From positions 1 to 59,967 of the forward strand of contig JAKAKE010000084.1 of assembly GCA_021824625.1 (NCBI GenBank): 59,967 nucleotides of DNA, in the 5' to 3' direction. Source of the stretch: Bacteroidota bacterium (lineage in GTDB: Bacteria > Bacteroidota > Ignavibacteria > Kapaibacteriales > UBA2268). Of the stretch, positions 1 to 59,967 are shown piece after piece. A program made the translations under genes and the position numbers. The first letter of the stretch is position 1. The number at the start of each line of letters is the position of its first letter. Below the pieces are notes generated by a model. That model was given only the letters and a program-made list of their open reading frames with translations, had not been told where the DNA came from and made no database searches.

Positions 1-2
1 CA

Positions 3-1094
3 TTTTGGTCAGCAATTGCCGCATTGGCATTGCAGAAAGGTCTAATCACAAGTTATGATGAATTGGTTTCAAACACAATAACCGAATGGCAAAACACTAC
101 AACTCACCCCAATAAAAAATTAATAAAAATCAGACATTTGCTTTCCCTTTCTTCTGGTTTATCTCAGGATGTTGAAAAAATACAAGGAGAAGATGCGACA
201 GCCAAAGATATTTATCAATACGTAGTTGATAGCTTGAAACTCGTAGCAGCCCCCGGCAAAGTTTTTCAGTATGGACCAAGTCATTATTATGCCTTCGGGG
301 TCTTACTTCAAAGAAAACTTCATAGCAAAGGAATACAATTAAATCCGCTTCAATACCTTGAAAATGAAGTTTTAAACAAAATTGGATTACAATATGATAA
401 ATGGACACATGACCCATCAGGCAATCCCCATATACCGAACGGCTGCTATTTAACACCAAGGAATTGGGTAAAGTTCGGGAAATTTATGCTTCAAGAAGGA
501 AGATGGGATACAACTCAGATAATTGACAGCAATATGGTTAAGAATATGTTTATTGCAGATGGTCCAAACCCGGGACACGGAAAATTTTGTTGGATTAATG
601 CTATAGATGGATATGGATATTCAACACAAATGGCGGCACCTTCCGGTTCTCTTGGAGGGTTTATGTATTATTACGGTTTTAATGAAATCATAGGAGCTTT
701 GGGAGCTGGAAAGAACCGGATGTATATTATACCATCAATAGATGCCATTATAATACGCCAAACTCTACAAGAAGAAGATACTTTCGATGATAATATTTTC
801 TTGAGCTTTATGCTTGATAAATTTACATCTGTCGAGATGGAGGTTAAGGATACAAAAGATACTTACATCTCTCCCAATCCTGTCTCGGATTATATCGAAA
901 TAAATGCAGGAGTAAATTGCAATTTTACACTGCCGGAAATACGAATTTATAATGTTTATGGTGATTGCGTAAAGATTGTAGAGTCGGGTCTAAGACCTGT
1001 CTCAACGGAGAAAATTGATGTATCGGAATTACCGCCTGGAATTTATTTTATGAAGATTAATAAGCAATTTAAAAACTTTTTGGTGGTGAGATGA
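3..1094 (+). CDS. Beta-lactamase-family serine hydrolase (5'-partial, cut by window edge) with T9SS type-A C-terminal sorting domain
   Basis: The frame is open from nt 3, so the TTG at 24 in the ORF track is probably internal. 'IRHLLSLSSGL' and the overall layout resemble the beta-lactamase/transpeptidase-like family and the next gene. The C-terminus 'ISPNPVSDYIEINAG...LPPGIYFMKINKQFKNFLVVR' is a typical Por_Secre_tail sorting domain. The stop overlaps the next start (ATGA, 1091-1094). Confidence 0.6.
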   Translation, partial: FWSAIAALALQKGLITSYDELVSNTITEWQNTTTHPNKKLIKIRHLLSLSSGLSQDVEKIQGEDATAKDIYQYVVDSLKLVAAPGKVFQYGPSHYYAFGVLLQRKLHSKGIQLNPLQYLENEVLNKIGLQYDKWTHDPSGNPHIPNGCYLTPRNWVKFGKFMLQEGRWDTTQIIDSNMVKNMFIADGPNPGHGKFCWINAIDGYGYSTQMAAPSGSLGGFMYYYGFNEIIGALGAGKNRMYIIPSIDAIIIRQTLQEEDTFDDNIFLSFMLDKFTSVEMEVKDTKDTYISPNPVSDYIEINAGVNCNFTLPEIRIYNVYGDCVKIVESGLRPVSTEKIDVSELPPGIYFMKINKQFKNFLVVR

Positions 1095-2386
1095 AAATGT
1101 TTATTTTATATTTCTCTTTCTCTTTCTCTTTCATATTGTTAACTAACCAATTAATTTCTCAGCAATTTAGTATTGTTGATAAATTACTGAATGATAATCT
1201 TAATTTACAATATTCAGGTAATGTTGTAACGATGTTGTTACATAATGATTCTTTGGTTTATTATAAAGCTTTAGGTGAATTTGATAGTACTACAACTAAA
1301 GGTATAGCTTCATTGACTAAAACTTTTTCCGGATTAGTAATCTTAAAACTTGTGCAAGAAAATAATATTAATCTCGATGATTCAATCGGAAAATTTATTC
1401 CTTATGCAACACAGATGGGCAAAGGCAGCAGTACAATCAGACAAAATTTCAGTCACACAGCCGGATGGGATGGAATAACAGGTAATACGTATTTAACTGA
1501 TCCAGATTTATCATTGGAGCAATGTGTGGATAGTATCATTAAATACGACCCGATTATTTATTCACCCGGTACGATGTTTAAATATACTGGGGTTTCTATG
1601 CAAGTAGCGGCTCGTGCTGCTGAAGTGGCTTCCGGCGAAAAATGGAATGAATTATGGACAGAAAAAATAAAAAAACCTTTAGGACTTACATCAACTCAAT
1701 TTGGTTTTATTAACAATCCACGGGTAGCAGGTGGTTTAGTTTCTTCTCCTTCGGATATTATTCGTTTGGCACTTTTTATATTAAATAATGGAAAAAATAA
1801 TAATGGTGTTCAAGTTATTGATAGTCTTTGGATGCAAGAATTATGGAAAGACCAAACGAATAAAGCTCCTGTAATAGCGGCACCTTATCCTTTTCATCCT
1901 CTTTACAATAATCCTTATAATTCTGATACTATCCGTTATGGAATTGGAACTTGGCTTGATATATATAATCCAACAACAAAATATCAAGAACAAATCAGCG
2001 GTGCCGGAGCATTTGGTTCAATTATGTGGATTAACAGATGTAACAACACTTGTGGTGTTATTTTCACTTACTCAAATTATAGTAAAGTTTGGAATACATC
2101 CTTTCAGATTATTGACGAATTCAACAAAATATACCCTAATCAATGCTATAAATCGCATGTGAATGAATTTCTATCTGAAGAATTAGTGATTATCCCGAAT
2201 CCCGCTTCGGATTATCTTATAATTTCGGGTTTCGAAGGTAATGCAGAAATTATCAATACCCTTAGTAAAAGTTTGTGGCATGGAATAATCGAATCCGGAA
2301 AAAGAATTGATATTTCGCATTTACCTGTCGGCTTATATTTTATTAAAATTGGAAATTATTCACAAAAATTTCAGGTGGTAAGATGA
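1091..2386 (+). CDS. Beta-lactamase-family serine hydrolase with signal peptide and T9SS C-terminal sorting domain
   Basis: SxxK active-site motif in 'ASLTKTF' and the family motif 'FSHTAGW'. Hydrophobic N-terminal signal. C-terminal 'IIPNPASDYLII...LPVGLYFIKIGNYSQKFQVVR'. Start and stop both overlap neighbouring genes. Confidence 0.75.
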   Translation: MKMFILYFSFSFSFILLTNQLISQQFSIVDKLLNDNLNLQYSGNVVTMLLHNDSLVYYKALGEFDSTTTKGIASLTKTFSGLVILKLVQENNINLDDSIGKFIPYATQMGKGSSTIRQNFSHTAGWDGITGNTYLTDPDLSLEQCVDSIIKYDPIIYSPGTMFKYTGVSMQVAARAAEVASGEKWNELWTEKIKKPLGLTSTQFGFINNPRVAGGLVSSPSDIIRLALFILNNGKNNNGVQVIDSLWMQELWKDQTNKAPVIAAPYPFHPLYNNPYNSDTIRYGIGTWLDIYNPTTKYQEQISGAGAFGSIMWINRCNNTCGVIFTYSNYSKVWNTSFQIIDEFNKIYPNQCYKSHVNEFLSEELVIIPNPASDYLIISGFEGNAEIINTLSKSLWHGIIESGKRIDISHLPVGLYFIKIGNYSQKFQVVR

Positions 2387-3966
2387 GAAAGTTTATTTTA
2401 CTCTTCTTTTTTTTAAGCTTTGAACTGCTTACTGCTCAGGAGCAAAATCTTTCATCTCTTTTGTCATTCGATGGCGAGCCATATTTAGCTGTCAATCCTA
2501 AAAATCCCGATAATATTATTTCCGGATGGATGAGATTTCGGATAGACGGAAAAGTTTGGATAGCTGTCCGAAATTCATTTGACGGAGGCAAAAACTGGGG
2601 TAATATTCAATTTATGCCTCATACTGATACGGCTTACAGTTCGGCTGATGTTTCAATAGCTTTTCACAAATCAGGGGTTGCATATCTTTCATATATTGAC
2701 ATTAACTGGAGTGATACATCAGCAATTATCTATGTTGTCAGCACAACGGATGGAGGAAATAAATGGAGTCAGCCCGTTCCTGTATATTCTTCCACTGAAC
2801 TACCTGATAAGCCGGTTGACAGACCCTGGATAGCAGTTGATAATGGCGAAACCGGAACTTCGGGAAGAATATATTTGTCAGCAATGACTATATACTCCTA
2901 CAAAGGAGCACATTCTAATTATGTTAAATATTCTGATGATGGCGGGATGACCTGGAGCGGGATAAAGCGGGTTGACAATTCGGAATTTCCTGTAGGGCAG
3001 ATACCAATCGGATACGGTGCATTGGGAGTTGACAGAAACGGAACTTTGTATGTTGCATATTATTCTTATGAACCAATGATTAGTCCGTATCTCAGACTTA
3101 TAATGGCAAAAACTAATGATGTCAACAATGGTTTTACCTACAAATCAATTTCACGTGTTTATTTAACTCCCGGGTGGTACACTTATCATAACGGATATTC
3201 GCTCACTGCAAACCCCCTCGATTCTTCAGTTGCTATTGCCTGGACTGATAACAGATACGGTGATATTGATATTCTATTAAGTAAATCCACAAACAGCGGA
3301 ATTGATTGGAGCGAACCAGTCAGAATAAATAATGATGAGCGAAATAATGGCGTATTTCAGGATAAGGTATGGACTAACTTTTCATTGGACGGAAATTTAA
3401 GTATTATATGGAGGGACAGGAGAAAAGGCGGTAAGGGAGATTCCGCTTCCGCAGACATTTATGCTGTTGTATCAACTGATAAAGGTAATTCCTTTTCCGA
3501 TAATTTTCGGTTAAGCAGGGAAAGTGCGGTTTATAGCCCTTTACCCTGCTGTAATTCTTTCATATCTGCTGCATCTCACGATTCGACTATGTTGGCAATC
3601 TGGTCAGACGACAGAAGCGGAGATTGGGATGTATGGATGAGTAAGATTAATTTTAAAAATGTAAGCAGTATTTCAGAAAAAATCATCAGTTCCGAAGAGC
3701 AAATATTCATATACCCTAATCCGGTACAGGATGAATTTACAATTAACTTTATCAATGTGGATAAAGTGGAATCAATCACATTGTCTGATGTACTTGGAAA
3801 TGAAGTATTGAAAATGTATAAATCTGAACTGAATTATAACACATCGAATAACACAATCACAATAGGAAAGGAAAAACTATCGGAACTTTGCAACGGAATG
3901 TATATCTTGCGTGTTATTGATAATAGGAATATGTTAAAAAAAGCTATCATTCAAATAATGAAATAA
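2383..3966 (+). CDS. BNR/Asp-box repeat (sialidase-like beta-propeller) protein with T9SS C-terminal sorting domain
   Basis: Five Asp-box-like repeats: SFDGGKNW, TTDGGNKW, SDDGGMTW, STNSGIDW, STDKGNSF. Signal peptide 'MRKFILLFFFLSFELLTAQ'. C-terminal sorting domain begins 'IYPNPVQDEFTI'. Confidence 0.7.
   Translation: MRKFILLFFFLSFELLTAQEQNLSSLLSFDGEPYLAVNPKNPDNIISGWMRFRIDGKVWIAVRNSFDGGKNWGNIQFMPHTDTAYSSADVSIAFHKSGVAYLSYIDINWSDTSAIIYVVSTTDGGNKWSQPVPVYSSTELPDKPVDRPWIAVDNGETGTSGRIYLSAMTIYSYKGAHSNYVKYSDDGGMTWSGIKRVDNSEFPVGQIPIGYGALGVDRNGTLYVAYYSYEPMISPYLRLIMAKTNDVNNGFTYKSISRVYLTPGWYTYHNGYSLTANPLDSSVAIAWTDNRYGDIDILLSKSTNSGIDWSEPVRINNDERNNGVFQDKVWTNFSLDGNLSIIWRDRRKGGKGDSASADIYAVVSTDKGNSFSDNFRLSRESAVYSPLPCCNSFISAASHDSTMLAIWSDDRSGDWDVWMSKINFKNVSSISEKIISSEEQIFIYPNPVQDEFTINFINVDKVESITLSDVLGNEVLKMYKSELNYNTSNNTITIGKEKLSELCNGMYILRVIDNRNMLKKAIIQIMK
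3771..3918 (+). repeat. Copy A of a near-identical 148-bp segment encoding the distal T9SS sorting domain (partner at 5592-5739)
   Basis: Manual ungapped alignment gives 136 of 148 identical positions, with a longest exact run of 41 nt. The rest of the two host genes is unrelated. Confidence 0.9.
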
Positions 3967-3996
3967 AAGACTTTTAATGTAAAACAAAGGGAGAAA

Positions 3997-5787
3997 ATGA
4001 TAAAAACAAATTTCATATATATTACTCTAATTTGCATAGCTTTAACTATAATAAATATAGTTAAATCGAACGCATCGGACAAAGCTTTTCCATTTGGTCC
4101 TTTCCATCTTTTACCCGGCGATTATGGTCCGCCTTTTACATGCGCTTTCTATGCCGCACAAAATCCTGATGGATTAATTGAGTTATTGGAAACAGCCCGT
4201 TCCAAAGGATTTCGCGTGGTTATTCATTTAGCAGGGAGCAGAAGATTTTATCAGAATGAGGATAGTTCATTCAGTATTGAGAAATTTACATCAAGTCTTG
4301 AAATTTATAAGGATGTTAATCTTGAATCTTACATAAATGACAGTACGATAATTGCTCACCTGCTTTTTGACGAACCGCAGGACCCTTCGAATTGGGACGG
4401 GAATCCCGTGCCTTATGAACTGATTGATTCTGCAGCAGGAGTCAGCAAAAGGCTTTTTCCAAAATTGCCTGTTTGCGTCGGTGGACCTCCTTCTTTTTTA
4501 ATTGGTGGTGCTCCCTATCGAAACCTGGATTTAGCATTTGCACAATACACGATTAAGTATGGAAATATTGATAATTGGTATTCCAATGAAGTTGATAAAG
4601 CAAAAGAAGGCGGAATAGGTCTTATATTCAGCTTAAATGTTTTAAGCGGGGGCACATCCCAGCAACCAATGACATCAGAGCAATTACTGCTGTTCGGAAG
4701 TAAGCTTATGAAAGAACCTTATGCAAAAGCATTGCTTATGTGGAAATGGGATTCAGCTTACTTCTCTCAGCCTGATATAATAAATGCAATTGATTCTCTT
4801 GGTAAACTTGCTTATGAAGTAGTCCCTTTAGCTCCTTTGAGCAGCTATCCCATCTCGATACACGTTACAGCTCAGATAATAGATTATGCAAATGAAATTT
4901 TCCGCCAAGGAGACCAGGCGGGGATTTCACCTCAGTGGATATCACTCGCACCGCAGATATTGAAAGCACAGCGTAGTCTTGTCAGTCCTTCTTTGGCAGT
5001 AGCAAAATTATGGAATGACTCGATGTTTACGAATATAGATGTTTTTGCTTATAATTTTGAACATTGGCCTTATACACCTGAAGAGGAACAGGCTGACCCG
5101 CGAACTGCATCTGAAAATGCAAAAGTCTTTGCAAGAGAAAAGGGATTAGAATATTTTCTCGTACCCGACAGGTCATACTCAAACAGCAACGGGGCAGAAA
5201 TGGTAAAATTTGCTGATGCTTTCGGAATTCAAATGCAAAGGTTGCAGCACGACCCTGTTAAATTTACCGATACACTTCGGTATCTGACAGGGCAAATTCG
5301 AGCTTCAAATCCATCGGTTAAGATTTGGGTTCAGATTGGAGCACAGGTTACCGGTGAGGCACGAACAGTGCGGGAGATGTTGACTGCGGCTGACTCAGCG
5401 AGAAGGTATATGGACGGCCTGGCAATTTTCTATGGGTCCGAAGTTGATACTCTTAAAGCATTTATCAGCTTATTACGTGGTGTTACAAATATCAGTGAAG
5501 ATAAAAATAAAAAAAATAATGACCTGGTAATTTATCCCAATCCTGCAGAGAATGAATTTTCAGTTGAGGGAATCAATACTGATGAAATTGCATCAATCAC
5601 TTTATCAGATGTGCTTGGAAATGAAGTATTGATAATGTATAAATCTGAACTGAATTATAATATCTCGAATAATACAATAACAATCGGAAAGGAAAAACTA
5701 TCGGAACTTTGCAACGGAATGTATATTTTGCGTGTTATTAGTAATAAGGATATGTCTAAAAATACACTTATTCAAATATTAAGATGA
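3997..5787 (+). CDS. Secreted protein of unknown family (possibly glycosidase-like TIM barrel) with T9SS C-terminal sorting domain
   Basis: GGGAGAAA Shine-Dalgarno-like sequence before the ATG, and an N-terminal signal or anchor. 'LLFDEPQDPSNW' is only weakly reminiscent of GH5-type barrels. The C-terminal 'IYPNPAENEFSV...GMYILRVISNK' domain is almost identical to that of the upstream gene. Confidence 0.5.
   Translation: MIKTNFIYITLICIALTIINIVKSNASDKAFPFGPFHLLPGDYGPPFTCAFYAAQNPDGLIELLETARSKGFRVVIHLAGSRRFYQNEDSSFSIEKFTSSLEIYKDVNLESYINDSTIIAHLLFDEPQDPSNWDGNPVPYELIDSAAGVSKRLFPKLPVCVGGPPSFLIGGAPYRNLDLAFAQYTIKYGNIDNWYSNEVDKAKEGGIGLIFSLNVLSGGTSQQPMTSEQLLLFGSKLMKEPYAKALLMWKWDSAYFSQPDIINAIDSLGKLAYEVVPLAPLSSYPISIHVTAQIIDYANEIFRQGDQAGISPQWISLAPQILKAQRSLVSPSLAVAKLWNDSMFTNIDVFAYNFEHWPYTPEEEQADPRTASENAKVFAREKGLEYFLVPDRSYSNSNGAEMVKFADAFGIQMQRLQHDPVKFTDTLRYLTGQIRASNPSVKIWVQIGAQVTGEARTVREMLTAADSARRYMDGLAIFYGSEVDTLKAFISLLRGVTNISEDKNKKNNDLVIYPNPAENEFSVEGINTDEIASITLSDVLGNEVLIMYKSELNYNISNNTITIGKEKLSELCNGMYILRVISNKDMSKNTLIQILR
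5592..5739 (+). repeat. Copy B of the near-identical 148-bp sorting-domain segment (partner at 3771-3918)
   Basis: See copy A: 136/148 identity by manual alignment. Confidence 0.9.
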
Positions 5788-7031
5788 ATAGATTATTCCT
5801 TTTAATAGTTTTATCACTGATTTTTGTTGATAATTCAAATTCTCAATATCAATATCCAAGTGGGGTATTTTGCAGTTGTAGTCCAACTACCGGAATTGGA
5901 AATGGAAGTGTTGCACCGAACATTGCAAAGCTCGATTTCGTAAAAGGTATTTTGGTCAGGATTAGCTGGGAATTGTGTGAGCCATCTGATAATGAATATA
6001 ATTGGTCATTGATAGACGGGCAGATTTCCGCAGCAAAAAGCTTTGGTAAGAAAATCTCACTGGCAATCAGTAATGGAATGGGAGCACCTCAATGGCTGTA
6101 TTTAAATGGAGCTCAGAGATTAATATCCGAAATACCATATAAAGATACCATACCGATACCATGGGATAGTATTTACCTCGAAAAATGGGGCGACTTTGTA
6201 TCGGAATTGGGTAGAAGGTATGATAATGACACAACGATTGTATTGGTTTATGCTACAAACTCATCAGCTAACGGATGCGAAATGCAAATGCCAATCAAAA
6301 CCACACCCACGCTTGATGAAGCGGGATATACAGACGAAAAAATGATTCAATCCTGGGAATTTTGCATAGATGCATTTGTAAATGCATTCCCGAAACATAT
6401 CATAACAAACGATTTCCACCCTGTAAACGGAAGCGATGAGGTATCCAAATCTGTCTTTGATTATGCGAGCAACAAATACGGGGAACAATATGGAGCCAAT
6501 GCTTGGTGGTGGACACAAAAGAATACAACGGTATATCCTGCACAATACGAGATATTAAAAAATTCGGCAAAATCGGATTTTTTCACCGGCATTCAGGTCG
6601 CTCATAATCATACAAAAGATTCTGCGAAGTTTGGCGCAGGTGGTTTGCCGGTTGCACTGGAATTAGCTATTAGTGACGGGATATATTATTGGGAAATATG
6701 GAACCAGGATTTACTTAATCCGCAATTCGACAGCTTATTAAGAGCAATTACGAATTTGAAAAAAGAACCGGATGCAGTTAATGATAATTTAACAACAAAT
6801 GATATTAGAATTGTACCGAATCCAGCTAATGATTATATCGAATTTAATGCAGGGATTCAAGATTTTGAACCCCTGCAGGAAATCAGGTTTTATAATTTAT
6901 TTGGTGAGAGGGTGAATGTAATTTTTCTTATTAATTCTCCTTCTGTCAGATTTGATATTAGCGATTTACCTAACGGAATGTATTTATTAAAAATAAAAAA
7001 TAATTATTCAAAATTTATTGTGTTAAAATGA
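5784..7031 (+). CDS. Secreted glycoside-hydrolase-like (TIM-barrel) protein with T9SS C-terminal sorting domain
   Basis: Signal peptide. 'ISWELCEPSDNEYNWSLIDGQISAAKSFGKKISLAI' resembles the first strand/helix of GH42/GH5-like barrels. C-terminal 'IVPNPANDYIEF...LPNGMYLLKIKNNYSKFIVLK'. The start overlaps the upstream stop. Confidence 0.5.
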   Translation: MNRLFLLIVLSLIFVDNSNSQYQYPSGVFCSCSPTTGIGNGSVAPNIAKLDFVKGILVRISWELCEPSDNEYNWSLIDGQISAAKSFGKKISLAISNGMGAPQWLYLNGAQRLISEIPYKDTIPIPWDSIYLEKWGDFVSELGRRYDNDTTIVLVYATNSSANGCEMQMPIKTTPTLDEAGYTDEKMIQSWEFCIDAFVNAFPKHIITNDFHPVNGSDEVSKSVFDYASNKYGEQYGANAWWWTQKNTTVYPAQYEILKNSAKSDFFTGIQVAHNHTKDSAKFGAGGLPVALELAISDGIYYWEIWNQDLLNPQFDSLLRAITNLKKEPDAVNDNLTTNDIRIVPNPANDYIEFNAGIQDFEPLQEIRFYNLFGERVNVIFLINSPSVRFDISDLPNGMYLLKIKNNYSKFIVLK

Positions 7032-7255
7032 AAAATATATTAATTTTTTGTGTTTTCTTTATTTCAATCAATTTTGCAATATTTAATATTAAAAAAGAAA
7101 AGGGCTTTTCAATTTTTTTTGCTTATTAATAAATTTAAATTATTTTATTTAATTAATTGAATATTTTGAAATTTTGTTCATTAAAAATTCAATGAAAATG
7201 ATAAAAATGAAAATTTTATACTTTTACAAATACCCCAGGTGTTGCGTAACATGAG

Positions 7256-8557
7256 TTATTTAAGTTTATTTCCATATTCCTTGTACATGTATTCAACAAC
7301 AGCTTCTGCTTCTTTGGGTTTCAGGCCTTGATTAGGCATTTCGGAATATTCCGGGTTAACCTTCACAGGATTCAATATGAATTTAACCATGCCCTCTTTG
7401 TTGTTGAGATACTTGAGTAATACTTCTTTATGAGGCGGTCCCACAAATTTTTGGTCAAACTTGTGGCAGGCAGTACATTTTGTTTTATATATTTCTTCTC
7501 CGTTAATCTGAGGTGCTTTCTTCCCTTCTTTTTCGAGTAAAGCAATTTCGAGCTGGTTATATTTATCTGCAAGTGTAAGAATCTGTTGCCTTGAACTTAA
7601 TGATAGGGCAGACTGGTCTTTCAGAATAATAAAAATAAATGCTAAAAGGATTAAATAAAATGAAAAAGAAATTGCCTGGTATTTATTGTACCTGACGCCT
7701 GCATAAGACAAGTGCATAAAAATCAGGAGTGAAACAAGAGACAGCATCCCGAACATGAATGAGTTTGTATTCATGAGATTATCAGGCGTGGAATAAATAT
7801 TTATTGCAAGAATAAAAGGCTGTATAAATGCAAATCCAAGTGCGAGCCATGAATTGATTTTCTTTGCATAGTCTGCATAATCCTGTGTTACGTTATCTTC
7901 GAATTTATCCCAATAAAAATATTTTACAATGAATGCTGTAGCTGAAATCGAACAGGAAATTGTAATAAACTGGATGAACTTAATCACAGCCTGAGTTGTG
8001 AATACTATATCGTAAAAACCACCTGCAAAGCTCCAGTTATTCGAATCAGATGCGAGGTTAACCAATCCGTAAAATAATCGCAATGAAAAAAGAAGAAATA
8101 TTATTCCGGCTATTCCGGTTATTGTGTTTATGGAATTAGTCCGGTTTTCATTGCTTTGTCCCTGAACGGGTTTTAACGTGTACTTGTATAGATAAATTAA
8201 AACGAGTGCTGCAAAGAATATACAGAATGATATAGTGAAAAATAGTATAATATCGTTATTGACCTTGTTTAAAATTTGTATGTAAATTAATATGATGCTG
8301 AATAGCGGGGCTACACCTAATCCCAGAGCCATCGTTTTGTTCGGGGTAATGATGCCAATGTAATCATTTGAAAACATAAAGTAAATATTATTATTTTTTC
8401 TCGAAGCTGTGATTTTATATATAAATGATAATATCAGGCTTGTCAGCAGAACTCCCGAATAAATAGAAAAAATAATAAGAGCCAGACTTAAAAGATATTT
8501 AAGAAGCTCGAGATTGGCTCCAGAACTTGGAATAATCAGCTTATTAAAAAATTCCAT
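7256..8557 (-). CDS. Polytopic membrane protein fused to a C-terminal monoheme c551-like cytochrome c domain
   Basis: Many hydrophobic helices over about 330 aa. The C-terminal 'KTKCTACHKFDQKFVGPPHKEVLLKY...EMPNQGLKPKEAEAVVEYM' has a CxxCH, a GPxxK element and a distal Met. From memory this parallels Pseudomonas cytochrome c551 ('CVACHAIDTKMVGPAYKDVAAKF...PMPPN'). It is the last gene of the respiratory cluster. Confidence 0.6.
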   Translation of the reverse strand: MEFFNKLIIPSSGANLELLKYLLSLALIIFSIYSGVLLTSLILSFIYKITASRKNNNIYFMFSNDYIGIITPNKTMALGLGVAPLFSIILIYIQILNKVNNDIILFFTISFCIFFAALVLIYLYKYTLKPVQGQSNENRTNSINTITGIAGIIFLLFSLRLFYGLVNLASDSNNWSFAGGFYDIVFTTQAVIKFIQFITISCSISATAFIVKYFYWDKFEDNVTQDYADYAKKINSWLALGFAFIQPFILAINIYSTPDNLMNTNSFMFGMLSLVSLLIFMHLSYAGVRYNKYQAISFSFYLILLAFIFIILKDQSALSLSSRQQILTLADKYNQLEIALLEKEGKKAPQINGEEIYKTKCTACHKFDQKFVGPPHKEVLLKYLNNKEGMVKFILNPVKVNPEYSEMPNQGLKPKEAEAVVEYMYKEYGNKLK

Positions 8558-8581
8558 ATAATAACCTCTTCATCCTTATCC

Positions 8582-9469
8582 TCATAATAGTTTATCTATT
8601 GACAATACAACCGCTACAGCAAGCACATACAGATTTACATTCATAAAAGCGAATCTGATTATATTCTTATGTTCAAACTGCTTCAGCAGAGTTCTTGTAC
8701 TCCACATCAGCCAACACCCTGCAACAAATAAAACAATATTTGACAGCAAATTATCCGATAAGCCAAACAATGGAATCAGCATACAGCTTGCTGTAAGTGA
8801 TGCAATCCAAACATAAGTGATTCTCGTCAGGTTCTGTCTGCTGATAATATCGGTAAGAGGCGGGAATCCTGCCCTACGGTAATCATCTTCGTAAATCAGC
8901 AGCAGAAGCCAGAAATGCGGTATCTGCCAAATAAAAAAGAATAAACCCAACGCCCATACCTGCGGATTTGTAAGTTCTCCCCCCCCCGCCGACCAGCCAA
9001 TTACGGGAGGTATTGCACCAATTAATGCACCAGGAATTACTGCGAGCGAAGTTTTCTTTTTTAATGGTGTATAAACTAAATTATACCATAATAAAGCGAA
9101 AACACCGAGAAGTAAAAGAATAATATTACCTGCAGCAAAAAGTAATACAGCACCTGATAGAGACATGACGGATGCTATCATAAATCCCCGTGCAGGTGTG
9201 AGTTTTGCCGAAGGAATGGGCCTGTTCATCGTTCTTCTCATTAATGAATCAGGCAGGTACTCCTGATATTGATTAAACGCCGATGAACCGCAGGCAAGTA
9301 AGAATACACCTAATATCGGTAAAATTATTCCACCGTCAATTTTTCCTGATACCAACACATAGCCGAGTGCTGTGGATATAGCGACAAATGATGTAATCCT
9401 TACTTTCCCAAGTACAAGGATTAGTTTCAAATAATATATTATATTTTTTATAATTGTTTTCAATTTCAT
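8582..9469 (-). CDS. ctaB: Protoheme IX farnesyltransferase (heme O synthase, UbiA family)
   Basis: Size of 295 aa, multi-helix UbiA-like profile, 'NQYQEYLPDSLMRRTMNRPIPS' (the Asp-rich/N..D..D motif region), and position next to the cox genes. Confidence 0.8.
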   Translation of the reverse strand: MKLKTIIKNIIYYLKLILVLGKVRITSFVAISTALGYVLVSGKIDGGIILPILGVFLLACGSSAFNQYQEYLPDSLMRRTMNRPIPSAKLTPARGFMIASVMSLSGAVLLFAAGNIILLLLGVFALLWYNLVYTPLKKKTSLAVIPGALIGAIPPVIGWSAGGGELTNPQVWALGLFFFIWQIPHFWLLLLIYEDDYRRAGFPPLTDIISRQNLTRITYVWIASLTASCMLIPLFGLSDNLLSNIVLFVAGCWLMWSTRTLLKQFEHKNIIRFAFMNVNLYVLAVAVVLSIDKLL

Positions 9470-9490
9470 TGATTAATTAGTTAATAAATC

Positions 9491-9596
9491 AATATTTTCA
9501 ATTTTCAATTTTCGATTTTACAATTTTCAATTTCTATGGGTATTTAAAATTTTAAATCCCTGCAAATAAACACTCAACATTCAAAATTCAAAATTC
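9491..9596 (-). repeat. Composite 3' element, copy A: heptad G/T-rich tract, near-palindrome GGGTATTTAAAATTTTAAATCCC, then (GAAAATT)n tract
   Basis: The minus strand reads GAATTTTGAATTTTGAATGTTGAGTGTT..GCAGGGATTTAAAATTTTAAATACCC..GAAATTGAAAATTGTAAAATCGAAAATTGAAAATTGAAAAT. It shares TGTTGAGTGTT, AGGGATTTAAAATTTTAAAT and AATTGAAAATTGTAAAATYGAAAATT with 24018-24137, in the same order and the same orientation relative to the upstream gene. The first heptad overlaps the last codons and stop of coxII. Confidence 0.8.
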
Positions 9597-10190
9597 TGCA
9601 ATCCATTTTTCAAATTCCTTTTTGGTCAATACATGAATCTTTGAATACATAAGTGAGTGCCTCAATCCGCAGTACTCCGCACATGCAATAATATAGGTCC
9701 CTGTTTTCTCCGGATGTATAACCATATAATTCTGCCTGCCGAAAATCACATCCTCTTTGATGCGAAATGCAGGAATATACATGGAATGATTTACATCCAT
9801 CGAGTTTAACTCAAGTTTTATTGACCTGTTTGCAGGCACATAAAGCTCATTGGATTTCTTTCCGTTATTATATTCAAACTCCCAAGCCCACATCCTTGCT
9901 ATTACCTTTACTGTCATCGCTCCTTTGGGTACTACACGTGATTCATGAAACACTGCATAGCCAAAGTAAAACATGAACAGCACAAGTATTGTCGGAATAA
10001 CAATCCACAATATTTCGAGTGTGTTATTACTCTCGATTTGTGATGCTTTCGGATTTCTTTTCTTGTTGTACCTTATAACAAAATATATCATAGCAGTAGT
10101 TACTCCCAGAAGAAGGAGAACAGAAATACCTACAATCAACAGCATAACGCTGTCAACAGATTCTGCATATTTAGTAGCTTGGCCAAGCAT
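9588..10190 (-). CDS. ctaC: Cytochrome c oxidase subunit II (CuA domain, no fused cytochrome c)
   Basis: Two N-terminal TM helices, and the CuA ligands 'DVNHSMYIP' and 'CAEYCGLRHSLM' (C-x-E-x-C-x3-H-x2-M). At 200 aa it has no CxxCH. Confidence 0.9.
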   Translation of the reverse strand: MLGQATKYAESVDSVMLLIVGISVLLLLGVTTAMIYFVIRYNKKRNPKASQIESNNTLEILWIVIPTILVLFMFYFGYAVFHESRVVPKGAMTVKVIARMWAWEFEYNNGKKSNELYVPANRSIKLELNSMDVNHSMYIPAFRIKEDVIFGRQNYMVIHPEKTGTYIIACAEYCGLRHSLMYSKIHVLTKKEFEKWIAEF

Positions 10191-10201
10191 ATTTCACAAC
10201 C

Positions 10202-10513
10202 TCATCTAAAGAATACATCGAAAGCAGTTAATACAAACACAGACAGCAGAGTCATTAAAGCTATCGCTATAAAAACCCTGAAAATTTTATCCTCAAATTT
10301 TATGTGCATGAATATATTTATAACAAATGCGGATTTGACGGTAGCAATTAACAAAGCAACCGCTAAAGATATGTTCCCTAAATTAATTCCCGAAATGCTG
10401 ACGGTGGTTACTGTTAATCCGACCAATACAAGCCATATCAGGACATAAGTGCCATAGCCAACCGAATGTTCTTTTTCTGTATGTCCGGTATGTTCAGTAT
10501 TTTCATTATACAT
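10202..10513 (-). CDS. ctaF: Cytochrome c oxidase subunit IV family small membrane protein
   Basis: 103 aa with three hydrophobic helices. 'HSVGYGTYVLIWLVLVGLTVTTV' is typical of the prokaryotic CoxIV family. It sits between subunits III and II. Confidence 0.7.
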   Translation of the reverse strand: MYNENTEHTGHTEKEHSVGYGTYVLIWLVLVGLTVTTVSISGINLGNISLAVALLIATVKSAFVINIFMHIKFEDKIFRVFIAIALMTLLSVFVLTAFDVFFR

Positions 10514-10522
10514 CCATGCACC

Positions 10523-11164
10523 TCAGCGAATCAAATAAAACAAAGGGAATAAAAATATCCATATCAGGTCAACCAAATGCCAGTACAAACCTGCGTTCTC
10601 GAGCTTCACATAATTTGTAGGAGTTATAATGTTCCTCCATATAAATACAAACATGAAAATCAGTATTGTCATACCGGCAATGACATGGATGGCATGCAGC
10701 CCAGTCATTGCATAATACATTCCGTAGAAAAGATACTCGCCTCTTGGTTTATCGAGCAGCACATCCGAACGGGGATATAAACCATGCTCGAATTTTGCAG
10801 ACCATTCAAAATATTTATTAACCAAAAAACCGATAGCAAGAATTTTTGTCGAAGCAAGCAGAAACAGGGACAATCCTTTTCTGCTTCTCTGCATAGCGGC
10901 AATAGAAAGAGCCATCGTCAAACTGCTTGTAAGCAGAATGATTGTATTGAAAGTTCCAATACCTACATTCAGCTCTCTTGCCGCAATGTGGAACTCATGT
11001 GAATACTCGAGACGGTAAGCCATGTATAAAAGGAACAAACCTCCGAAAAGTAAAATTTCAGTAAACAGAAAAAGCCACATTCCCATCTTTGCTCCGAAAT
11101 CGTCGCGATGGACATGCTCCTCTTGTAAATTCTCAGCATGGTTTTTTATAACTGTATCGCTCAC
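10523..11164 (-). CDS. ctaE: Cytochrome c oxidase subunit III
   Basis: 213-aa multi-TM protein ending 'GLYWHLVDLIWIFLFPLFYL', the conserved WH.VD..W motif. The start overlaps the subunit I stop. Confidence 0.85.
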   Translation of the reverse strand: MSDTVIKNHAENLQEEHVHRDDFGAKMGMWLFLFTEILLFGGLFLLYMAYRLEYSHEFHIAARELNVGIGTFNTIILLTSSLTMALSIAAMQRSRKGLSLFLLASTKILAIGFLVNKYFEWSAKFEHGLYPRSDVLLDKPRGEYLFYGMYYAMTGLHAIHVIAGMTILIFMFVFIWRNIITPTNYVKLENAGLYWHLVDLIWIFLFPLFYLIR

Positions 11165-12786
11165 TTTTCCTCCTCTTCTCCGTAATAATATGGCCCATGT
11201 GTTATTACAGGTATCTCATCAAAATTATGAACAGGCGGCGGCGATGGTATTGTCCACTCGAGAGTCTTTCCACCCCATGGATTAGCACTTGCACTCGTCC
11301 CTTTTTTCATGGCTCTGTGAAGATTTCCAAACATCAGTAAAATACCGGCAATAAGTATCCACGAACCGACAGTTGAAATTACTTGCAAAGTCTGAAACTG
11401 AGGAAGATAATCCCAATATCTTCTCGGCATGCCTTCATATCCAAGAATGAACATTGTGAAATACAACATGTTGAATCCGACAAAAATCAGTCCCACAGAC
11501 CATTTCGCGACCTTTTCATTAAACATCCTGCCGAACATTTTTGGGAACCAATAATGAAGTGCCGCAAAGAAAATCATTACAGTACCCCCGAACATCACAT
11601 AATGAAAATGAGCGACTACGAAATAAGTATCATGGACATGAACATTAGTTGCTAATGAGCCAAGAACTAATCCTGTCAATCCTCCAATTGAGAACAAAAA
11701 TATGAACATCATGACAAACAACAATGGGACGCCGGGTGTGATTGAACCTTTATATAATGTCGCAACCCAATTAAACACTTTCACGCCGCTTGGTATTGCC
11801 ACTAAAAATGTCAGTAATGAAAATATAAAGCGTGAAACATCGCTTATTCCCGTTGTAAACATATGGTGAGCCCATACAAAATAACCTATAAAAGCTATTG
11901 CGAGGCTGGAATATGCTATTGCTTTATATCCGAATATTGTTCTTTTTGCGAATGTAGGTATTATCTCTGAAACCGCTCCCATAGCCGGCAAAATCATTAT
12001 ATAAACTGCCGGGTGCGAGTAAATCCAGAACAAATGCTGAAAGAGAAGCGGGTCGCCTCCCAAAGAAGGGTCAAATATTCCAAGAGAAAATGCCCTTTCA
12101 ACGATAACGAGAATTATTGTTATTCCTACGACAGGTGTTGCAATCACCTGTACCCATGCCGTCGAATAAATTGCCCATACGAACAATGGCATTTTGAAAA
12201 ATGTCATCCCGGGTGCTCTCAGCCTGTGCACGGTTGTTACGAAATTTATTCCTGTAAGTATCGAAGAGAAGCCGAGAATAAAAGCAGCGAACAATGGCAG
12301 TGATACATTAGTGCCTGTCCTAAGGCTGTAAGGCACATAAAATGTCCAGCCTGTGTCAATCGGCCCTCCCTGTAGAAAGAGAGAGACAATTGCAAATATA
12401 CCTCCGATAACATATAACCACCATGATAACAAGTTCAACCGTGGAAATGCTACATCCCTGGCACCGATTTGAAGCGGAAGCATGAAATTACCGAATACGG
12501 CGGGTAATCCCGGAATGATAAATAAAAATATCATTATGATGCCGTGCAGCGTAAAGAATGTATTATATGTCTGTGCATCGAACAGTGTTTTACCCGGTGT
12601 AAGCATCTCAAGTTTCATCAGGAAACCGAAAGTAATTCCCACAAGCAAAAAACAAAGCATACCTGCCAGGTACATTATGCCGATTCTCTTATGGTCTGTG
12701 GAAAGTATCCACTTGAAGATTCCTTTGTGCTTGCTCTCTGCCTGCAGAAAGCTTATATATGGCTTTGATTCAATATTTTCACTCAT
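11161..12786 (-). CDS. ctaD: Cytochrome c oxidase subunit I (heme-copper oxidase, A-type)
   Basis: 'FWIYSHPAVYIMILPAMG', 'FVWAHHMFTTG' and 'VAHFHYVMFGG' carry the canonical CuB and heme ligand histidines. 541 aa. Confidence 0.95.
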   Translation of the reverse strand: MSENIESKPYISFLQAESKHKGIFKWILSTDHKRIGIMYLAGMLCFLLVGITFGFLMKLEMLTPGKTLFDAQTYNTFFTLHGIIMIFLFIIPGLPAVFGNFMLPLQIGARDVAFPRLNLLSWWLYVIGGIFAIVSLFLQGGPIDTGWTFYVPYSLRTGTNVSLPLFAAFILGFSSILTGINFVTTVHRLRAPGMTFFKMPLFVWAIYSTAWVQVIATPVVGITIILVIVERAFSLGIFDPSLGGDPLLFQHLFWIYSHPAVYIMILPAMGAVSEIIPTFAKRTIFGYKAIAYSSLAIAFIGYFVWAHHMFTTGISDVSRFIFSLLTFLVAIPSGVKVFNWVATLYKGSITPGVPLLFVMMFIFLFSIGGLTGLVLGSLATNVHVHDTYFVVAHFHYVMFGGTVMIFFAALHYWFPKMFGRMFNEKVAKWSVGLIFVGFNMLYFTMFILGYEGMPRRYWDYLPQFQTLQVISTVGSWILIAGILLMFGNLHRAMKKGTSASANPWGGKTLEWTIPSPPPVHNFDEIPVITHGPYYYGEEEEK

Positions 12787-13574
12787 TTTTTCTGACCTGC
12801 GATATTATTTTTTCTGCCTTTTATTAATAAAATTGATAAAAATACAATCACAAACAAAAGAAGAATTCCACCTGCTACTTTGGTGAAATTAAAAACATAT
12901 TTTTTCCCATCGGAATCGTAGCTGTAACAGAATTGCAGGACTTTGTTAATCGTCGGTGACGATTTCCCCCCATTTGCCTCAAGCAGAGCCATTTTCAAGT
13001 CGAAAGGTAAAAATGTGGTGCCGAATAAATATCTGGAAATTATTCCCTTCGGTGATATAACAATGACAGTAGAAGCATGAATAAAATCATCTGCTGTATC
13101 CCTCTTGAAATAAAATCCAACGGCATCTGTTAGAGTCCTGATACTTGCACTATCTCCAACCATAAACCGCCATGAATCATTTGGAATCTTTTTCTCCAAA
13201 CCTGCGAGATAATTATTTTTCCATTTGTAGGCATCAGCCGCAGTTTCGTTTTGGTCAAAACTAATAGTTATAACCTGGTAATCCTTACCTGCTGCCATAT
13301 CCATTTTATCAATTGTCTCGCTCAGTCCGTTCAGAAGCGGGGTGCATATATTCGGACAATGATAATAAACGAGTGCAAGAACTGTTGGTTTGTTTATTAT
13401 AGAACCAAGGCTCGCAGTATCACCCGATGAATTAACGAACCTGAGGTTTAACGGAATCGTTTTCCCAAGCTGTTCCTCAAGTCCAACTTCCGGTTTTCTC
13501 CTGTTCTCAGAATAAGAGTTTACAATACATGCAAACAAGAAAGCAAAGAGCAATATTAAATATTTCAAATTCAT
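12783..13574 (-). CDS. SCO1/SenC family copper chaperone (thioredoxin-like)
   Basis: Signal or anchor sequence, the CxxxC motif in 'YYHCPNICTPLL' and a downstream 'FIHASTVIVISPKG' His region. A C-terminal TM helix is also present. Confidence 0.8.
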   Translation of the reverse strand: MNLKYLILLFAFLFACIVNSYSENRRKPEVGLEEQLGKTIPLNLRFVNSSGDTASLGSIINKPTVLALVYYHCPNICTPLLNGLSETIDKMDMAAGKDYQVITISFDQNETAADAYKWKNNYLAGLEKKIPNDSWRFMVGDSASIRTLTDAVGFYFKRDTADDFIHASTVIVISPKGIISRYLFGTTFLPFDLKMALLEANGGKSSPTINKVLQFCYSYDSDGKKYVFNFTKVAGGILLLFVIVFLSILLIKGRKNNIAGQKK

Positions 13575-13583
13575 ATTATTAAT

Positions 13584-14522
13584 TCAAATTGTTTGATTTA
13601 TTTTAATTAATCCCAATAAATAATTATATAAAATTGACAATTCGTCATTGGACAACAGCAATACATCAGCCCTGAACCCGCTCTGTCTGTTAGTAGAAAC
13701 AAAATTTAAAAATTCGTTTATACCTGTTCTCCAGATATGCGATTTCAATAAAGTTGAAACAACGGTTTTCTTATTCACAACCGCCTTATTGAAAACATTG
13801 TATCCTGTTTCAGACGGATTATTATCAATATGTTCGATGATTTTTTTCACAATATCAATTTCCGGTTTCGATTCTTCTTCCAATTTTACAAGCGCCATGC
13901 TAACTGGAATCTGAGAGGGGACCTTTTTCCCGGCAGAGAGGCTGTAAGTCTGGTCCATATCTTTAATTTCACTTTCAGTCGGAGCAGGAAGACCTGGAGC
14001 AATAATTCTCATATAATGCATAATATTCAGCCTGTCCCCGACAGGAAGAAAATCATATGAAGTCATACCTGTTTTGGGAATTCCATCCTGCAGGGTTTTG
14101 AAAATTTGTGAAAAGCTGTTCCCGTTTTTCCATCCTTCGGAGGAATGATAATTTCTCGGTTTTGGCACTAAAGCCAAGCCGCCGGGACCGTCTCCGTTCC
14201 CTTTTTCACCATGACAGACCGAACAATTTGCAATATAAAGTTCCTTGCCTTTTTGAATCTGCTTTTCAGTCGGCTTGCTGATTGAAGCTAAATCAATTCC
14301 TGTTGACACTTCACCCTTAACAGGTGTTAAATCTTCGACTACAGTGGTGGTGTCCTTCAGAGCAGGCGGAATCTCGTTTGTATAAATAACATCGAGCTTA
14401 TGAATATAGATAAGCCCGATGATAACAAATGCTGTTATAAAATATGGATATACGATGCCAAACCACCTGACAGGTGTTTTCAGCACATTCCTGAAGTTTA
14501 TTTCTATTTCTCTTTTATTCAT
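13584..14522 (-). CDS. Membrane-anchored monoheme cytochrome c with an extra C-terminal domain of about 130 aa
   Basis: One N-terminal TM helix. 'CSVCHGEKGNGDGPGGLALVPKPRNY' is a class I cytochrome c motif. I do not recognise the C-terminal third. Confidence 0.7.
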   Translation of the reverse strand: MNKREIEINFRNVLKTPVRWFGIVYPYFITAFVIIGLIYIHKLDVIYTNEIPPALKDTTTVVEDLTPVKGEVSTGIDLASISKPTEKQIQKGKELYIANCSVCHGEKGNGDGPGGLALVPKPRNYHSSEGWKNGNSFSQIFKTLQDGIPKTGMTSYDFLPVGDRLNIMHYMRIIAPGLPAPTESEIKDMDQTYSLSAGKKVPSQIPVSMALVKLEEESKPEIDIVKKIIEHIDNNPSETGYNVFNKAVVNKKTVVSTLLKSHIWRTGINEFLNFVSTNRQSGFRADVLLLSNDELSILYNYLLGLIKINQTI

Positions 14523-14558
14523 ATCCTGCTTATGTATTTCCTTTTTTTCAAATCAACA

Positions 14559-15749
14559 TTACAAATGAAACTCTATGCTTCGTTTCAGTCTGGGGTCGCC
14601 TATCGGCAATAGGTTCGTATTTTTTGCCCTAATTGTAAAAATTAAAATAATTATACCGGCACAAAGTATGGGATAACCAAGTTCATTCCAGCTAAATGCG
14701 ATTCCCGATTTGCTGTAATTCGGCATAACGAGCCAGTACAAATCATAATAATGACTGAACAGTATCCAGATTGCCGCAATCTTCAATCTCTTTGGGTCTT
14801 TTTTAGACGGCTGAGTTAAAAGTAAAGCATAAGGAACGACAAACCTGAAAATAATCAATCCAAGTGTTATAAATTTCCAGCTTCCTTCCCATCTGTTGAT
14901 GAACCAGTATGTTTCTTCCGGTAAATTAGCATACCAAATCAAAAGGAACTGGCTGAAAGCAATATATGCCCAAAAGTTTGTGAATGCGAACATCAAAGCA
15001 CCGAGGCTGTAATAATGGTCACTTTTTATTTTCACTCCGAACATATCCAAATCGGCTAACCTGACAACGGCAAAAGTTGTTGCGGCAAGAGCCGCCATTA
15101 AGCTGCCCGAAAAATAATAAACACCGAAAATTGTTGAAAACCAGTGGGGTTCGAGGCTCATAAGCCAGTCAACAGCAACTATTGTTATTGTTATTCCGAA
15201 GAAAGGCATGAAGATTGCGGCAAAGATTGTATTCCTCTTTGTCTGGCTCTGCTCCATGGTTATGTCCTGCTTCTTTGAATTGCCTATAAATATAAAATAA
15301 AAGATGCCCCAAATAATGAAAATAACTGCCAGCCTCACAAAAAAGAATGTTTCATTCAGGTATGGAGATTTCCCCGCAAGTATAGTATCCTTTGCAACTA
15401 CATCCGCTTGTGACCAATGAAATACGCTGTGCATATTCAACAAAAAAGGCAGGGCAAGAATCGGTACGATAAAAATTACTGCACTTAAAAATTCGGTTAT
15501 TCTCCTGAATACAACACTCCAAACCGCACCTGCGAGATATTCCAAAGCTATAAGAAATAGTGAAGCAACTCCGATACTAAGTACAAATGTAGACCCGATT
15601 ATGCTGTTATATGCAGTCCTTTCGGGATTTGTTATATATGAAACTATTACAATAATCAAACCTAAGACTGTAAATGCCAAACCTGCATATTTTGCCTTGA
15701 CGGGTAATTCTTTTTTCTGATAATCCAATGTGAAGCCTGTATCGCTCAT
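14559..15749 (-). CDS. actF: Alternative Complex III subunit ActF (NrfD-like integral membrane subunit)
   Basis: 396-aa polytopic membrane protein directly after ActD/E with an overlapping start and stop, which is the position of ActF in act operons. Confidence 0.75.
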   Translation of the reverse strand: MSDTGFTLDYQKKELPVKAKYAGLAFTVLGLIIVIVSYITNPERTAYNSIIGSTFVLSIGVASLFLIALEYLAGAVWSVVFRRITEFLSAVIFIVPILALPFLLNMHSVFHWSQADVVAKDTILAGKSPYLNETFFFVRLAVIFIIWGIFYFIFIGNSKKQDITMEQSQTKRNTIFAAIFMPFFGITITIVAVDWLMSLEPHWFSTIFGVYYFSGSLMAALAATTFAVVRLADLDMFGVKIKSDHYYSLGALMFAFTNFWAYIAFSQFLLIWYANLPEETYWFINRWEGSWKFITLGLIIFRFVVPYALLLTQPSKKDPKRLKIAAIWILFSHYYDLYWLVMPNYSKSGIAFSWNELGYPILCAGIIILIFTIRAKNTNLLPIGDPRLKRSIEFHL

Positions 15750-16882
15750 TTCAAATCATCCTCCTTAGCATTGACTGCCCTTTGTAAAGCCCTGACATAC
15801 AGCACAACAGCCCATCTCTCGTCAGGCGTCAACTGTTGAGAGTATGACGGCATTATGTTTTGCCCTTCTGTAATGACAGCGAAAATTCTTCCGTCGTGCC
15901 AATTTCTCACCTTATCGGAATGAAGGCTTGGCGGATTAGGAAACTGACCGTTGAGTCTTGCATCTCCCTTTGCAAAGCTGCCATGGCAGGGACTGCAATA
16001 TGTGTTAAATTTCTTTTTGCCGAGTGACAGAGTTCTTTCATCAGGAAAATATGGATTCACTAACTTTTCACCTGCTGTGTCGGGCTGCCCGGCGAATAAG
16101 TAAGGCATCGAGCCTCTTGCGACAGTTCCGGGAACAGGATTTCTCATTCCGAATCCGTCTTTAAAAATCTTGCTGTGGCTTTGAGGCATCACCCTGCTTT
16201 GCTCCATCATCCAGTTGAATGGGTCCATGTATAATAATTTATTCAATGTGAAATATGATGCACCGGAAATTACAATGGCAGTGAATATAAGAAAAACTAT
16301 GAATTTTGGTTCAAATATTTTTGGCTTTTTATCGAACTCTTCATCAAAATTAATTTCACTTATTTTCTTTGCACCAAGTTTTTCAAAAAGATTTTTCACT
16401 CTAACTACATCAAATAGTGAATCCTCGGCTTCAATACTTATTCCGAATTTGTCAAGCGATACGCTTTTCATGTAATCCGTATCATGCAAAGGATGGCTCA
16501 GGTTCGGAAATCTGAAATACAGAAATAACATTGTCAGGACTGTACCGACAGAAGCCAATAAAACTGTTACTTCAAAAGTAACCGGAATGAAAGCAGGGAA
16601 GGCAAAGAAGGGCTTGCCTCCGATCACGACAGGGTAGTCTTTTGACATAGTCCACCACATAAAGAATAATGCTCCGATTGCTCCCGTCAAACCCAGAACC
16701 AGTGCAAAATATCCGAGTTTCGATGGCGGAAGTTTCATTTTGATATCCAAACCATGCACAGGATAAGGTGTGTTTACATCATATTTTGTATATCCTTCCT
16801 TCTGCACAACTTCGACAGCCTGTACTATTTCATCAGGGGTATCGAACAAACCGGTAACTGAATATAAATTTCTATTGTCCAT
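15746..16882 (-). CDS. actDE: Fused ActD (DUF3341-like) and ActE (monoheme cytochrome c) subunit of Alternative Complex III
   Basis: The N-terminal half 'YSVTGLFDTPDEIVQAVEVVQKEGYTKYDVNTPYPVHGL' plus two TM helices is ActD-like. The C-terminal half has one CxxCH ('YCSPCHG') and 'IMPSYSQQLTPDERWAVVLYVRAL', which is ActE-like. It is a single uninterrupted 378-aa ORF. Confidence 0.75.
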   Translation of the reverse strand: MDNRNLYSVTGLFDTPDEIVQAVEVVQKEGYTKYDVNTPYPVHGLDIKMKLPPSKLGYFALVLGLTGAIGALFFMWWTMSKDYPVVIGGKPFFAFPAFIPVTFEVTVLLASVGTVLTMLFLYFRFPNLSHPLHDTDYMKSVSLDKFGISIEAEDSLFDVVRVKNLFEKLGAKKISEINFDEEFDKKPKIFEPKFIVFLIFTAIVISGASYFTLNKLLYMDPFNWMMEQSRVMPQSHSKIFKDGFGMRNPVPGTVARGSMPYLFAGQPDTAGEKLVNPYFPDERTLSLGKKKFNTYCSPCHGSFAKGDARLNGQFPNPPSLHSDKVRNWHDGRIFAVITEGQNIMPSYSQQLTPDERWAVVLYVRALQRAVNAKEDDLK

Positions 16883-18252
16883 TACTGAGCATCTCCATGA
16901 TGTGTTGGCTGTCCTCCTGTAATAACACTCTTAACTTCGGCAATCGAGACCACAGGCATTGTCTTGATAAATATTAGAATCCATGTAAAGAAAAATCCGA
17001 AACTGCCAATCAATATTCCTGTGTCAATTACCGTTGGTGTATAAAATCCCCAACTTGACGGCAGGTAATCCCGTGATAGTGAAGTAACTATAATAACAAA
17101 TCTTTCGAACCACATTCCGACATTGACCAGCACTCCGATTGTAAACATTAAGGGAATCGAGCGGCGGATTTTCTTAATCCAGAACAATTGAGGGAAGAGC
17201 ACATTACAGCTTACCATTGTCCAGTATGCCCAGGCATAATCACCGAATGCACGGTTCACAAATGTGAACACTTCGATAGGGCTGCCGCTGTACCATGCTA
17301 TGAAAAATTCCATTGCATAAGCATAGCCGACCATCGAGCCTGTAACAATAATAATCTTGTTCATCTTCTCGAGTGTGTCGAGAGTTATGATATGCTCATA
17401 ATTGAAAATTTTCCTGACAAATATCAGAACGTTCTGCACCATCGCAAATCCAGAGAACACAGCACCTGCAACGAAATATGGCGGAAATATAGTCGTGTGC
17501 CACCCGGGAAGAATGGACACAGCAAAGTCGAAGCTGACAATTGTATGCACTGACAACACAAGCGGTGTGGCAAAACCGGCAAGAACCAGGTACACCATTT
17601 CGTAATGATGCCAATGCCTGTTAGAGTGCCTCCAGCCAAGGCTTACGATTGAATAAATAACTTTCTTGACTTTGTTAACTGTTTTATCTCTTAAGGTTGC
17701 AAAATCGGGGATTAATCCGACATACCAGAAAATAAACGACACTGTAAAGTATGTTGACACTGCAAACACATCCCACAATAAAGGGGATGTGAAATTAACC
17801 CAAAGTGCGTTTTGATTAGGATATGGGAATAACCACCCGTCTAACCAGGGCCTGCCAACGTGGATTAATGGGAATAATCCCGCTGTCATTACTGCAAAAA
17901 TAGTCATGCCTTCGGCGAACCGGGCTATGCCCGTTCTCCACTTTTGCCTGAATAAAAATAATATTGCGGATATTAATGTTCCTGCATGGCCGATACCCAC
18001 CCAAAAAACGAAGTTCACTATATCGAATGCCCAGCCTACGGGATTGTTGTTACCCCACATTCCTGTACCATAAATAAATGTCAACATAAGACAGGTTGCT
18101 CCGAAAAGCAGCAAGGAAACAGATATTGCCAAAGCAATATAGTATTTCTTATTAGGTCTTGTCTCGAGCGGCTTTGATATTACATCGGTAATCTCGGCAA
18201 ACGTGTTTTTACCTTCAATGACCGGCAGTTCCTGTGAATAATCAAAACTCAC
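16882..18252 (-). CDS. actC: Alternative Complex III subunit ActC (NrfD/PsrC-type quinol-interacting membrane subunit)
   Basis: 456-aa protein with 10 or more hydrophobic helices, placed immediately after ActB with overlapping junctions. Confidence 0.85.
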
Positions 18253-21200
18253 GATTGAACCTCCTCCGCTTTGTTTCTCAATCTTGCAATGTAAGTTACA
18301 TTTGGCTTAATATTCAACTCTTCCAAAACATGATACCCAAGTTTGTGATTTCTTATATAATCAATAGCCGAATCCTTTTCGTGTGCATCTCCAAAAGTAA
18401 TTGCCTCGGCAGGGCATGCTTCCTGGCACGCTGTCTTAACTTCCGAACCTTTGAGTTGCACTCCGTTCTTAATGGCTTCCTGCCTTGCTTCCATAATTCG
18501 CTGAACGCAGAATGTGCATTTTTCCATTACACCACGTGAGCGTACTGTAACTTCGGGATTCTGCATCAGGCTCAGTGAGTCCTTATTATAATAGCCGTCT
18601 GCTAAATGATTCCTGAAATTATAGAAATTGAATCTTCTGACTTTATAAGGACAGTTGTTCGAGCAGTACCGTGTTCCAACGCACCTGTTATAAATCATTT
18701 GGTTCAGTCCGTCAGGACTGTGATTAGTTGCAACTACGGGACATACATTTTCGCATGGTGCATCATCGCAGTGCATGCAAAGCATTGGCTGGTTGCTCGT
18801 TTCAGGCTGTTCCGCAGAATTGCTGAAATACCTGTCAACTCTAATCCAGTGCATTTCCCTGCCAACAAGCACCTGCTCTTTGCCGACTATGGGAACATTG
18901 TTTTCGACATTACATGCTGAAACGCAGATACCGCATCCGACACATTTGTTCAGGTCAATTGCCATTGCCCATTTTGTGCCTGTGTATTGTACCCTGTTGA
19001 CAATTGAAATATCTTCTGTTTTCGGTTTTCCATCCTTGAAGAAATCTGGATTTTTAATGTAAGCCGCGATTGTGCCTTCCTGGATAATATGTCTTTGTTT
19101 AGGAAACCCCATCACCTCCGGCTCATTTATTGCATGATGCTCCTGTGTTGAAGCAAATTTATATTTTCCGTTTGCTTTTGAGATTTTTACATCTCTAATC
19201 AGCATTTGTGCATTGTTTTTATTTGACATTAATTGAATTCCGTCAAATCCGACATTAGAACCTATTGTTCCACCGAACTTTCTTCCGTAGCCAAGTTCGA
19301 TGGATAGGACATCATCAGCCATTCCGGGTTGTATCATCACAGGAAAAGCTATCTTTTTACCGCTTGCATTTATATCAATCATATCTCCGATTTTTACACC
19401 AATTTGCCTGGATGTATTCAACGATATAGCCGCATAATTATCCCAAGTTACTTTTGATACGGGATGAGGCAACTCTTGCAGCCAACCGTTGTTTGAAAAC
19501 CTTCCGTCCCCGATTGTATAATTCCTGGTCAACATCAGAACGTTTCCGTTTGATGGTTTGTATTCAAACTTATCTGATGTTGTGAAATTAAACTGCATAG
19601 TTGGAATTGGTGCTTTGTAATTCACAACACCATCATTTAATGCTGCGAACCAGAATGAACGGAAATCAGAAGCTAAATGAAGCATTTGATAAATATTCTG
19701 TTCCCAGTTTTTCATTATGTATTGATGATAGCCATCTTCCGAATAATTCTCAGCGTTTCCACCCAACCATTGATGAAGTATTGATTCCTTCTGCCTTGTA
19801 TTATACAGCGGTGCAATCACAGGCTGTTGCAAGCTGTATAGTCCTGTTCTTGTCTGAAAATCTCCCCAGCTTTCAAAGTTGTGATGAATAGGCAGAACGT
19901 AATTGCTTCTCATAGAAGATTCATTCTCATTCTCACACATTGTTACAACCACAGGTACTTTCTTTAAAGCAGTTGCATATCCATAATCATTTGAAAAATG
20001 GAAAACCGGATTAGTGTCCAAATGCAGAACAACAGCCACATTCCCGCTATTCATTGAATTAATCAGCGATTCAATTTCTGCATTTTCTGAAAGTGGCATT
20101 TGTTTGACATTGCCTCTTTCTTTATTATACAATGCATTATTACCAAGTACTTCATTTAATAGGTTAACAGCTATATGAATAACTTCCGGAAGAATATCTC
20201 CGGCATATACAATTGATTTTCCTTTATTCGATATTAGGTCATTCACAAGTGAAAATAAAACGCTCTCGGATAGTTTGAATTTATTTGCAAAATCAATAAG
20301 TTTATGTTCCTTGATTTTTGTTTCGATTTCTGAATTTAGAACCGTTGAAGAATCTTTCCTGACAAAAATAATTTCATTCAACAGGCTCATTACAAATTCA
20401 AACTGTGCATCGGGCCTGATTCTCAGCCTGTGGTCAGAATTCATTCCCGTAAGGCTCATTCCGCCTTCGGCAACATAAAGCCTGTTGAAATTCTTTGCGT
20501 CATCAACATTTCTTTTCCCCGCAAACAATCTAATCTGCTCTACAAAGTTTCCTTCATTACCGAGAAAATCCGATTCAAGCGAAAGTATAACATTTGCATC
20601 ACTCCAGCTAATCACAGGAAAGTTTGATTCGCCATAACATCTTTTCCATGCTGACTGCCTGTTTTTATCATTAAAAAGTTCATAAGAATATATTTTCGTT
20701 GTCGGATATTTTGATTTGAAATCCTCAAATAGTTTGTTCTGTGATGGTGATAATACCGAGTGAGTTATGATCGTAATTTCTTTATTATCTGCCGAAGCTT
20801 TATTCAATGCTTCAATAATTTTATTATCAATATCCTTCCAGTCAGCCGGTTTGAATTTACCGTTAGCTCCCGACAAAGGCTCTTTCAGCCTTTCCGGGTC
20901 ATATAGATTTAAAATGTTTGCTTGTCCTGCGGCACAAATCTTCCCTTTACTAACAGGATGGTCGGGATTGCCGTCTATTTTAATCGGTCTGCCTTCCCTC
21001 GTTTTAATCAAAATTCCACATGCATTTGCACAACCTGTGCAGGTTGAAGAATAATAATTTGCAACTCCGATTGTCATGTCATCGGGCTTTTTGTTGTAAG
21101 GAATGATTTCACCTTTGTCCCTGTAATCTGTACATGCCGTAGCCGCAAAAGCCGCAGAAGCACCTGCCAGAGCAAGAAATTTCCTCCGTGAATGTGATGG

Positions 21201-21332
21201 CATGTCTTCAGGTTTAAACTCATCAGTCATTCCGGGTGCAAACTCATTGTCCTTTGCTTTTGCTAAATTGAGGCTGTTTTTCAAGTCGTCTAAGCTAAGC
21301 CAGAACTTCTTATTTTCTTCATTCCTGCTCAT
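18249..21332 (-). CDS. actB: Alternative Complex III subunit ActB (molybdopterin-oxidoreductase-like domain fused to a 4Fe-4S ferredoxin-like domain; TAT signal)
   Basis: Twin-arginine motif '[20 protein letters not shown]'. N-terminal Cys cluster '[36 protein letters not shown]'. C-terminal clusters '[16 protein letters not shown]', '[14 protein letters not shown]', '[13 protein letters not shown]', 'CTFC' and 'CQEACP'. 1027 aa. Confidence 0.9.
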
Positions 21333-21532
21333 TTAACAAAACCTCTTTTATTTCTTTTAACAGCATCGGGATGAATTAACACTTGAATTGGACTATTGCC
21401 CAAGTTACTCTTTCTATCTTTTTTTGAAGAGCCGGTGAGCTTTGTCGCTGCTAATCCTGCTGTGCCTATTCCCAGCACGCTGAGGAATTTTCTCCTCTTA
21501 AGATTTTCATTATTTACATTTTCTTTTTTCAT
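21329..21532 (-). CDS. Small hypothetical protein with twin-arginine-like signal (may not be a real gene)
   Basis: 67-aa ORF filling the actA-actB gap. 'KRRKFLSVLGIGTAGLAATK' mimics the TAT signal of ActB. Its stop overlaps the actB start. There is no obvious Shine-Dalgarno sequence. Confidence 0.35.
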   Translation of the reverse strand: MKKENVNNENLKRRKFLSVLGIGTAGLAATKLTGSSKKDRKSNLGNSPIQVLIHPDAVKRNKRGFVK

Positions 21533-21559
21533 ATATACTCTTAAAATATATTTCTTTTT

Positions 21560-22132
21560 CTATCTGTGACATGCGTTGCAGTTGTCAGGACCATTCTTAA
21601 TCTGCCTTGCAAGTTCCGGAAGTTTCTCATGAGCGTTTCGGTGGCAGTTAAGGCAGGAACCCATAGTAAACGAATGAACCTGCGAAACCACATCCATCCT
21701 TGCCACATCACCATGGCAATTCTTGCAATCAATTCCTTTGTTAACATGAACGCTGTGATTGAAATAAGCATAATCAGGCACACGGTGAATTCTCTTCCAG
21801 GGGATTGCTTTCCCCGAATTAAAATAACTAGTTAGTTTAATTATTTCCGGCTTGTCTTTTCTTGCTATTGTGTGGCAGTTCATACAAATTGAAGGTGTTG
21901 GAATAGTGGCAAATCTCGACTTCTCGACTCCGATATGGCAGTACCGGCAGTCAATCTTCATGGTACCTGCATGAAGCTTATGCGAAAACTTAATTGGCTG
22001 TTCGGGTGCATAGCCGATGCCGTCGCGTTCGGGACGCGAAATAAAATAGGTCAATGCAAACGATAAAATTATAACAAAAACAGTTACAGGTAGCCTCACT
22101 TTAAGAGCATAATCCAATACAGTTTTCTTCAC
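21560..22132 (-). CDS. actA: Alternative Complex III subunit ActA (membrane-anchored pentaheme cytochrome c)
   Basis: Five CxxCH motifs (CRYCH, CMNCH, CKNCH, CLNCH, CNACH), an N-terminal TM anchor, a GTG start, and first position in the act cluster. Confidence 0.85.
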   Translation of the reverse strand: MKKTVLDYALKVRLPVTVFVIILSFALTYFISRPERDGIGYAPEQPIKFSHKLHAGTMKIDCRYCHIGVEKSRFATIPTPSICMNCHTIARKDKPEIIKLTSYFNSGKAIPWKRIHRVPDYAYFNHSVHVNKGIDCKNCHGDVARMDVVSQVHSFTMGSCLNCHRNAHEKLPELARQIKNGPDNCNACHR

Positions 22133-22583
22133 CTGCTGCCTTCAATAAAATTCAACATCAATGATTGGTGTATTTGTATGAAAAAATAGAAACAATTAAC
22201 CAGCAAAATAATAAGAGTTTAAATTAATAAAAAATAACTCACTAAAAACTTTTAAATCAGACAATAACATCTTTAATTAACACATAGGCTCATCAAATAG
22301 ACTTCAAAAGTAACAAAACCTCAATAAATTTACAAATACCATTTTATCTGAACCAATCTGTTATTGTGCTTTAACACTTATTTTTCAGAAATTTAGGCGG
22401 AACTAAATATTTTATTATTTTTTTAATTTCAAAAAATTAATTTAAATATCACTGAAACATTTTCGCTTTTTTTGTGTTATTACAGTTATAGGGATTACAC
22501 ATCTTAAATTATTTTCATTTTTTCTGAGACTTTTTATAGTTTTATGTGTCATTATATAAAATAGTTATGTAATAGGTAAAATA

Positions 22584-24017
22584 ATGAAATTTATTCGATT
22601 CATTTTATTGATAATTTTCATATTATTTAATATTTATAATTCAAAATCTCAGGTAGATACTAATTATGTCAAGCCGGAAGAATTAGAAAATGGATGGTAT
22701 ACGACATATGGCAATAATTTTTTTTGGGATCCATCTCCTTTAAAAACTTATGTTGATAATATATCTGTTTCAAAGGATGGCAAATGGCTTACTTATCGCT
22801 CCACTGGTATTAATGATATTAATAATAATTATGGTATATGGATATACAATATTAATAATAAAACTAAAATGAAATTAAACTTTTCTAATATTTCTTTATG
22901 GTGGGGAATACTTCTACAATTGGGGAATGATAACTTGACATTACGGTTCAGAGGAAATAACAATTTTGTTTATTTTTACAATGTTGAAACAATGGCTTTA
23001 GATTCTGTTGATTGTCCAACAGATTCAGAAAATTGTTCATTCGGATTAATATGGGCGCCTGATAATTACGCATATTTTTCCTACCCTTATGGTATTCCTT
23101 CTCCAGATAGTTCAATGTACAGAGAGAATATAATGTTATCAAAACAATTTGGCCATCCAGTTAGTGAAAAAATTAATGATGTGAAATATGGCACATTGAA
23201 CATACCATATTTCCCACCTGATAATATCAATTTTTTTGTTCGTCCCAAAGGTAGTTGTACACAAGAAAGTCCATCGGCACTTTGTGGTTTTAAAATTACG
23301 AGGGAATTTATTTTTTCTGATGAGAATGAAGTATTTTTGGTTATACCAGATAAGGATTGGATTTATTCTTATCTTCATACTAATAGAGTTGGTGATTATC
23401 CTCCTCTCAAAGTAAGCACCGATGGTTGTATTTATATTTATTTATCTTACAGGAATCAACGAGAATATTATTCATCAACCGATGATCCTTTTGATTCAAT
23501 TAATAGAATAGCAAGAGATGCAAGTGGTTGGTACAGGGTTGATACAACAGGAAATAATTTAATACAACTTGTTCGTTCCTGGATTGTTTACACAACTGGT
23601 TTATCTGTAACAGGTGACGGCGAAACAATTTATTATGCTCAATTATTACCTGATACAACAACGGGTATAATGAGAATGAATAAATATGGCAAAAACAAAG
23701 AATTAGTACTGAAAATCGAACCTGAAACAATTGGAGTTGTAGATAATAAATTAGTATCAAATAAGTTTGAAGCTATGCCCAATCCAGCATCAACCTTACT
23801 TGATATTGTCTTTAGCCTCCAGAATAAAGGCACAGCACAACTAATAATCACAAACTCTTTCGGACAGCAGGTGTATAATGCAATTGTGAATTATAATGAT
23901 GCTTCGAATGAGCAAAGACATTCAATAGATATTAGCACTTTCCCAAGCGGATTGTATTTTGTTACCCTTCGTTCGCCTGCTGTGGCACTGACACAGGGAG
24001 TGGTTGTTATAAAATAA
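22584..24017 (+). CDS. Secreted protein of unknown function with T9SS C-terminal sorting domain
   Basis: Signal peptide 'MKFIRFILLIIFILFNIYNSKSQ' and C-terminal 'AMPNPASTLLDIVFSL...FPSGLYFVTLRS...VVVIK'. I do not recognise any catalytic motif. Confidence 0.6.
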   Translation: MKFIRFILLIIFILFNIYNSKSQVDTNYVKPEELENGWYTTYGNNFFWDPSPLKTYVDNISVSKDGKWLTYRSTGINDINNNYGIWIYNINNKTKMKLNFSNISLWWGILLQLGNDNLTLRFRGNNNFVYFYNVETMALDSVDCPTDSENCSFGLIWAPDNYAYFSYPYGIPSPDSSMYRENIMLSKQFGHPVSEKINDVKYGTLNIPYFPPDNINFFVRPKGSCTQESPSALCGFKITREFIFSDENEVFLVIPDKDWIYSYLHTNRVGDYPPLKVSTDGCIYIYLSYRNQREYYSSTDDPFDSINRIARDASGWYRVDTTGNNLIQLVRSWIVYTTGLSVTGDGETIYYAQLLPDTTTGIMRMNKYGKNKELVLKIEPETIGVVDNKLVSNKFEAMPNPASTLLDIVFSLQNKGTAQLIITNSFGQQVYNAIVNYNDASNEQRHSIDISTFPSGLYFVTLRSPAVALTQGVVVIK

Positions 24018-24137
24018 GTGTTGGGTGTTGAGTGTTGGGTGATGAATTGTAGGGATTTAAAATTTTAAATCCCCTTAAAATTGAAAATTTGAAATTATAA
24101 ATTTATTGGTAATTGAAAATTGTAAAATTGAAAATTC
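24018..24137 (+). repeat. Composite 3' element, copy B: heptad G/T tract, perfect 22-bp palindrome GGGATTTAAAATTTTAAATCCC (24052-24073), then (GAAAATT)n tract
   Basis: GTGTTGG GTGTTGA GTGTTGG GTGATGA begins at the nucleotide after the stop codon. There is no C from 24018 to 24070. See copy A at 9491-9596 for the shared blocks. Confidence 0.8.
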
Positions 24138-24163
24138 TTTATGTTGGTTTCAACAAGATTAAA

Positions 24164-24208
24164 CAAAAAAAACCGGGTTTAGAATAAATACTATCCCCGG
24201 TTTTTTTA
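24164..24208. terminator. Putative bidirectional intrinsic terminator between convergent genes
   Basis: A-run, then stem AACCGGG (24171-24177) paired with CCCGGTT (24196-24202), then T-run. The 18-nt loop is large, so the call is moderate only. Confidence 0.45.
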
Positions 24209-24220
24209 TTTGATAACAAT

Positions 24221-24955
24221 TTATTTCGGTTTTACTTGTTCTGTGTTACCTGTTTCTTTTGGCTTTTCATTGTTAATTGTTCCCCAGCCTGTCAGATTCA
24301 CTTCGGGTAAATCAGGGTGATTTGTCTTGAAAGTGAGCCTGCAAGAAAAAGTGCCTGCTTTGTCTGGAGTAATGGCTGCTATAATTTCTATTTCACCATT
24401 TGGAGGAAGAATATCTCCATCTTCGAGGTTGATTTTGATGTTTGAGGGCTGCATGTCAATGTCTTTAATCATTATTCTCTGGTTTGTCTTGTTAATCATT
24501 TTGACCGAGCGTTTTGCTTCTTCGCCAACATACATCTGCCCAAAAGCAAAAAATTTACTTGGGTAAAATGTAACAGGTACTTCGACTTCTGCCCTCAGAT
24601 GAAGCACTGCATTTGGCTTTGAACTGTCATTCGTATTGATATTTATTGTTTTATGTAATGGACCTGCTACTCCGCTTATTGTAAGTTTTATATCGAGTGT
24701 TGCCGAATCACCGGCACCGAGTACATTCTTATCCAAAGGTGCTGTTGTACAGCCGCAAGTTGGCTTAACGGTTAATATTCTTAATGAATCCGTACCAACA
24801 TTATATAATTTTAATTTTGCTTTGAGAGGAGAATCTTTTTCTTTTACATTTCCCCAATTATATGTATCTCCGCCTTCAATCTTTAATTTAGGTTGTGCAG
24901 ATAAAATCCCCGAAACCCAAACGAAAATTATTAATAGAATTGTGCTCCTTTTCAT
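24221..24955 (-). CDS. DUF1573 domain-containing secreted protein
   Basis: 'TVKPTCGCTTAPLDK' matches the DUF1573 'CGCT' signature. Signal peptide 'MKRSTILLIIFVWVSGILSAQ'. I place the start at the ATG at 24955, which is preceded by GGAGGG, rather than at the track start 24982. Confidence 0.7.
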   Translation of the reverse strand: MKRSTILLIIFVWVSGILSAQPKLKIEGGDTYNWGNVKEKDSPLKAKLKLYNVGTDSLRILTVKPTCGCTTAPLDKNVLGAGDSATLDIKLTISGVAGPLHKTININTNDSSKPNAVLHLRAEVEVPVTFYPSKFFAFGQMYVGEEAKRSVKMINKTNQRIMIKDIDMQPSNIKINLEDGDILPPNGEIEIIAAITPDKAGTFSCRLTFKTNHPDLPEVNLTGWGTINNEKPKETGNTEQVKPK

Positions 24956-25183
24956 ATTTCCCTCCAAATATATCACTACCAACTTGTATTTTGTAGTTGA
25001 AAATAATTTTTATTTTGAATAAATGAATAACTAATTTCAATTTTTTAAATTGTACAAGGTATAATAACTATTAAATGAGATTTTTATTACATAGGCTTTG
25101 TTTTCAATTTTTTATTAATATATTACAATTTTATTATTAAACTTTTGCTTGTAAAGAATTTGAAATATAAATGAGGAAAAAAA

Positions 25184-26332
25184 ATGTATTCGTTTGATTA
25201 TGATGAAATGCAGCTTCAAATCAAAGAAACTGCAAAAAAGTTCGCCGAAGATGAAATTTTACCCGGAGTTATTGAGAGAGATGTTAAAGCAGAATTTCCC
25301 CGCGAGATTCTTTCTAAGCTTGGGGAACTTGGTTTTCTCGGGATGATGGTTCCGCCTCAATGGGGAGGCTCGGGACTCGATACAATAAGCTATACGCTTG
25401 CAATCGAGGAAATTGCAAAGGTAGAGGCGGCGGTTACAATTGTGCTGTCTGTACAAAACTCCCTTGTTAACTGGCTGCTCGAACATTATGGTACTGATGA
25501 ACAGAAAGAAAAATATTTAGGGCCCTTGGCTGAAGGGAAAAAAATCGGAGCATTTTGCCTAAGTGAACCAGAAGCAGGCTCTGACGCAACAAAACAGCAT
25601 ACGTTAGCCAAGAAGGAGGGGGACTTCTGGATTCTGAACGGTATGAAAAACTGGATTTCTACCGGAATTAATGCAGATTTGTTCATTGTGTTTGCCCAAA
25701 CCAATATGGAAATGCGGCACAAAGGAATAAGTTGTTTTATTATTGAAAAAGGTACACGGGGATTTGAACACGGAGTTCCTGAAAACAAGATGGGTATGCG
25801 TTCAAGCGACACCTGTTCAATCGGATTAACTAACGTAAAGGTACCCGAATCGCAAATGATTGGGGAACCGGGAATGGGATTTAAAATTGCGATGAAAAGC
25901 CTTAACGGCGGAAGAATCGGTATCGCCGCACAAGCTGTGGGTATTGCACAGGGTGCCTTCGAACTTTCGATGAAATATGCCCGGGAGAGATTTGCCTTCG
26001 GTAAACCGATTTTCGAACACCAGATGATTCAGCAAAAGCTTGCTCAAATGGTTACAAAAATTGATGCCGCCCGCCTGCTGACACACAAGGCGGCTTTTCT
26101 GAAAGATACAAACCAGGATATTGTTCTTGCTTCTGCAGAAGCCAAGTTGTTTGCATCGGCAGTTGCAAATGAGGTAACCCGCGACGCCGTACAAATTCAT
26201 GGCGGCTATGGCTATGTGCGTGAATACCATGTCGAGAGAATGATGAGGGATGCAAAAGTTACTGAAATTTACGAAGGGACATCGGAAGTTCAGCAAATCG
26301 TCATTTTACGCGAATTGATGAAATTGTATTAA
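25184..26332 (+). CDS. Acyl-CoA dehydrogenase (short/medium-chain type)
   Basis: 'AFCLSEPEAGSDA', 'QIHGGYGY' and 'IYEGTSEVQ' are family signatures. 382 aa, preceded by a GAGGAAAAAAA ribosome-binding site. Confidence 0.9.
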   Translation: MYSFDYDEMQLQIKETAKKFAEDEILPGVIERDVKAEFPREILSKLGELGFLGMMVPPQWGGSGLDTISYTLAIEEIAKVEAAVTIVLSVQNSLVNWLLEHYGTDEQKEKYLGPLAEGKKIGAFCLSEPEAGSDATKQHTLAKKEGDFWILNGMKNWISTGINADLFIVFAQTNMEMRHKGISCFIIEKGTRGFEHGVPENKMGMRSSDTCSIGLTNVKVPESQMIGEPGMGFKIAMKSLNGGRIGIAAQAVGIAQGAFELSMKYARERFAFGKPIFEHQMIQQKLAQMVTKIDAARLLTHKAAFLKDTNQDIVLASAEAKLFASAVANEVTRDAVQIHGGYGYVREYHVERMMRDAKVTEIYEGTSEVQQIVILRELMKLY

Positions 26333-26373
26333 GAAATTCTGAATTATGAATGGTGAATTCTGAATTAGGTTAA

Positions 26374-26399
26374 GAGAAAAACCTTTTCTCTTGTTCTTC
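26374..26399 (+). terminator. Putative intrinsic terminator after the acyl-CoA dehydrogenase gene
   Basis: GAGAAAA-acc-TTTTCTC hairpin (26374-26390) followed by the T-rich TTGTTCTTC. The stem is AT-rich. Confidence 0.4.
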
Positions 26400-26611
26400 G
26401 TCCCAGTGGGTACGGACTTTTTTACTTTCGAATAGCTTGATGTTGCTCATAGTTTTCATAAAGTATTCACAATCAATCAAAAATTTGAACAAATATATGA
26501 AAATACCACTGTTAATAATCCAAAATTTATTCACAATATTTTTTCAAAAGTTAATATATTGCATTTCTTAAATTTTAACTTGCTCTATTTTGTTTTATTT
26601 ACGGGTTGATT

Positions 26612-29137
26612 ATGGCTAAAACAGTACAGTCGAAGAAGGTAATTCAGGAAAAACAGAAACCCCCGATAATACCTGAAAAATACCAGGATATATTCTATAT
26701 TGTCCTGTTAATTTTATTGATATTCGGATTTTTCTCACCGGCTATTTTTGGCGGCGGTTTCAATGCAATGGATAATGCCGCATCCGAAAGTTTCAAGACA
26801 TATCTTGACCAGGCAAATAAAGAAGGAAAATTCCCATTGTGGATTCCATACATTTTCAGCGGTATGCCGAGTTATGCTTCGCTTCTGACAACAGGAGCAA
26901 GAAACTGGGATATAATCTCGATGATATTTATAGGCGCAACGAAATTTGTTGGAGTTTTGTTCAGCAGCGACGTAGCACGTGTCAGTTGTTTCTATGTTAT
27001 GTATGCTCTTGGAATGTACTGGCTGATGAGATTTAAAAAGCACACAAGATTTGTCGGCTTCTTTACTGCATTTGCGGCTGTGTTTTCGACTTATGTAATC
27101 ACGTGGATAATGATTGGGCATAATACAAAGCCGATTGTTTTCGCTATGTTTCCGTTTATTATTTTATTTCTTGAAAAACTGAAAGAAAGATTCTCTCTTG
27201 TATATGCTGTTCTGCTTGTTTTTGCAGTTCATATAATGATGCTGGGAAGTCACCTCCAGATGATATTTTACGGATTCTGTGCATTTGGCTTGTACATTTT
27301 ATTTGAATTGATTCATTCATTAATCACCAAAAAGCAAGTACTCGGAATAATCAGGTCAGCCGTTATATTGGCTTTTGCGGGTGGGTTGGCTTTTGTACTT
27401 TCTGCAGACAGATATTTAAGTACGATGGAGTACACTCCTTATTCAACACGCGGTTCTGCACCAATTATCAAGACCGAGAAACAACATCAGGATGCCTCAG
27501 GAGGTAACGATTACGACTATGCTACAATGTGGTCATTCAGCCCGCAGGAGACAATGACTTTCTTCGTTCCAAATTATTATGGATTCGGAAGAATAGAATA
27601 TAAGGGTGAACTATCTCAAAACCAACCTGTACAGGTTTCGACATACTGGGGACAAAAGGAGTCGGAAGATTCACCTCCTTATATGGGAATTCTGGTTTTA
27701 GGACTTGGAATAATCGGTTTTATCATGTTCAGGAAAGACCCGTTCATTCAATTTTTACTTGTACTTTCAATATTCTCATTATTGCTTTCATTCGGTAAGA
27801 ATCTGCCGGTTTTGTATGACCTTTTCTTCAATATAGTTCCGGGTTTTAACAAGTTCAGGGCGCCAAGCATGGCTCTGGCACTGATGCACTTTGCAATGCC
27901 AATACTTGCAGGCTACGGATTAACAGCAATACTCAACTGGAGGAAAAAGTTAGGAGACTCTGATAAAAAAATTCTTAATTTGGGAATAATTGCCGCAGGT
28001 TCTTTTCTTGTCATTGGTTTTATCTTTTCTGCTATGTTCAAAACATCATATATGGATGCTTTCACAGAAAGTGCTGTCGGACAGAAATTCCCTGCTGAGA
28101 TTCACGACTTTATCTGGTCAAATATGATTAATGATTGGTATATTACAGCCCTCATAGCTATTCTTATGGGTGTTTCAGCCTATCTTTTTGTCCGCAGAAA
28201 AATCGGCACCGGTATATTTTATACTGCCGTAGCTGTTCTTCTTGTATTCGATATGTGGCGGGTTGATTACAGGCCCATGGAAGTTGCCGACAAGCCGATT
28301 CAGAAAGAAATATTCAAACGCACGGATGTTATAGATTTTCTTAAGAATGATAAATCATTATACCGAATCGCAGATTTTGTTTCACAGCCTGCAAATGTTC
28401 CTGCATATTTCATGCTCGAAAATGTGAATGGTTATCATGCCGCAAAGATGAGGATATACCAGGACCTGATGGATGTTGCAAATCTTGACCAGGCTGCCGG
28501 TTCAACTTCAGTTGTATATAATCCATTTCTTTGGAATCTAATGAATGTGAAATACATAATTGCAGGCGGGAAAATGGCTGAAGGCATGGAACCAGTGTTT
28601 CAGTCTCAACAAACGAAATCCTTGGTATTCCTGAATCCCGGTTTTTTGCCGAGAACATTTTTCGTCAAGTCAACACTGGTTGCTAAACAAATGGATATTT
28701 TGAAGCATCTGAAGGATGGAGATTTTAATCCCATTCAAATTGCATACATTGAAAAAGCCTTGCCTGTTCAGCTTACAGAGCCTGATTCAACCTCCTATTC
28801 AAAGGTGCTGACACATGAGAACGAGTATATTAAAATCGAAGCACAGGCAAGCGGGAATAATCTTCTTTTTATAAGTGAAATTTATTATCCGGTAAGTTGG
28901 AAGGCTTATATTGATGGGAAAGAAACAGATATTTACAAGACAAATTTTGCCTTCAGGTCAGTAGTTGTACCCAAAGGAAAGCATATAATTGAAATGAAAT
29001 TTGAATCTAAGAAATTCGAGACAGGAAAAACCCTGAGTATGATAACCGGTATAATCTTAAATCTGCTTGTGATTGTTGCTGTATTAATTGAAATAAGAAG
29101 AAGGAAGACGACGAAAGAATTGACAAATGAACAATAG
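26612..29137 (+). CDS. Large polytopic membrane protein, YfhO-like (putative glycosyltransferase-fold membrane protein)
   Basis: About 840 aa. It has N-terminal and central clusters of TM helices, a large extracytoplasmic C-terminal region and a final TM helix, an architecture I associate with YfhO-family proteins. I prefer the ATG at 26612 over the TTG at 26606. Confidence 0.5.
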   Translation: MAKTVQSKKVIQEKQKPPIIPEKYQDIFYIVLLILLIFGFFSPAIFGGGFNAMDNAASESFKTYLDQANKEGKFPLWIPYIFSGMPSYASLLTTGARNWDIISMIFIGATKFVGVLFSSDVARVSCFYVMYALGMYWLMRFKKHTRFVGFFTAFAAVFSTYVITWIMIGHNTKPIVFAMFPFIILFLEKLKERFSLVYAVLLVFAVHIMMLGSHLQMIFYGFCAFGLYILFELIHSLITKKQVLGIIRSAVILAFAGGLAFVLSADRYLSTMEYTPYSTRGSAPIIKTEKQHQDASGGNDYDYATMWSFSPQETMTFFVPNYYGFGRIEYKGELSQNQPVQVSTYWGQKESEDSPPYMGILVLGLGIIGFIMFRKDPFIQFLLVLSIFSLLLSFGKNLPVLYDLFFNIVPGFNKFRAPSMALALMHFAMPILAGYGLTAILNWRKKLGDSDKKILNLGIIAAGSFLVIGFIFSAMFKTSYMDAFTESAVGQKFPAEIHDFIWSNMINDWYITALIAILMGVSAYLFVRRKIGTGIFYTAVAVLLVFDMWRVDYRPMEVADKPIQKEIFKRTDVIDFLKNDKSLYRIADFVSQPANVPAYFMLENVNGYHAAKMRIYQDLMDVANLDQAAGSTSVVYNPFLWNLMNVKYIIAGGKMAEGMEPVFQSQQTKSLVFLNPGFLPRTFFVKSTLVAKQMDILKHLKDGDFNPIQIAYIEKALPVQLTEPDSTSYSKVLTHENEYIKIEAQASGNNLLFISEIYYPVSWKAYIDGKETDIYKTNFAFRSVVVPKGKHIIEMKFESKKFETGKTLSMITGIILNLLVIVAVLIEIRRRKTTKELTNEQ

Positions 29138-29186
29138 GAAATAGAAGATAGAAGATAGAAAATTGGAAATGGAAGGATGAATGAAT

Positions 29187-29256
29187 GTCATTCTGAAATT
29201 GGTTCAGAATCCACTCGTGATAATACATATGGATACTGAAATAAATTCAGCATGAC
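29187..29256. repeat. MITE-like double-hairpin element, short copy (70 bp)
   Basis: GTCATTCTGAAATTGGTTCAGAATC...ATGGATACTGAAATAAATTCAGCATGAC. The termini are inverted (GTCATTCTGAA against TTCAGCATGAC). The 5' 25 nt and 3' 28 nt are shared with 46458-46567. Confidence 0.75.
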
Positions 29257-29287
29257 AATAATTTACGACAAGAATTTTAAATTATAA

Positions 29288-29890
29288 ATGACAGATAAAG
29301 AATTAATAAACTGGTGTAAAGAAGAAACAAAGGAAAAGAAATATATAAAATTTCCGGAGGAATTGTTTATTTCTTTAACTTTACCCCAGGCAAAACTCAT
29401 AGCAAAGAAGTTTGGCTCAAACACATTGATTATGCTTCCTGAAAAAGAAATAAATTTTTTCAATTGGCTTAAGGAAGAGGACCCGGAAGTATGGAATGAC
29501 CTTTGGAGCGAAAATACAATTGACGAGCCTTATACTATTGCTATCGGATTTTTACCAATGCTTTTAGAACAAAAGAGGGGATTTCCTATTTGCGATTTAT
29601 TGAAATGCGACAATTATTATTTTGCAAAAATGCACATTATTACACCTGAATCTGAAATGATGCTCGATTCTGTTAAAGAAAGATTCATGGCACATCAACC
29701 TCTTACAATAGGTCAATTGCTTTTGCTTGAGATATCCGTTTCACCTATAGATATCTGGAGATTTGCATTCAATCATAAATTAAAACTCGAAGATTCAAAG
29801 AATGCCGTTAAAGGCTTGGTTGAAGATAAAGTTTTAATACATTTGAACACCTCGGAGCAGCTTGCCGCTTTTGTTGAATTGTCGGAATGA
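29288..29890 (+). CDS. Hypothetical protein (no family recognised)
   Basis: 200-aa ORF with coding-like composition. Its stop overlaps the aspartokinase start (ATGA, 29887-29890). Confidence 0.5.
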   Translation: MTDKELINWCKEETKEKKYIKFPEELFISLTLPQAKLIAKKFGSNTLIMLPEKEINFFNWLKEEDPEVWNDLWSENTIDEPYTIAIGFLPMLLEQKRGFPICDLLKCDNYYFAKMHIITPESEMMLDSVKERFMAHQPLTIGQLLLLEISVSPIDIWRFAFNHKLKLEDSKNAVKGLVEDKVLIHLNTSEQLAAFVELSE

Positions 29891-31356
29891 CACACAATAT
29901 GAAATCAAAATCCACAAATATTATATTAATGAAATTCGGGGGTACGTCTGTAAAGAATGCTTCCGCAATGAAAAATGTAATTGATATTGTCAAAGCAAGG
30001 CAAAATCAGAATCCGGTTGTTGTGCTTTCGGCATGTTCAGGTATAACAGACAGGCTCTTTAAGTTAATTCAGAATGCAGGGAAAAAGTCTCCCATTAATT
30101 TAATGAAAGAAATTACTACTATTGAAAATTATCATCTCGACATTATTGATGAACTTATAAATAAAAAAGAGATTAAGAAAAACTGTAGTGATAATATAAG
30201 AAATCTTATTCAACAGCTTACACTATTAGTTGAAGGTGTGTCTCTGCTTAGAGAGTGTACGCCCCGTTCATTAGATGCATCAGTATCATTCGGTGAACTG
30301 ATGTCCACAATAATTTTTGAAGCCGCATGCAGGGACAGAAAATTAAATTCAGTATTCTTTGATGTTCGGCATATATTGAAAACCGACTCAAATTTCACTC
30401 AAGCAAATGTTAATTTTCAAGAAACAAAAAAATCATCCAACGAACATATTTTACCATTATCCTCTATTGGCAAAATTGTTATTACTCAGGGATTCATCGG
30501 CTGCGATGAAAATGGAGTTACAACCACTATCGGAAGAGGAGGTTCCGATTACACTGCCGCAGTACTTGGCTCTGTATTGAATGCAAAAGAAATTCAGATT
30601 TGGACTGATGTTAATGGAGTGTTATCTGCTGACCCGCGAATTGACCATAGAGCAGTTACGATTCCGGAAATGAGCTTTGATGAAATCAGTGAATTATCAT
30701 ATTATGGTGCGAAGGTGCTTCACCCGGATACTATTAAACCTGCAATTCAAGCTAAAATACCAGTCAGGGTTCTGAATACATTTCATCCTGAAAACAAAGG
30801 AACTTTAATCACAGAAATAACTAAAGAGAAAACAGCAAAAATCAGGTCTGTTCATCTGAAAAGGAATTGTATAAATTTAATTATTAATATACCTCATAGT
30901 GATTCAACTGAATTAAAAATCATTTATACGTTATCTCAACTATTCAAATCCGGGATAAAAATAGTATCTACCAGTTTCATTGATAACAGAGTTTTAATTA
31001 CGATTGACAATTCTGATGAATCAACTATTAATTCAATAAAAAACATATTATATGGATTGGATTATAAGATTGAGAATGTCTGTTTACTTTGTATATGTGG
31101 TGTGAATCTTCTTAAAGATTCGGAAATTTTGCAAAAAGCAACAAATTCGCTCAATAGATTTGAACAGAAATCTATATTATACGGATTTTCATCAACTTCA
31201 ATGATTATTTCAGTACCTGAAGAAAACGCTGCAGGAGCTATGAATTCGATACACAATTTGATATTGCTTAATATTAATGATGATATGCTTCCTGAATATG
31301 ATTTTTCCGGAGGTGTTAGAGGAAAATATGCAAAGAGATTGACAAACAATAAATAA
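29887..31356 (+). CDS. lysC: Aspartate kinase
   Basis: 'LMKFGGTSVKNA' and 'IGRGGSDYTAAVLG' aspartokinase signatures, with an ACT-like C-terminal region. The true start may be the ATG at 29899. It has an unusual C-terminal tail of about 24 aa, 'DMLPEYDFSGGVRGKYAKRLTNNK'. Confidence 0.85.
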   Translation: MTHNMKSKSTNIILMKFGGTSVKNASAMKNVIDIVKARQNQNPVVVLSACSGITDRLFKLIQNAGKKSPINLMKEITTIENYHLDIIDELINKKEIKKNCSDNIRNLIQQLTLLVEGVSLLRECTPRSLDASVSFGELMSTIIFEAACRDRKLNSVFFDVRHILKTDSNFTQANVNFQETKKSSNEHILPLSSIGKIVITQGFIGCDENGVTTTIGRGGSDYTAAVLGSVLNAKEIQIWTDVNGVLSADPRIDHRAVTIPEMSFDEISELSYYGAKVLHPDTIKPAIQAKIPVRVLNTFHPENKGTLITEITKEKTAKIRSVHLKRNCINLIINIPHSDSTELKIIYTLSQLFKSGIKIVSTSFIDNRVLITIDNSDESTINSIKNILYGLDYKIENVCLLCICGVNLLKDSEILQKATNSLNRFEQKSILYGFSSTSMIISVPEENAAGAMNSIHNLILLNINDDMLPEYDFSGGVRGKYAKRLTNNK

Positions 31357-31367
31357 TCAAATTTATT

Positions 31368-31589
31368 ATGGATAAAATTGCATATAAATACGAAATAATA
31401 CTTTATTGGAGCAAAGAGGATAATTGCTTTGTAGCAGAAGTCCCGGAATTGCCGGGTTGTGTCAGCCACGGAGCAACTGAAGTTGAAGCAATCGAAAACA
31501 TCAGAATTGCTCAAAAGCTGTGGCTCGACACTGCTGCCGAATATGGAGACCCTGTTCCCGAACCAAAAGGAAGATTGATTTTTGCATGA
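31368..31589 (+). CDS. hicB: HicB-like antitoxin family protein (UPF0150), no HicA partner seen
   Basis: 'YEIILYWSKEDNCFVAEVPELPGCVSHGATEVEAIENIRIAQKLWL' is the typical HicB N-terminal fold sequence. No small HicA-like ORF lies on either side. Confidence 0.7.
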   Translation: MDKIAYKYEIILYWSKEDNCFVAEVPELPGCVSHGATEVEAIENIRIAQKLWLDTAAEYGDPVPEPKGRLIFA

Positions 31590-31760
31590 TAATTTAAGAA
31601 TAATTTGTAAAATGTTTTACTAAAGATAACAGACATCTAAATTCTTCATTTTTATTTTAGGTCATCAGCAACAAATTTTTATCTGAAACGTATTATTAAT
31701 ATTTTTTAATTAAAAGATTCTAACATTATTTATACATTTCATTAAAATTTAGGTGAATTT

Positions 31761-34700
31761 ATGAAAAGAGCAACAACACTTGCTTTCTTATTTTCCTTTT
31801 TATTTGCATATACTTTATCAGCAGGTGAAGGAAGAATTTTAAGGTTTCCACACGTTTCGGAAACACAAATCACATTTGCCCACGGTGGCGATATATATGT
31901 TGTTTCAAAATCCGGTGGATTAGCAAGAAAAATAACTAACTCCGAAGGATTGGAGTTGTTCCCAAGGTTTTCTCCCGATGGAACACAGATTGCTTTTATC
32001 GGAGAATACGATGGGAACCGTGAAATTTATGTTGTCCCAAACACAGGCGGCGAACCCAAGAGAATTACTTACAGTATGGACATACCCGGTGTTGCCGACA
32101 GAATGGGACCCGATAAAATTATTATGCAATGGACTAATGATGGAAAGAAAATCCTATACCGTTCACGCCACGAGATGTGGAACTCGATGTGCGGAAAACT
32201 GTATTATGCTAATCTGAACGGTGGACTTCCTGAAGAAGTTCCGTTACCCAGAGCAGGATTCGCATCATTATCACCCGACGGAAACAAATTAGCTTACAAC
32301 AGGGTGTTCCGCGAGTTCCGACCCTGGAAACGTTACCGCGGCGGTCAGGCGGATGACATCTGGATTTATGATTTCAAGACAAAAAAACTTGAGAATATTA
32401 GCAACAATCCTGCACAAGACATTATCCCGATGTGGTACAAAGACAAAATCTATTATCTATCCGATAGAGACCACAGATTAAATCTCTTCGTTTATGATTT
32501 GAATACAAGGCAGACAAAAAAGCTCACAAATTTTGATAAATATGACTGCAAATTCCCATCACTTGGTGCAGGCCAGATAGTATTTGAAAATGGCGGTTAT
32601 ATATACCTGATGGACCTTGCTGCCGAACAGGCAAATAAGATTGATATTGAAATTGATGAGGATAATCTGGAAGCAAGGACAAAATTTGTTGATGTTAATA
32701 ACAGGATAACAAACTTTGAGATTGCTCCCGATGGCAACAGAGCACTGTTTGGTGCAAGAGGCGATGTGTTTACTGTTCCTGCGGAATATGGAAATATAAG
32801 AAACCTCACAAAGACATCAGGTGTTCATGAAAGAGGTTCCAAATGGTCACCGGATGGTAAATGGATTGCCTTCCTGAGCGACAAAACAGGTGAGTTTGAA
32901 ATTTATCTAATCAAGCCGGACGGCTCTGAAATGACCCAGCTTACTAATGACAGCAAATCATACAGGTACGACTTGAAATGGTCGCCTGACAGCAAGAAAA
33001 TTCTATCATCAGACAAATCAATGAGAATGTATTATATAGATATTGACACAAAGAAAGTAACGGACGTTACCAAATCGGATTACTGGGAAATTACTGATTT
33101 CTCATGGTCGCCCGACAGCAAATGGATTGCTTATTCTGATGCATTCAGTAAAAATAATTTTGCCGTGCTCTATATTTATTCATTAGCAAATGGTAAATCC
33201 CATCAGATAACGGATGAGTTCTACAATAGCGGAGAGCCGGTTTTTTCACCTGAAGGCAAATATTTGTTTTTCACTTCAAACAGAGATTTCAAGCCAACAC
33301 TCGGCAACTTTGAGTTAAGCTATACTTATAACTATATGACCGAGATTTTTGGTATTACTTTACAGGATACTTTGCAATCGCCTTTTAAATTTGAAAGTGA
33401 TGAAGTGAAGGTTAAGGAAGAAGCCAAAACAGATGGGGATAAGGATTCAGAGAAGAAATCTAAATCTAAGAAGTCTGATGCAAAAGACGAAACGAAAGAT
33501 ATAAAAATTGACCTCGAAGGATTGAAAAACCGCATTTTCCAAATTCCATTACCCGGAGCGAATTACTTGCATCTTACAGCAGTAAATGACAAGCTATTTT
33601 TCATTCAGGATGTCGAGGGGAAAGAGTCTGTGCTGAAAAGCTACGATTTGAAAGAAAAAGATGAAAATGAAGTCGGTAATTTTTCCGACTACGAAATATC
33701 GAATGACGGAAAGAAAATTCTTTTTGAATCACAAGGTGGATACTATCTCACAAGCCTAAAAGAAAAAGTCAAGCCTGACCCCAAAAATAAACTGAATTTA
33801 AGCGATATGAAAGTAGAGCTTAACAGAAAAGAAGAATGGACACAGATCTACAACGAGGTATGGCGCCAGATGCGTGATTTTTTCTACGACCCGAATATGC
33901 ACGGAGTTGACTGGAAAGCCATGCATGACTTATATGCCGAAGAATTGCCTTATGTAACTCACAGAACCGATTTGAATTTTTTACTCAGTGAGTTGACAAG
34001 CGAACTGAATGCAGGACATGCTTATGTCGGCGGCGGTGAGATGTCAATGACCGACAGAGTTCCGATTGGCCTGCTCGGTGCTGAAATTGAATTTGACAGT
34101 AAGGCCGGGATGTATAAATTCAAGAAAATATATGAAGGCAGGAATTGGGATGAAGAAACCCGTTCACCGCTCAAAGACCCGGGGATTGAAGTGAAAAATG
34201 GGGATTTTCTCATATCCATAGATGGTATCAGGCTTGATGAAGGGATGAACCCATACAGGTATCTGCTTAACAAAGCAAATAAATATATCTCAATTAAAAC
34301 TAATTCCAAGCCATCTGACGAAGGAGCAAAGGAATATCATATTAAAACCATATCAAGCGAAAAGGGACTTGTTTACTATAATTGGGTTGAAGAAAACAGA
34401 AGAAAAGTTGATTCGCTCACAAACGGCAGAGTTGGATATTTACAAATTCCGGATATGAGTCTTCAGGGTTTAAATGAATTTGTTAAATATTTCTATCCAC
34501 AGGTTAAAAAAGAAGGATTAATCGTTGACGACCGCTACAATGGAGGAGGTTTTGTCTCTTCAATGATAATCGAAAGACTTCGCAGAATAATGACAATGGC
34601 CGGTATAGCAAGGAATCAGAAATTTGCCGATACTTATCCTGATGGTGTATTCAATGGTCCAATGGTTTGCCTGCTGAATGAAATCTCGGCATCTGATGGC

Positions 34701-35036
34701 GATTTGTTCCCTTACCAATTCAAGAAAGCAGGATTAGGAACATTGATTGGCAAAAGAAGCTGGGGCGGAGTTGTTGGTATCAGAGGTAGTTTGCCCTTAC
34801 TCGATGGGGGATATCTCTACAAACCTGAATTTTCGCATTTCAGCACCGAAGGCGAGTGGATACTCGAAGGAGTAGGCATGACTCCTGATATTGATATTGA
34901 CAATGACCCGGGACTCGAGTATCAGGGAATTGACACACAGTTGAACAAAGCTGTTGAATTGGTGTTGGAAGAAATTAAGAGTGGTAAATATCCTAAGATT
35001 CCGGCACCTCCGAAGTTCCCGGATAAGAGTAAGTAG
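31761..35036 (+). CDS. Tricorn-protease-like S41 family peptidase (beta-propellers, PDZ and S41 catalytic domain)
   Basis: 1091 aa with a signal peptide. Repeated TolB/WD40-like 'SPDG.KIAF' units (FSPDGTQIAF, LSPDGNKLAY, WSPDGKWIAF, WSPDSKKI, WSPDSKWIAY, FSPEGKYLFF). C-terminal 'NEISASDGDLFPYQFK...GKRSWGGVVG' is an S41-type active-site region. Confidence 0.8.
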   Translation: MKRATTLAFLFSFLFAYTLSAGEGRILRFPHVSETQITFAHGGDIYVVSKSGGLARKITNSEGLELFPRFSPDGTQIAFIGEYDGNREIYVVPNTGGEPKRITYSMDIPGVADRMGPDKIIMQWTNDGKKILYRSRHEMWNSMCGKLYYANLNGGLPEEVPLPRAGFASLSPDGNKLAYNRVFREFRPWKRYRGGQADDIWIYDFKTKKLENISNNPAQDIIPMWYKDKIYYLSDRDHRLNLFVYDLNTRQTKKLTNFDKYDCKFPSLGAGQIVFENGGYIYLMDLAAEQANKIDIEIDEDNLEARTKFVDVNNRITNFEIAPDGNRALFGARGDVFTVPAEYGNIRNLTKTSGVHERGSKWSPDGKWIAFLSDKTGEFEIYLIKPDGSEMTQLTNDSKSYRYDLKWSPDSKKILSSDKSMRMYYIDIDTKKVTDVTKSDYWEITDFSWSPDSKWIAYSDAFSKNNFAVLYIYSLANGKSHQITDEFYNSGEPVFSPEGKYLFFTSNRDFKPTLGNFELSYTYNYMTEIFGITLQDTLQSPFKFESDEVKVKEEAKTDGDKDSEKKSKSKKSDAKDETKDIKIDLEGLKNRIFQIPLPGANYLHLTAVNDKLFFIQDVEGKESVLKSYDLKEKDENEVGNFSDYEISNDGKKILFESQGGYYLTSLKEKVKPDPKNKLNLSDMKVELNRKEEWTQIYNEVWRQMRDFFYDPNMHGVDWKAMHDLYAEELPYVTHRTDLNFLLSELTSELNAGHAYVGGGEMSMTDRVPIGLLGAEIEFDSKAGMYKFKKIYEGRNWDEETRSPLKDPGIEVKNGDFLISIDGIRLDEGMNPYRYLLNKANKYISIKTNSKPSDEGAKEYHIKTISSEKGLVYYNWVEENRRKVDSLTNGRVGYLQIPDMSLQGLNEFVKYFYPQVKKEGLIVDDRYNGGGFVSSMIIERLRRIMTMAGIARNQKFADTYPDGVFNGPMVCLLNEISASDGDLFPYQFKKAGLGTLIGKRSWGGVVGIRGSLPLLDGGYLYKPEFSHFSTEGEWILEGVGMTPDIDIDNDPGLEYQGIDTQLNKAVELVLEEIKSGKYPKIPAPPKFPDKSK

Positions 35037-35088
35037 TCTGAACTATGATTTAACGGATTACACGGATTGCACTGATTATAAAGTAAAT

Positions 35089-35119
35089 TCCCTTGTTGAT
35101 AAGACAAGGGATTTTTTTT
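35089..35119 (+). terminator. Intrinsic terminator after the tricorn-like protease gene
   Basis: TCCCTTGT-tgataag-ACAAGGGA hairpin followed by T8. Confidence 0.75.
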
Positions 35120-35233
35120 ATAAGACATTTAGAAAAATCATGATAATTCGTTGCTTATTAATATTAATGTTTAAACTTGTTTTGTAATTTTGTTTTTTAT
35201 AATTTGATTAAATGAAAAGAATCAAGATAAACT

Positions 35234-35630
35234 ATGATGACTAAACAAGAACATATACAATATTGGATTAATTCTTCCGAGGAAGATTGGAAATCAGTAT
35301 TATCACTATTTCAAAGCGGAAGAAATGTTCATTGTTTATTCTTTGCACATTTAACTTTAGAAAAATTATGCAAAGCTATATGGGTAAAAAAACAATGAAG
35401 ATAATTTCCCTCCCAAAACTCATAATTTGGGAAAAATATTAAATGAAACTAATCAGAATTTCAATGAAGATGATTTAGCATTTTTGGTTGAATTCAACGA
35501 CTTTCAATTAGAAGGGAGATATCCCGATTATTTGTTTGAGATAAATAAAAGATGTAATAATGAAAACACAACATCAATTTTAAATAGAGTAAAATCAATA
35601 AGACTATGCTTACAAGAGAAATTGCAATAG
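35234..35630 (+). pseudogene. HEPN domain protein gene interrupted by a frameshift in an A7 run (35386-35392)
   Basis: Frame 1 encodes 'MMTKQEHIQYWINSSEEDWKSVLSLFQSGRNVHCLFFAHLTLEKLCKAIWVKKQ*'. The +1 frame continues 'KNNEDNFPPKTHNLGKILNE...LEGRYPDY...'. Removing one A restores a continuous HEPN protein. Its 'PPKTHNL' and 'EGRYP' line up with 'PPYTHNL' and 'EARYP' of the intact paralogue at 51475-51873. Confidence 0.75.
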
Positions 35631-35938
35631 AAACAGCCAAAACATTTGTTAATGAGTTACTATCTAATGGAATAAAATTAGATAAGGCTCTGTTATTCGG
35701 TTCTTATGCTAAAAATTATCAGAATGAGTCATCAGATATTGATGTTGCATTAGTATCTGAGATGTTTACAGGTTTTGGTTTTGAAGATAGAAAATATTTT
35801 TCAAGAATTAATATTAAGAAGGAATTTATTGATATCGAAACAAAAACTTATGCGACAAAGTATTTTGAAAGCAGTGACCCTTTTATCGAAGAAATTAAAA
35901 AAACAGGAATAGAAATTTATAATAGAACAGAAATTTAG
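35606..35938 (+). CDS. Nucleotidyltransferase domain protein (MNT-type partner of HEPN)
   Basis: 'LLFGSYAKNYQNESSDIDVALV' is the GS-x9-10-DxD minimal nucleotidyltransferase motif. It overlaps the HEPN 3' end by 25 nt. Confidence 0.8.
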   Translation: MLTREIAIETAKTFVNELLSNGIKLDKALLFGSYAKNYQNESSDIDVALVSEMFTGFGFEDRKYFSRINIKKEFIDIETKTYATKYFESSDPFIEEIKKTGIEIYNRTEI

Positions 35939-35994
35939 CTGATTCTTGATTATTTCATTTACATTAATTATTATCTAAGAACAAAATTATAAGG

Positions 35995-36047
35995 CCACCC
36001 TTAAATACCTTCCCTAATTATGGAGGGGAATAAAAGGGGTGGTTTTT
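35995..36047 (+). terminator. Putative terminator after the HEPN/MNT pair
   Basis: Imperfect long hairpin CCACCCTT...AAGGGGTGG with an inner CCTTCCC/GGAGGGG segment, followed by TTTTT. Confidence 0.45.
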
Positions 36048-36087
36048 ATAATTTATAAAAAACCCTTATTTTTGTATTGTTATTATT

Positions 36088-36133
36088 GGCGATGGAGTTC
36101 GCCATCGAACGCTGAGAAAGCTGATGACTCCTG
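36088..36133 (+). promoter_or_regulatory. Fluoride riboswitch aptamer (crcB RNA motif)
   Basis: GGCGATGGAGTTCGCCATCGAACGCTGAGAAAGCTGATGACTCCTG. It has P1 GGCG/CGCC, the pseudoknot GGAGU with ACUCC, AAC plus a short GCU/AGC hairpin, and the conserved UGAUG. The element order matches the Thermotoga petrophila aptamer as I recall it. Confidence 0.85.
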
Positions 36134-36177
36134 TTAAAAGTAATCATAACGATTTCTTTTGACAGGAGTTTTTTTTT
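36128..36177 (+). terminator. Riboswitch expression platform: intrinsic terminator
   Basis: 13-bp stem CTCCTGTTAAAAG (36128-36140) paired with CTTTTGACAGGAG (36156-36168), with one G-U pair, followed by T9 (36169-36177). The 5' arm shares CTCC with the aptamer pseudoknot strand. Confidence 0.85.
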
Positions 36178-36198
36178 AAACATAAGTTCAAAAATAAC

Positions 36199-37350
36199 AT
36201 GAAAGATATAGCAGTTGCTTCAATAATCGCATTTATAGTTCTAATCGCATCGGTAATATCAATAGAATTCGGCATTGCTGCAGCAATAATTGAAATCATA
36301 CTCGGTGTTGTTGCAGGTAATACCTTCAATTTACAACCCACTGCTTGGCTCACTTTTATTGCTTCGCTTGGAGGAGTTCTATTGACTTTTCTGGCAGGTA
36401 CTGAAGTTGACCACAAAATTTTAAAAGAAAAGTTTTGGACGAGTGTTCTTATAGGCGGCATATCTTTTATCCTTCCATTTCTATTTGTATTTGGTTATAC
36501 CTATTATATAGCAGGCTGGACATTAGATGCATCTAAAATTGCAGGAATTGCACTCTCAACGACATCCCTTGCAGTAGTATATGCTGTATTGGTTGAAACA
36601 GGTTTGAATAAAACAGAACTTGGAAAAATATTGATGGCTTCGACATTTATTACCGATTTTGGGACAGTGCTGGCTCTTTCGATTTTATTTTTACAGTTTA
36701 ATTATTTAAGCATTGTATTTCTTATATTTTCTACTTTACTGTTAATACTCGGTCCTAAATTACTCAAATTCTTTTTCCAAAGGTATGGCAATAAAGTGAT
36801 TGAACCGGAAATAAAATTGCTGTTCTTAATCTTATTTTTCACAATGTTTATTGGAGAAATAGGTAGCAGTCACGCTGTACTGCCAATATTTATTTTTGGA
36901 TTGCTTCTTTCTCCATTCTTTGCAGAGAACAAACAATTTATCAGGAAGTTGAGAACAATAGGATTTGCACTGATTACACCGTTTTTCTTTATCAAGGGTG
37001 GAATGTTAGTAGGTTTTAATGATTTGATTACAAACATTTCTTTGATATTAATTTTATTAGCAATTAAAGTGACATCGAAAATAATAGGAGTTTACCCAAT
37101 AGCCCGGATGAGATTGCCAAGAGGTGGAAGAGTATTTTTAACATTGCTTATGAGCACCGGCTTAACTTTCGGAACGATTTCATCTGTTTTTGGATTGCAA
37201 AGCGGTTATATCAACAAATCACAATTTACAATACTGATAGCTGTTGTGATACTTTCAGCAGTAGTTCCGACAATAATAGCACAGCGTTATTGGGCACCAG
37301 CCTCACCCGAATTAAAAGAGGAAATTTCCGAGAGAGGTGAAATGGATTAA
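36199..37350 (+). CDS. Cation:proton antiporter (Na+/H+ exchanger family, CPA type)
   Basis: 383-aa protein with about 11-12 TM helices. 'GGVLLTFLAGTEVD' and the general Na_H_Exchanger-like profile. It is the first gene after the fluoride riboswitch. Confidence 0.7.
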   Translation: MKDIAVASIIAFIVLIASVISIEFGIAAAIIEIILGVVAGNTFNLQPTAWLTFIASLGGVLLTFLAGTEVDHKILKEKFWTSVLIGGISFILPFLFVFGYTYYIAGWTLDASKIAGIALSTTSLAVVYAVLVETGLNKTELGKILMASTFITDFGTVLALSILFLQFNYLSIVFLIFSTLLLILGPKLLKFFFQRYGNKVIEPEIKLLFLILFFTMFIGEIGSSHAVLPIFIFGLLLSPFFAENKQFIRKLRTIGFALITPFFFIKGGMLVGFNDLITNISLILILLAIKVTSKIIGVYPIARMRLPRGGRVFLTLLMSTGLTFGTISSVFGLQSGYINKSQFTILIAVVILSAVVPTIIAQRYWAPASPELKEEISERGEMD

Positions 37351-37444
37351 TCACAATTACATTAATTTGCATTTTTTAAAAGATGATATTATTAATAAAT
37401 ATACATTGAATATTTAAACTTTAATTCTTATTTATCAATAACAA

Positions 37445-38659
37445 GTGAAATTCGATAAAAAATCAGCTATACGTTTCATTATTCTTCTCGGAATAATAAG
37501 TCTGCTGGGTGATGTTATGTATGAGGGTGCCCGCAGTGTAAATGGTCCCTATCTGAAAATATTGGGAGCAAATGCAGTTGTTGTCGGATTTATTGTCGGT
37601 TTGGGTGAATTGCTCGGCTATGGAATACGTATTGTTTCAGGATATTTCACAGACAAAACAAAAGCATACTGGCTGTTTACGATTATCGGTTACGGTGTAT
37701 TAATAACTGTACCGCTCTTGTCTTTAACAGGTGTCTGGCAGTTTGCGGCATTGTTTATGATTTTGGAGAGAATAGGCAAGGCGATACGAAGCCCGGCAAA
37801 AGATACGATACTCTCGCAGGCGACTAAGCAGGTGGGTACAGGTTTCGGTTTTGGACTGCACGAGTTTTTCGACCAAATTGGAGCAGTTATTGGCCCTCTT
37901 ATTTTTGCATCTTTGTTCTATTTTATAGGCAGTGGTTCAAAGTCTACAGCTGATTATCAAAAAGGATATTCAATTTATTTTTATGTTTTTATTTTGTTAA
38001 TGGCAGCCGTTTTTTTTACGTACTTTTTATTCAAAAATCCCGAGAAATTTGAAACAGCAAAACCACAAACAGAAGATGAAGATAAATTATCGAGAACTTT
38101 TTGGTTATACACCGTATTTACTTTTCTGGCAACATTCGGTTTTGTCAGTTTTGTTTTAATCGGCTACCATTTGAAGCAGAACAATATTATCAGCGATTCG
38201 GCAATCCCTCTGTTCTATGCAATAGCAATGGGTGTGGATGCCGTTATTTCTTTGGTAATCGGTAAAATTTATGATAATCTGAAGAAAAAGAGAAACAACG
38301 AACAGGAAGGATTGCTTGCCTTATTTATTATTCCGATTTTAACCGCAATAATACCTGCTCTTGTTTTTTCAAGTAATGTAATATTGATTTTTATTGCCGT
38401 ATTCATTTGGGGTGTCGTTATGGGTACTCACGAAACAATAATGAAAGCCGCTATCGCAGACATTACATCAATGAAGAAACGAGCTACGGGATATGGGATA
38501 TTTAATACTGCTTATGGTTTGTCCGTTTTCATCGGAAGCATAGTAATAGGTTTATTATACGATTATTCGATAACCTTGTTGATAATAATTCTAATATTTT
38601 TTGAGATTTTATCAATACCTGTTTTATATAAATTGACTAAGGAAGTAAAAAAGACATAA
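37445..38659 (+). CDS. MFS-type transporter
   Basis: 404 aa with a 12-helix profile in two halves separated by a charged loop ('PQTEDEDKLSR'). GTG start. Confidence 0.6.
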   Translation: MKFDKKSAIRFIILLGIISLLGDVMYEGARSVNGPYLKILGANAVVVGFIVGLGELLGYGIRIVSGYFTDKTKAYWLFTIIGYGVLITVPLLSLTGVWQFAALFMILERIGKAIRSPAKDTILSQATKQVGTGFGFGLHEFFDQIGAVIGPLIFASLFYFIGSGSKSTADYQKGYSIYFYVFILLMAAVFFTYFLFKNPEKFETAKPQTEDEDKLSRTFWLYTVFTFLATFGFVSFVLIGYHLKQNNIISDSAIPLFYAIAMGVDAVISLVIGKIYDNLKKKRNNEQEGLLALFIIPILTAIIPALVFSSNVILIFIAVFIWGVVMGTHETIMKAAIADITSMKKRATGYGIFNTAYGLSVFIGSIVIGLLYDYSITLLIIILIFFEILSIPVLYKLTKEVKKT

Positions 38660-39445
38660 ATGAAAAGTGAAATATTAAATACAAACGAACTGACTCATTT
38701 CTTCGGTGAGAAGTTTGAATTTATTGATTCCGGTTTTTCAACCGGTCAGTTTAATATGGATTTTGATGTTCAGAGAACAATTGATGTCGCAGAAGGCAAG
38801 GCATTACCAATGTTTCGTGTGTATGGATGGATTCCCTGGGCTGTTTCGCTGGGATATAATCAGAAAGAAGAAGATATAGATAAGGAGAAATGTGAAAAAA
38901 AGGGATTTGATCTTGTCCGAAGGCCTACGGGCGGTAGGGCAGTACTCCATGCCAACGAAATCACATATTCTGTGGTAGTCAACTTACCCGATGGAAGAAC
39001 TATTCACGATATTTACAGGGAAATTCATACAATTTTATTAAAAGCATTTATTTCCATGGGCTGTAAAAATATTGGGTTTCAAAAAGCCCAGACTGACTTC
39101 AGGGAGCATTATAAAAGTCCGGGAATGTCAGTATCCTGCTTTACGAGCTCGGCAAGATATGAAATCGAATATGAAGGTAGAAAAGTAGTCGGAAGCGCCC
39201 AAAGACTTTTCGGTAAAACTTTACTTCAGCATGGTTCAATATTATTATCGAAGGGTCATGAGCAAATTGCTGATGTAATTAAATCAAAAAATGAATCTGA
39301 CAGAGAGAAACTGCGTGGATACCTGTCAAATCACTCATCTACACTCGAAGAATCTGCAAGCAGGGAAATAAGCCATGATGAATGCAGGGAAACAATTTTG
39401 AAAATATTTAAGGACGGCTCAATGAATTCATTTTTTTTTGAATAA
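38660..39445 (+). CDS. Lipoate-protein ligase / octanoyltransferase family protein (BPL_LplA_LipB domain)
   Basis: 'VRRPTGGRAVLHANEITYSVV' and 'GRKVVGSAQR' are the LplA/LipB-type motifs, including the catalytic Lys. The ATG directly abuts the MFS stop codon. Confidence 0.7.
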   Translation: MKSEILNTNELTHFFGEKFEFIDSGFSTGQFNMDFDVQRTIDVAEGKALPMFRVYGWIPWAVSLGYNQKEEDIDKEKCEKKGFDLVRRPTGGRAVLHANEITYSVVVNLPDGRTIHDIYREIHTILLKAFISMGCKNIGFQKAQTDFREHYKSPGMSVSCFTSSARYEIEYEGRKVVGSAQRLFGKTLLQHGSILLSKGHEQIADVIKSKNESDREKLRGYLSNHSSTLEESASREISHDECRETILKIFKDGSMNSFFFE

Positions 39446-39824
39446 TAAATATCGTTTAACGATCTATAATTTTAAAAGCACCAAAAATCAGCAATCTAAA
39501 ATCGGTGTTCCCTGTTCTTAAATTATTTTTTCAGATTTTTGGAACTCCCCTTAAATAATTCGGCACACCATTTAATAAAAAAAATTTTAATAATAAAATA
39601 TATGTGGTCAATTTCGTTACAATAACAAATGAATATTTACTACATAAATATCATTGTTTTTGCTATTAAATAAAATCATGCAGATTAATTTTTTTTTAAT
39701 ATATTAGATATTTCCTGATTTAATTTTCAGGGTAAATAAAACTAATTCAATCTTAGGAGTGTAATTTGCATTTGAAAATATTGACAAGGAAAAAAATAAA
39801 AAATTTTAAAATACAAGGATTACT

Positions 39825-42530
39825 ATGATAAAAAATTTCTATTACCTTATCGGACTAATAATTATATTATTTTGCTCACGCATTGATGCACAAAGTTTTG
39901 ACCCCGCAGCCATACCTCAAAAGTATGGTTCGACACATTGGGGAACAGATTTCTGGCTGACATTTCACCCTAATTATCAAGTTCCCCAATCTTCTAATTC
40001 AATCAGGATTTACATAACTTCAACAGTAGAGACATCCGTAAAATTAGATGTACCCGGCAAAGACTACCATACTCAGTTGAATACAATTCCGAACAATACT
40101 ATTCAATTCGATATTCCGATTACAATAGGTCAGCCTATTTCAGGAGGAATGTCGTTGCCACCTCCAATCGAGCAGGTTTATGACGGAGCAGGTATTCATA
40201 TCACTTCAATGGACCCTATTGTTGTGTATGGTTTAGCAAGAGGCAGCGGGTCAAGCGACGGGTATATGGCTTTGCCGGTATCTACATGGGGCAAGGAATA
40301 TATTATTGCATCATGGGCAGACGGTTCTAATAATAAAACCGAATATATGCCAAGCTATGCAAGCGTTATTGCGGCTTATGACAACACAAGAGTTAGTTTC
40401 ATCCTTGGCGGGAACAGTGGAACCGGAACAAGCGGCGGTATGAAACCCGGTGAATTAAAACAATTTACTCTTTTTAGGGGAGATGTTCTTGTTGTTCCAT
40501 CCATAGAAACTAATTCCGACTTATCGGGAAGTAAAATTTTATCGAACAAACCTGTTGCCGTCGTTACAGGAAACAGATGTGCTGCCATACCCGAAACCGA
40601 AATCACCTGCGACTACCTAATTGAAATGGAATTGCCTACTCAAGTTTGGGGTAAAGAGTTCCACATCGGCCCAATCAACAAAAGGAAAAAGAACCCAATA
40701 ATCAAAATAATGTCTAAAGAGGAAGGGAATAAAATCTATAAGAATGGTATTGAAATTGCAACAATTAAATTTATAGGTGGTTTAGAAGGTGATGGCTGGC
40801 TCAGCTTGAGAACCGACAACGGTAATCCGGTTCCAGTTACTATAAGGTCGGAAAAGCCTTCCTGCATAACATTATTTAATCCGTCAAGGGGCGAGGACAC
40901 TGTGAATATTGACCCATTCCAGATGCTTCAAATCCCGGTTGAACATTATCAAAAAGAAATATTTTTTACGACACCAAATGCTAAGAACTATATTGAATTT
41001 CCTACTAACTATATCAATATAATTTATGAATCGGATAATATAGGAACAGTTCCCGATGATTTGGAATTTGCCTGGGAATCATTCGGGAAATTACAGTGGG
41101 AAAGGATAAATTTGACAAGTCCTGCTCCCGGCACTCCCTTTATTGGGACTTTAAGCGGTAAAAGATACTATCTTAAGCAATTCCAGCTGCCCGAATTTGG
41201 TACTTATAAAATCAGAGCCGACAGTCCTATTATGGTGTATTCTTATGGCTATTCTGCAACCTCATCTTACGGCTACCCTGCATCTGCGGTTTTAGCTAAT
41301 CTCGAAAAAGGACTCGACACATTAGCTCCTGTACCTGTTTACACAGTTGAATGTGATGGCACTGTTTATAATGCAAGTATTGAGGATTATCCCCAAAACA
41401 ATGACCGTTCTAATTTATCTGTTGTAGGTTATCAAAATAACAGTAGTTTCAATTATAATTTTTCTTACACAACTTTTATTCCGGGCGAAAAAAATAAAAC
41501 CAACTGGAACCTCGACGTTAAGGACAAGAGCAAGGATGCCAGAGCTGTTATCACCTTTGGCGACAGAACCGGACACGACACAACCATCGTCGTGGATTAT
41601 TTAGTAAGAAAACCTGCATTCAGACAAAAATCTTATGACCTTGGTTTAATCAGGGCAGGAAATGATACCGTGGAGGATATGTGGCTATTAAATCAATCTC
41701 CGACAGCACCTCTTATTCTGAATAATATTTTTTTAAAATATAATGACAGAGGTTTTGAACTTCTTGACGAAAACTTGAATGTTTTGAGTTTTCCATTTAT
41801 ACTTGCACCACTCGATTCTGCGAAGCTAAAACTTAAATTTACCGGTGTACAACCAGGATTGTATTCGGATTCCGTTGGAGTTAGCGATGATTGCTCAACA
41901 TGGATATTAGGTTATGTCAAGGCAGAAAGCGGGAAGCCTAAAATTTCGCTTTCTGACTTTACCTTCCCTGATACATACTTGCAGGCAAAGGCTTCCGGAC
42001 AAATTGTAATTAGGAATGAGGGTAATTTCAATCTTGCTATTACAGATTTCAATCCGCCCGGCGACCCTGCATTCAAAATTGTTATCCGGGAAATTTCCGT
42101 ATCCAACCCTTTAGTATTAGCCCCTGGCCAGTTTTTTACATTCGAAGCTGCTTTTGAACCAACCCAGGAGAAGGATTATATTGACTCTGCCGTATTCGTT
42201 AGCGATGCGGCTGAGACTGACCCGACAACAATTTTGTCAGGTAAAGGTATTGTTAGAACCGGTGTCCCGGATGATAATCCGAATACTAATTATCCGGCAA
42301 TTTATCCCAATCCTGCCGATGACAGACTCGTTGTCAAATTCGATAAACTGCTTTCAGTATTTAATGTAAAGATATTTAATATATATGGTAATAATGTTGA
42401 AGAAAAGACAGTTGAAAATGGGAGAACGGGTTTAACCTTAGATGTATCTAAGCTGTCAAACGGTGTTTATTTCATGCTTATTAACAGCATGAATGGAACT
42501 CTGAAATCGAGTTTCAGTATATTGAGATAA
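39825..42530 (+). CDS. Large T9SS-sorted protein with IgGFc-binding-protein-N-terminal-like domain and Ig-like (PapD/ASH-like) repeats
   Basis: Signal peptide. 'HWGTDFWLTFHPNY...IRIYITS...' and 'GYMALPVSTWGKEYIIASW' resemble the bacterial IgGFc_binding-type domain (recollection only). C-terminal 'IYPNPADDRLVVKF...LSNGVYFMLINS'. Confidence 0.5.
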   Translation: MIKNFYYLIGLIIILFCSRIDAQSFDPAAIPQKYGSTHWGTDFWLTFHPNYQVPQSSNSIRIYITSTVETSVKLDVPGKDYHTQLNTIPNNTIQFDIPITIGQPISGGMSLPPPIEQVYDGAGIHITSMDPIVVYGLARGSGSSDGYMALPVSTWGKEYIIASWADGSNNKTEYMPSYASVIAAYDNTRVSFILGGNSGTGTSGGMKPGELKQFTLFRGDVLVVPSIETNSDLSGSKILSNKPVAVVTGNRCAAIPETEITCDYLIEMELPTQVWGKEFHIGPINKRKKNPIIKIMSKEEGNKIYKNGIEIATIKFIGGLEGDGWLSLRTDNGNPVPVTIRSEKPSCITLFNPSRGEDTVNIDPFQMLQIPVEHYQKEIFFTTPNAKNYIEFPTNYINIIYESDNIGTVPDDLEFAWESFGKLQWERINLTSPAPGTPFIGTLSGKRYYLKQFQLPEFGTYKIRADSPIMVYSYGYSATSSYGYPASAVLANLEKGLDTLAPVPVYTVECDGTVYNASIEDYPQNNDRSNLSVVGYQNNSSFNYNFSYTTFIPGEKNKTNWNLDVKDKSKDARAVITFGDRTGHDTTIVVDYLVRKPAFRQKSYDLGLIRAGNDTVEDMWLLNQSPTAPLILNNIFLKYNDRGFELLDENLNVLSFPFILAPLDSAKLKLKFTGVQPGLYSDSVGVSDDCSTWILGYVKAESGKPKISLSDFTFPDTYLQAKASGQIVIRNEGNFNLAITDFNPPGDPAFKIVIREISVSNPLVLAPGQFFTFEAAFEPTQEKDYIDSAVFVSDAAETDPTTILSGKGIVRTGVPDDNPNTNYPAIYPNPADDRLVVKFDKLLSVFNVKIFNIYGNNVEEKTVENGRTGLTLDVSKLSNGVYFMLINSMNGTLKSSFSILR

Positions 42531-42549
42531 ATTGGTAATATTTAAGAAT

Positions 42550-42573
42550 AACCCCAATTTTCAGATTGGGGTT
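42550..42573. terminator. Hairpin between convergent genes (likely bidirectional terminator)
   Basis: AACCCCAAT-tttcag-ATTGGGGTT, followed by TATTT on the plus strand and preceded by A/T-rich sequence. Confidence 0.6.
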
Positions 42574-42602
42574 TATTTCCTAATTATGAAATGAGGTTAA
42601 AA

Positions 42603-44507
42603 TTAATCTTCAGCGAGGACAATAATCCTGTCTTCTTTTGAAAATACCACTCCTTCGGATTTATCGGGATTCACAACCACACCAAAGAATTTATCGGGTT
42701 TGTAAGCATTTTCATGGATTCTATAACCAAAGGCAACCTCTCCGAATTGTGCCGCAGATGCTATTACAGTATAAAAATTAACCGACTTCCCAATTTCGAC
42801 ATAATCGGAAACGGGTTTAAGGTATATTTCTGAGCCTTCGGCATCGAAGAAATCATCAAAAACATATTTCAAATATTTATTTTCGGAAAATTGTGTGAGC
42901 ATAAGGCTTATGAGTTTATCGCTGATAATGAAATCATCCGCCCTGGCAACTTCTGCAAGTGATTGGTTGCGAACATCCAGCATTTCGCTGACAATGCTGA
43001 AATGCTTGCCGCACTGCTCCGAAATATTTCTCAGGTGCAGGAGGCAAATAAGGGTTTGTGCGTCAGCTTCCTGCAGGTCCATGCCTTTTGTATAGCTCAA
43101 AATAATTATATGGTCATAAGATGGTATATCAATTGAATCAAGCTGGCTCCTGAATGTGATGTTACCATACTTGAATTCGACATGTTTATTTTTCAATTTT
43201 GAATTAAGTTCGGCAACAGTATCCTCCATATCGTCATATTCTGCCATAATTAACACTTTGGAACCGGGAGCGGCATAATTATCGAGTTCCTTTATGATTC
43301 TGCTCCCTTTTTCATTCCAACCAAGAACTAAGGATTTTTCCGTAGGCGGCTTTTTTGTTTTTTCATGCTTAATCACACTGCGGTCAATCATAATGTCGGT
43401 CTTACCGGATAGAATAACTGTGTCGTCATCTTCGGAAATTGCAATGATTTTATCACCATCTTTAATCATAGTATTCATCGGCGGATTAACCTGAACTTTT
43501 CCGTTTTTGTATTGCAAACCTATGACAGCCGAGTCTTCATAAGCAAATAATGATTCTTTAAAGGTTCTTCCGATTAACCTTGGTTCATGCTGGAAGTAAA
43601 TTTCATCGCCTGCATAATCGAGAAGTTCTGTGTAAACGACGCTCAGTCCTGACTGGCGGCAGGTTTGTGCTGTAACCTTAGCAACGACATCATAAGAGAG
43701 GACATAAGTTACTTCATCCCTTCCGACAACCGTTGCAGCCTCCAAATTGGCTTCTTCCTTGATTTCGGCAACGATGTGATACTTGTCTTTACGCCTGAGA
43801 GGATTATTCGTTAAGGCAAGAACAGATTTAATAACATGTGTATCGGGATTCGGTGCTTCCGGCGAAATAATAATAATTGACCTTGCATCGTGGGGATTGA
43901 CCATTTCAATATCTGTTATTTCGAGGGGCCTGCCCGACCTGCAAATAACTTTTGTATTCTTTGTGTCAGGGATTTTTGCTTTAATCTCTTCTTCCATTTC
44001 GACTTTGTCTTTATCACCAAGGATTACAATAACAGAATCCCTTTTGTTTTCATTTGCAATTATCAACTCTGAGATGATTGTGAATATTTTTGGTGACCAG
44101 CGGATAATTAATGTGTGAGAGCTTTCGAGTATACGTGACTTACCACGACGCAGATAGTCAATCCGGTTTTTGAATGAATTAGTAATGATACCGATAAGTA
44201 AGCTGAGAAGAAAAACACCGCTCAGTGTAACGAATAGCATTACTATCCTGAAACCCCAGCCGGTGTCGTTGCCCATTGTTCCCGGGTCAAGACTCCTGAT
44301 AAGACTATCCCAAATTGCCTCTATGTATGATATGGAGGATTCGGTATCCTGTGTAAATTGTGCGGCTGCAACGATTGAACCTGCAATTATGACGACAATA
44401 ATTCCAATGACAATCAGCCACCAGAGCAATACAACTGTACCTGCCGAGAGCGTGTTTTCAAATCTATACCTGAATCTTTCAAATAATGTTGGTTTATGAT
44501 AACTCAT
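42603..44507 (-). CDS. CASTOR/POLLUX-related putative ion channel with tandem RCK (TrkA-like) domains
   Basis: The N-terminus 'FERFRYRFENTLSAGTVVLLWWL' plus two TM helices flanking a pore-like loop 'LDPGTMGNDTGWGF' matches my recollection of bacterial CASTOR/POLLUX-like proteins. A large soluble two-lobed C-terminal region follows. Confidence 0.5.
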   Translation of the reverse strand: MSYHKPTLFERFRYRFENTLSAGTVVLLWWLIVIGIIVVIIAGSIVAAAQFTQDTESSISYIEAIWDSLIRSLDPGTMGNDTGWGFRIVMLFVTLSGVFLLSLLIGIITNSFKNRIDYLRRGKSRILESSHTLIIRWSPKIFTIISELIIANENKRDSVIVILGDKDKVEMEEEIKAKIPDTKNTKVICRSGRPLEITDIEMVNPHDARSIIIISPEAPNPDTHVIKSVLALTNNPLRRKDKYHIVAEIKEEANLEAATVVGRDEVTYVLSYDVVAKVTAQTCRQSGLSVVYTELLDYAGDEIYFQHEPRLIGRTFKESLFAYEDSAVIGLQYKNGKVQVNPPMNTMIKDGDKIIAISEDDDTVILSGKTDIMIDRSVIKHEKTKKPPTEKSLVLGWNEKGSRIIKELDNYAAPGSKVLIMAEYDDMEDTVAELNSKLKNKHVEFKYGNITFRSQLDSIDIPSYDHIIILSYTKGMDLQEADAQTLICLLHLRNISEQCGKHFSIVSEMLDVRNQSLAEVARADDFIISDKLISLMLTQFSENKYLKYVFDDFFDAEGSEIYLKPVSDYVEIGKSVNFYTVIASAAQFGEVAFGYRIHENAYKPDKFFGVVVNPDKSEGVVFSKEDRIIVLAED

Positions 44508-44756
44508 AACAATCTTGTCTTCAATAAAATATTATAGATATTAAATCATAAAACTATAAACGAACAAAAATAACAGAAATTTCCATTAACTTGAAATTTC
44601 TTTTTTTTGAAAATTACTTTTTCATCATCATCATTTAGCCGCTGAATTGATTATAATTCAATCCTGTTCAAAAAATTTAATCAATATTATTCAATTATCA
44701 TTAACCAATAAATCCTTAATTTTGCTCAATTTTTTATACGAGTGAGCAATTATTGA

Positions 44757-46427
44757 ATGATTAAAAAAGAAGGTATTAATAAAAGAAAAATATATTTAAC
44801 AGGAGTAATGACGGGAGTACTTCTTGCATTGTCATTTCCTCCTTTCCCACTACCATTGCTGAGTTTCGTGGCATTTGTGCCTTTGCTTTTCGCACTCGAT
44901 TTAAAGCAATACAAAAAGCCTTTTCTGTTAATCTATCTGACATTTTTTATTTATCACGGTGGCGCAAACTGGTGGATAAGCTCCTGGCAATCAGATACAG
45001 ACCCATTCCTGATGCTTTCAGGTTTTGCTATATGGCTTGTTCATCCTTTCTTTTTCTTTTTACCATTGAGTTTATTCCTTTTCATCAGAAAAAAATTCGG
45101 ATTGAATATTGCATTATGGCTATTCCCATTTTCATGGGTAGGATTCGAATGGCTTCACAGCCTCGGTGACGTGGCATATCCCTGGATTACAATTGGATAT
45201 ACGCAAATCTACAACAGGATGTGGGTTCAGGCGGCAGACATAAGCGGTGTCTGGGGATTGAGTTTTATGATTGTAATGATTAATGTGATTGTTTATAAAT
45301 TGATTTTGAGATACAATTCAATTCAGCAAGAGAATAAAAATTTTAAAGTTTTTATAAAGACACCTAAGGTAATAGCATTATCTGTCGGATTAATTCTTCT
45401 GATTGCAGCTCCAATGCTTTATGGTGCATTCAAGCTTCCGCAGTTTGACCATGCAAAACTTATAAAAGAAAAAAAATCAATTAAGATTGGTATTATTCAG
45501 CCTAATATTAATCCCTGGAGTAAATGGGAATCGAATGTGTACAGACAAATCAGGGAACATCGCCGAATCAGCGATTCACTTAGAAAAGCAGTCGGGAGGC
45601 TTGACCTCGTGATTTGGAGCGAAACAGCAATTCCATTCCTCAGCTTTGAATTTAACAGCGACCATAAATTTTCGTACATTCAGGACTGGGTTGATTCCTC
45701 AGGCTTTTCGCTTCTCACAGGTTTCACTGATATTTATTTTTACAAAGAGCCAAAGAAAGCACCTAAGACTGCGAAAGTTTTGCTTGGGGATTCGAGCAGA
45801 ATTTATGATTCTTATAATTCTGCGATAGTCATTAATCCATATCCGAACAATACAGACACACAAATATACAGGAAGATGAGATTGACTCCTTTCGGTGAAA
45901 GAATACCTTATGAAGAACTGTTCCTTTTTGCAAGAAAGTGGGTTCAATGGGGGGTAGGTATATCGAGCTGGGCTTTGGGACCGAAGCAATCAGTCCTCGA
46001 AGTAAAAATCAGGGATATACACACTAAGATAGGGCCAATAATCTGCATTGAGTCAATATATCCGGGGTTTGTGAAGGATTTTGTTTCTTTGGGTGCAAAT
46101 ATACTCACAGTTATAACAAATGACGGCTGGTATGATTACACAGTTGGCCCAGAACAGCATTACCAGATTGCCTGCATGAGGGCAATCGAGACAAGGCGGT
46201 ACATAGCAAGATGTGCTAATACAGGTGTTTCAGGTTTCATCACACCGGCAGGAACTTCGATCCTCAAAGCACCACAATACACAAAAATAGGCATTGCGGC
46301 AAGTCTGCCTTTATTGAATGAAAAATCCTTTTATGTAAGGTATGGAGACTGGCTGGTTTATTTGTGTTCAGGAATTTGTGTCCTATTTTTTATTATATCA
46401 TTTTTCCGAAAATCAATCGTGAATTGA
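44757..46427 (+). CDS. lnt: Apolipoprotein N-acyltransferase
   Basis: N-terminal polytopic domain plus a CN-hydrolase domain with 'LVIWSETA' (Glu), 'YRKMRLTPFGERIPY' (Lys) and 'ICIESIYPGF' (Cys). Confidence 0.85.
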   Translation: MIKKEGINKRKIYLTGVMTGVLLALSFPPFPLPLLSFVAFVPLLFALDLKQYKKPFLLIYLTFFIYHGGANWWISSWQSDTDPFLMLSGFAIWLVHPFFFFLPLSLFLFIRKKFGLNIALWLFPFSWVGFEWLHSLGDVAYPWITIGYTQIYNRMWVQAADISGVWGLSFMIVMINVIVYKLILRYNSIQQENKNFKVFIKTPKVIALSVGLILLIAAPMLYGAFKLPQFDHAKLIKEKKSIKIGIIQPNINPWSKWESNVYRQIREHRRISDSLRKAVGRLDLVIWSETAIPFLSFEFNSDHKFSYIQDWVDSSGFSLLTGFTDIYFYKEPKKAPKTAKVLLGDSSRIYDSYNSAIVINPYPNNTDTQIYRKMRLTPFGERIPYEELFLFARKWVQWGVGISSWALGPKQSVLEVKIRDIHTKIGPIICIESIYPGFVKDFVSLGANILTVITNDGWYDYTVGPEQHYQIACMRAIETRRYIARCANTGVSGFITPAGTSILKAPQYTKIGIAASLPLLNEKSFYVRYGDWLVYLCSGICVLFFIISFFRKSIVN

Positions 46428-46457
46428 ATATATTATTCTGTTTTAAATATAAGAAAA

Positions 46458-46567
46458 GTCATTCTGAACTTGGTTCAGAATCTATTTTTTTGCCGGGAAT
46501 AGGAGTGTCAGAGGTTAATACTTACAGCAGATTAAAGCTATGGATGCTGAAATAAATTCAGCATGAC
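46458..46567. repeat. MITE-like double-hairpin element, long copy (110 bp)
   Basis: GTCATTCTGAACTTGGTTCAGAATC...ATGGATGCTGAAATAAATTCAGCATGAC. Hairpins ATTCTGAA/TTCAGAAT and ATGCTGAA/TTCAGCAT, with inverted termini GTCAT...ATGAC. The ends are shared with 29187-29256 but the core differs. Confidence 0.75.
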
Positions 46568-46683
46568 AAAATAATATCATTCATTCAAATTTGCTTTTTA
46601 CCTTTTTTTTTATGAATTTGAAAGATTGAAATGAATTTTCAATTTTGAAAACATATAACGATTATATATTAGGGAGTGATGAA

Positions 46684-49600
46684 ATGAAAAGAGGATTATA
46701 CTACTTATTATTTTTTGTGATAACTACAACATTTTGTTTTGCGTCAGTGCCGTATCATATTAGAATACAAGCCGAACAGCAGAAAAATAAACAAATAAAT
46801 AATACCAGCATTGCTTATCAGATTCGCACTGAAGGACAGAGATTGCCCGATGGCTCTTATACACCGGATAAGATTTACAATATCGAAAGAGTTAGCCCTG
46901 AGCATTATTTACCAAATATGATTCATGTTAAAACCAGAAGCTATTACAAGCTGGGTAAAGGTGAGAAAATTCTCGGCTCATTATCATTGCAAACTGCACT
47001 TTCCGAGTTGAAAGTAATAAATTTAAGAGCACCTTTTGCAAAAAAAGCAGAAAATTCTATACAGTCGGCAGATGAAGAAAACATATCAAGAATTTATGAA
47101 GTATATTATGAATCAAATGTTGACCCTTATGAAGCATGTATGGAACTGATGAAAAATCCCGATGTGGAGTATGCGGTACCTATATTTAAAAGATATTTGT
47201 GCTTAAAACCAAATGACACAAGATACAATCAGCAATGGGGATTACCAAAAATAGGATTGGAAGCGGCATGGGCATTTAGCCAGGGGGATCCAAATGTTGT
47301 AATTGGTATTGTTGACACGGGGGTAGATTGGATTCATGAAGACCTTAATGCTAATATATATATTAATCCCGGAGAAGATGGCTTAGACGGGAACGGACAA
47401 AGTAAAAGAACAAACAATATAGATGATGATGGCAATGGCAAGATTGATGATTGGCATGGCTGGGATTTTGTGGGCAATATAACTTGGAATGAATATGTTC
47501 AAGGAATATTCAAAGCTGATAACGATGCAATAAACATAGGGAATAATCATGGCACTCATGTAGCCGGAGACGCTTCTGCAGTTACTAACAATGGTGTCGG
47601 CGTAGCCGGGCCGGGTTTTAAATGTAAAATTCTTCCAATTAAATGTTCTCCTGATAATCCCGGTGTAACAGCAAATATATTGACCGGATATGAAGGTATA
47701 AAATATGCCGCAGACATGGGATGCAAGGTCATAAACTGCAGTTGGGGCGGTCCCGTATCAAGTCCAGTTGAACAGGAAATAATTAATTATGCTTACAACA
47801 AAGGAGTTGTTGTAGTAGTTGCCGCAGGAAATGACTATGGCTTTAACATTGACCAGGGTGGTCAATACCCCGCTGCAAATGAGAACGTACTTTGCGTTGG
47901 CTCTTCAAACCAGAATGAAAAGGTTTCAGGATTTTCAAATATTGGCAGAAGAGTGAACGTTTATTCTCCGGGAAGCAGCATAATGGCAACATTACCAAAT
48001 AATTCTTACGGCAGTCTTGACGGAACTTCCATGGCATCGCCAATCACAGCGGGAGTTTCAGCCTTAGTTGTCTCTGCTCATCCGACCTGGACTCCAAAGC
48101 AGATTATTCATCAAATTCGCAGTACATCCGATAATGTTTTGACCGCAGACCCCAACCTGAGAAGTTATTATTATGGCAGAATAAATGCATTAAATGCTCT
48201 TCAATTTAATAATGGTGGTTCCCAAAATATTCCCGGAGTTGAGGTAGAAACATATTCGATTGAAGGGAAATCAGCTTTAATTGATGGAACGATAACACAG
48301 GTTAATTTGAAAGTTACTAATTTTTTATCACCAGCTAACCGTTTAAATTTAAAAATAACATCTCTCAGCAGTTTCTTAACAATTGAAAACGACCAAATAA
48401 CAATCGGAACATTAGGTAATTTAGAAAGCACCAATAAAGCTCTTCAGGTACAGCTTCAGCCTAATAATCCATGGTATAACGGAACTGCCGATTTGCTCTT
48501 AACCTTTCAGGCAGATAATTACACAGACTACCAGATTATCAGATTACCAATTAATATTAACAGTAACAATCAATACACGAGGGTTAATTATTTTAGTGAC
48601 GAACAGAGGCCTTATTGGTCCGATGCAATGGCAACCTCAGAGACAAATGTCTGGGCTATTGGCGGCCTTTACGGAAATGTTGGCGGTTATCTGAAAAGGA
48701 CAAATTCAGGAACAACAATTATAACACTCAATTTCCAGGCTGATACTGTATATACTGTTTTTGCATTCGATGAAAGAAGAGTTTATTTAGGTTCAGGAAA
48801 TGACAAAGGACAGGCAAAAATTTTCAGCACCCAGTATGAAAATGGAGGTCAGACTTCCTGGGATGCCATGGATGTTTCAACCATCACAAGCTTTGTCAAC
48901 GGCATACATTTCTTCGATAATAATAACGGCATTTTTCTTGGAGACCCCAAAAACAATAAATTTGGTATAGGAGTTACAAGTAACGGGGGACAGAACTGGA
49001 CACAAATAAATGCCCCACCCGTACCATTATCACAGGAAACAGGCCTCGTTGGCTCAATATACTGGCATGGTGATAACTGCTGGTTTGGTACAACAAAAGG
49101 AAGAGTTTTCAGAACCACCAACCGGGGAATATCATGGTCCTCCGGTGCAATAAATAAAGCACTAAATATTTATTCCTTAGCATTTAAAGATGATTATAAC
49201 GGTATAGCTGTATATTCCGAATCAACTCAACCTGATGCTGACAGGCTGATAGCTTCGACTACAGATAGAGGAGCTACATGGATTGGTAATAAATACAATA
49301 TGACTCAAAATGGACATCTGCCTGTTCATGCTTTCTATCCTGATAGTTCTTCCATGATATATATTTTATGTTCAATGGGTGAAGTTCAGGGTACTTCAAA
49401 CCAAGGGACAAGCTGGTATCCTGTACTTTCGGAAAAGGAAGCAAGGATGTATGTCGGCTCACATGTTTCAATTGGGCAAAACCGGGCACGGCTGTGGGAA
49501 ATTGGTAAAACAGTCGGATTCCTGGATTTCGGATATATACCTATGAACGCTAACAGAGATTTGGAACTTACATCAGGTAATACACTCAATTTTGACACTG

Positions 49601-50181
49601 TAAAAATCGGAAGTTCAAAAATACAAAATGTCGAAATTAAGAATAACGGTAACGTTGATGTCAATATTTTTTCTGTATTCTTCAATTATCCGGCAGGTGT
49701 TGATTCCAGTGAATTTACTTTTTTTGGTACACCACCATCATATATTTCACCTGACGCACTGAAAAAAATAAAAATCAGATTCATTCCTTCTAAAATCGGA
49801 CTCAGGACAGCAGGCCTGTATATTAAATCAGACGGTTCACCCGATGAATTTTCAATTGTGCTGACAGGATTTGCAAAGGATACCACCAACACAGCCGTTG
49901 ATGATTTTAATTATAAAAATAATTTCTTAATTGAAAGTATTAATCCGAATCCTGCATCAGTTCAGGCTTTTTTAGGATTTACTCTACCGAATGACGGTAA
50001 TATCCAAATCTCTGTTTTTAATTCACTTGGCATTGAAACAAAAAAGATTTTTAACGGAATTGCCACATCAGGTGAAAACGTAATACCGATTAATGTTGAA
50101 GACTTTTCCTCGGGTGTTTATTATATTAGAATGAAATTCGGTGAAAGAACTATAAACAGAAAGTTTGTTGTCAGCAGGTAG
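46684..50181 (+). CDS. Subtilisin-family (S8) serine peptidase fused to a BNR/Ycf48-like propeller, an Ig-like domain and a T9SS sorting domain
   Basis: Catalytic triad motifs 'IGIVDTGVDWIHEDL', 'HGTHVAGD' and 'GTSMASPITAG'. Asp-box-like repeats TSNGGQNW, TTNRGISW, TTDRGATW, TSNQGTSW. C-terminal 'INPNPASVQAFLGF...FSSGVYYIRMKF'. I prefer the ATG at 46684, with GGGAG upstream and the signal peptide 'MKRGLYYLLFFVITTTFCFA'. Confidence 0.85.
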   Translation: MKRGLYYLLFFVITTTFCFASVPYHIRIQAEQQKNKQINNTSIAYQIRTEGQRLPDGSYTPDKIYNIERVSPEHYLPNMIHVKTRSYYKLGKGEKILGSLSLQTALSELKVINLRAPFAKKAENSIQSADEENISRIYEVYYESNVDPYEACMELMKNPDVEYAVPIFKRYLCLKPNDTRYNQQWGLPKIGLEAAWAFSQGDPNVVIGIVDTGVDWIHEDLNANIYINPGEDGLDGNGQSKRTNNIDDDGNGKIDDWHGWDFVGNITWNEYVQGIFKADNDAINIGNNHGTHVAGDASAVTNNGVGVAGPGFKCKILPIKCSPDNPGVTANILTGYEGIKYAADMGCKVINCSWGGPVSSPVEQEIINYAYNKGVVVVVAAGNDYGFNIDQGGQYPAANENVLCVGSSNQNEKVSGFSNIGRRVNVYSPGSSIMATLPNNSYGSLDGTSMASPITAGVSALVVSAHPTWTPKQIIHQIRSTSDNVLTADPNLRSYYYGRINALNALQFNNGGSQNIPGVEVETYSIEGKSALIDGTITQVNLKVTNFLSPANRLNLKITSLSSFLTIENDQITIGTLGNLESTNKALQVQLQPNNPWYNGTADLLLTFQADNYTDYQIIRLPININSNNQYTRVNYFSDEQRPYWSDAMATSETNVWAIGGLYGNVGGYLKRTNSGTTIITLNFQADTVYTVFAFDERRVYLGSGNDKGQAKIFSTQYENGGQTSWDAMDVSTITSFVNGIHFFDNNNGIFLGDPKNNKFGIGVTSNGGQNWTQINAPPVPLSQETGLVGSIYWHGDNCWFGTTKGRVFRTTNRGISWSSGAINKALNIYSLAFKDDYNGIAVYSESTQPDADRLIASTTDRGATWIGNKYNMTQNGHLPVHAFYPDSSSMIYILCSMGEVQGTSNQGTSWYPVLSEKEARMYVGSHVSIGQNRARLWEIGKTVGFLDFGYIPMNANRDLELTSGNTLNFDTVKIGSSKIQNVEIKNNGNVDVNIFSVFFNYPAGVDSSEFTFFGTPPSYISPDALKKIKIRFIPSKIGLRTAGLYIKSDGSPDEFSIVLTGFAKDTTNTAVDDFNYKNNFLIESINPNPASVQAFLGFTLPNDGNIQISVFNSLGIETKKIFNGIATSGENVIPINVEDFSSGVYYIRMKFGERTINRKFVVSR

Positions 50182-50216
50182 AAAAAAATATTTTTTTTTC
50201 TGATAAAAGGTTCGTA

Positions 50217-51146
50217 ATGATTTTTATATCCCTCATAATGGCTGTCGCTCCGGCAGTCCTCGTACTGTTATACTATTACAAACAGGATAATGCAAAGCCC
50301 GAACCAAAGGGCTTAATCACAAAGATATTTTTCATAGGATTTGCAAGCATCATACCGGCAATTATTATCGAATTGATTCTTGACGCTGTTGCAGAAGCAA
50401 TACTTTTTTTACCAATCATTTATTTCTTCATCAAATCATTCATAGTTGCAGGACTTGTCGAGGAATCTCTCAAGCTTTTTGTGGTAAAGCAATTCGCTTA
50501 CAAAGATGCACACTTTGATGAGGTGATGGATGGTGTTGTGTATGCGGTCGTAGCGAGCATGGGATTTGCCTGTTTTGAAAATGTATTATATGTAACCGGC
50601 GGGGGCTGGACTCTTGCCCTTTTGAGAGCATTTACCGCAGTACCTCTCCACGCCGTTGCATCAGGCATAATGGGATATTACATAGGAAAAGCAAAATTTA
50701 CACAAACTAAATCTGAAGAATCAAGCCTTATATTTAAAGGTCTGCTGATTGCTGTTCTCATTCATGGAACTTATGATTTCTTCTTATTCTCAATGCCTGT
50801 GCTTGGCAATGCGTCAGGTCTTTTTGTTTTACCTATAATTGTCGGTTCATTTTTGTTCCTGAAGAAAAAAATCAAGCTTGCGATTGCTGAAGATGTCGGT
50901 GAGGGAAGAACGACTGAAGAATATACTTTAAGCAGGTTGATGCCAATACCCGGTTTAGTCAATTATAATAAAATGAGTCGTTCTGAATTATACAGGCATC
51001 TCGAAATGGAAAGGATGCATAGTCAAATGCAGGGAATGAGCCAACAAAAACCTCAGCCTCCTTCTTTTAAGGAGGAATTGGAAAAACAGATTGAGACTGA
51101 GTCAGAAATTAACGGTGAATCAAAGGAATCGCCAGATAAGGAATAA
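50217..51146 (+). CDS. prsW: PrsW-family intramembrane metalloprotease
   Basis: Multi-TM protein with 'GLVEESLKLF' (EExxK), 'FACFEN' and 'HGTYDF' (HxxxD) motifs, and a long acidic cytoplasmic tail. Confidence 0.7.
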   Translation: MIFISLIMAVAPAVLVLLYYYKQDNAKPEPKGLITKIFFIGFASIIPAIIIELILDAVAEAILFLPIIYFFIKSFIVAGLVEESLKLFVVKQFAYKDAHFDEVMDGVVYAVVASMGFACFENVLYVTGGGWTLALLRAFTAVPLHAVASGIMGYYIGKAKFTQTKSEESSLIFKGLLIAVLIHGTYDFFLFSMPVLGNASGLFVLPIIVGSFLFLKKKIKLAIAEDVGEGRTTEEYTLSRLMPIPGLVNYNKMSRSELYRHLEMERMHSQMQGMSQQKPQPPSFKEELEKQIETESEINGESKESPDKE

Positions 51147-51196
51147 TTGGATATGGGGGATGAAAAGTAAAAGATGAACTTTAAGTAGTATTATTA

Positions 51197-51502
51197 TTAA
51201 ATTGAATAAATTACTTTTCCTTCTTTTAGAACTTTACTTAGAAAGCCACTCCTGTCGTAATTTTTATTAAGTATTATAGGTTCAATTCTATTGTCAATAT
51301 TATCAACAAGTTCGTAAAGTTTTGCAGATAAATCCAAGTAATTACCTTTTACCTCATCAACGATGAATGCAACATCAATATCGCTGTATTCCCTTATATC
51401 TCCCCTTGAGTAAGAACCATATAAGATTACCTTCTCAAAGTTTAGGAAACTTTTTGCTTTATCAGCAAGAAGGATTATTTTTTCAATAATTGTTTCATCC
51501 AT
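51197..51502 (-). CDS. Nucleotidyltransferase domain protein (MNT-type)
   Basis: 'ILYGSYSRGDIREYSDIDVAFIV' minimal nucleotidyltransferase motif. It overlaps the upstream HEPN gene by 28 nt. Confidence 0.8.
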   Translation of the reverse strand: MDETIIEKIILLADKAKSFLNFEKVILYGSYSRGDIREYSDIDVAFIVDEVKGNYLDLSAKLYELVDNIDNRIEPIILNKNYDRSGFLSKVLKEGKVIYSI

Positions 51503-51873
51503 AATGAGAATTCTTTTAAATCTTTATAAATATTTTCACAATACTGGCGATTTAGTGTTTTAAATATTTCTTTTTTTTCAATTGGATATCTTGCTTCAAC
51601 ATTCAGAGGCATTAATTTATATAGAAGCTGCTTGTGTGAAGCTGATATTAAAGAATCCAAACCTGACTTTGAAGATAATACTAAGAGATTGTGAGTATAT
51701 GGTGGTTCTTCTCCTATATATTTCCAATAATATGCTTTAAGCAATTTTTCTGATGAAAGATGGCATAAGAATCCAAAATGTAAATATCTCTTTGCCTTCA
51801 GGACAATTTTTGCAGTCTCAAGGTCATACATAGCTAATTCAAGCCAATACTCAACTTTTTCATATATATCCAT
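51475..51873 (-). CDS. HEPN domain protein (intact)
   Basis: 'YWLELAMYDLETAKIVL', 'HLSSEKLLKAYY', 'PPYTHNL' and 'NVEARYP' fit the HEPN (PF05168-like) pattern. It is paired with a nucleotidyltransferase. Confidence 0.75.
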   Translation of the reverse strand: MDIYEKVEYWLELAMYDLETAKIVLKAKRYLHFGFLCHLSSEKLLKAYYWKYIGEEPPYTHNLLVLSSKSGLDSLISASHKQLLYKLMPLNVEARYPIEKKEIFKTLNRQYCENIYKDLKEFSLWMKQLLKK

Positions 51874-52000
51874 AAGTACAAATTTAATTAATTTCTTAAA
51901 TCGTTTGAGACCTTTTTAGCAATTATTATTTCAATGAGATAAAAAACTCTCTCAATTCCTACTTAATTAAAGAAGGAAATTAAATATGGGAAAAATAAAA

Positions 52001-52366
52001 TTAAATAATTCCTACCAAATGTGATTTACACACTCTGCAATCAGATGAGCCAAAGCCTTTGACAGGTACAAATGCGCCTTTTTTCTTCATAATTTTTTGA
52101 TTGTAATAACATTCTTTTCTTTCGGTGGATGGGTATTTCCTGACTTTTATTATTTCTGTGTGTCTTGATGATAGAAGGTAATCAATGTGCCAGTGGATTT
52201 TCTTTGCACCGGCGAGATGCCTTGCGATTCTTTGCTCAAGATTTTTCATTGCACTGCCTGTATAGACATAAAGACTAGCAGAGAAAGAACAAATACCAAG
52301 CGAGCCGACCTTGATTCTCAAATCTTTTTTCACATGGATATATAATTGATATGCACCTGAATTCAT
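52001..52366 (-). CDS. DUF123 / GIY-YIG-like (Uri superfamily) nuclease domain protein
   Basis: 'GAYQLYIHV', 'YVYTGSAMKNLEQRIARHL' and 'KKIHWHIDYLL' match the DUF123 signature as I recall it. The start overlaps the SDR stop. Confidence 0.65.
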   Translation of the reverse strand: MNSGAYQLYIHVKKDLRIKVGSLGICSFSASLYVYTGSAMKNLEQRIARHLAGAKKIHWHIDYLLSSRHTEIIKVRKYPSTERKECYYNQKIMKKKGAFVPVKGFGSSDCRVCKSHLVGII

Positions 52367-53136
52367 GGCTTTTTTTTATTTTTGAAGTATGTAATTAACC
52401 AATCAAATAATGGCACTGGAAGTACTTTAGCGATAAAGGAACCAAGAATAATCGTCTTCGGAAACTTTATTGTTGATTTGTTCTTTTTTATTCCTTTAAC
52501 AATTATTTTTGCCGCTTTATCAGCTTCCATCAGCATTGGCATATAAAAATCATTTTTATCAGTTAAGTTTGATTTGATGAAACCGGGTTTAACTGTAATA
52601 ACTTTGATTCCAAATTTCTTTAATTCAATTCTTGCAGATTCAAGGAAGTTGCTCATTGCCGCCTTGCTCGAAGAATAGGCAGATGAACCGGGCAAGCCTC
52701 TCGCATCGGCAAGTGTGCCAATTCCTACTATTTTTCCAGAGCCCTGCTTCTTCATGAGCGGAAGTACAGCAGTAACTCCATAAGCAATTCCGAAAATATT
52801 AACTTCATACATATACTTGAAAGTATCAATGTTCATACCATCAATATTTTCACTCCCTCCTATTCCCGCATTGAGTATTGCAATGTCAATTCCACCAAAT
52901 GTCTTCAAAGCAAACTCAACGGCAGAGTTCATATTTTCCTGTATTGTTACATCACATACCTTAACGAAACCACTACCGCCCTTGCTTTCGAGCATCTCTT
53001 TCGTTATGTATAACTGCTCTTCATTTCTTGCAAGAAGTAAAACATCAGCACCCCTTCTGCCGTATTCTACAGATAAAGCCCTTCCAATTCCACTCGAAGC
53101 ACCTGTTATTAATACTCTCTGTTTTTCACTAATCAT
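52363..53136 (-). CDS. Short-chain dehydrogenase/reductase (SDR)
   Basis: 'ITGASSGIGRA' (TGxxxGxG), 'NAGIG' and 'YSSSKAA' (YxxxK). Confidence 0.85.
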   Translation of the reverse strand: MISEKQRVLITGASSGIGRALSVEYGRRGADVLLLARNEEQLYITKEMLESKGGSGFVKVCDVTIQENMNSAVEFALKTFGGIDIAILNAGIGGSENIDGMNIDTFKYMYEVNIFGIAYGVTAVLPLMKKQGSGKIVGIGTLADARGLPGSSAYSSSKAAMSNFLESARIELKKFGIKVITVKPGFIKSNLTDKNDFYMPMLMEADKAAKIIVKGIKKNKSTIKFPKTIILGSFIAKVLPVPLFDWLITYFKNKKKP

Positions 53137-53525
53137 TAATGCTATTAAAGAATAAAATTTTCAATTTCTAATAAATTTGCAATGTATTAATTTTCAAAGT
53201 TTTTACTAACATCCTGTAATCAAATTTTCAATGCTCAAAAGTTTATAAATTTGAATCGAACAAAATTATGTTATAATATTTGAATAAATAAAAAAACCTT
53301 ATATAATCCACACAACCTTAGAAACAAGTAAATTAACCAATATCATTAACCTTGTTATTTTTTTAAATGAAAAATTGAAGTAAAATAAGGCAATAAGGTT
53401 GATGTAGGATATATAAGATTGTTACTAATGTCAAAATGGATGAAAATAAGGTTCGGTTTTTATATATTTGATTTTTAAAAATTTTAAATTGAAAATTATA
53501 AATTCATATTCTTCAATTTCTAATA

Positions 53526-54419
53526 TCATTTTAACGAATTAATCAATACAATCATATTATAAAAGAGCAGGTCGAAATAGTTGTTTCTTCCCGTTACTCC
53601 TCCGTTTGGGTCAAGCTGTGCGAGTTTAATCCCTATGGATTCTGCGATTACTTTTGCGGGACCGGGATTAAGCTGTGGTTCAGTGAAGATTGCCTTTGCT
53701 CCTGATTTTTTTATCTTAGCGATTAAATCACCGGTATGCCTTGCAGAAGGTTCAACTCCCGGGTCAATTTCGATAGCACCACCATAATTCATTCCATACC
53801 TTTTAATAAAATACCTGAATGAAGGATGAAAAAGGAATATTGTTTTTCCCCGTATTTGAACAGTTCTTGCCTGAATCTGCAAATTCAGAAGTTCAAGTCT
53901 TGTAATAAATAATTTAGCATTATCGCGATAACTTTTTTCATTTGCTTTATCCAATTTTACAAGAATTTCTGTCAATTTCCCTACAATAGACTTAACTGCA
54001 AGAGGGTCAGTCCAGAAATGCGGGTCAATGATATCATTTGCTGATTCGTGAGATTCATTGCCGTGTTTGTGGGGTTCGGCAAAATTCATTTTATATTCTT
54101 CAGGTAAATAATCCATCAACCTGATTACATTTTTAGCTTGTATTTTCGCCGCCCAGCCGTCCAATTCTTCAGAAACATAAAACAATGCCTTTGCATTTTG
54201 CACTTTCCTTATATCAGATGGATTCGGTGCAAAAGTATGAGGCGAAGCTCCCGGCGGAACGAGTGCAGTAACATCAGCAACATTATGTGTAATCTCTTCC
54301 AGAATAAATTTGACAGGATAGCCGGTAACAACAAATACTGGTTTTTGAGAAAATACAGTATGAGTCTCGTTTATTGCAAAGAATAATACAATCAGAGAAA
54401 AAGCAATAATTTTTTTCAT
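53526..54419 (-). CDS. Metal (Zn/Mn) ABC transporter substrate-binding protein, ZnuA/TroA-like
   Basis: Signal peptide, 'GASPHTFAPNPSD', 'DPHFWTDP' and a His/acidic loop 'EPHKHGNESHESAND'. No permease or ATPase gene is adjacent. Confidence 0.75.
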   Translation of the reverse strand: MKKIIAFSLIVLFFAINETHTVFSQKPVFVVTGYPVKFILEEITHNVADVTALVPPGASPHTFAPNPSDIRKVQNAKALFYVSEELDGWAAKIQAKNVIRLMDYLPEEYKMNFAEPHKHGNESHESANDIIDPHFWTDPLAVKSIVGKLTEILVKLDKANEKSYRDNAKLFITRLELLNLQIQARTVQIRGKTIFLFHPSFRYFIKRYGMNYGGAIEIDPGVEPSARHTGDLIAKIKKSGAKAIFTEPQLNPGPAKVIAESIGIKLAQLDPNGGVTGRNNYFDLLFYNMIVLINSLK

Positions 54420-54521
54420 ATTCTAATTTTATTTTGTAATAAAGAACGTATGCAATTACGTAAAACAAAAGTATTAATTTTGGTATAATTTATGCAGTTA
54501 TTTTATAATTAATTGAATAGA

Positions 54522-54657
54522 CACGACTTTTAAGTCGTGGATGGCTTGGATTTGAGTGGGGATTAATCCCTTAAAAAAGCATTCACCAATCTAAAGATTG
54601 GTGTTATTCTTATAAAATAATGATTATCATAATTTTATAAACCCATAATTATGGGTT
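54522..54657. other. Cluster of five short perfect or near-perfect palindromes in a divergent intergenic region
   Basis: CACGACTTttAAGTCGTG (54522-54539), GGGATTAATCCC (54559-54570), CACCAATCTaaAGATTGGTG (54584-54603), ATGATtATCAT (54620-54630), AACCCATAATTATGGGTT (54640-54657). Confidence 0.8.
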
Positions 54658-54748
54658 AAATATTTGTGAAAAATTGATTAAATTATACATAAATTTTTAT
54701 TCCTATATGGTTTCAATAAATCAAACTAAAGTGGTACATAGAAAAGAT

Positions 54749-57658
54749 ATGACAAAGTTTTTACTGATAGCTGTACTATTCTTTGCTATATCAGGAACAG
54801 TAAAGTCCCAGATTGAATATGCAAGTCCGGCGAACTGGCTTTTTCCGGATGGAAATCCCGAAGGCACTCATTGCCAGAAAATTGCTTCTCAACCACAGCC
54901 ATTAAACTACTTTGCAATCAAATGGTCATCATCAGCCATTGCAGGCGATGTTCAACCACTTGTCGGAAATATCATCAACAATTCAAAGTTGAATTCAGTT
55001 TATAGTTATGCCCCGAATGAAATCTGTGCTGTAATTGGCGATAAAATTGTTTTGCTCGATGCAACAGGAAAAAAGGTCGAGACTGAATTGCCGAAAACAA
55101 CATCCGGAATTAAATCAATTTCAATATTGTTTGACACGACTGATACATATATCAATTCAAGGCCCGGTAGTCTTCTTATTATGGGACTTGAAACAATGGA
55201 AGTCGAAAATCTCAGGGACAGCCTTGCTTTTTCTTATCTGGCAGGTTATGACCCTGTATTCAGGCAGTTCAAAATACTGAATCGTCTTGCATTAGATTTG
55301 CGTCCCTTCAATCCAAACATCTTTGCAAGCATAAAACCTGTTTTTGCGAAGAAAACAAATAACGAGGTTTCGATTTATTCTATAGTCAATATGAGCAAGC
55401 CTGATACAACGGCACCTGTAGCTCCATTCTTCAGGGGTATGGTTCAGTTTAATACAGGAAATATGATACAGGCATTCCCATATCCTGATGTAGGAGATAT
55501 CAATTCATCCAGAGTAATGCTCGGCCCTGAATGTCATCGTGGACAGCCGTCATTATCAACATATAGCTGGGGACTGAATATGCTTCTGCCTGTGTATCCT
55601 GCATTTAATTTAATTGATACCGTGCAAAGTAATGTGTTGATGACTTCAACAAAAACTGATAAACCTTATCTTGTTGGGTTGAATCTTACTGACACGGTAG
55701 TTTATTCAGGTGTTGGAGCAGTTCCTTTGAGCAGTTCAATACCATTAACAAGCTCAAGACCGTTTATTAAACCATACTATATAAATATTAATGACCAAAA
55801 TTCTTCGGATAGTATTTTCATTCTCATTGCCGAGCAGTACAACAATCTCGATAGCTCACACGGACAGGCAAGACTTCATCTGCTCAATACACAAGGAACT
55901 TTTCTGACATTGCCGATGGAACAAAATCCTGTTGATAATCCGTCTTTCAATGGAACTGATAATCATTACTGGTCTGTTGCTGTCGGTAATGTTGACGGAC
56001 TTATCACAAATTCCTGGTTCCCTTATTATCCGAATAATTTCGGCAACGAGCTTGTTGTAACCCAAAGTTCGAGAGACTTTGCTGTTGCTCAAAACAGGCT
56101 TTCAATAATTAGATATAACAGCGGAGCAAGACAGTTAAAACCCTCACCGCCTAACACATACTTATATCAATTTGACACATTATGCTCACAAAGAATCAAC
56201 GGTTGGGTTGCCGCAGTAAATGATTTAGACGGTGCCGCCGACAAAAAGGATGAAATCGTTCTCATTGACGGCTCGACGATGAGAATAATGAGAATGAGGG
56301 ATTATGCAGACCTTCAATTCCGTGCAGGCTTTCCTTTCGATACTGTTTTTACACATACATTCTTAGGGCAAACAATTTCAAATGCATGTATTGCCGATTT
56401 GGAAGGAGACGGATTAAATGACCTGATTGTAACTACTTTCGACAGCACTTATATTTTTGGAACAATACTTGCAAATGCTATTGATGTTGTTGAACCATTG
56501 ACAACAAACACTTATTGTGCAGGCGATACAGTTGTCATTCGTTGGGCAAATATAGTTAAGGACAGAAACGGAGTGAATATACTGTATAAGCCCCTTCCGG
56601 GATATTTCCCGAATGATACGACTATTACAATTCGTAATTCATATCCGAATACCGGTGTTACTGTCACATATCTTTATATTGTTGACAGTCTGACACTCGG
56701 TACTCAAGGCTACTTCATCGTAGAGAATGAATTTCAGAAACATGTCAAAGACAGTACTGCAATTCAGATATTCAACAAGCCACATCTTGATAGTTTACAG
56801 TTTAATAAGCGGGTATTTTTTCCCGGTGAAACTCTGACTGCAAGCGGTGTAGCACTTTGTGTTGATTCGATTGCATTGGAATACAAATACAGAAGCGATT
56901 CTGTCTGGACAAGAATGAATGTTATCACAGTTGGAAATAATCAGAATTTCAGTATAGATGCTGTTATTCCCTGTGTTAATTTTTTCCGATGCGAAAGTGT
57001 TGATGCAGATAGTTTATTGGATATTCAGCTTCTCGGAATTAAGGGAATATATACCGATACATCATTAGTCACAACGATAAGAATAAATCCTGTTCGATTC
57101 CCTGTAACAATTGACACTTGCACTTCAATATGCAAGGTAAGGTATTTTTCGTGGAATCCTGCCGGATTCCAATATGCCTGCGACAGCATGGGTATTTATG
57201 TTTCATACAATTGCACTGGAACATTCGAATTATTAGCAAATGTCGTATTATCAGACGGGCAGTATGAATGGGATTTACCTCTGAATCTTCCTGATTGTGT
57301 TACAATCAGATTCTGCTGTATCAATTCCTGCATCAGGTTTGATACAAATTTAACATTCAACCGTGTGCAGTACATAAATATTGTAGCTCCCAATCCATTC
57401 AAGCCGCCGCTTGAAACAGCAGATATTGTATATAAAGTGCCGGCAGAAACAAATGTTACAATCAGAATTATTGACCAGAATAATAGACTGGTAGCCGAAC
57501 TTGCGAACAGTAAATCTTGTTTGCCCGGTATTTCTTACTGTGAGAAATGGGATGGGACAATCTGGAACGGCTCTTATGCAGCTAACGGGATGTATTATGT
57601 CGTACTCGAAATGTCGAATGGAATAAAAGAAGTACATCCAATATTTGTTAGGAAATAA
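54749..57658 (+). CDS. Large secreted FG-GAP/VCBS-repeat protein with C-terminal FlgD-Ig-like domain
   Basis: Signal peptide 'MTKFLLIAVLFFAISGTVKSQ' from the ATG at 54749; the track start 54674 is a TTG. 'DLEGDGLNDLIVTTFD', 'NDLDGAADKKDEIVLIDG' and 'GNVDGLITNS' are FG-GAP-like. C-terminal 'APNPFKPP...VTIRIIDQNNRLVAEL...WDGTIWNGSYAANGMYYVVLEM' is FlgD-Ig-like. Confidence 0.6.
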   Translation: MTKFLLIAVLFFAISGTVKSQIEYASPANWLFPDGNPEGTHCQKIASQPQPLNYFAIKWSSSAIAGDVQPLVGNIINNSKLNSVYSYAPNEICAVIGDKIVLLDATGKKVETELPKTTSGIKSISILFDTTDTYINSRPGSLLIMGLETMEVENLRDSLAFSYLAGYDPVFRQFKILNRLALDLRPFNPNIFASIKPVFAKKTNNEVSIYSIVNMSKPDTTAPVAPFFRGMVQFNTGNMIQAFPYPDVGDINSSRVMLGPECHRGQPSLSTYSWGLNMLLPVYPAFNLIDTVQSNVLMTSTKTDKPYLVGLNLTDTVVYSGVGAVPLSSSIPLTSSRPFIKPYYININDQNSSDSIFILIAEQYNNLDSSHGQARLHLLNTQGTFLTLPMEQNPVDNPSFNGTDNHYWSVAVGNVDGLITNSWFPYYPNNFGNELVVTQSSRDFAVAQNRLSIIRYNSGARQLKPSPPNTYLYQFDTLCSQRINGWVAAVNDLDGAADKKDEIVLIDGSTMRIMRMRDYADLQFRAGFPFDTVFTHTFLGQTISNACIADLEGDGLNDLIVTTFDSTYIFGTILANAIDVVEPLTTNTYCAGDTVVIRWANIVKDRNGVNILYKPLPGYFPNDTTITIRNSYPNTGVTVTYLYIVDSLTLGTQGYFIVENEFQKHVKDSTAIQIFNKPHLDSLQFNKRVFFPGETLTASGVALCVDSIALEYKYRSDSVWTRMNVITVGNNQNFSIDAVIPCVNFFRCESVDADSLLDIQLLGIKGIYTDTSLVTTIRINPVRFPVTIDTCTSICKVRYFSWNPAGFQYACDSMGIYVSYNCTGTFELLANVVLSDGQYEWDLPLNLPDCVTIRFCCINSCIRFDTNLTFNRVQYINIVAPNPFKPPLETADIVYKVPAETNVTIRIIDQNNRLVAELANSKSCLPGISYCEKWDGTIWNGSYAANGMYYVVLEMSNGIKEVHPIFVRK

Positions 57659-57948
57659 ACGTTTACCTATTTATAAAGTATTAAATTATTATTTTTATAT
57701 AGTACGATTAATTTAAAATTTTCAATTTTTAATTTTCAGTGAATTTTTAATTTTAAATTTATAATTTGAAATAGACAATATATATAACAATTTACTAATA
57801 ATATTGGTTATGAAAATTATCAAATTTATTTATTTTAAATTCATTTTAAATTTCAAATTTTAAATTAAAAATTTCTTCAAAAATGCATCTAATGAATAAT
57901 AAATAAGCATATTGAATATTATGTAAGACAAATTGATAGTAATTAGTT

Positions 57949-58644
57949 ATGAGAATACTTGTAATTGAAGACGAAAAGAAAGTATCTAATTTCATAAAGC
58001 AGGGACTCGAGGAAGAAAGATACATTGTCGAAGTTGTCAATGATGGAGTTTCCGGCTTGGAAATGGCAATGAATAATCAATTCGACGCTATACTTCTGGA
58101 TGTGATGCTCCCGGGCAAGGATGGTTTTACAGTCCTGAGTGAACTTCGTGATGCCGGAGTTTCAACACCTATATTAATGTTGACAGCTAAAGGTACAACC
58201 GAAGACCGAGTGCATGGACTAGACCTCGGTGCAGACGATTACCTGCCAAAACCATTTAGTTTCGACGAGCTTGCAGCACGGTTACGTTCAATTCTAAGGC
58301 GTTCCAGCCCCGAAAAGACTACCAAGCTGAAATGCGGAGACCTTGTACTCGATACCGTTTCCCATCTTGCGTTCAGGTTTGGACAGGAAATCGAGTTGAC
58401 TACAAAAGAGTATGCTTTGCTTGAGTACTTGATTCGCAATAAAAACAGGATTCTCAGCCGCAGTACAATTACCCAGCATGTCTGGAAGCACAGCTTCGAC
58501 CCCGAATCGAATATTATTGACGTATATATCAAAAGACTCCGTTCCAAGATTGAACATGAAGACGGCTCCAAGCCTTTGTTGCAGAGCATTCGCGGCGTCG
58601 GTTACAGGATGAGAGATTTACATCATGAAAAAAACCACGCTTAA
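57949..58644 (+). CDS. OmpR/PhoB-family response regulator (CusR/CopR-like)
   Basis: Receiver 'MRILVIEDE...LLDVMLPGKDG...LTAKG...GADDYLPKPF' plus a winged helix 'LTTKEYALLEYL...DVYIKRLRSKI...IRGVGYRM'. No histidine kinase gene is adjacent. Confidence 0.85.
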   Translation: MRILVIEDEKKVSNFIKQGLEEERYIVEVVNDGVSGLEMAMNNQFDAILLDVMLPGKDGFTVLSELRDAGVSTPILMLTAKGTTEDRVHGLDLGADDYLPKPFSFDELAARLRSILRRSSPEKTTKLKCGDLVLDTVSHLAFRFGQEIELTTKEYALLEYLIRNKNRILSRSTITQHVWKHSFDPESNIIDVYIKRLRSKIEHEDGSKPLLQSIRGVGYRMRDLHHEKNHA

Positions 58645-58839
58645 TCTTTAGTGATAAGTGTGAAATGTTAAATGTTAAGTGCTGAATTGAAATTCTATTT
58701 AAATGATTGCTTATAACAATTATTTCTATATAACTCATTGATTGTTAAATTGAAAACATTAACCTCTTATTTTGATATTAAGAAAATAATTTTAAATGAC
58801 AGTTATTAAATTTAATAAACTGATTTTGTTGAGGGTTCA

Positions 58840-59721
58840 ATGAGTTATTTTTATTCAAAAATCAAATTTATTCTTATCTTAACATCCATTTACTTTCTTA
58901 CTTTTTCATGCAAGGAGAATACAACAAATCCTATTGATGAGAAAACAATCTATCAGGATTCAGGTAAAAAAGCATTAGTGATTATTGTCGAAAACAAGAA
59001 CCTGATTGCATTTTCAGATGAAAATATGTTCCGTTCATATAAAAGTGTAATTTTACCTCTTTTATCAGAATTGTTTGATGTACCCGATGATTCCCTGGAA
59101 AATTTAACATTAGCTGAAATTATCGAGAACTATGGCGAAACCTGGCAGGTGAATCAGATTGCCGATGCCGGTAAAAATTATTATGATAAAATAATTAAAC
59201 TAAACGATGAAACTGCAACAATCGCTTCTTTTCTCGATTCTCTTAAAAAACTCAGTTCGGATGGATATACAATTGACGTTGTACTGAATCTTCATGGCTC
59301 AATGACATCCCTGGTATTTACTGATACAGACATTGATATAGGTACATTAACTCAGACAATAGAATCAAATGGTATTGATATTCGTGCATTATATCAAACT
59401 GCCTGTTATGGAAAGTACGGATTAAATTTTTGGAATAACATCGGATTGTACGGTGCAAACGGTGCCGAAGATTTAAACAAAATAACATTATTTTCTGCCG
59501 CTTATTTTATAAGCGAATGGACATCCGGCAAAACTTATGAGGATGCAGTTTATTCCGCTTATCAATTAGAGATTCAAAAACTAAGAACATATAATAATAT
59601 TTTACCCGTTGATTTATATTTTCTCACACAGGAAACTTTGTTAAACAGCCTGCAGAGAGTGGCAGGCAGGGACACAAAAATTTTGTGGAAGAATGTACCG
59701 AAAAAGGATGTAATGTTTTAA
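58840..59721 (+). CDS. Lipoprotein with caspase-like (clan CD) His/Cys dyad; function unknown
   Basis: Lipobox-like 'FLTFSC'. A hydrophobic strand followed by 'IDVVLNLHGS', and a second strand followed by 'IRALYQTACYG'. The layout parallels the caspase pattern 'SHG ... QACRG'. Inference only. Confidence 0.4.
   Translation: MSYFYSKIKFILILTSIYFLTFSCKENTTNPIDEKTIYQDSGKKALVIIVENKNLIAFSDENMFRSYKSVILPLLSELFDVPDDSLENLTLAEIIENYGETWQVNQIADAGKNYYDKIIKLNDETATIASFLDSLKKLSSDGYTIDVVLNLHGSMTSLVFTDTDIDIGTLTQTIESNGIDIRALYQTACYGKYGLNFWNNIGLYGANGAEDLNKITLFSAAYFISEWTSGKTYEDAVYSAYQLEIQKLRTYNNILPVDLYFLTQETLLNSLQRVAGRDTKILWKNVPKKDVMF
59527..59690 (+). repeat. Direct repeat copy 1 (3' part of the lipoprotein gene)
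   Basis: Identical base-for-base to 59804-59967 by manual comparison, at an offset of 277 nt. Confidence 0.9.
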
Positions 59722-59725
59722 AAAT

Positions 59726-59788
59726 CCCTGTCAGGTGTTACACCTGACAGGGTTGTTAATTCCCTGTCGGGAGTAACTCCCGACAGGG
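59726..59788 (+). repeat. Two tandem 27-nt hairpins with identical outer stems and compensatory inner stems
   Basis: CCCTGTCAGGTG-tta-CACCTGACAGGG (59726-59752) and CCCTGTCGGGAG-taa-CTCCCGACAGGG (59762-59788), each followed by TTG. Confidence 0.85.
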
Positions 59789-59803
59789 TTGAAATGGATT
59801 TCA

Positions 59804-59967
59804 GGCAAAACTTATGAGGATGCAGTTTATTCCGCTTATCAATTAGAGATTCAAAAACTAAGAACATATAATAATATTTTACCCGTTGATTTATATTTTC
59901 TCACACAGGAAACTTTGTTAAACAGCCTGCAGAGAGTGGCAGGCAGGGACACAAAAATTTTGTGGAA
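59804..59967 (+). repeat. Direct repeat copy 2 (gene-fragment duplicate, runs off the window end)
   Basis: Exact copy of 59527-59690. The about 12 nt upstream are similar but diverged: GAAATGGATTTCA against GAATGGACATCC. Confidence 0.9.

Follow-up and report, generated by a model that had tools for sequence, protein, structure and literature searches.

Fluoride exporters are the most common class of genes associated with fluoride riboswitches, and Na+/H+ antiporters come second (2024 review, PMC11139923). This second association is well documented, as K+ transport genes were already listed behind the crcB motif in 2010 (Weinberg 2010, PMC2864571), and the review attributes the Na+/H+ antiporter association also to Baker 2012. 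Furthermore, the ON logic of the crcB motif was described in the same early work (Weinberg 2010, PMC2864571), and the riboswitch-associated Na+/H+ antiporters have been tied to pH homeostasis in fluoride stress (PMC11139923). In the searchable literature, no work was found on the function of any CPA antiporter associated with a fluoride riboswitch.

Other riboswitches, which respond to Na+ (Na+-I class) or Li+ and control nhaA and other antiporters, offer a close parallel, since there too a switch for an elemental ion turns on a cation/proton antiporter. However, the ligand of these riboswitches is the transported cation, whereas the ligand considered here is an anion, probably not carried by the antiporter. 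Among the fluoride-responsive systems, Clostridioides difficile possesses an operon in which the antiporter, annotated as NhaP-type, comes after a CLC gene.

The locus addressed here lies in a 59,967-nt stretch of DNA (hereafter the window) from a Bacteroidota bacterium with an Ignavibacteria-like genome and belongs to the published riboswitch-antiporter category (Weinberg 2010, PMC11139923), with the same gene class and the same riboswitch. In contrast to the operon of C. difficile, the gene immediately behind the switch encodes a NapA-like CPA2 antiporter with a T-D motif, and no exporter gene lies nearby. Taken as a whole, it is with good probability best explained by an ON riboswitch that controls the antiporter gene, very probably a gene encoding a major facilitator superfamily (MFS) transporter and, by position, a lipoate-protein ligase gene (lplA), the antiporter having a pH- and ion-correcting role. 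A preliminary description of this DNA had presented the antiporter as a minority association and a possible non-canonical output, a view that is not supported by Weinberg 2010, by the review PMC11139923 and by an upstream aptamer in at least 65 of 80 surveyed antiporter loci. The riboswitch-antiporter pairing has been known since 2010-2012 and the locus is a good but ordinary example of it. It adds nothing new on the riboswitch mechanism; its value is that of a clean, compact case, with one aptamer, a terminator that overlaps it in textbook fashion, the antiporter in first position and no exporter in the vicinity.

When the 60-kb window was scanned with Rfam cmscan, the fluoride riboswitch family RF01734 was the sole family at or above its own gathering score. 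It matches positions 36079-36140 of the + strand with 48.4 bits (E 2.3e-10) over model positions 1-64 of 64, well over the gathering score of 34 bits, and a covariance model built in this analysis (R1) identifies one site, 36084-36136, with 51.7 bits, which is the same aptamer. The full-length match confirms the fluoride riboswitch that the preliminary description had claimed from the letters of the sequence, and every hallmark named there is found on the + strand: P1 GGCG/CGCC (36088-36091 with 36100-36103), the pseudoknot GGAGU/ACUCC (36094-36098 with 36127-36131), AAC (36108-36110), the P3 hairpin GCU/AGC (36111-36113 with 36119-36121) and UGAUG, within UGAUGA (36122-36127). All conserved nucleotides of the crcB motif are present, and the aptamer is a crcB-motif fluoride riboswitch. 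Its end is 58 nt upstream of the start codon of the first gene (ATG at 36199), on the same strand, and it occupies the 5' leader of this gene together with the expression platform. P1, P3, the pseudoknot, the conserved nucleotides, the position in a 5' leader and the overlap with a terminator are all as in the RF01734 class, from which there is structurally no difference, P3 (3 bp, 5-nt loop) lying near the lower limit of the size range.

The expression platform is an intrinsic terminator (36126..36177, +). In the minimum free energy (MFE) fold of 36079-36200, which has a z-score of -6.1 and is equalled by none of 200 shuffled sequences, the hairpin spans 36126-36170 and comprises a lower stem of 15 bp (36126-36140 with 36156-36170) and an upper stem of 4 bp (36142-36145 with 36151-36154). 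The T9 tract corresponds to 36169-36177, and the first T of the run is able to pair within the stem. The hairpin and the T9 tract had both been recognized previously; the stem length then given, 13 bp, is a slight undercount (15 + 4 bp by MFE fold). ACUCC (36127-36131), the 3' strand of the pseudoknot, doubles as part of the 5' arm of the terminator, so that the aptamer and the terminator overlap. Since the terminator takes this strand, termination should be suppressed when fluoride binds, and the switch would be of the ON type, as initially proposed and as expected from the logic described for the crcB motif (Weinberg 2010). Without fluoride, ACUCC would pair downstream, leading to the 15+4-bp hairpin with its U tract and to the end of transcription before the first gene. 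In the presence of fluoride, bound in the RF01734 class as a Mg2+-F- cluster, the pseudoknot would form and block the terminator, and the polymerase would enter the genes. Judging from the sequence, read-through should therefore depend on fluoride.

The riboswitch unit also seems to be delimited on its 5' side. A hairpin, GGCCACCCUU...AAGGGGUGGUU, with a U run behind it (35993..36047, +; -31.7 kcal/mol in the ViennaRNA fold of 35939-36060), is likely to end transcription of the nucleotidyltransferase gene upstream (35606-35938; Pfam Polbeta/NTP_transf_2, NCBIfam MntA below cut-off) and to mark the 5' limit of the unit. Thirteen nucleotides before P1, TATTTTTG (36067..36074, +) matches TAnnTTTG, which we take to be the Bacteroidetes-type -7 promoter element. 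The + strand of the window contains 33 copies of this motif, i.e. about one per 1.8 kb, and TATTTTTG may tentatively be regarded as a candidate promoter of the riboswitch unit. The closest relative among the surveyed loci, L001, has TAATTTTG at the equivalent position. A separate transcription unit is supported by the strong upstream terminator hairpin and by this box kept in L001. In a sigma-70-type scan, promoter-like sites were no commoner than in shuffled sequence.

The first gene (36199..37350, +) encodes, as stated at the outset, a CPA-type antiporter of 383 aa, identified as a cation/proton antiporter by PF00999 (Na_H_Exchanger; E 1.1e-35, 123.6 bits for a gathering score of 26.2, residues 11-361). 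TIGR00932 (CPA2 subfamily) gives 87.5 bits, under its cut-off of 238.3; by these scores the antiporter is related to this subfamily but outside its trusted range. Its best solved relative is NapA of Thermus thermophilus (4bwz, 5bz2, 5bz3), an electrogenic Na+/H+ antiporter, and a profile match to 4bwz (E 2.4e-11) aligns residues 17-355, residue by residue. Both proteins share the T-S pair of TM4, the second Asp (D157 in NapA, D153 here) and the Lys (Lys305 and K294). In contrast, D156 of NapA is replaced by Thr152 (by Asn in more distant riboswitch-linked relatives), the NapA segment PRGEVG corresponds to STGLTFG here, and the family to which the antiporter belongs is predicted to be electroneutral whereas NapA is electrogenic.

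According to this alignment, positions 1-4 of the CPA motif are T121, T122, S123 and L124, T152-D153 lie opposite NapA D156-D157, and K294 lies opposite NapA K305. Position 5 carries no Glu: residue 148 is A or S, and the position is Glu-free in all 81 sequences compared. The motif residues are invariant in these 81 sequences, bar a single exception at L124 and a single one at D153. The DD motif of electrogenic CPA2 (NhaA D163-D164, NapA D156-D157) is replaced by T-D in 80 of the 81 clade members and by T-N in the remaining one, whereas more distant riboswitch-linked relatives (41-45% identity) have N-D; T-D was thus ruled out as a unique signature of fluoride linkage. The lack of Glu at position 5 combined with a Lys at position 8 indicates CPA2 rather than CPA1, and CPA2s devoid of an acidic residue at position 6 are predicted to be electroneutral (Masrati 2018). 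Because Thr replaces the first Asp while D153 and K294 remain, this published motif model predicts that one monovalent cation is exchanged electroneutrally for one H+.

Homologs of this antiporter are annotated in databases as 'Kef-type K+ transport system membrane component KefB'. Like the Kef-type proteins (KefB, KefC, plant KEA2), the antiporter appears to be a CPA2 with a polar, non-acidic residue at position 6 and a Lys at position 8. However, Kef-type proteins are about 600 aa long and carry a C-terminal KTN/RCK domain, whereas Pfam scans found no TrkA/RCK domain in the 383-aa antiporter, and the TM4 motif is L-S-S-T in Kef-type proteins and T-T-S-L here. The KefB and KefC equivalogs score far below their cut-offs (NF002973, 37.8 for 804; NF002924, 28.5 for 752). 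On these profile comparisons, the protein is a NapA-like CPA2 membrane domain without a KTN/RCK domain. A mapping of the CPA motif to L119-S120-T121-T122 ('Kef-like'), and the K+ selectivity that would follow from it, were dropped after the residue alignment with NapA. Ion selectivity is not readable from the motif because its cues conflict, T1 being polar as in K+-type clades and L4 non-polar as in Na+-type clades.

The survey that gives this locus its context comprises 80 loci encoding antiporter homologs, from more than 20 phyla of bacteria and archaea, with an antiporter identity of 48-71% in 79 of them, across phyla and domains. A strong aptamer lies at most 350 nt upstream of the antiporter gene in 52 of the 80 loci, and weak aptamers reaching the Rfam gathering score add 6 loci, giving at least 58 with an aptamer directly upstream. 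In 7 more, the aptamer is further upstream on the same strand, which brings the total to at least 65 of 80; weak R1 matches under the Rfam gathering score (L007, L019, L032, L051, L075 and L040) were left out of these counts. A riboswitch upstream is the rule for this antiporter clade. The clade stands out as one that is nearly always behind a fluoride aptamer, has a fixed T-D/K ion-site signature and often has one MFS family and dynamin-like GTPases as companions, and the survey makes it easier to test what these antiporters do. Enolase, pyrophosphatase and MutS-like genes are likewise present in the surveyed fluoride loci.

How far the fluoride-controlled transcript extends beyond the antiporter has to be considered gene by gene. 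The preliminary description had placed an MFS transporter gene 94 nt past the antiporter and a ligase gene against the MFS stop codon, and both ORFs (37445-38659 and 38660-39445) are where it located them. The MFS gene (37445..38659, +; 404 aa, GTG start) is assigned by MFS_1 (E 4e-27, 95.5 bits for a gathering score of 33.4), reaches no NCBIfam equivalog at cut-off and has as best solved relative the L-lactate MFS transporter 6g9x, a weak match (E 1.6e-4). The third gene (38660..39445, +), whose ATG comes directly after the MFS stop codon, encodes a 261-aa lipoate-protein ligase of the LplA/LipB type (LplA-B_cat, E 9e-30). MFS homologs with 37-46% identity adjoin the antiporter gene in about nine other, phylogenetically distant loci, a fluoride aptamer lies within 4 kb of a gene of this MFS family in 25 of 80 metagenome loci, and crcB-PPase-MFS, CLC-MFS and dynamin-MFS operons are observed. 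Since the MFS recurs in fluoride-riboswitch operons of other phyla, its membership of the unit is plausible. Among the surveyed loci, an lplA homolog near the antiporter is found only in L001, where a gene encoding a dynamin-family GTPase (L001 8485-10113) intervenes between it and the MFS gene, and lplA was thus ruled out as a conserved member of a fluoride module. Therefore, the three-gene fluoride operon first suggested holds plausibly for the MFS gene, while the adjacency of lplA is lineage-specific.

The MFS gene is probably co-transcribed with the antiporter gene, and lplA, by its position, probably makes up the end of this transcript. The riboswitch might instead govern the antiporter alone, the MFS gene and lplA using their own promoter in the 94-nt spacer (37351..37444, +) and their adjacency being incidental, an arrangement that we regard as rather unlikely. 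The spacer is AT-rich and could hide an unrecognised promoter, on which the sigma-70-type scan is not decisive, its hits being no commoner than in shuffled sequence. In favour of this arrangement, neither aptamer nor antiporter occurs in the flanks of most of the nearest MFS homologs (L085-L113, 56-65% identity). Against it stand the adjacency of MFS and antiporter genes in distant phyla and the occurrence of MFS homologs as last genes of evident fluoride operons. Furthermore, the terminator scan and the fold detect no terminator-like hairpin in 37351-37444 (the fold of 37340-37450 reaches only -9.1 kcal/mol), TAnnTTTG is absent from the + strand of this spacer and of the region before lplA, and L001 keeps the antiporter-MFS gene order with a 60-nt spacer. 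Co-transcription of the MFS gene and lplA rests on there being no detected terminators or promoters, in AT-rich DNA.

Concerning the antiporter itself, we infer the transported ions, the direction of transport and the physiological role from sequence. Its most likely role under fluoride is the correction of pH and ions: the antiporter would correct the disturbance of pH and ions resulting from the entry of HF and the accumulation of fluoride as a weak acid. A cation/H+ antiporter driven by the proton motive force (pmf) normally brings H+ in, which would worsen acidification, and the useful direction of transport is not obvious. The antiporter could, with an unchanged riboswitch mechanism, collapse the pH gradient rather than defend the cytoplasmic pH, a possibility that is worth keeping in mind although we would not bet on it. 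An electroneutral influx of H+ for an efflux of K+ or Na+ would reduce the gradient behind HF entry and F- trapping; as [F-]in/[F-]out follows 10^deltaPH, less fluoride would be trapped, and the pmf would shift to the membrane potential, which drives F- out via Fluc. The residues agree with such a role, since position 6 is T (N in distant members) while D7 and K8 are kept, which points to an electroneutral protein (Masrati 2018), and electroneutral pmf-driven cation/H+ antiporters usually carry H+ inward. Fluc export also depends on the electrical gradient according to the review PMC11139923. The same review, however, interprets the antiporters as counteracting acidification; the gradient-collapsing role is an idea of the present analysis. 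What the antiporter does, whether pH defence, gradient collapse or direct handling of fluoride, matters for microbial fluoride tolerance and also for the engineering of hosts for organofluorine degradation.

The pH- and ion-correcting role would be too general if the CPA2 clade with T-D or N-D, the MFS family and the dynamin-family GTPase formed a recurrent fluoride module, more specific than pH housekeeping, which we consider improbable. If it were true, the antiporter, alone or together with the MFS, might act directly on fluoride accumulation and reduce it, or might take the place of CrcB/CLC-F in genomes lacking these. No description of such a module was found in the searchable literature, and its components are spread over bacterial and archaeal phyla.

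The exporters themselves are missing from the window. A tblastn search with CrcB, Fluc and ClcA seeds gave nothing better than E = 1, although the same CrcB seeds do recover the CrcB genes of loci L010, L035 and L145. Because the ClcA seed missed a CLC gene identified by Pfam in L131, the absence of CLC rests on Pfam scans; in all 10 other multi-TM ORFs of the window, these found neither CRCB (PF02537) nor Voltage_CLC (PF00654) and assigned the ORFs to cytochrome oxidase subunits, UbiA, NrfD, YfhO, Lnt and PrsW. A signature-motif scan of the window for exporters returned nothing relevant. The earlier statement that the window contains no crcB or CLC gene is thus upheld, for crcB by tblastn and Pfam and for CLC by Pfam, and holds for these 60 kb only. 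Among the 80 antiporter loci, tblastn with CrcB seeds finds CrcB within 6 kb in 2, and the ClcA seed, which misses the Pfam-confirmed CLC of L131, finds no CLC.

These observations bear on a more radical proposal, namely that the riboswitch-bound CPA clade itself handles fluoride, with or without the MFS, as CLC-F does within the CLC family, and confers resistance without CrcB/CLC-F. Its near-obligate control by the riboswitch (at least 65 of 80 loci), the scarcity of CrcB within 6 kb (only 2 of 80 loci) and the lack of both CrcB and CLC in the window, the unusually high sequence identity that it keeps between phyla and domains (from 48 to 71% in 79 of 80 loci) and an ion-site motif that departs from DD would all fit. 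In the wider CPA/AT superfamily, the NhaA fold is used also by anion carriers, which counts in the same sense. However, the Asp that binds the cation in CPA antiporters and its partner Lys are both retained in the clade. Moreover, many non-exporter genes are known in the fluoride regulon, among the surveyed loci those for enolase, pyrophosphatase and MutS-like proteins. An accessory role fits the loci in which the antiporter or the MFS shares an operon or locus with CrcB or CLC (L010, L035, L145 and L131). Export of fluoride by the antiporter itself appears unlikely, and the proposal as a whole quite improbable.

Finally, there is only a negligible chance that the aptamer match is a fortuitous or decayed sequence without regulatory function, given the E value of 2.3e-10, the match over the full length of the model, the presence of all conserved positions, the overlapping terminator and the finding of the same arrangement in the 91%-identical relative L001 and in dozens of other phyla. 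Covariation in a set of 34 aptamers linked to antiporter genes supports the structure of the aptamer, including the pseudoknot: 94.9% of the cells are paired, for 38-61% in controls with slid partners, and six pairs, across P1, the pseudoknot and P3, change on both sides. The terminator hairpin is retained in L001, with wobble changes in its 3' arm, and a hairpin that overlaps the aptamer in this way and is followed by a U tract was detected, by a crude test, in about 37 of 59 related leaders.

A fluoride riboswitch precedes the antiporter gene. Indeed, RF01734 (fluoride riboswitch) is the sole family to reach its gathering score (34 bits) in an Rfam cmscan of the entire window; it lies at 36079-36140 (+) and scores 48.4 bits, with an E-value of 2.3e-10 and model positions 1-64 covered. 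All the aptamer elements named in the preliminary description are found in the + strand sequence: P1 (GGCG 36088-36091 with CGCC 36100-36103), the pseudoknot (GGAGU 36094-36098 with ACUCC 36127-36131), the AAC element (36108-36110), a short hairpin (GCU 36111-36113 with AGC 36119-36121) and UGAUGA (36122-36127). The fold of 36079-36200 (z = -6.1; 0/200 shuffles fold equally well) includes a terminator hairpin at 36126-36170 (+) running into T9 (36169-36177). The overlapping hairpin and T9 thus stand as first described, and the 13 bp then attributed to the stem is a small undercount, as a one-base bulge separates a 15-bp lower stem from an upper stem of 4 bp. The 5' arm of the terminator starts with the 3' strand of the pseudoknot and, therefore, aptamer and terminator are mutually exclusive. 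In the minimum free energy fold, a longer helix (CGAUGG/CCAUCG, 36090-36095 with 36102-36107) takes the place of P1 and would occupy the first two G's of the pseudoknot 5' strand in the ligand-free state. This helix, also possible with one G-U pair in L001, the locus of the closest relative, may stabilise the OFF state or be a coincidence.

A strong hairpin followed by a U run, found by folding at 35993-36047 (+), comes after the upstream gene and, therefore, the riboswitch begins a new unit. This upstream gene (35606-35938, +) encodes a 110-aa nucleotidyltransferase (Polbeta/NTP_transf_2 in Pfam) that resembles the MntA antitoxin, below the NCBIfam cut-off, and is not succeeded by any evident HepT-type partner gene. 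The sequence located 13 nt before P1 (36067-36074, +) matches TAnnTTTG, the -7 element of Bacteroidetes-type promoters. This motif is found only every 1.8 kb or so on the + strand of the window and is absent from both downstream gene junctions (antiporter-MFS and MFS-LplA); L001 carries TAATTTTG at the equivalent position. The box is a candidate that might be the single promoter of the unit.

The genes that follow, all on the + strand, encode a 383-aa antiporter (36199-37350; full-length Na_H_Exchanger, PF00999, E 1.1e-35), a 404-aa MFS transporter (37445-38659; MFS_1) and, according to a domain search, an LplA/LipB-type ligase (38660-39445). The 94-nt antiporter-MFS spacer shows no notable hairpin in its fold and no terminator-like site in a terminator scan, and the LplA ATG (38660) immediately follows the MFS stop codon. 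This gene arrangement agrees with the preliminary description, as does the lack of any crcB or CLC gene in the window. Indeed, tblastn with CrcB, Fluc and ClcA seed sequences gave nothing better than E = 1 in the window. The CrcB seeds do detect CrcB genes in the surveyed loci L010, L035 and L145, and Pfam identifies the L145 gene as PF02537. The ClcA seed missed the Pfam-confirmed CLC gene of another surveyed locus, L131, so that the exclusion of CLC rests on Pfam scans, which found neither CrcB nor CLC among the ten other multi-TM ORFs of the window, all respiratory or envelope proteins. Beyond the unit lie a gene encoding a T9SS-sorted surface protein (39825-42530) and, about 3 kb past the unit and on the opposite strand, one encoding a 634-aa putative cation channel (42603-44507, -; Castor/Pollux, RCK and TrkA domains), with no sign of connection. 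A respiratory cluster (7256-21332, -), encoding cytochrome c oxidase subunits I, III and IV, a UbiA-type prenyltransferase, a cytochrome c protein and an NrfD-like membrane protein beside a 1027-aa ORF, is unrelated to the riboswitch.

The antiporter was initially suggested to be a non-canonical output of such a riboswitch. However, this pairing is already known and is no surprise to specialists. 'K+ or Cl- transport' genes have been placed behind crcB motifs by Weinberg et al. (2010), overlapping terminators implying ligand-driven activation (PMC2864571), and a fluoride riboswitch lies upstream of a CLC-NhaP operon in C. difficile (PMC11477304). The distribution of the aptamer also contradicts the initial suggestion. 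Antiporter homologs exceed 8000 at E < 1e-20, are mostly 383-396 aa long and share 53-71% identity across many phyla, the nearest genome match (91%) being from Ignavibacteria bacterium RIFOXYC2_FULL_35_21, which points to an Ignavibacteria-like organism as the origin of the window. Scanning one genome per species gave 80 antiporter loci (48-91% identity) spanning more than 20 bacterial phyla and archaea (Micrarchaeota, Methanoperedens). A covariance model, R1, was made from 34 aptamers within these loci, whose structure covaries, pseudoknot included, and was then run on all loci. It detected a same-strand aptamer scoring 28 bits or more, no farther than 350 nt from the antiporter start codon, in 52/80 loci, weaker ones above the Rfam gathering score at that position in 6 further loci, and aptamers farther upstream, with another gene intervening, in 7 more; leaving out 6 other weak matches below the Rfam threshold, at least 65/80 loci carry an aptamer. 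By a crude test, a hairpin and U tract using the pseudoknot strand are present in about 37 of 59 leaders; the others, mostly from Actinomycetota, Chloroflexota and archaea, have short spacers, which suggests control of translation. Fluoride-riboswitch control is the normal state for this antiporter family, and the survey delimits a compact, phylogenetically broad fluoride module suited to bench work.

The position of the MFS gene beside the antiporter is not fortuitous. Nine other loci, from Chloroflexota, Actinomycetota, Deltaproteobacteria and further groups, have an MFS homolog (37-46% identity) adjoining the antiporter, and the MFS gene has an aptamer of its own in L080, L068 and L072. The MFS family has many members and is strongly conserved, with 59-66% identity in Bacteroidales, Thermoplasmatota and Omnitrophota. 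Among 80 metagenome loci obtained with an MFS profile, one or more fluoride aptamers lie within 4 kb in 25, and the antiporter is present in at least 17. The MFS gene ends operons of the order aptamer-crcB-pyrophosphatase-MFS (L145), aptamer-CLC-MFS (L131), aptamer-dynamin GTPase-MFS (L139) and aptamer-antiporter-enolase-prenyltransferase-like-MFS (L081). For many of the most similar MFS homologs, the often short flanks contain neither aptamer nor antiporter; the link is therefore recurrent, not obligate. That the riboswitch governs the antiporter alone is rather unlikely.

The proposal of a fluoride operon is plausible for the MFS gene and much less so for LplA, whose homologs lie close to the antiporter only in L001 among the 80 antiporter loci. 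The L001 locus runs aptamer-antiporter-MFS-dynamin-family GTPase-LplA; no such GTPase gene is present in the window, so that LplA abuts MFS. LplA may share a transcript with MFS, and nothing ties it to fluoride. Dynamin-family GTPases (Dynamin_N, 540-650 aa) recur in fluoride-riboswitch operons of 20/160 loci, including L001 (8485-10113), L024 and L075, as well as L158 and, with an aptamer directly upstream of the GTPase gene, L007, L009, L030, L034, L139 and L154. A literature search found no report connecting fluoride riboswitches with these GTPases or with the present MFS family.

The only solved structure matched by the antiporter family profile is NapA of Thermus thermophilus (E 2.4e-11). 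NapA D156-D157, K305 and A125-T126-S127-V128 align with T152-D153, K294 and T121-T122-S123-L124 of the antiporter, respectively. Among 81 sequences, these residues show little or no variation (a single one has N at D153), and L124 is replaced by M or V in homologs that are more distant; relatives at 41-45% identity, likewise riboswitch-linked, have N-D instead of T-D. The antiporter scores far below the cut-offs of TIGR00932 (a CPA2 subfamily model) and of the KefB and KefC equivalog models, and a Kef system is ruled out, no KTN/RCK domain being present. CPA2 proteins with Lys at position 8 and no acidic position 6 are predicted to be electroneutral (Masrati et al. 2018), and KEA2, whose electroneutral transport has been shown, fits this scheme (PMC6181914). 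From its sequence, the antiporter is predicted to catalyse electroneutral monovalent-cation/H+ exchange. The motif points both ways on ion selectivity, with a polar position 1 typical of K+-type clades and a non-polar position 4 typical of Na+-type clades.

The computations establish what the aptamer and the genes are, that aptamer and terminator overlap, and that the linkage is conserved. The fluoride response, the transcript extent, and which ions move in which direction are inferences. In the best-supported account, the RNA would be a fluoride-activated anti-terminator turning on the predicted antiporter and probably MFS, and both would mitigate the pH/ion disturbance that follows HF entry, as proposed in a review (PMC11139923). 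Collapse of the pH gradient, an inward H+ flux that would lessen the trapping of fluoride as a weak acid and promote voltage-driven export, is a somewhat doubtful variant, altering the physiological logic only and leaving the switch unchanged. Direct fluoride handling by the antiporter would fit its near-obligate riboswitch control, its altered ion site and the rarity of nearby exporter genes (crcB in just 2/80 antiporter loci; no CLC found, with an unreliable CLC seed), but is improbable, as the cation-binding Asp and Lys are kept, the genes in some loci share operons or neighbourhoods with genuine exporters and the fluoride regulon is known to hold many non-exporter genes. A chance aptamer match is hardly credible. 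The remaining interest lies in what fluoride-riboswitch-linked antiporters do, the literature search having found no functional study of such CPA antiporters.

Other genes immediately follow fluoride aptamers or belong to fluoride operons, encoding a DUF6062 protein (L048 5032-5964), a MutS domain V protein (L049 2690-4222, -), a TPR protein (L048 10852-11247), prenyltransferase-like alpha-alpha toroid proteins (L121 3126-3953; L081 2825-3646) and, behind weak aptamer matches only, HEAT-repeat proteins (L046 5451-5918; L067 5477-5953). Four aptamer-linked ORFs (L059 4392-4943, L043 9980-10480, L039 9015-9791 and L072 7197-8555) have no Pfam match. In a Bacillota MAG, a molybdenum-cofactor riboswitch (RF01055, 68.1 bits; L032 9942-10061, +) is found at a distance of a few kb from the antiporter locus. 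Tandem same-strand fluoride aptamers, about 70-110 nt apart, are found in L146 (2140-2194 and 2266-2322), where they precede an antiporter homolog, and in L144 (3976-4039 and 4151-4214). Some metagenome loci contain three (L121) or four aptamers (L158: 507-562 and 2887-2946, -; 3050-3105 and 6144-6196, +) within 9 kb, divergent around MFS, antiporter and dynamin-like genes, and look like dense 'fluoride islands'.
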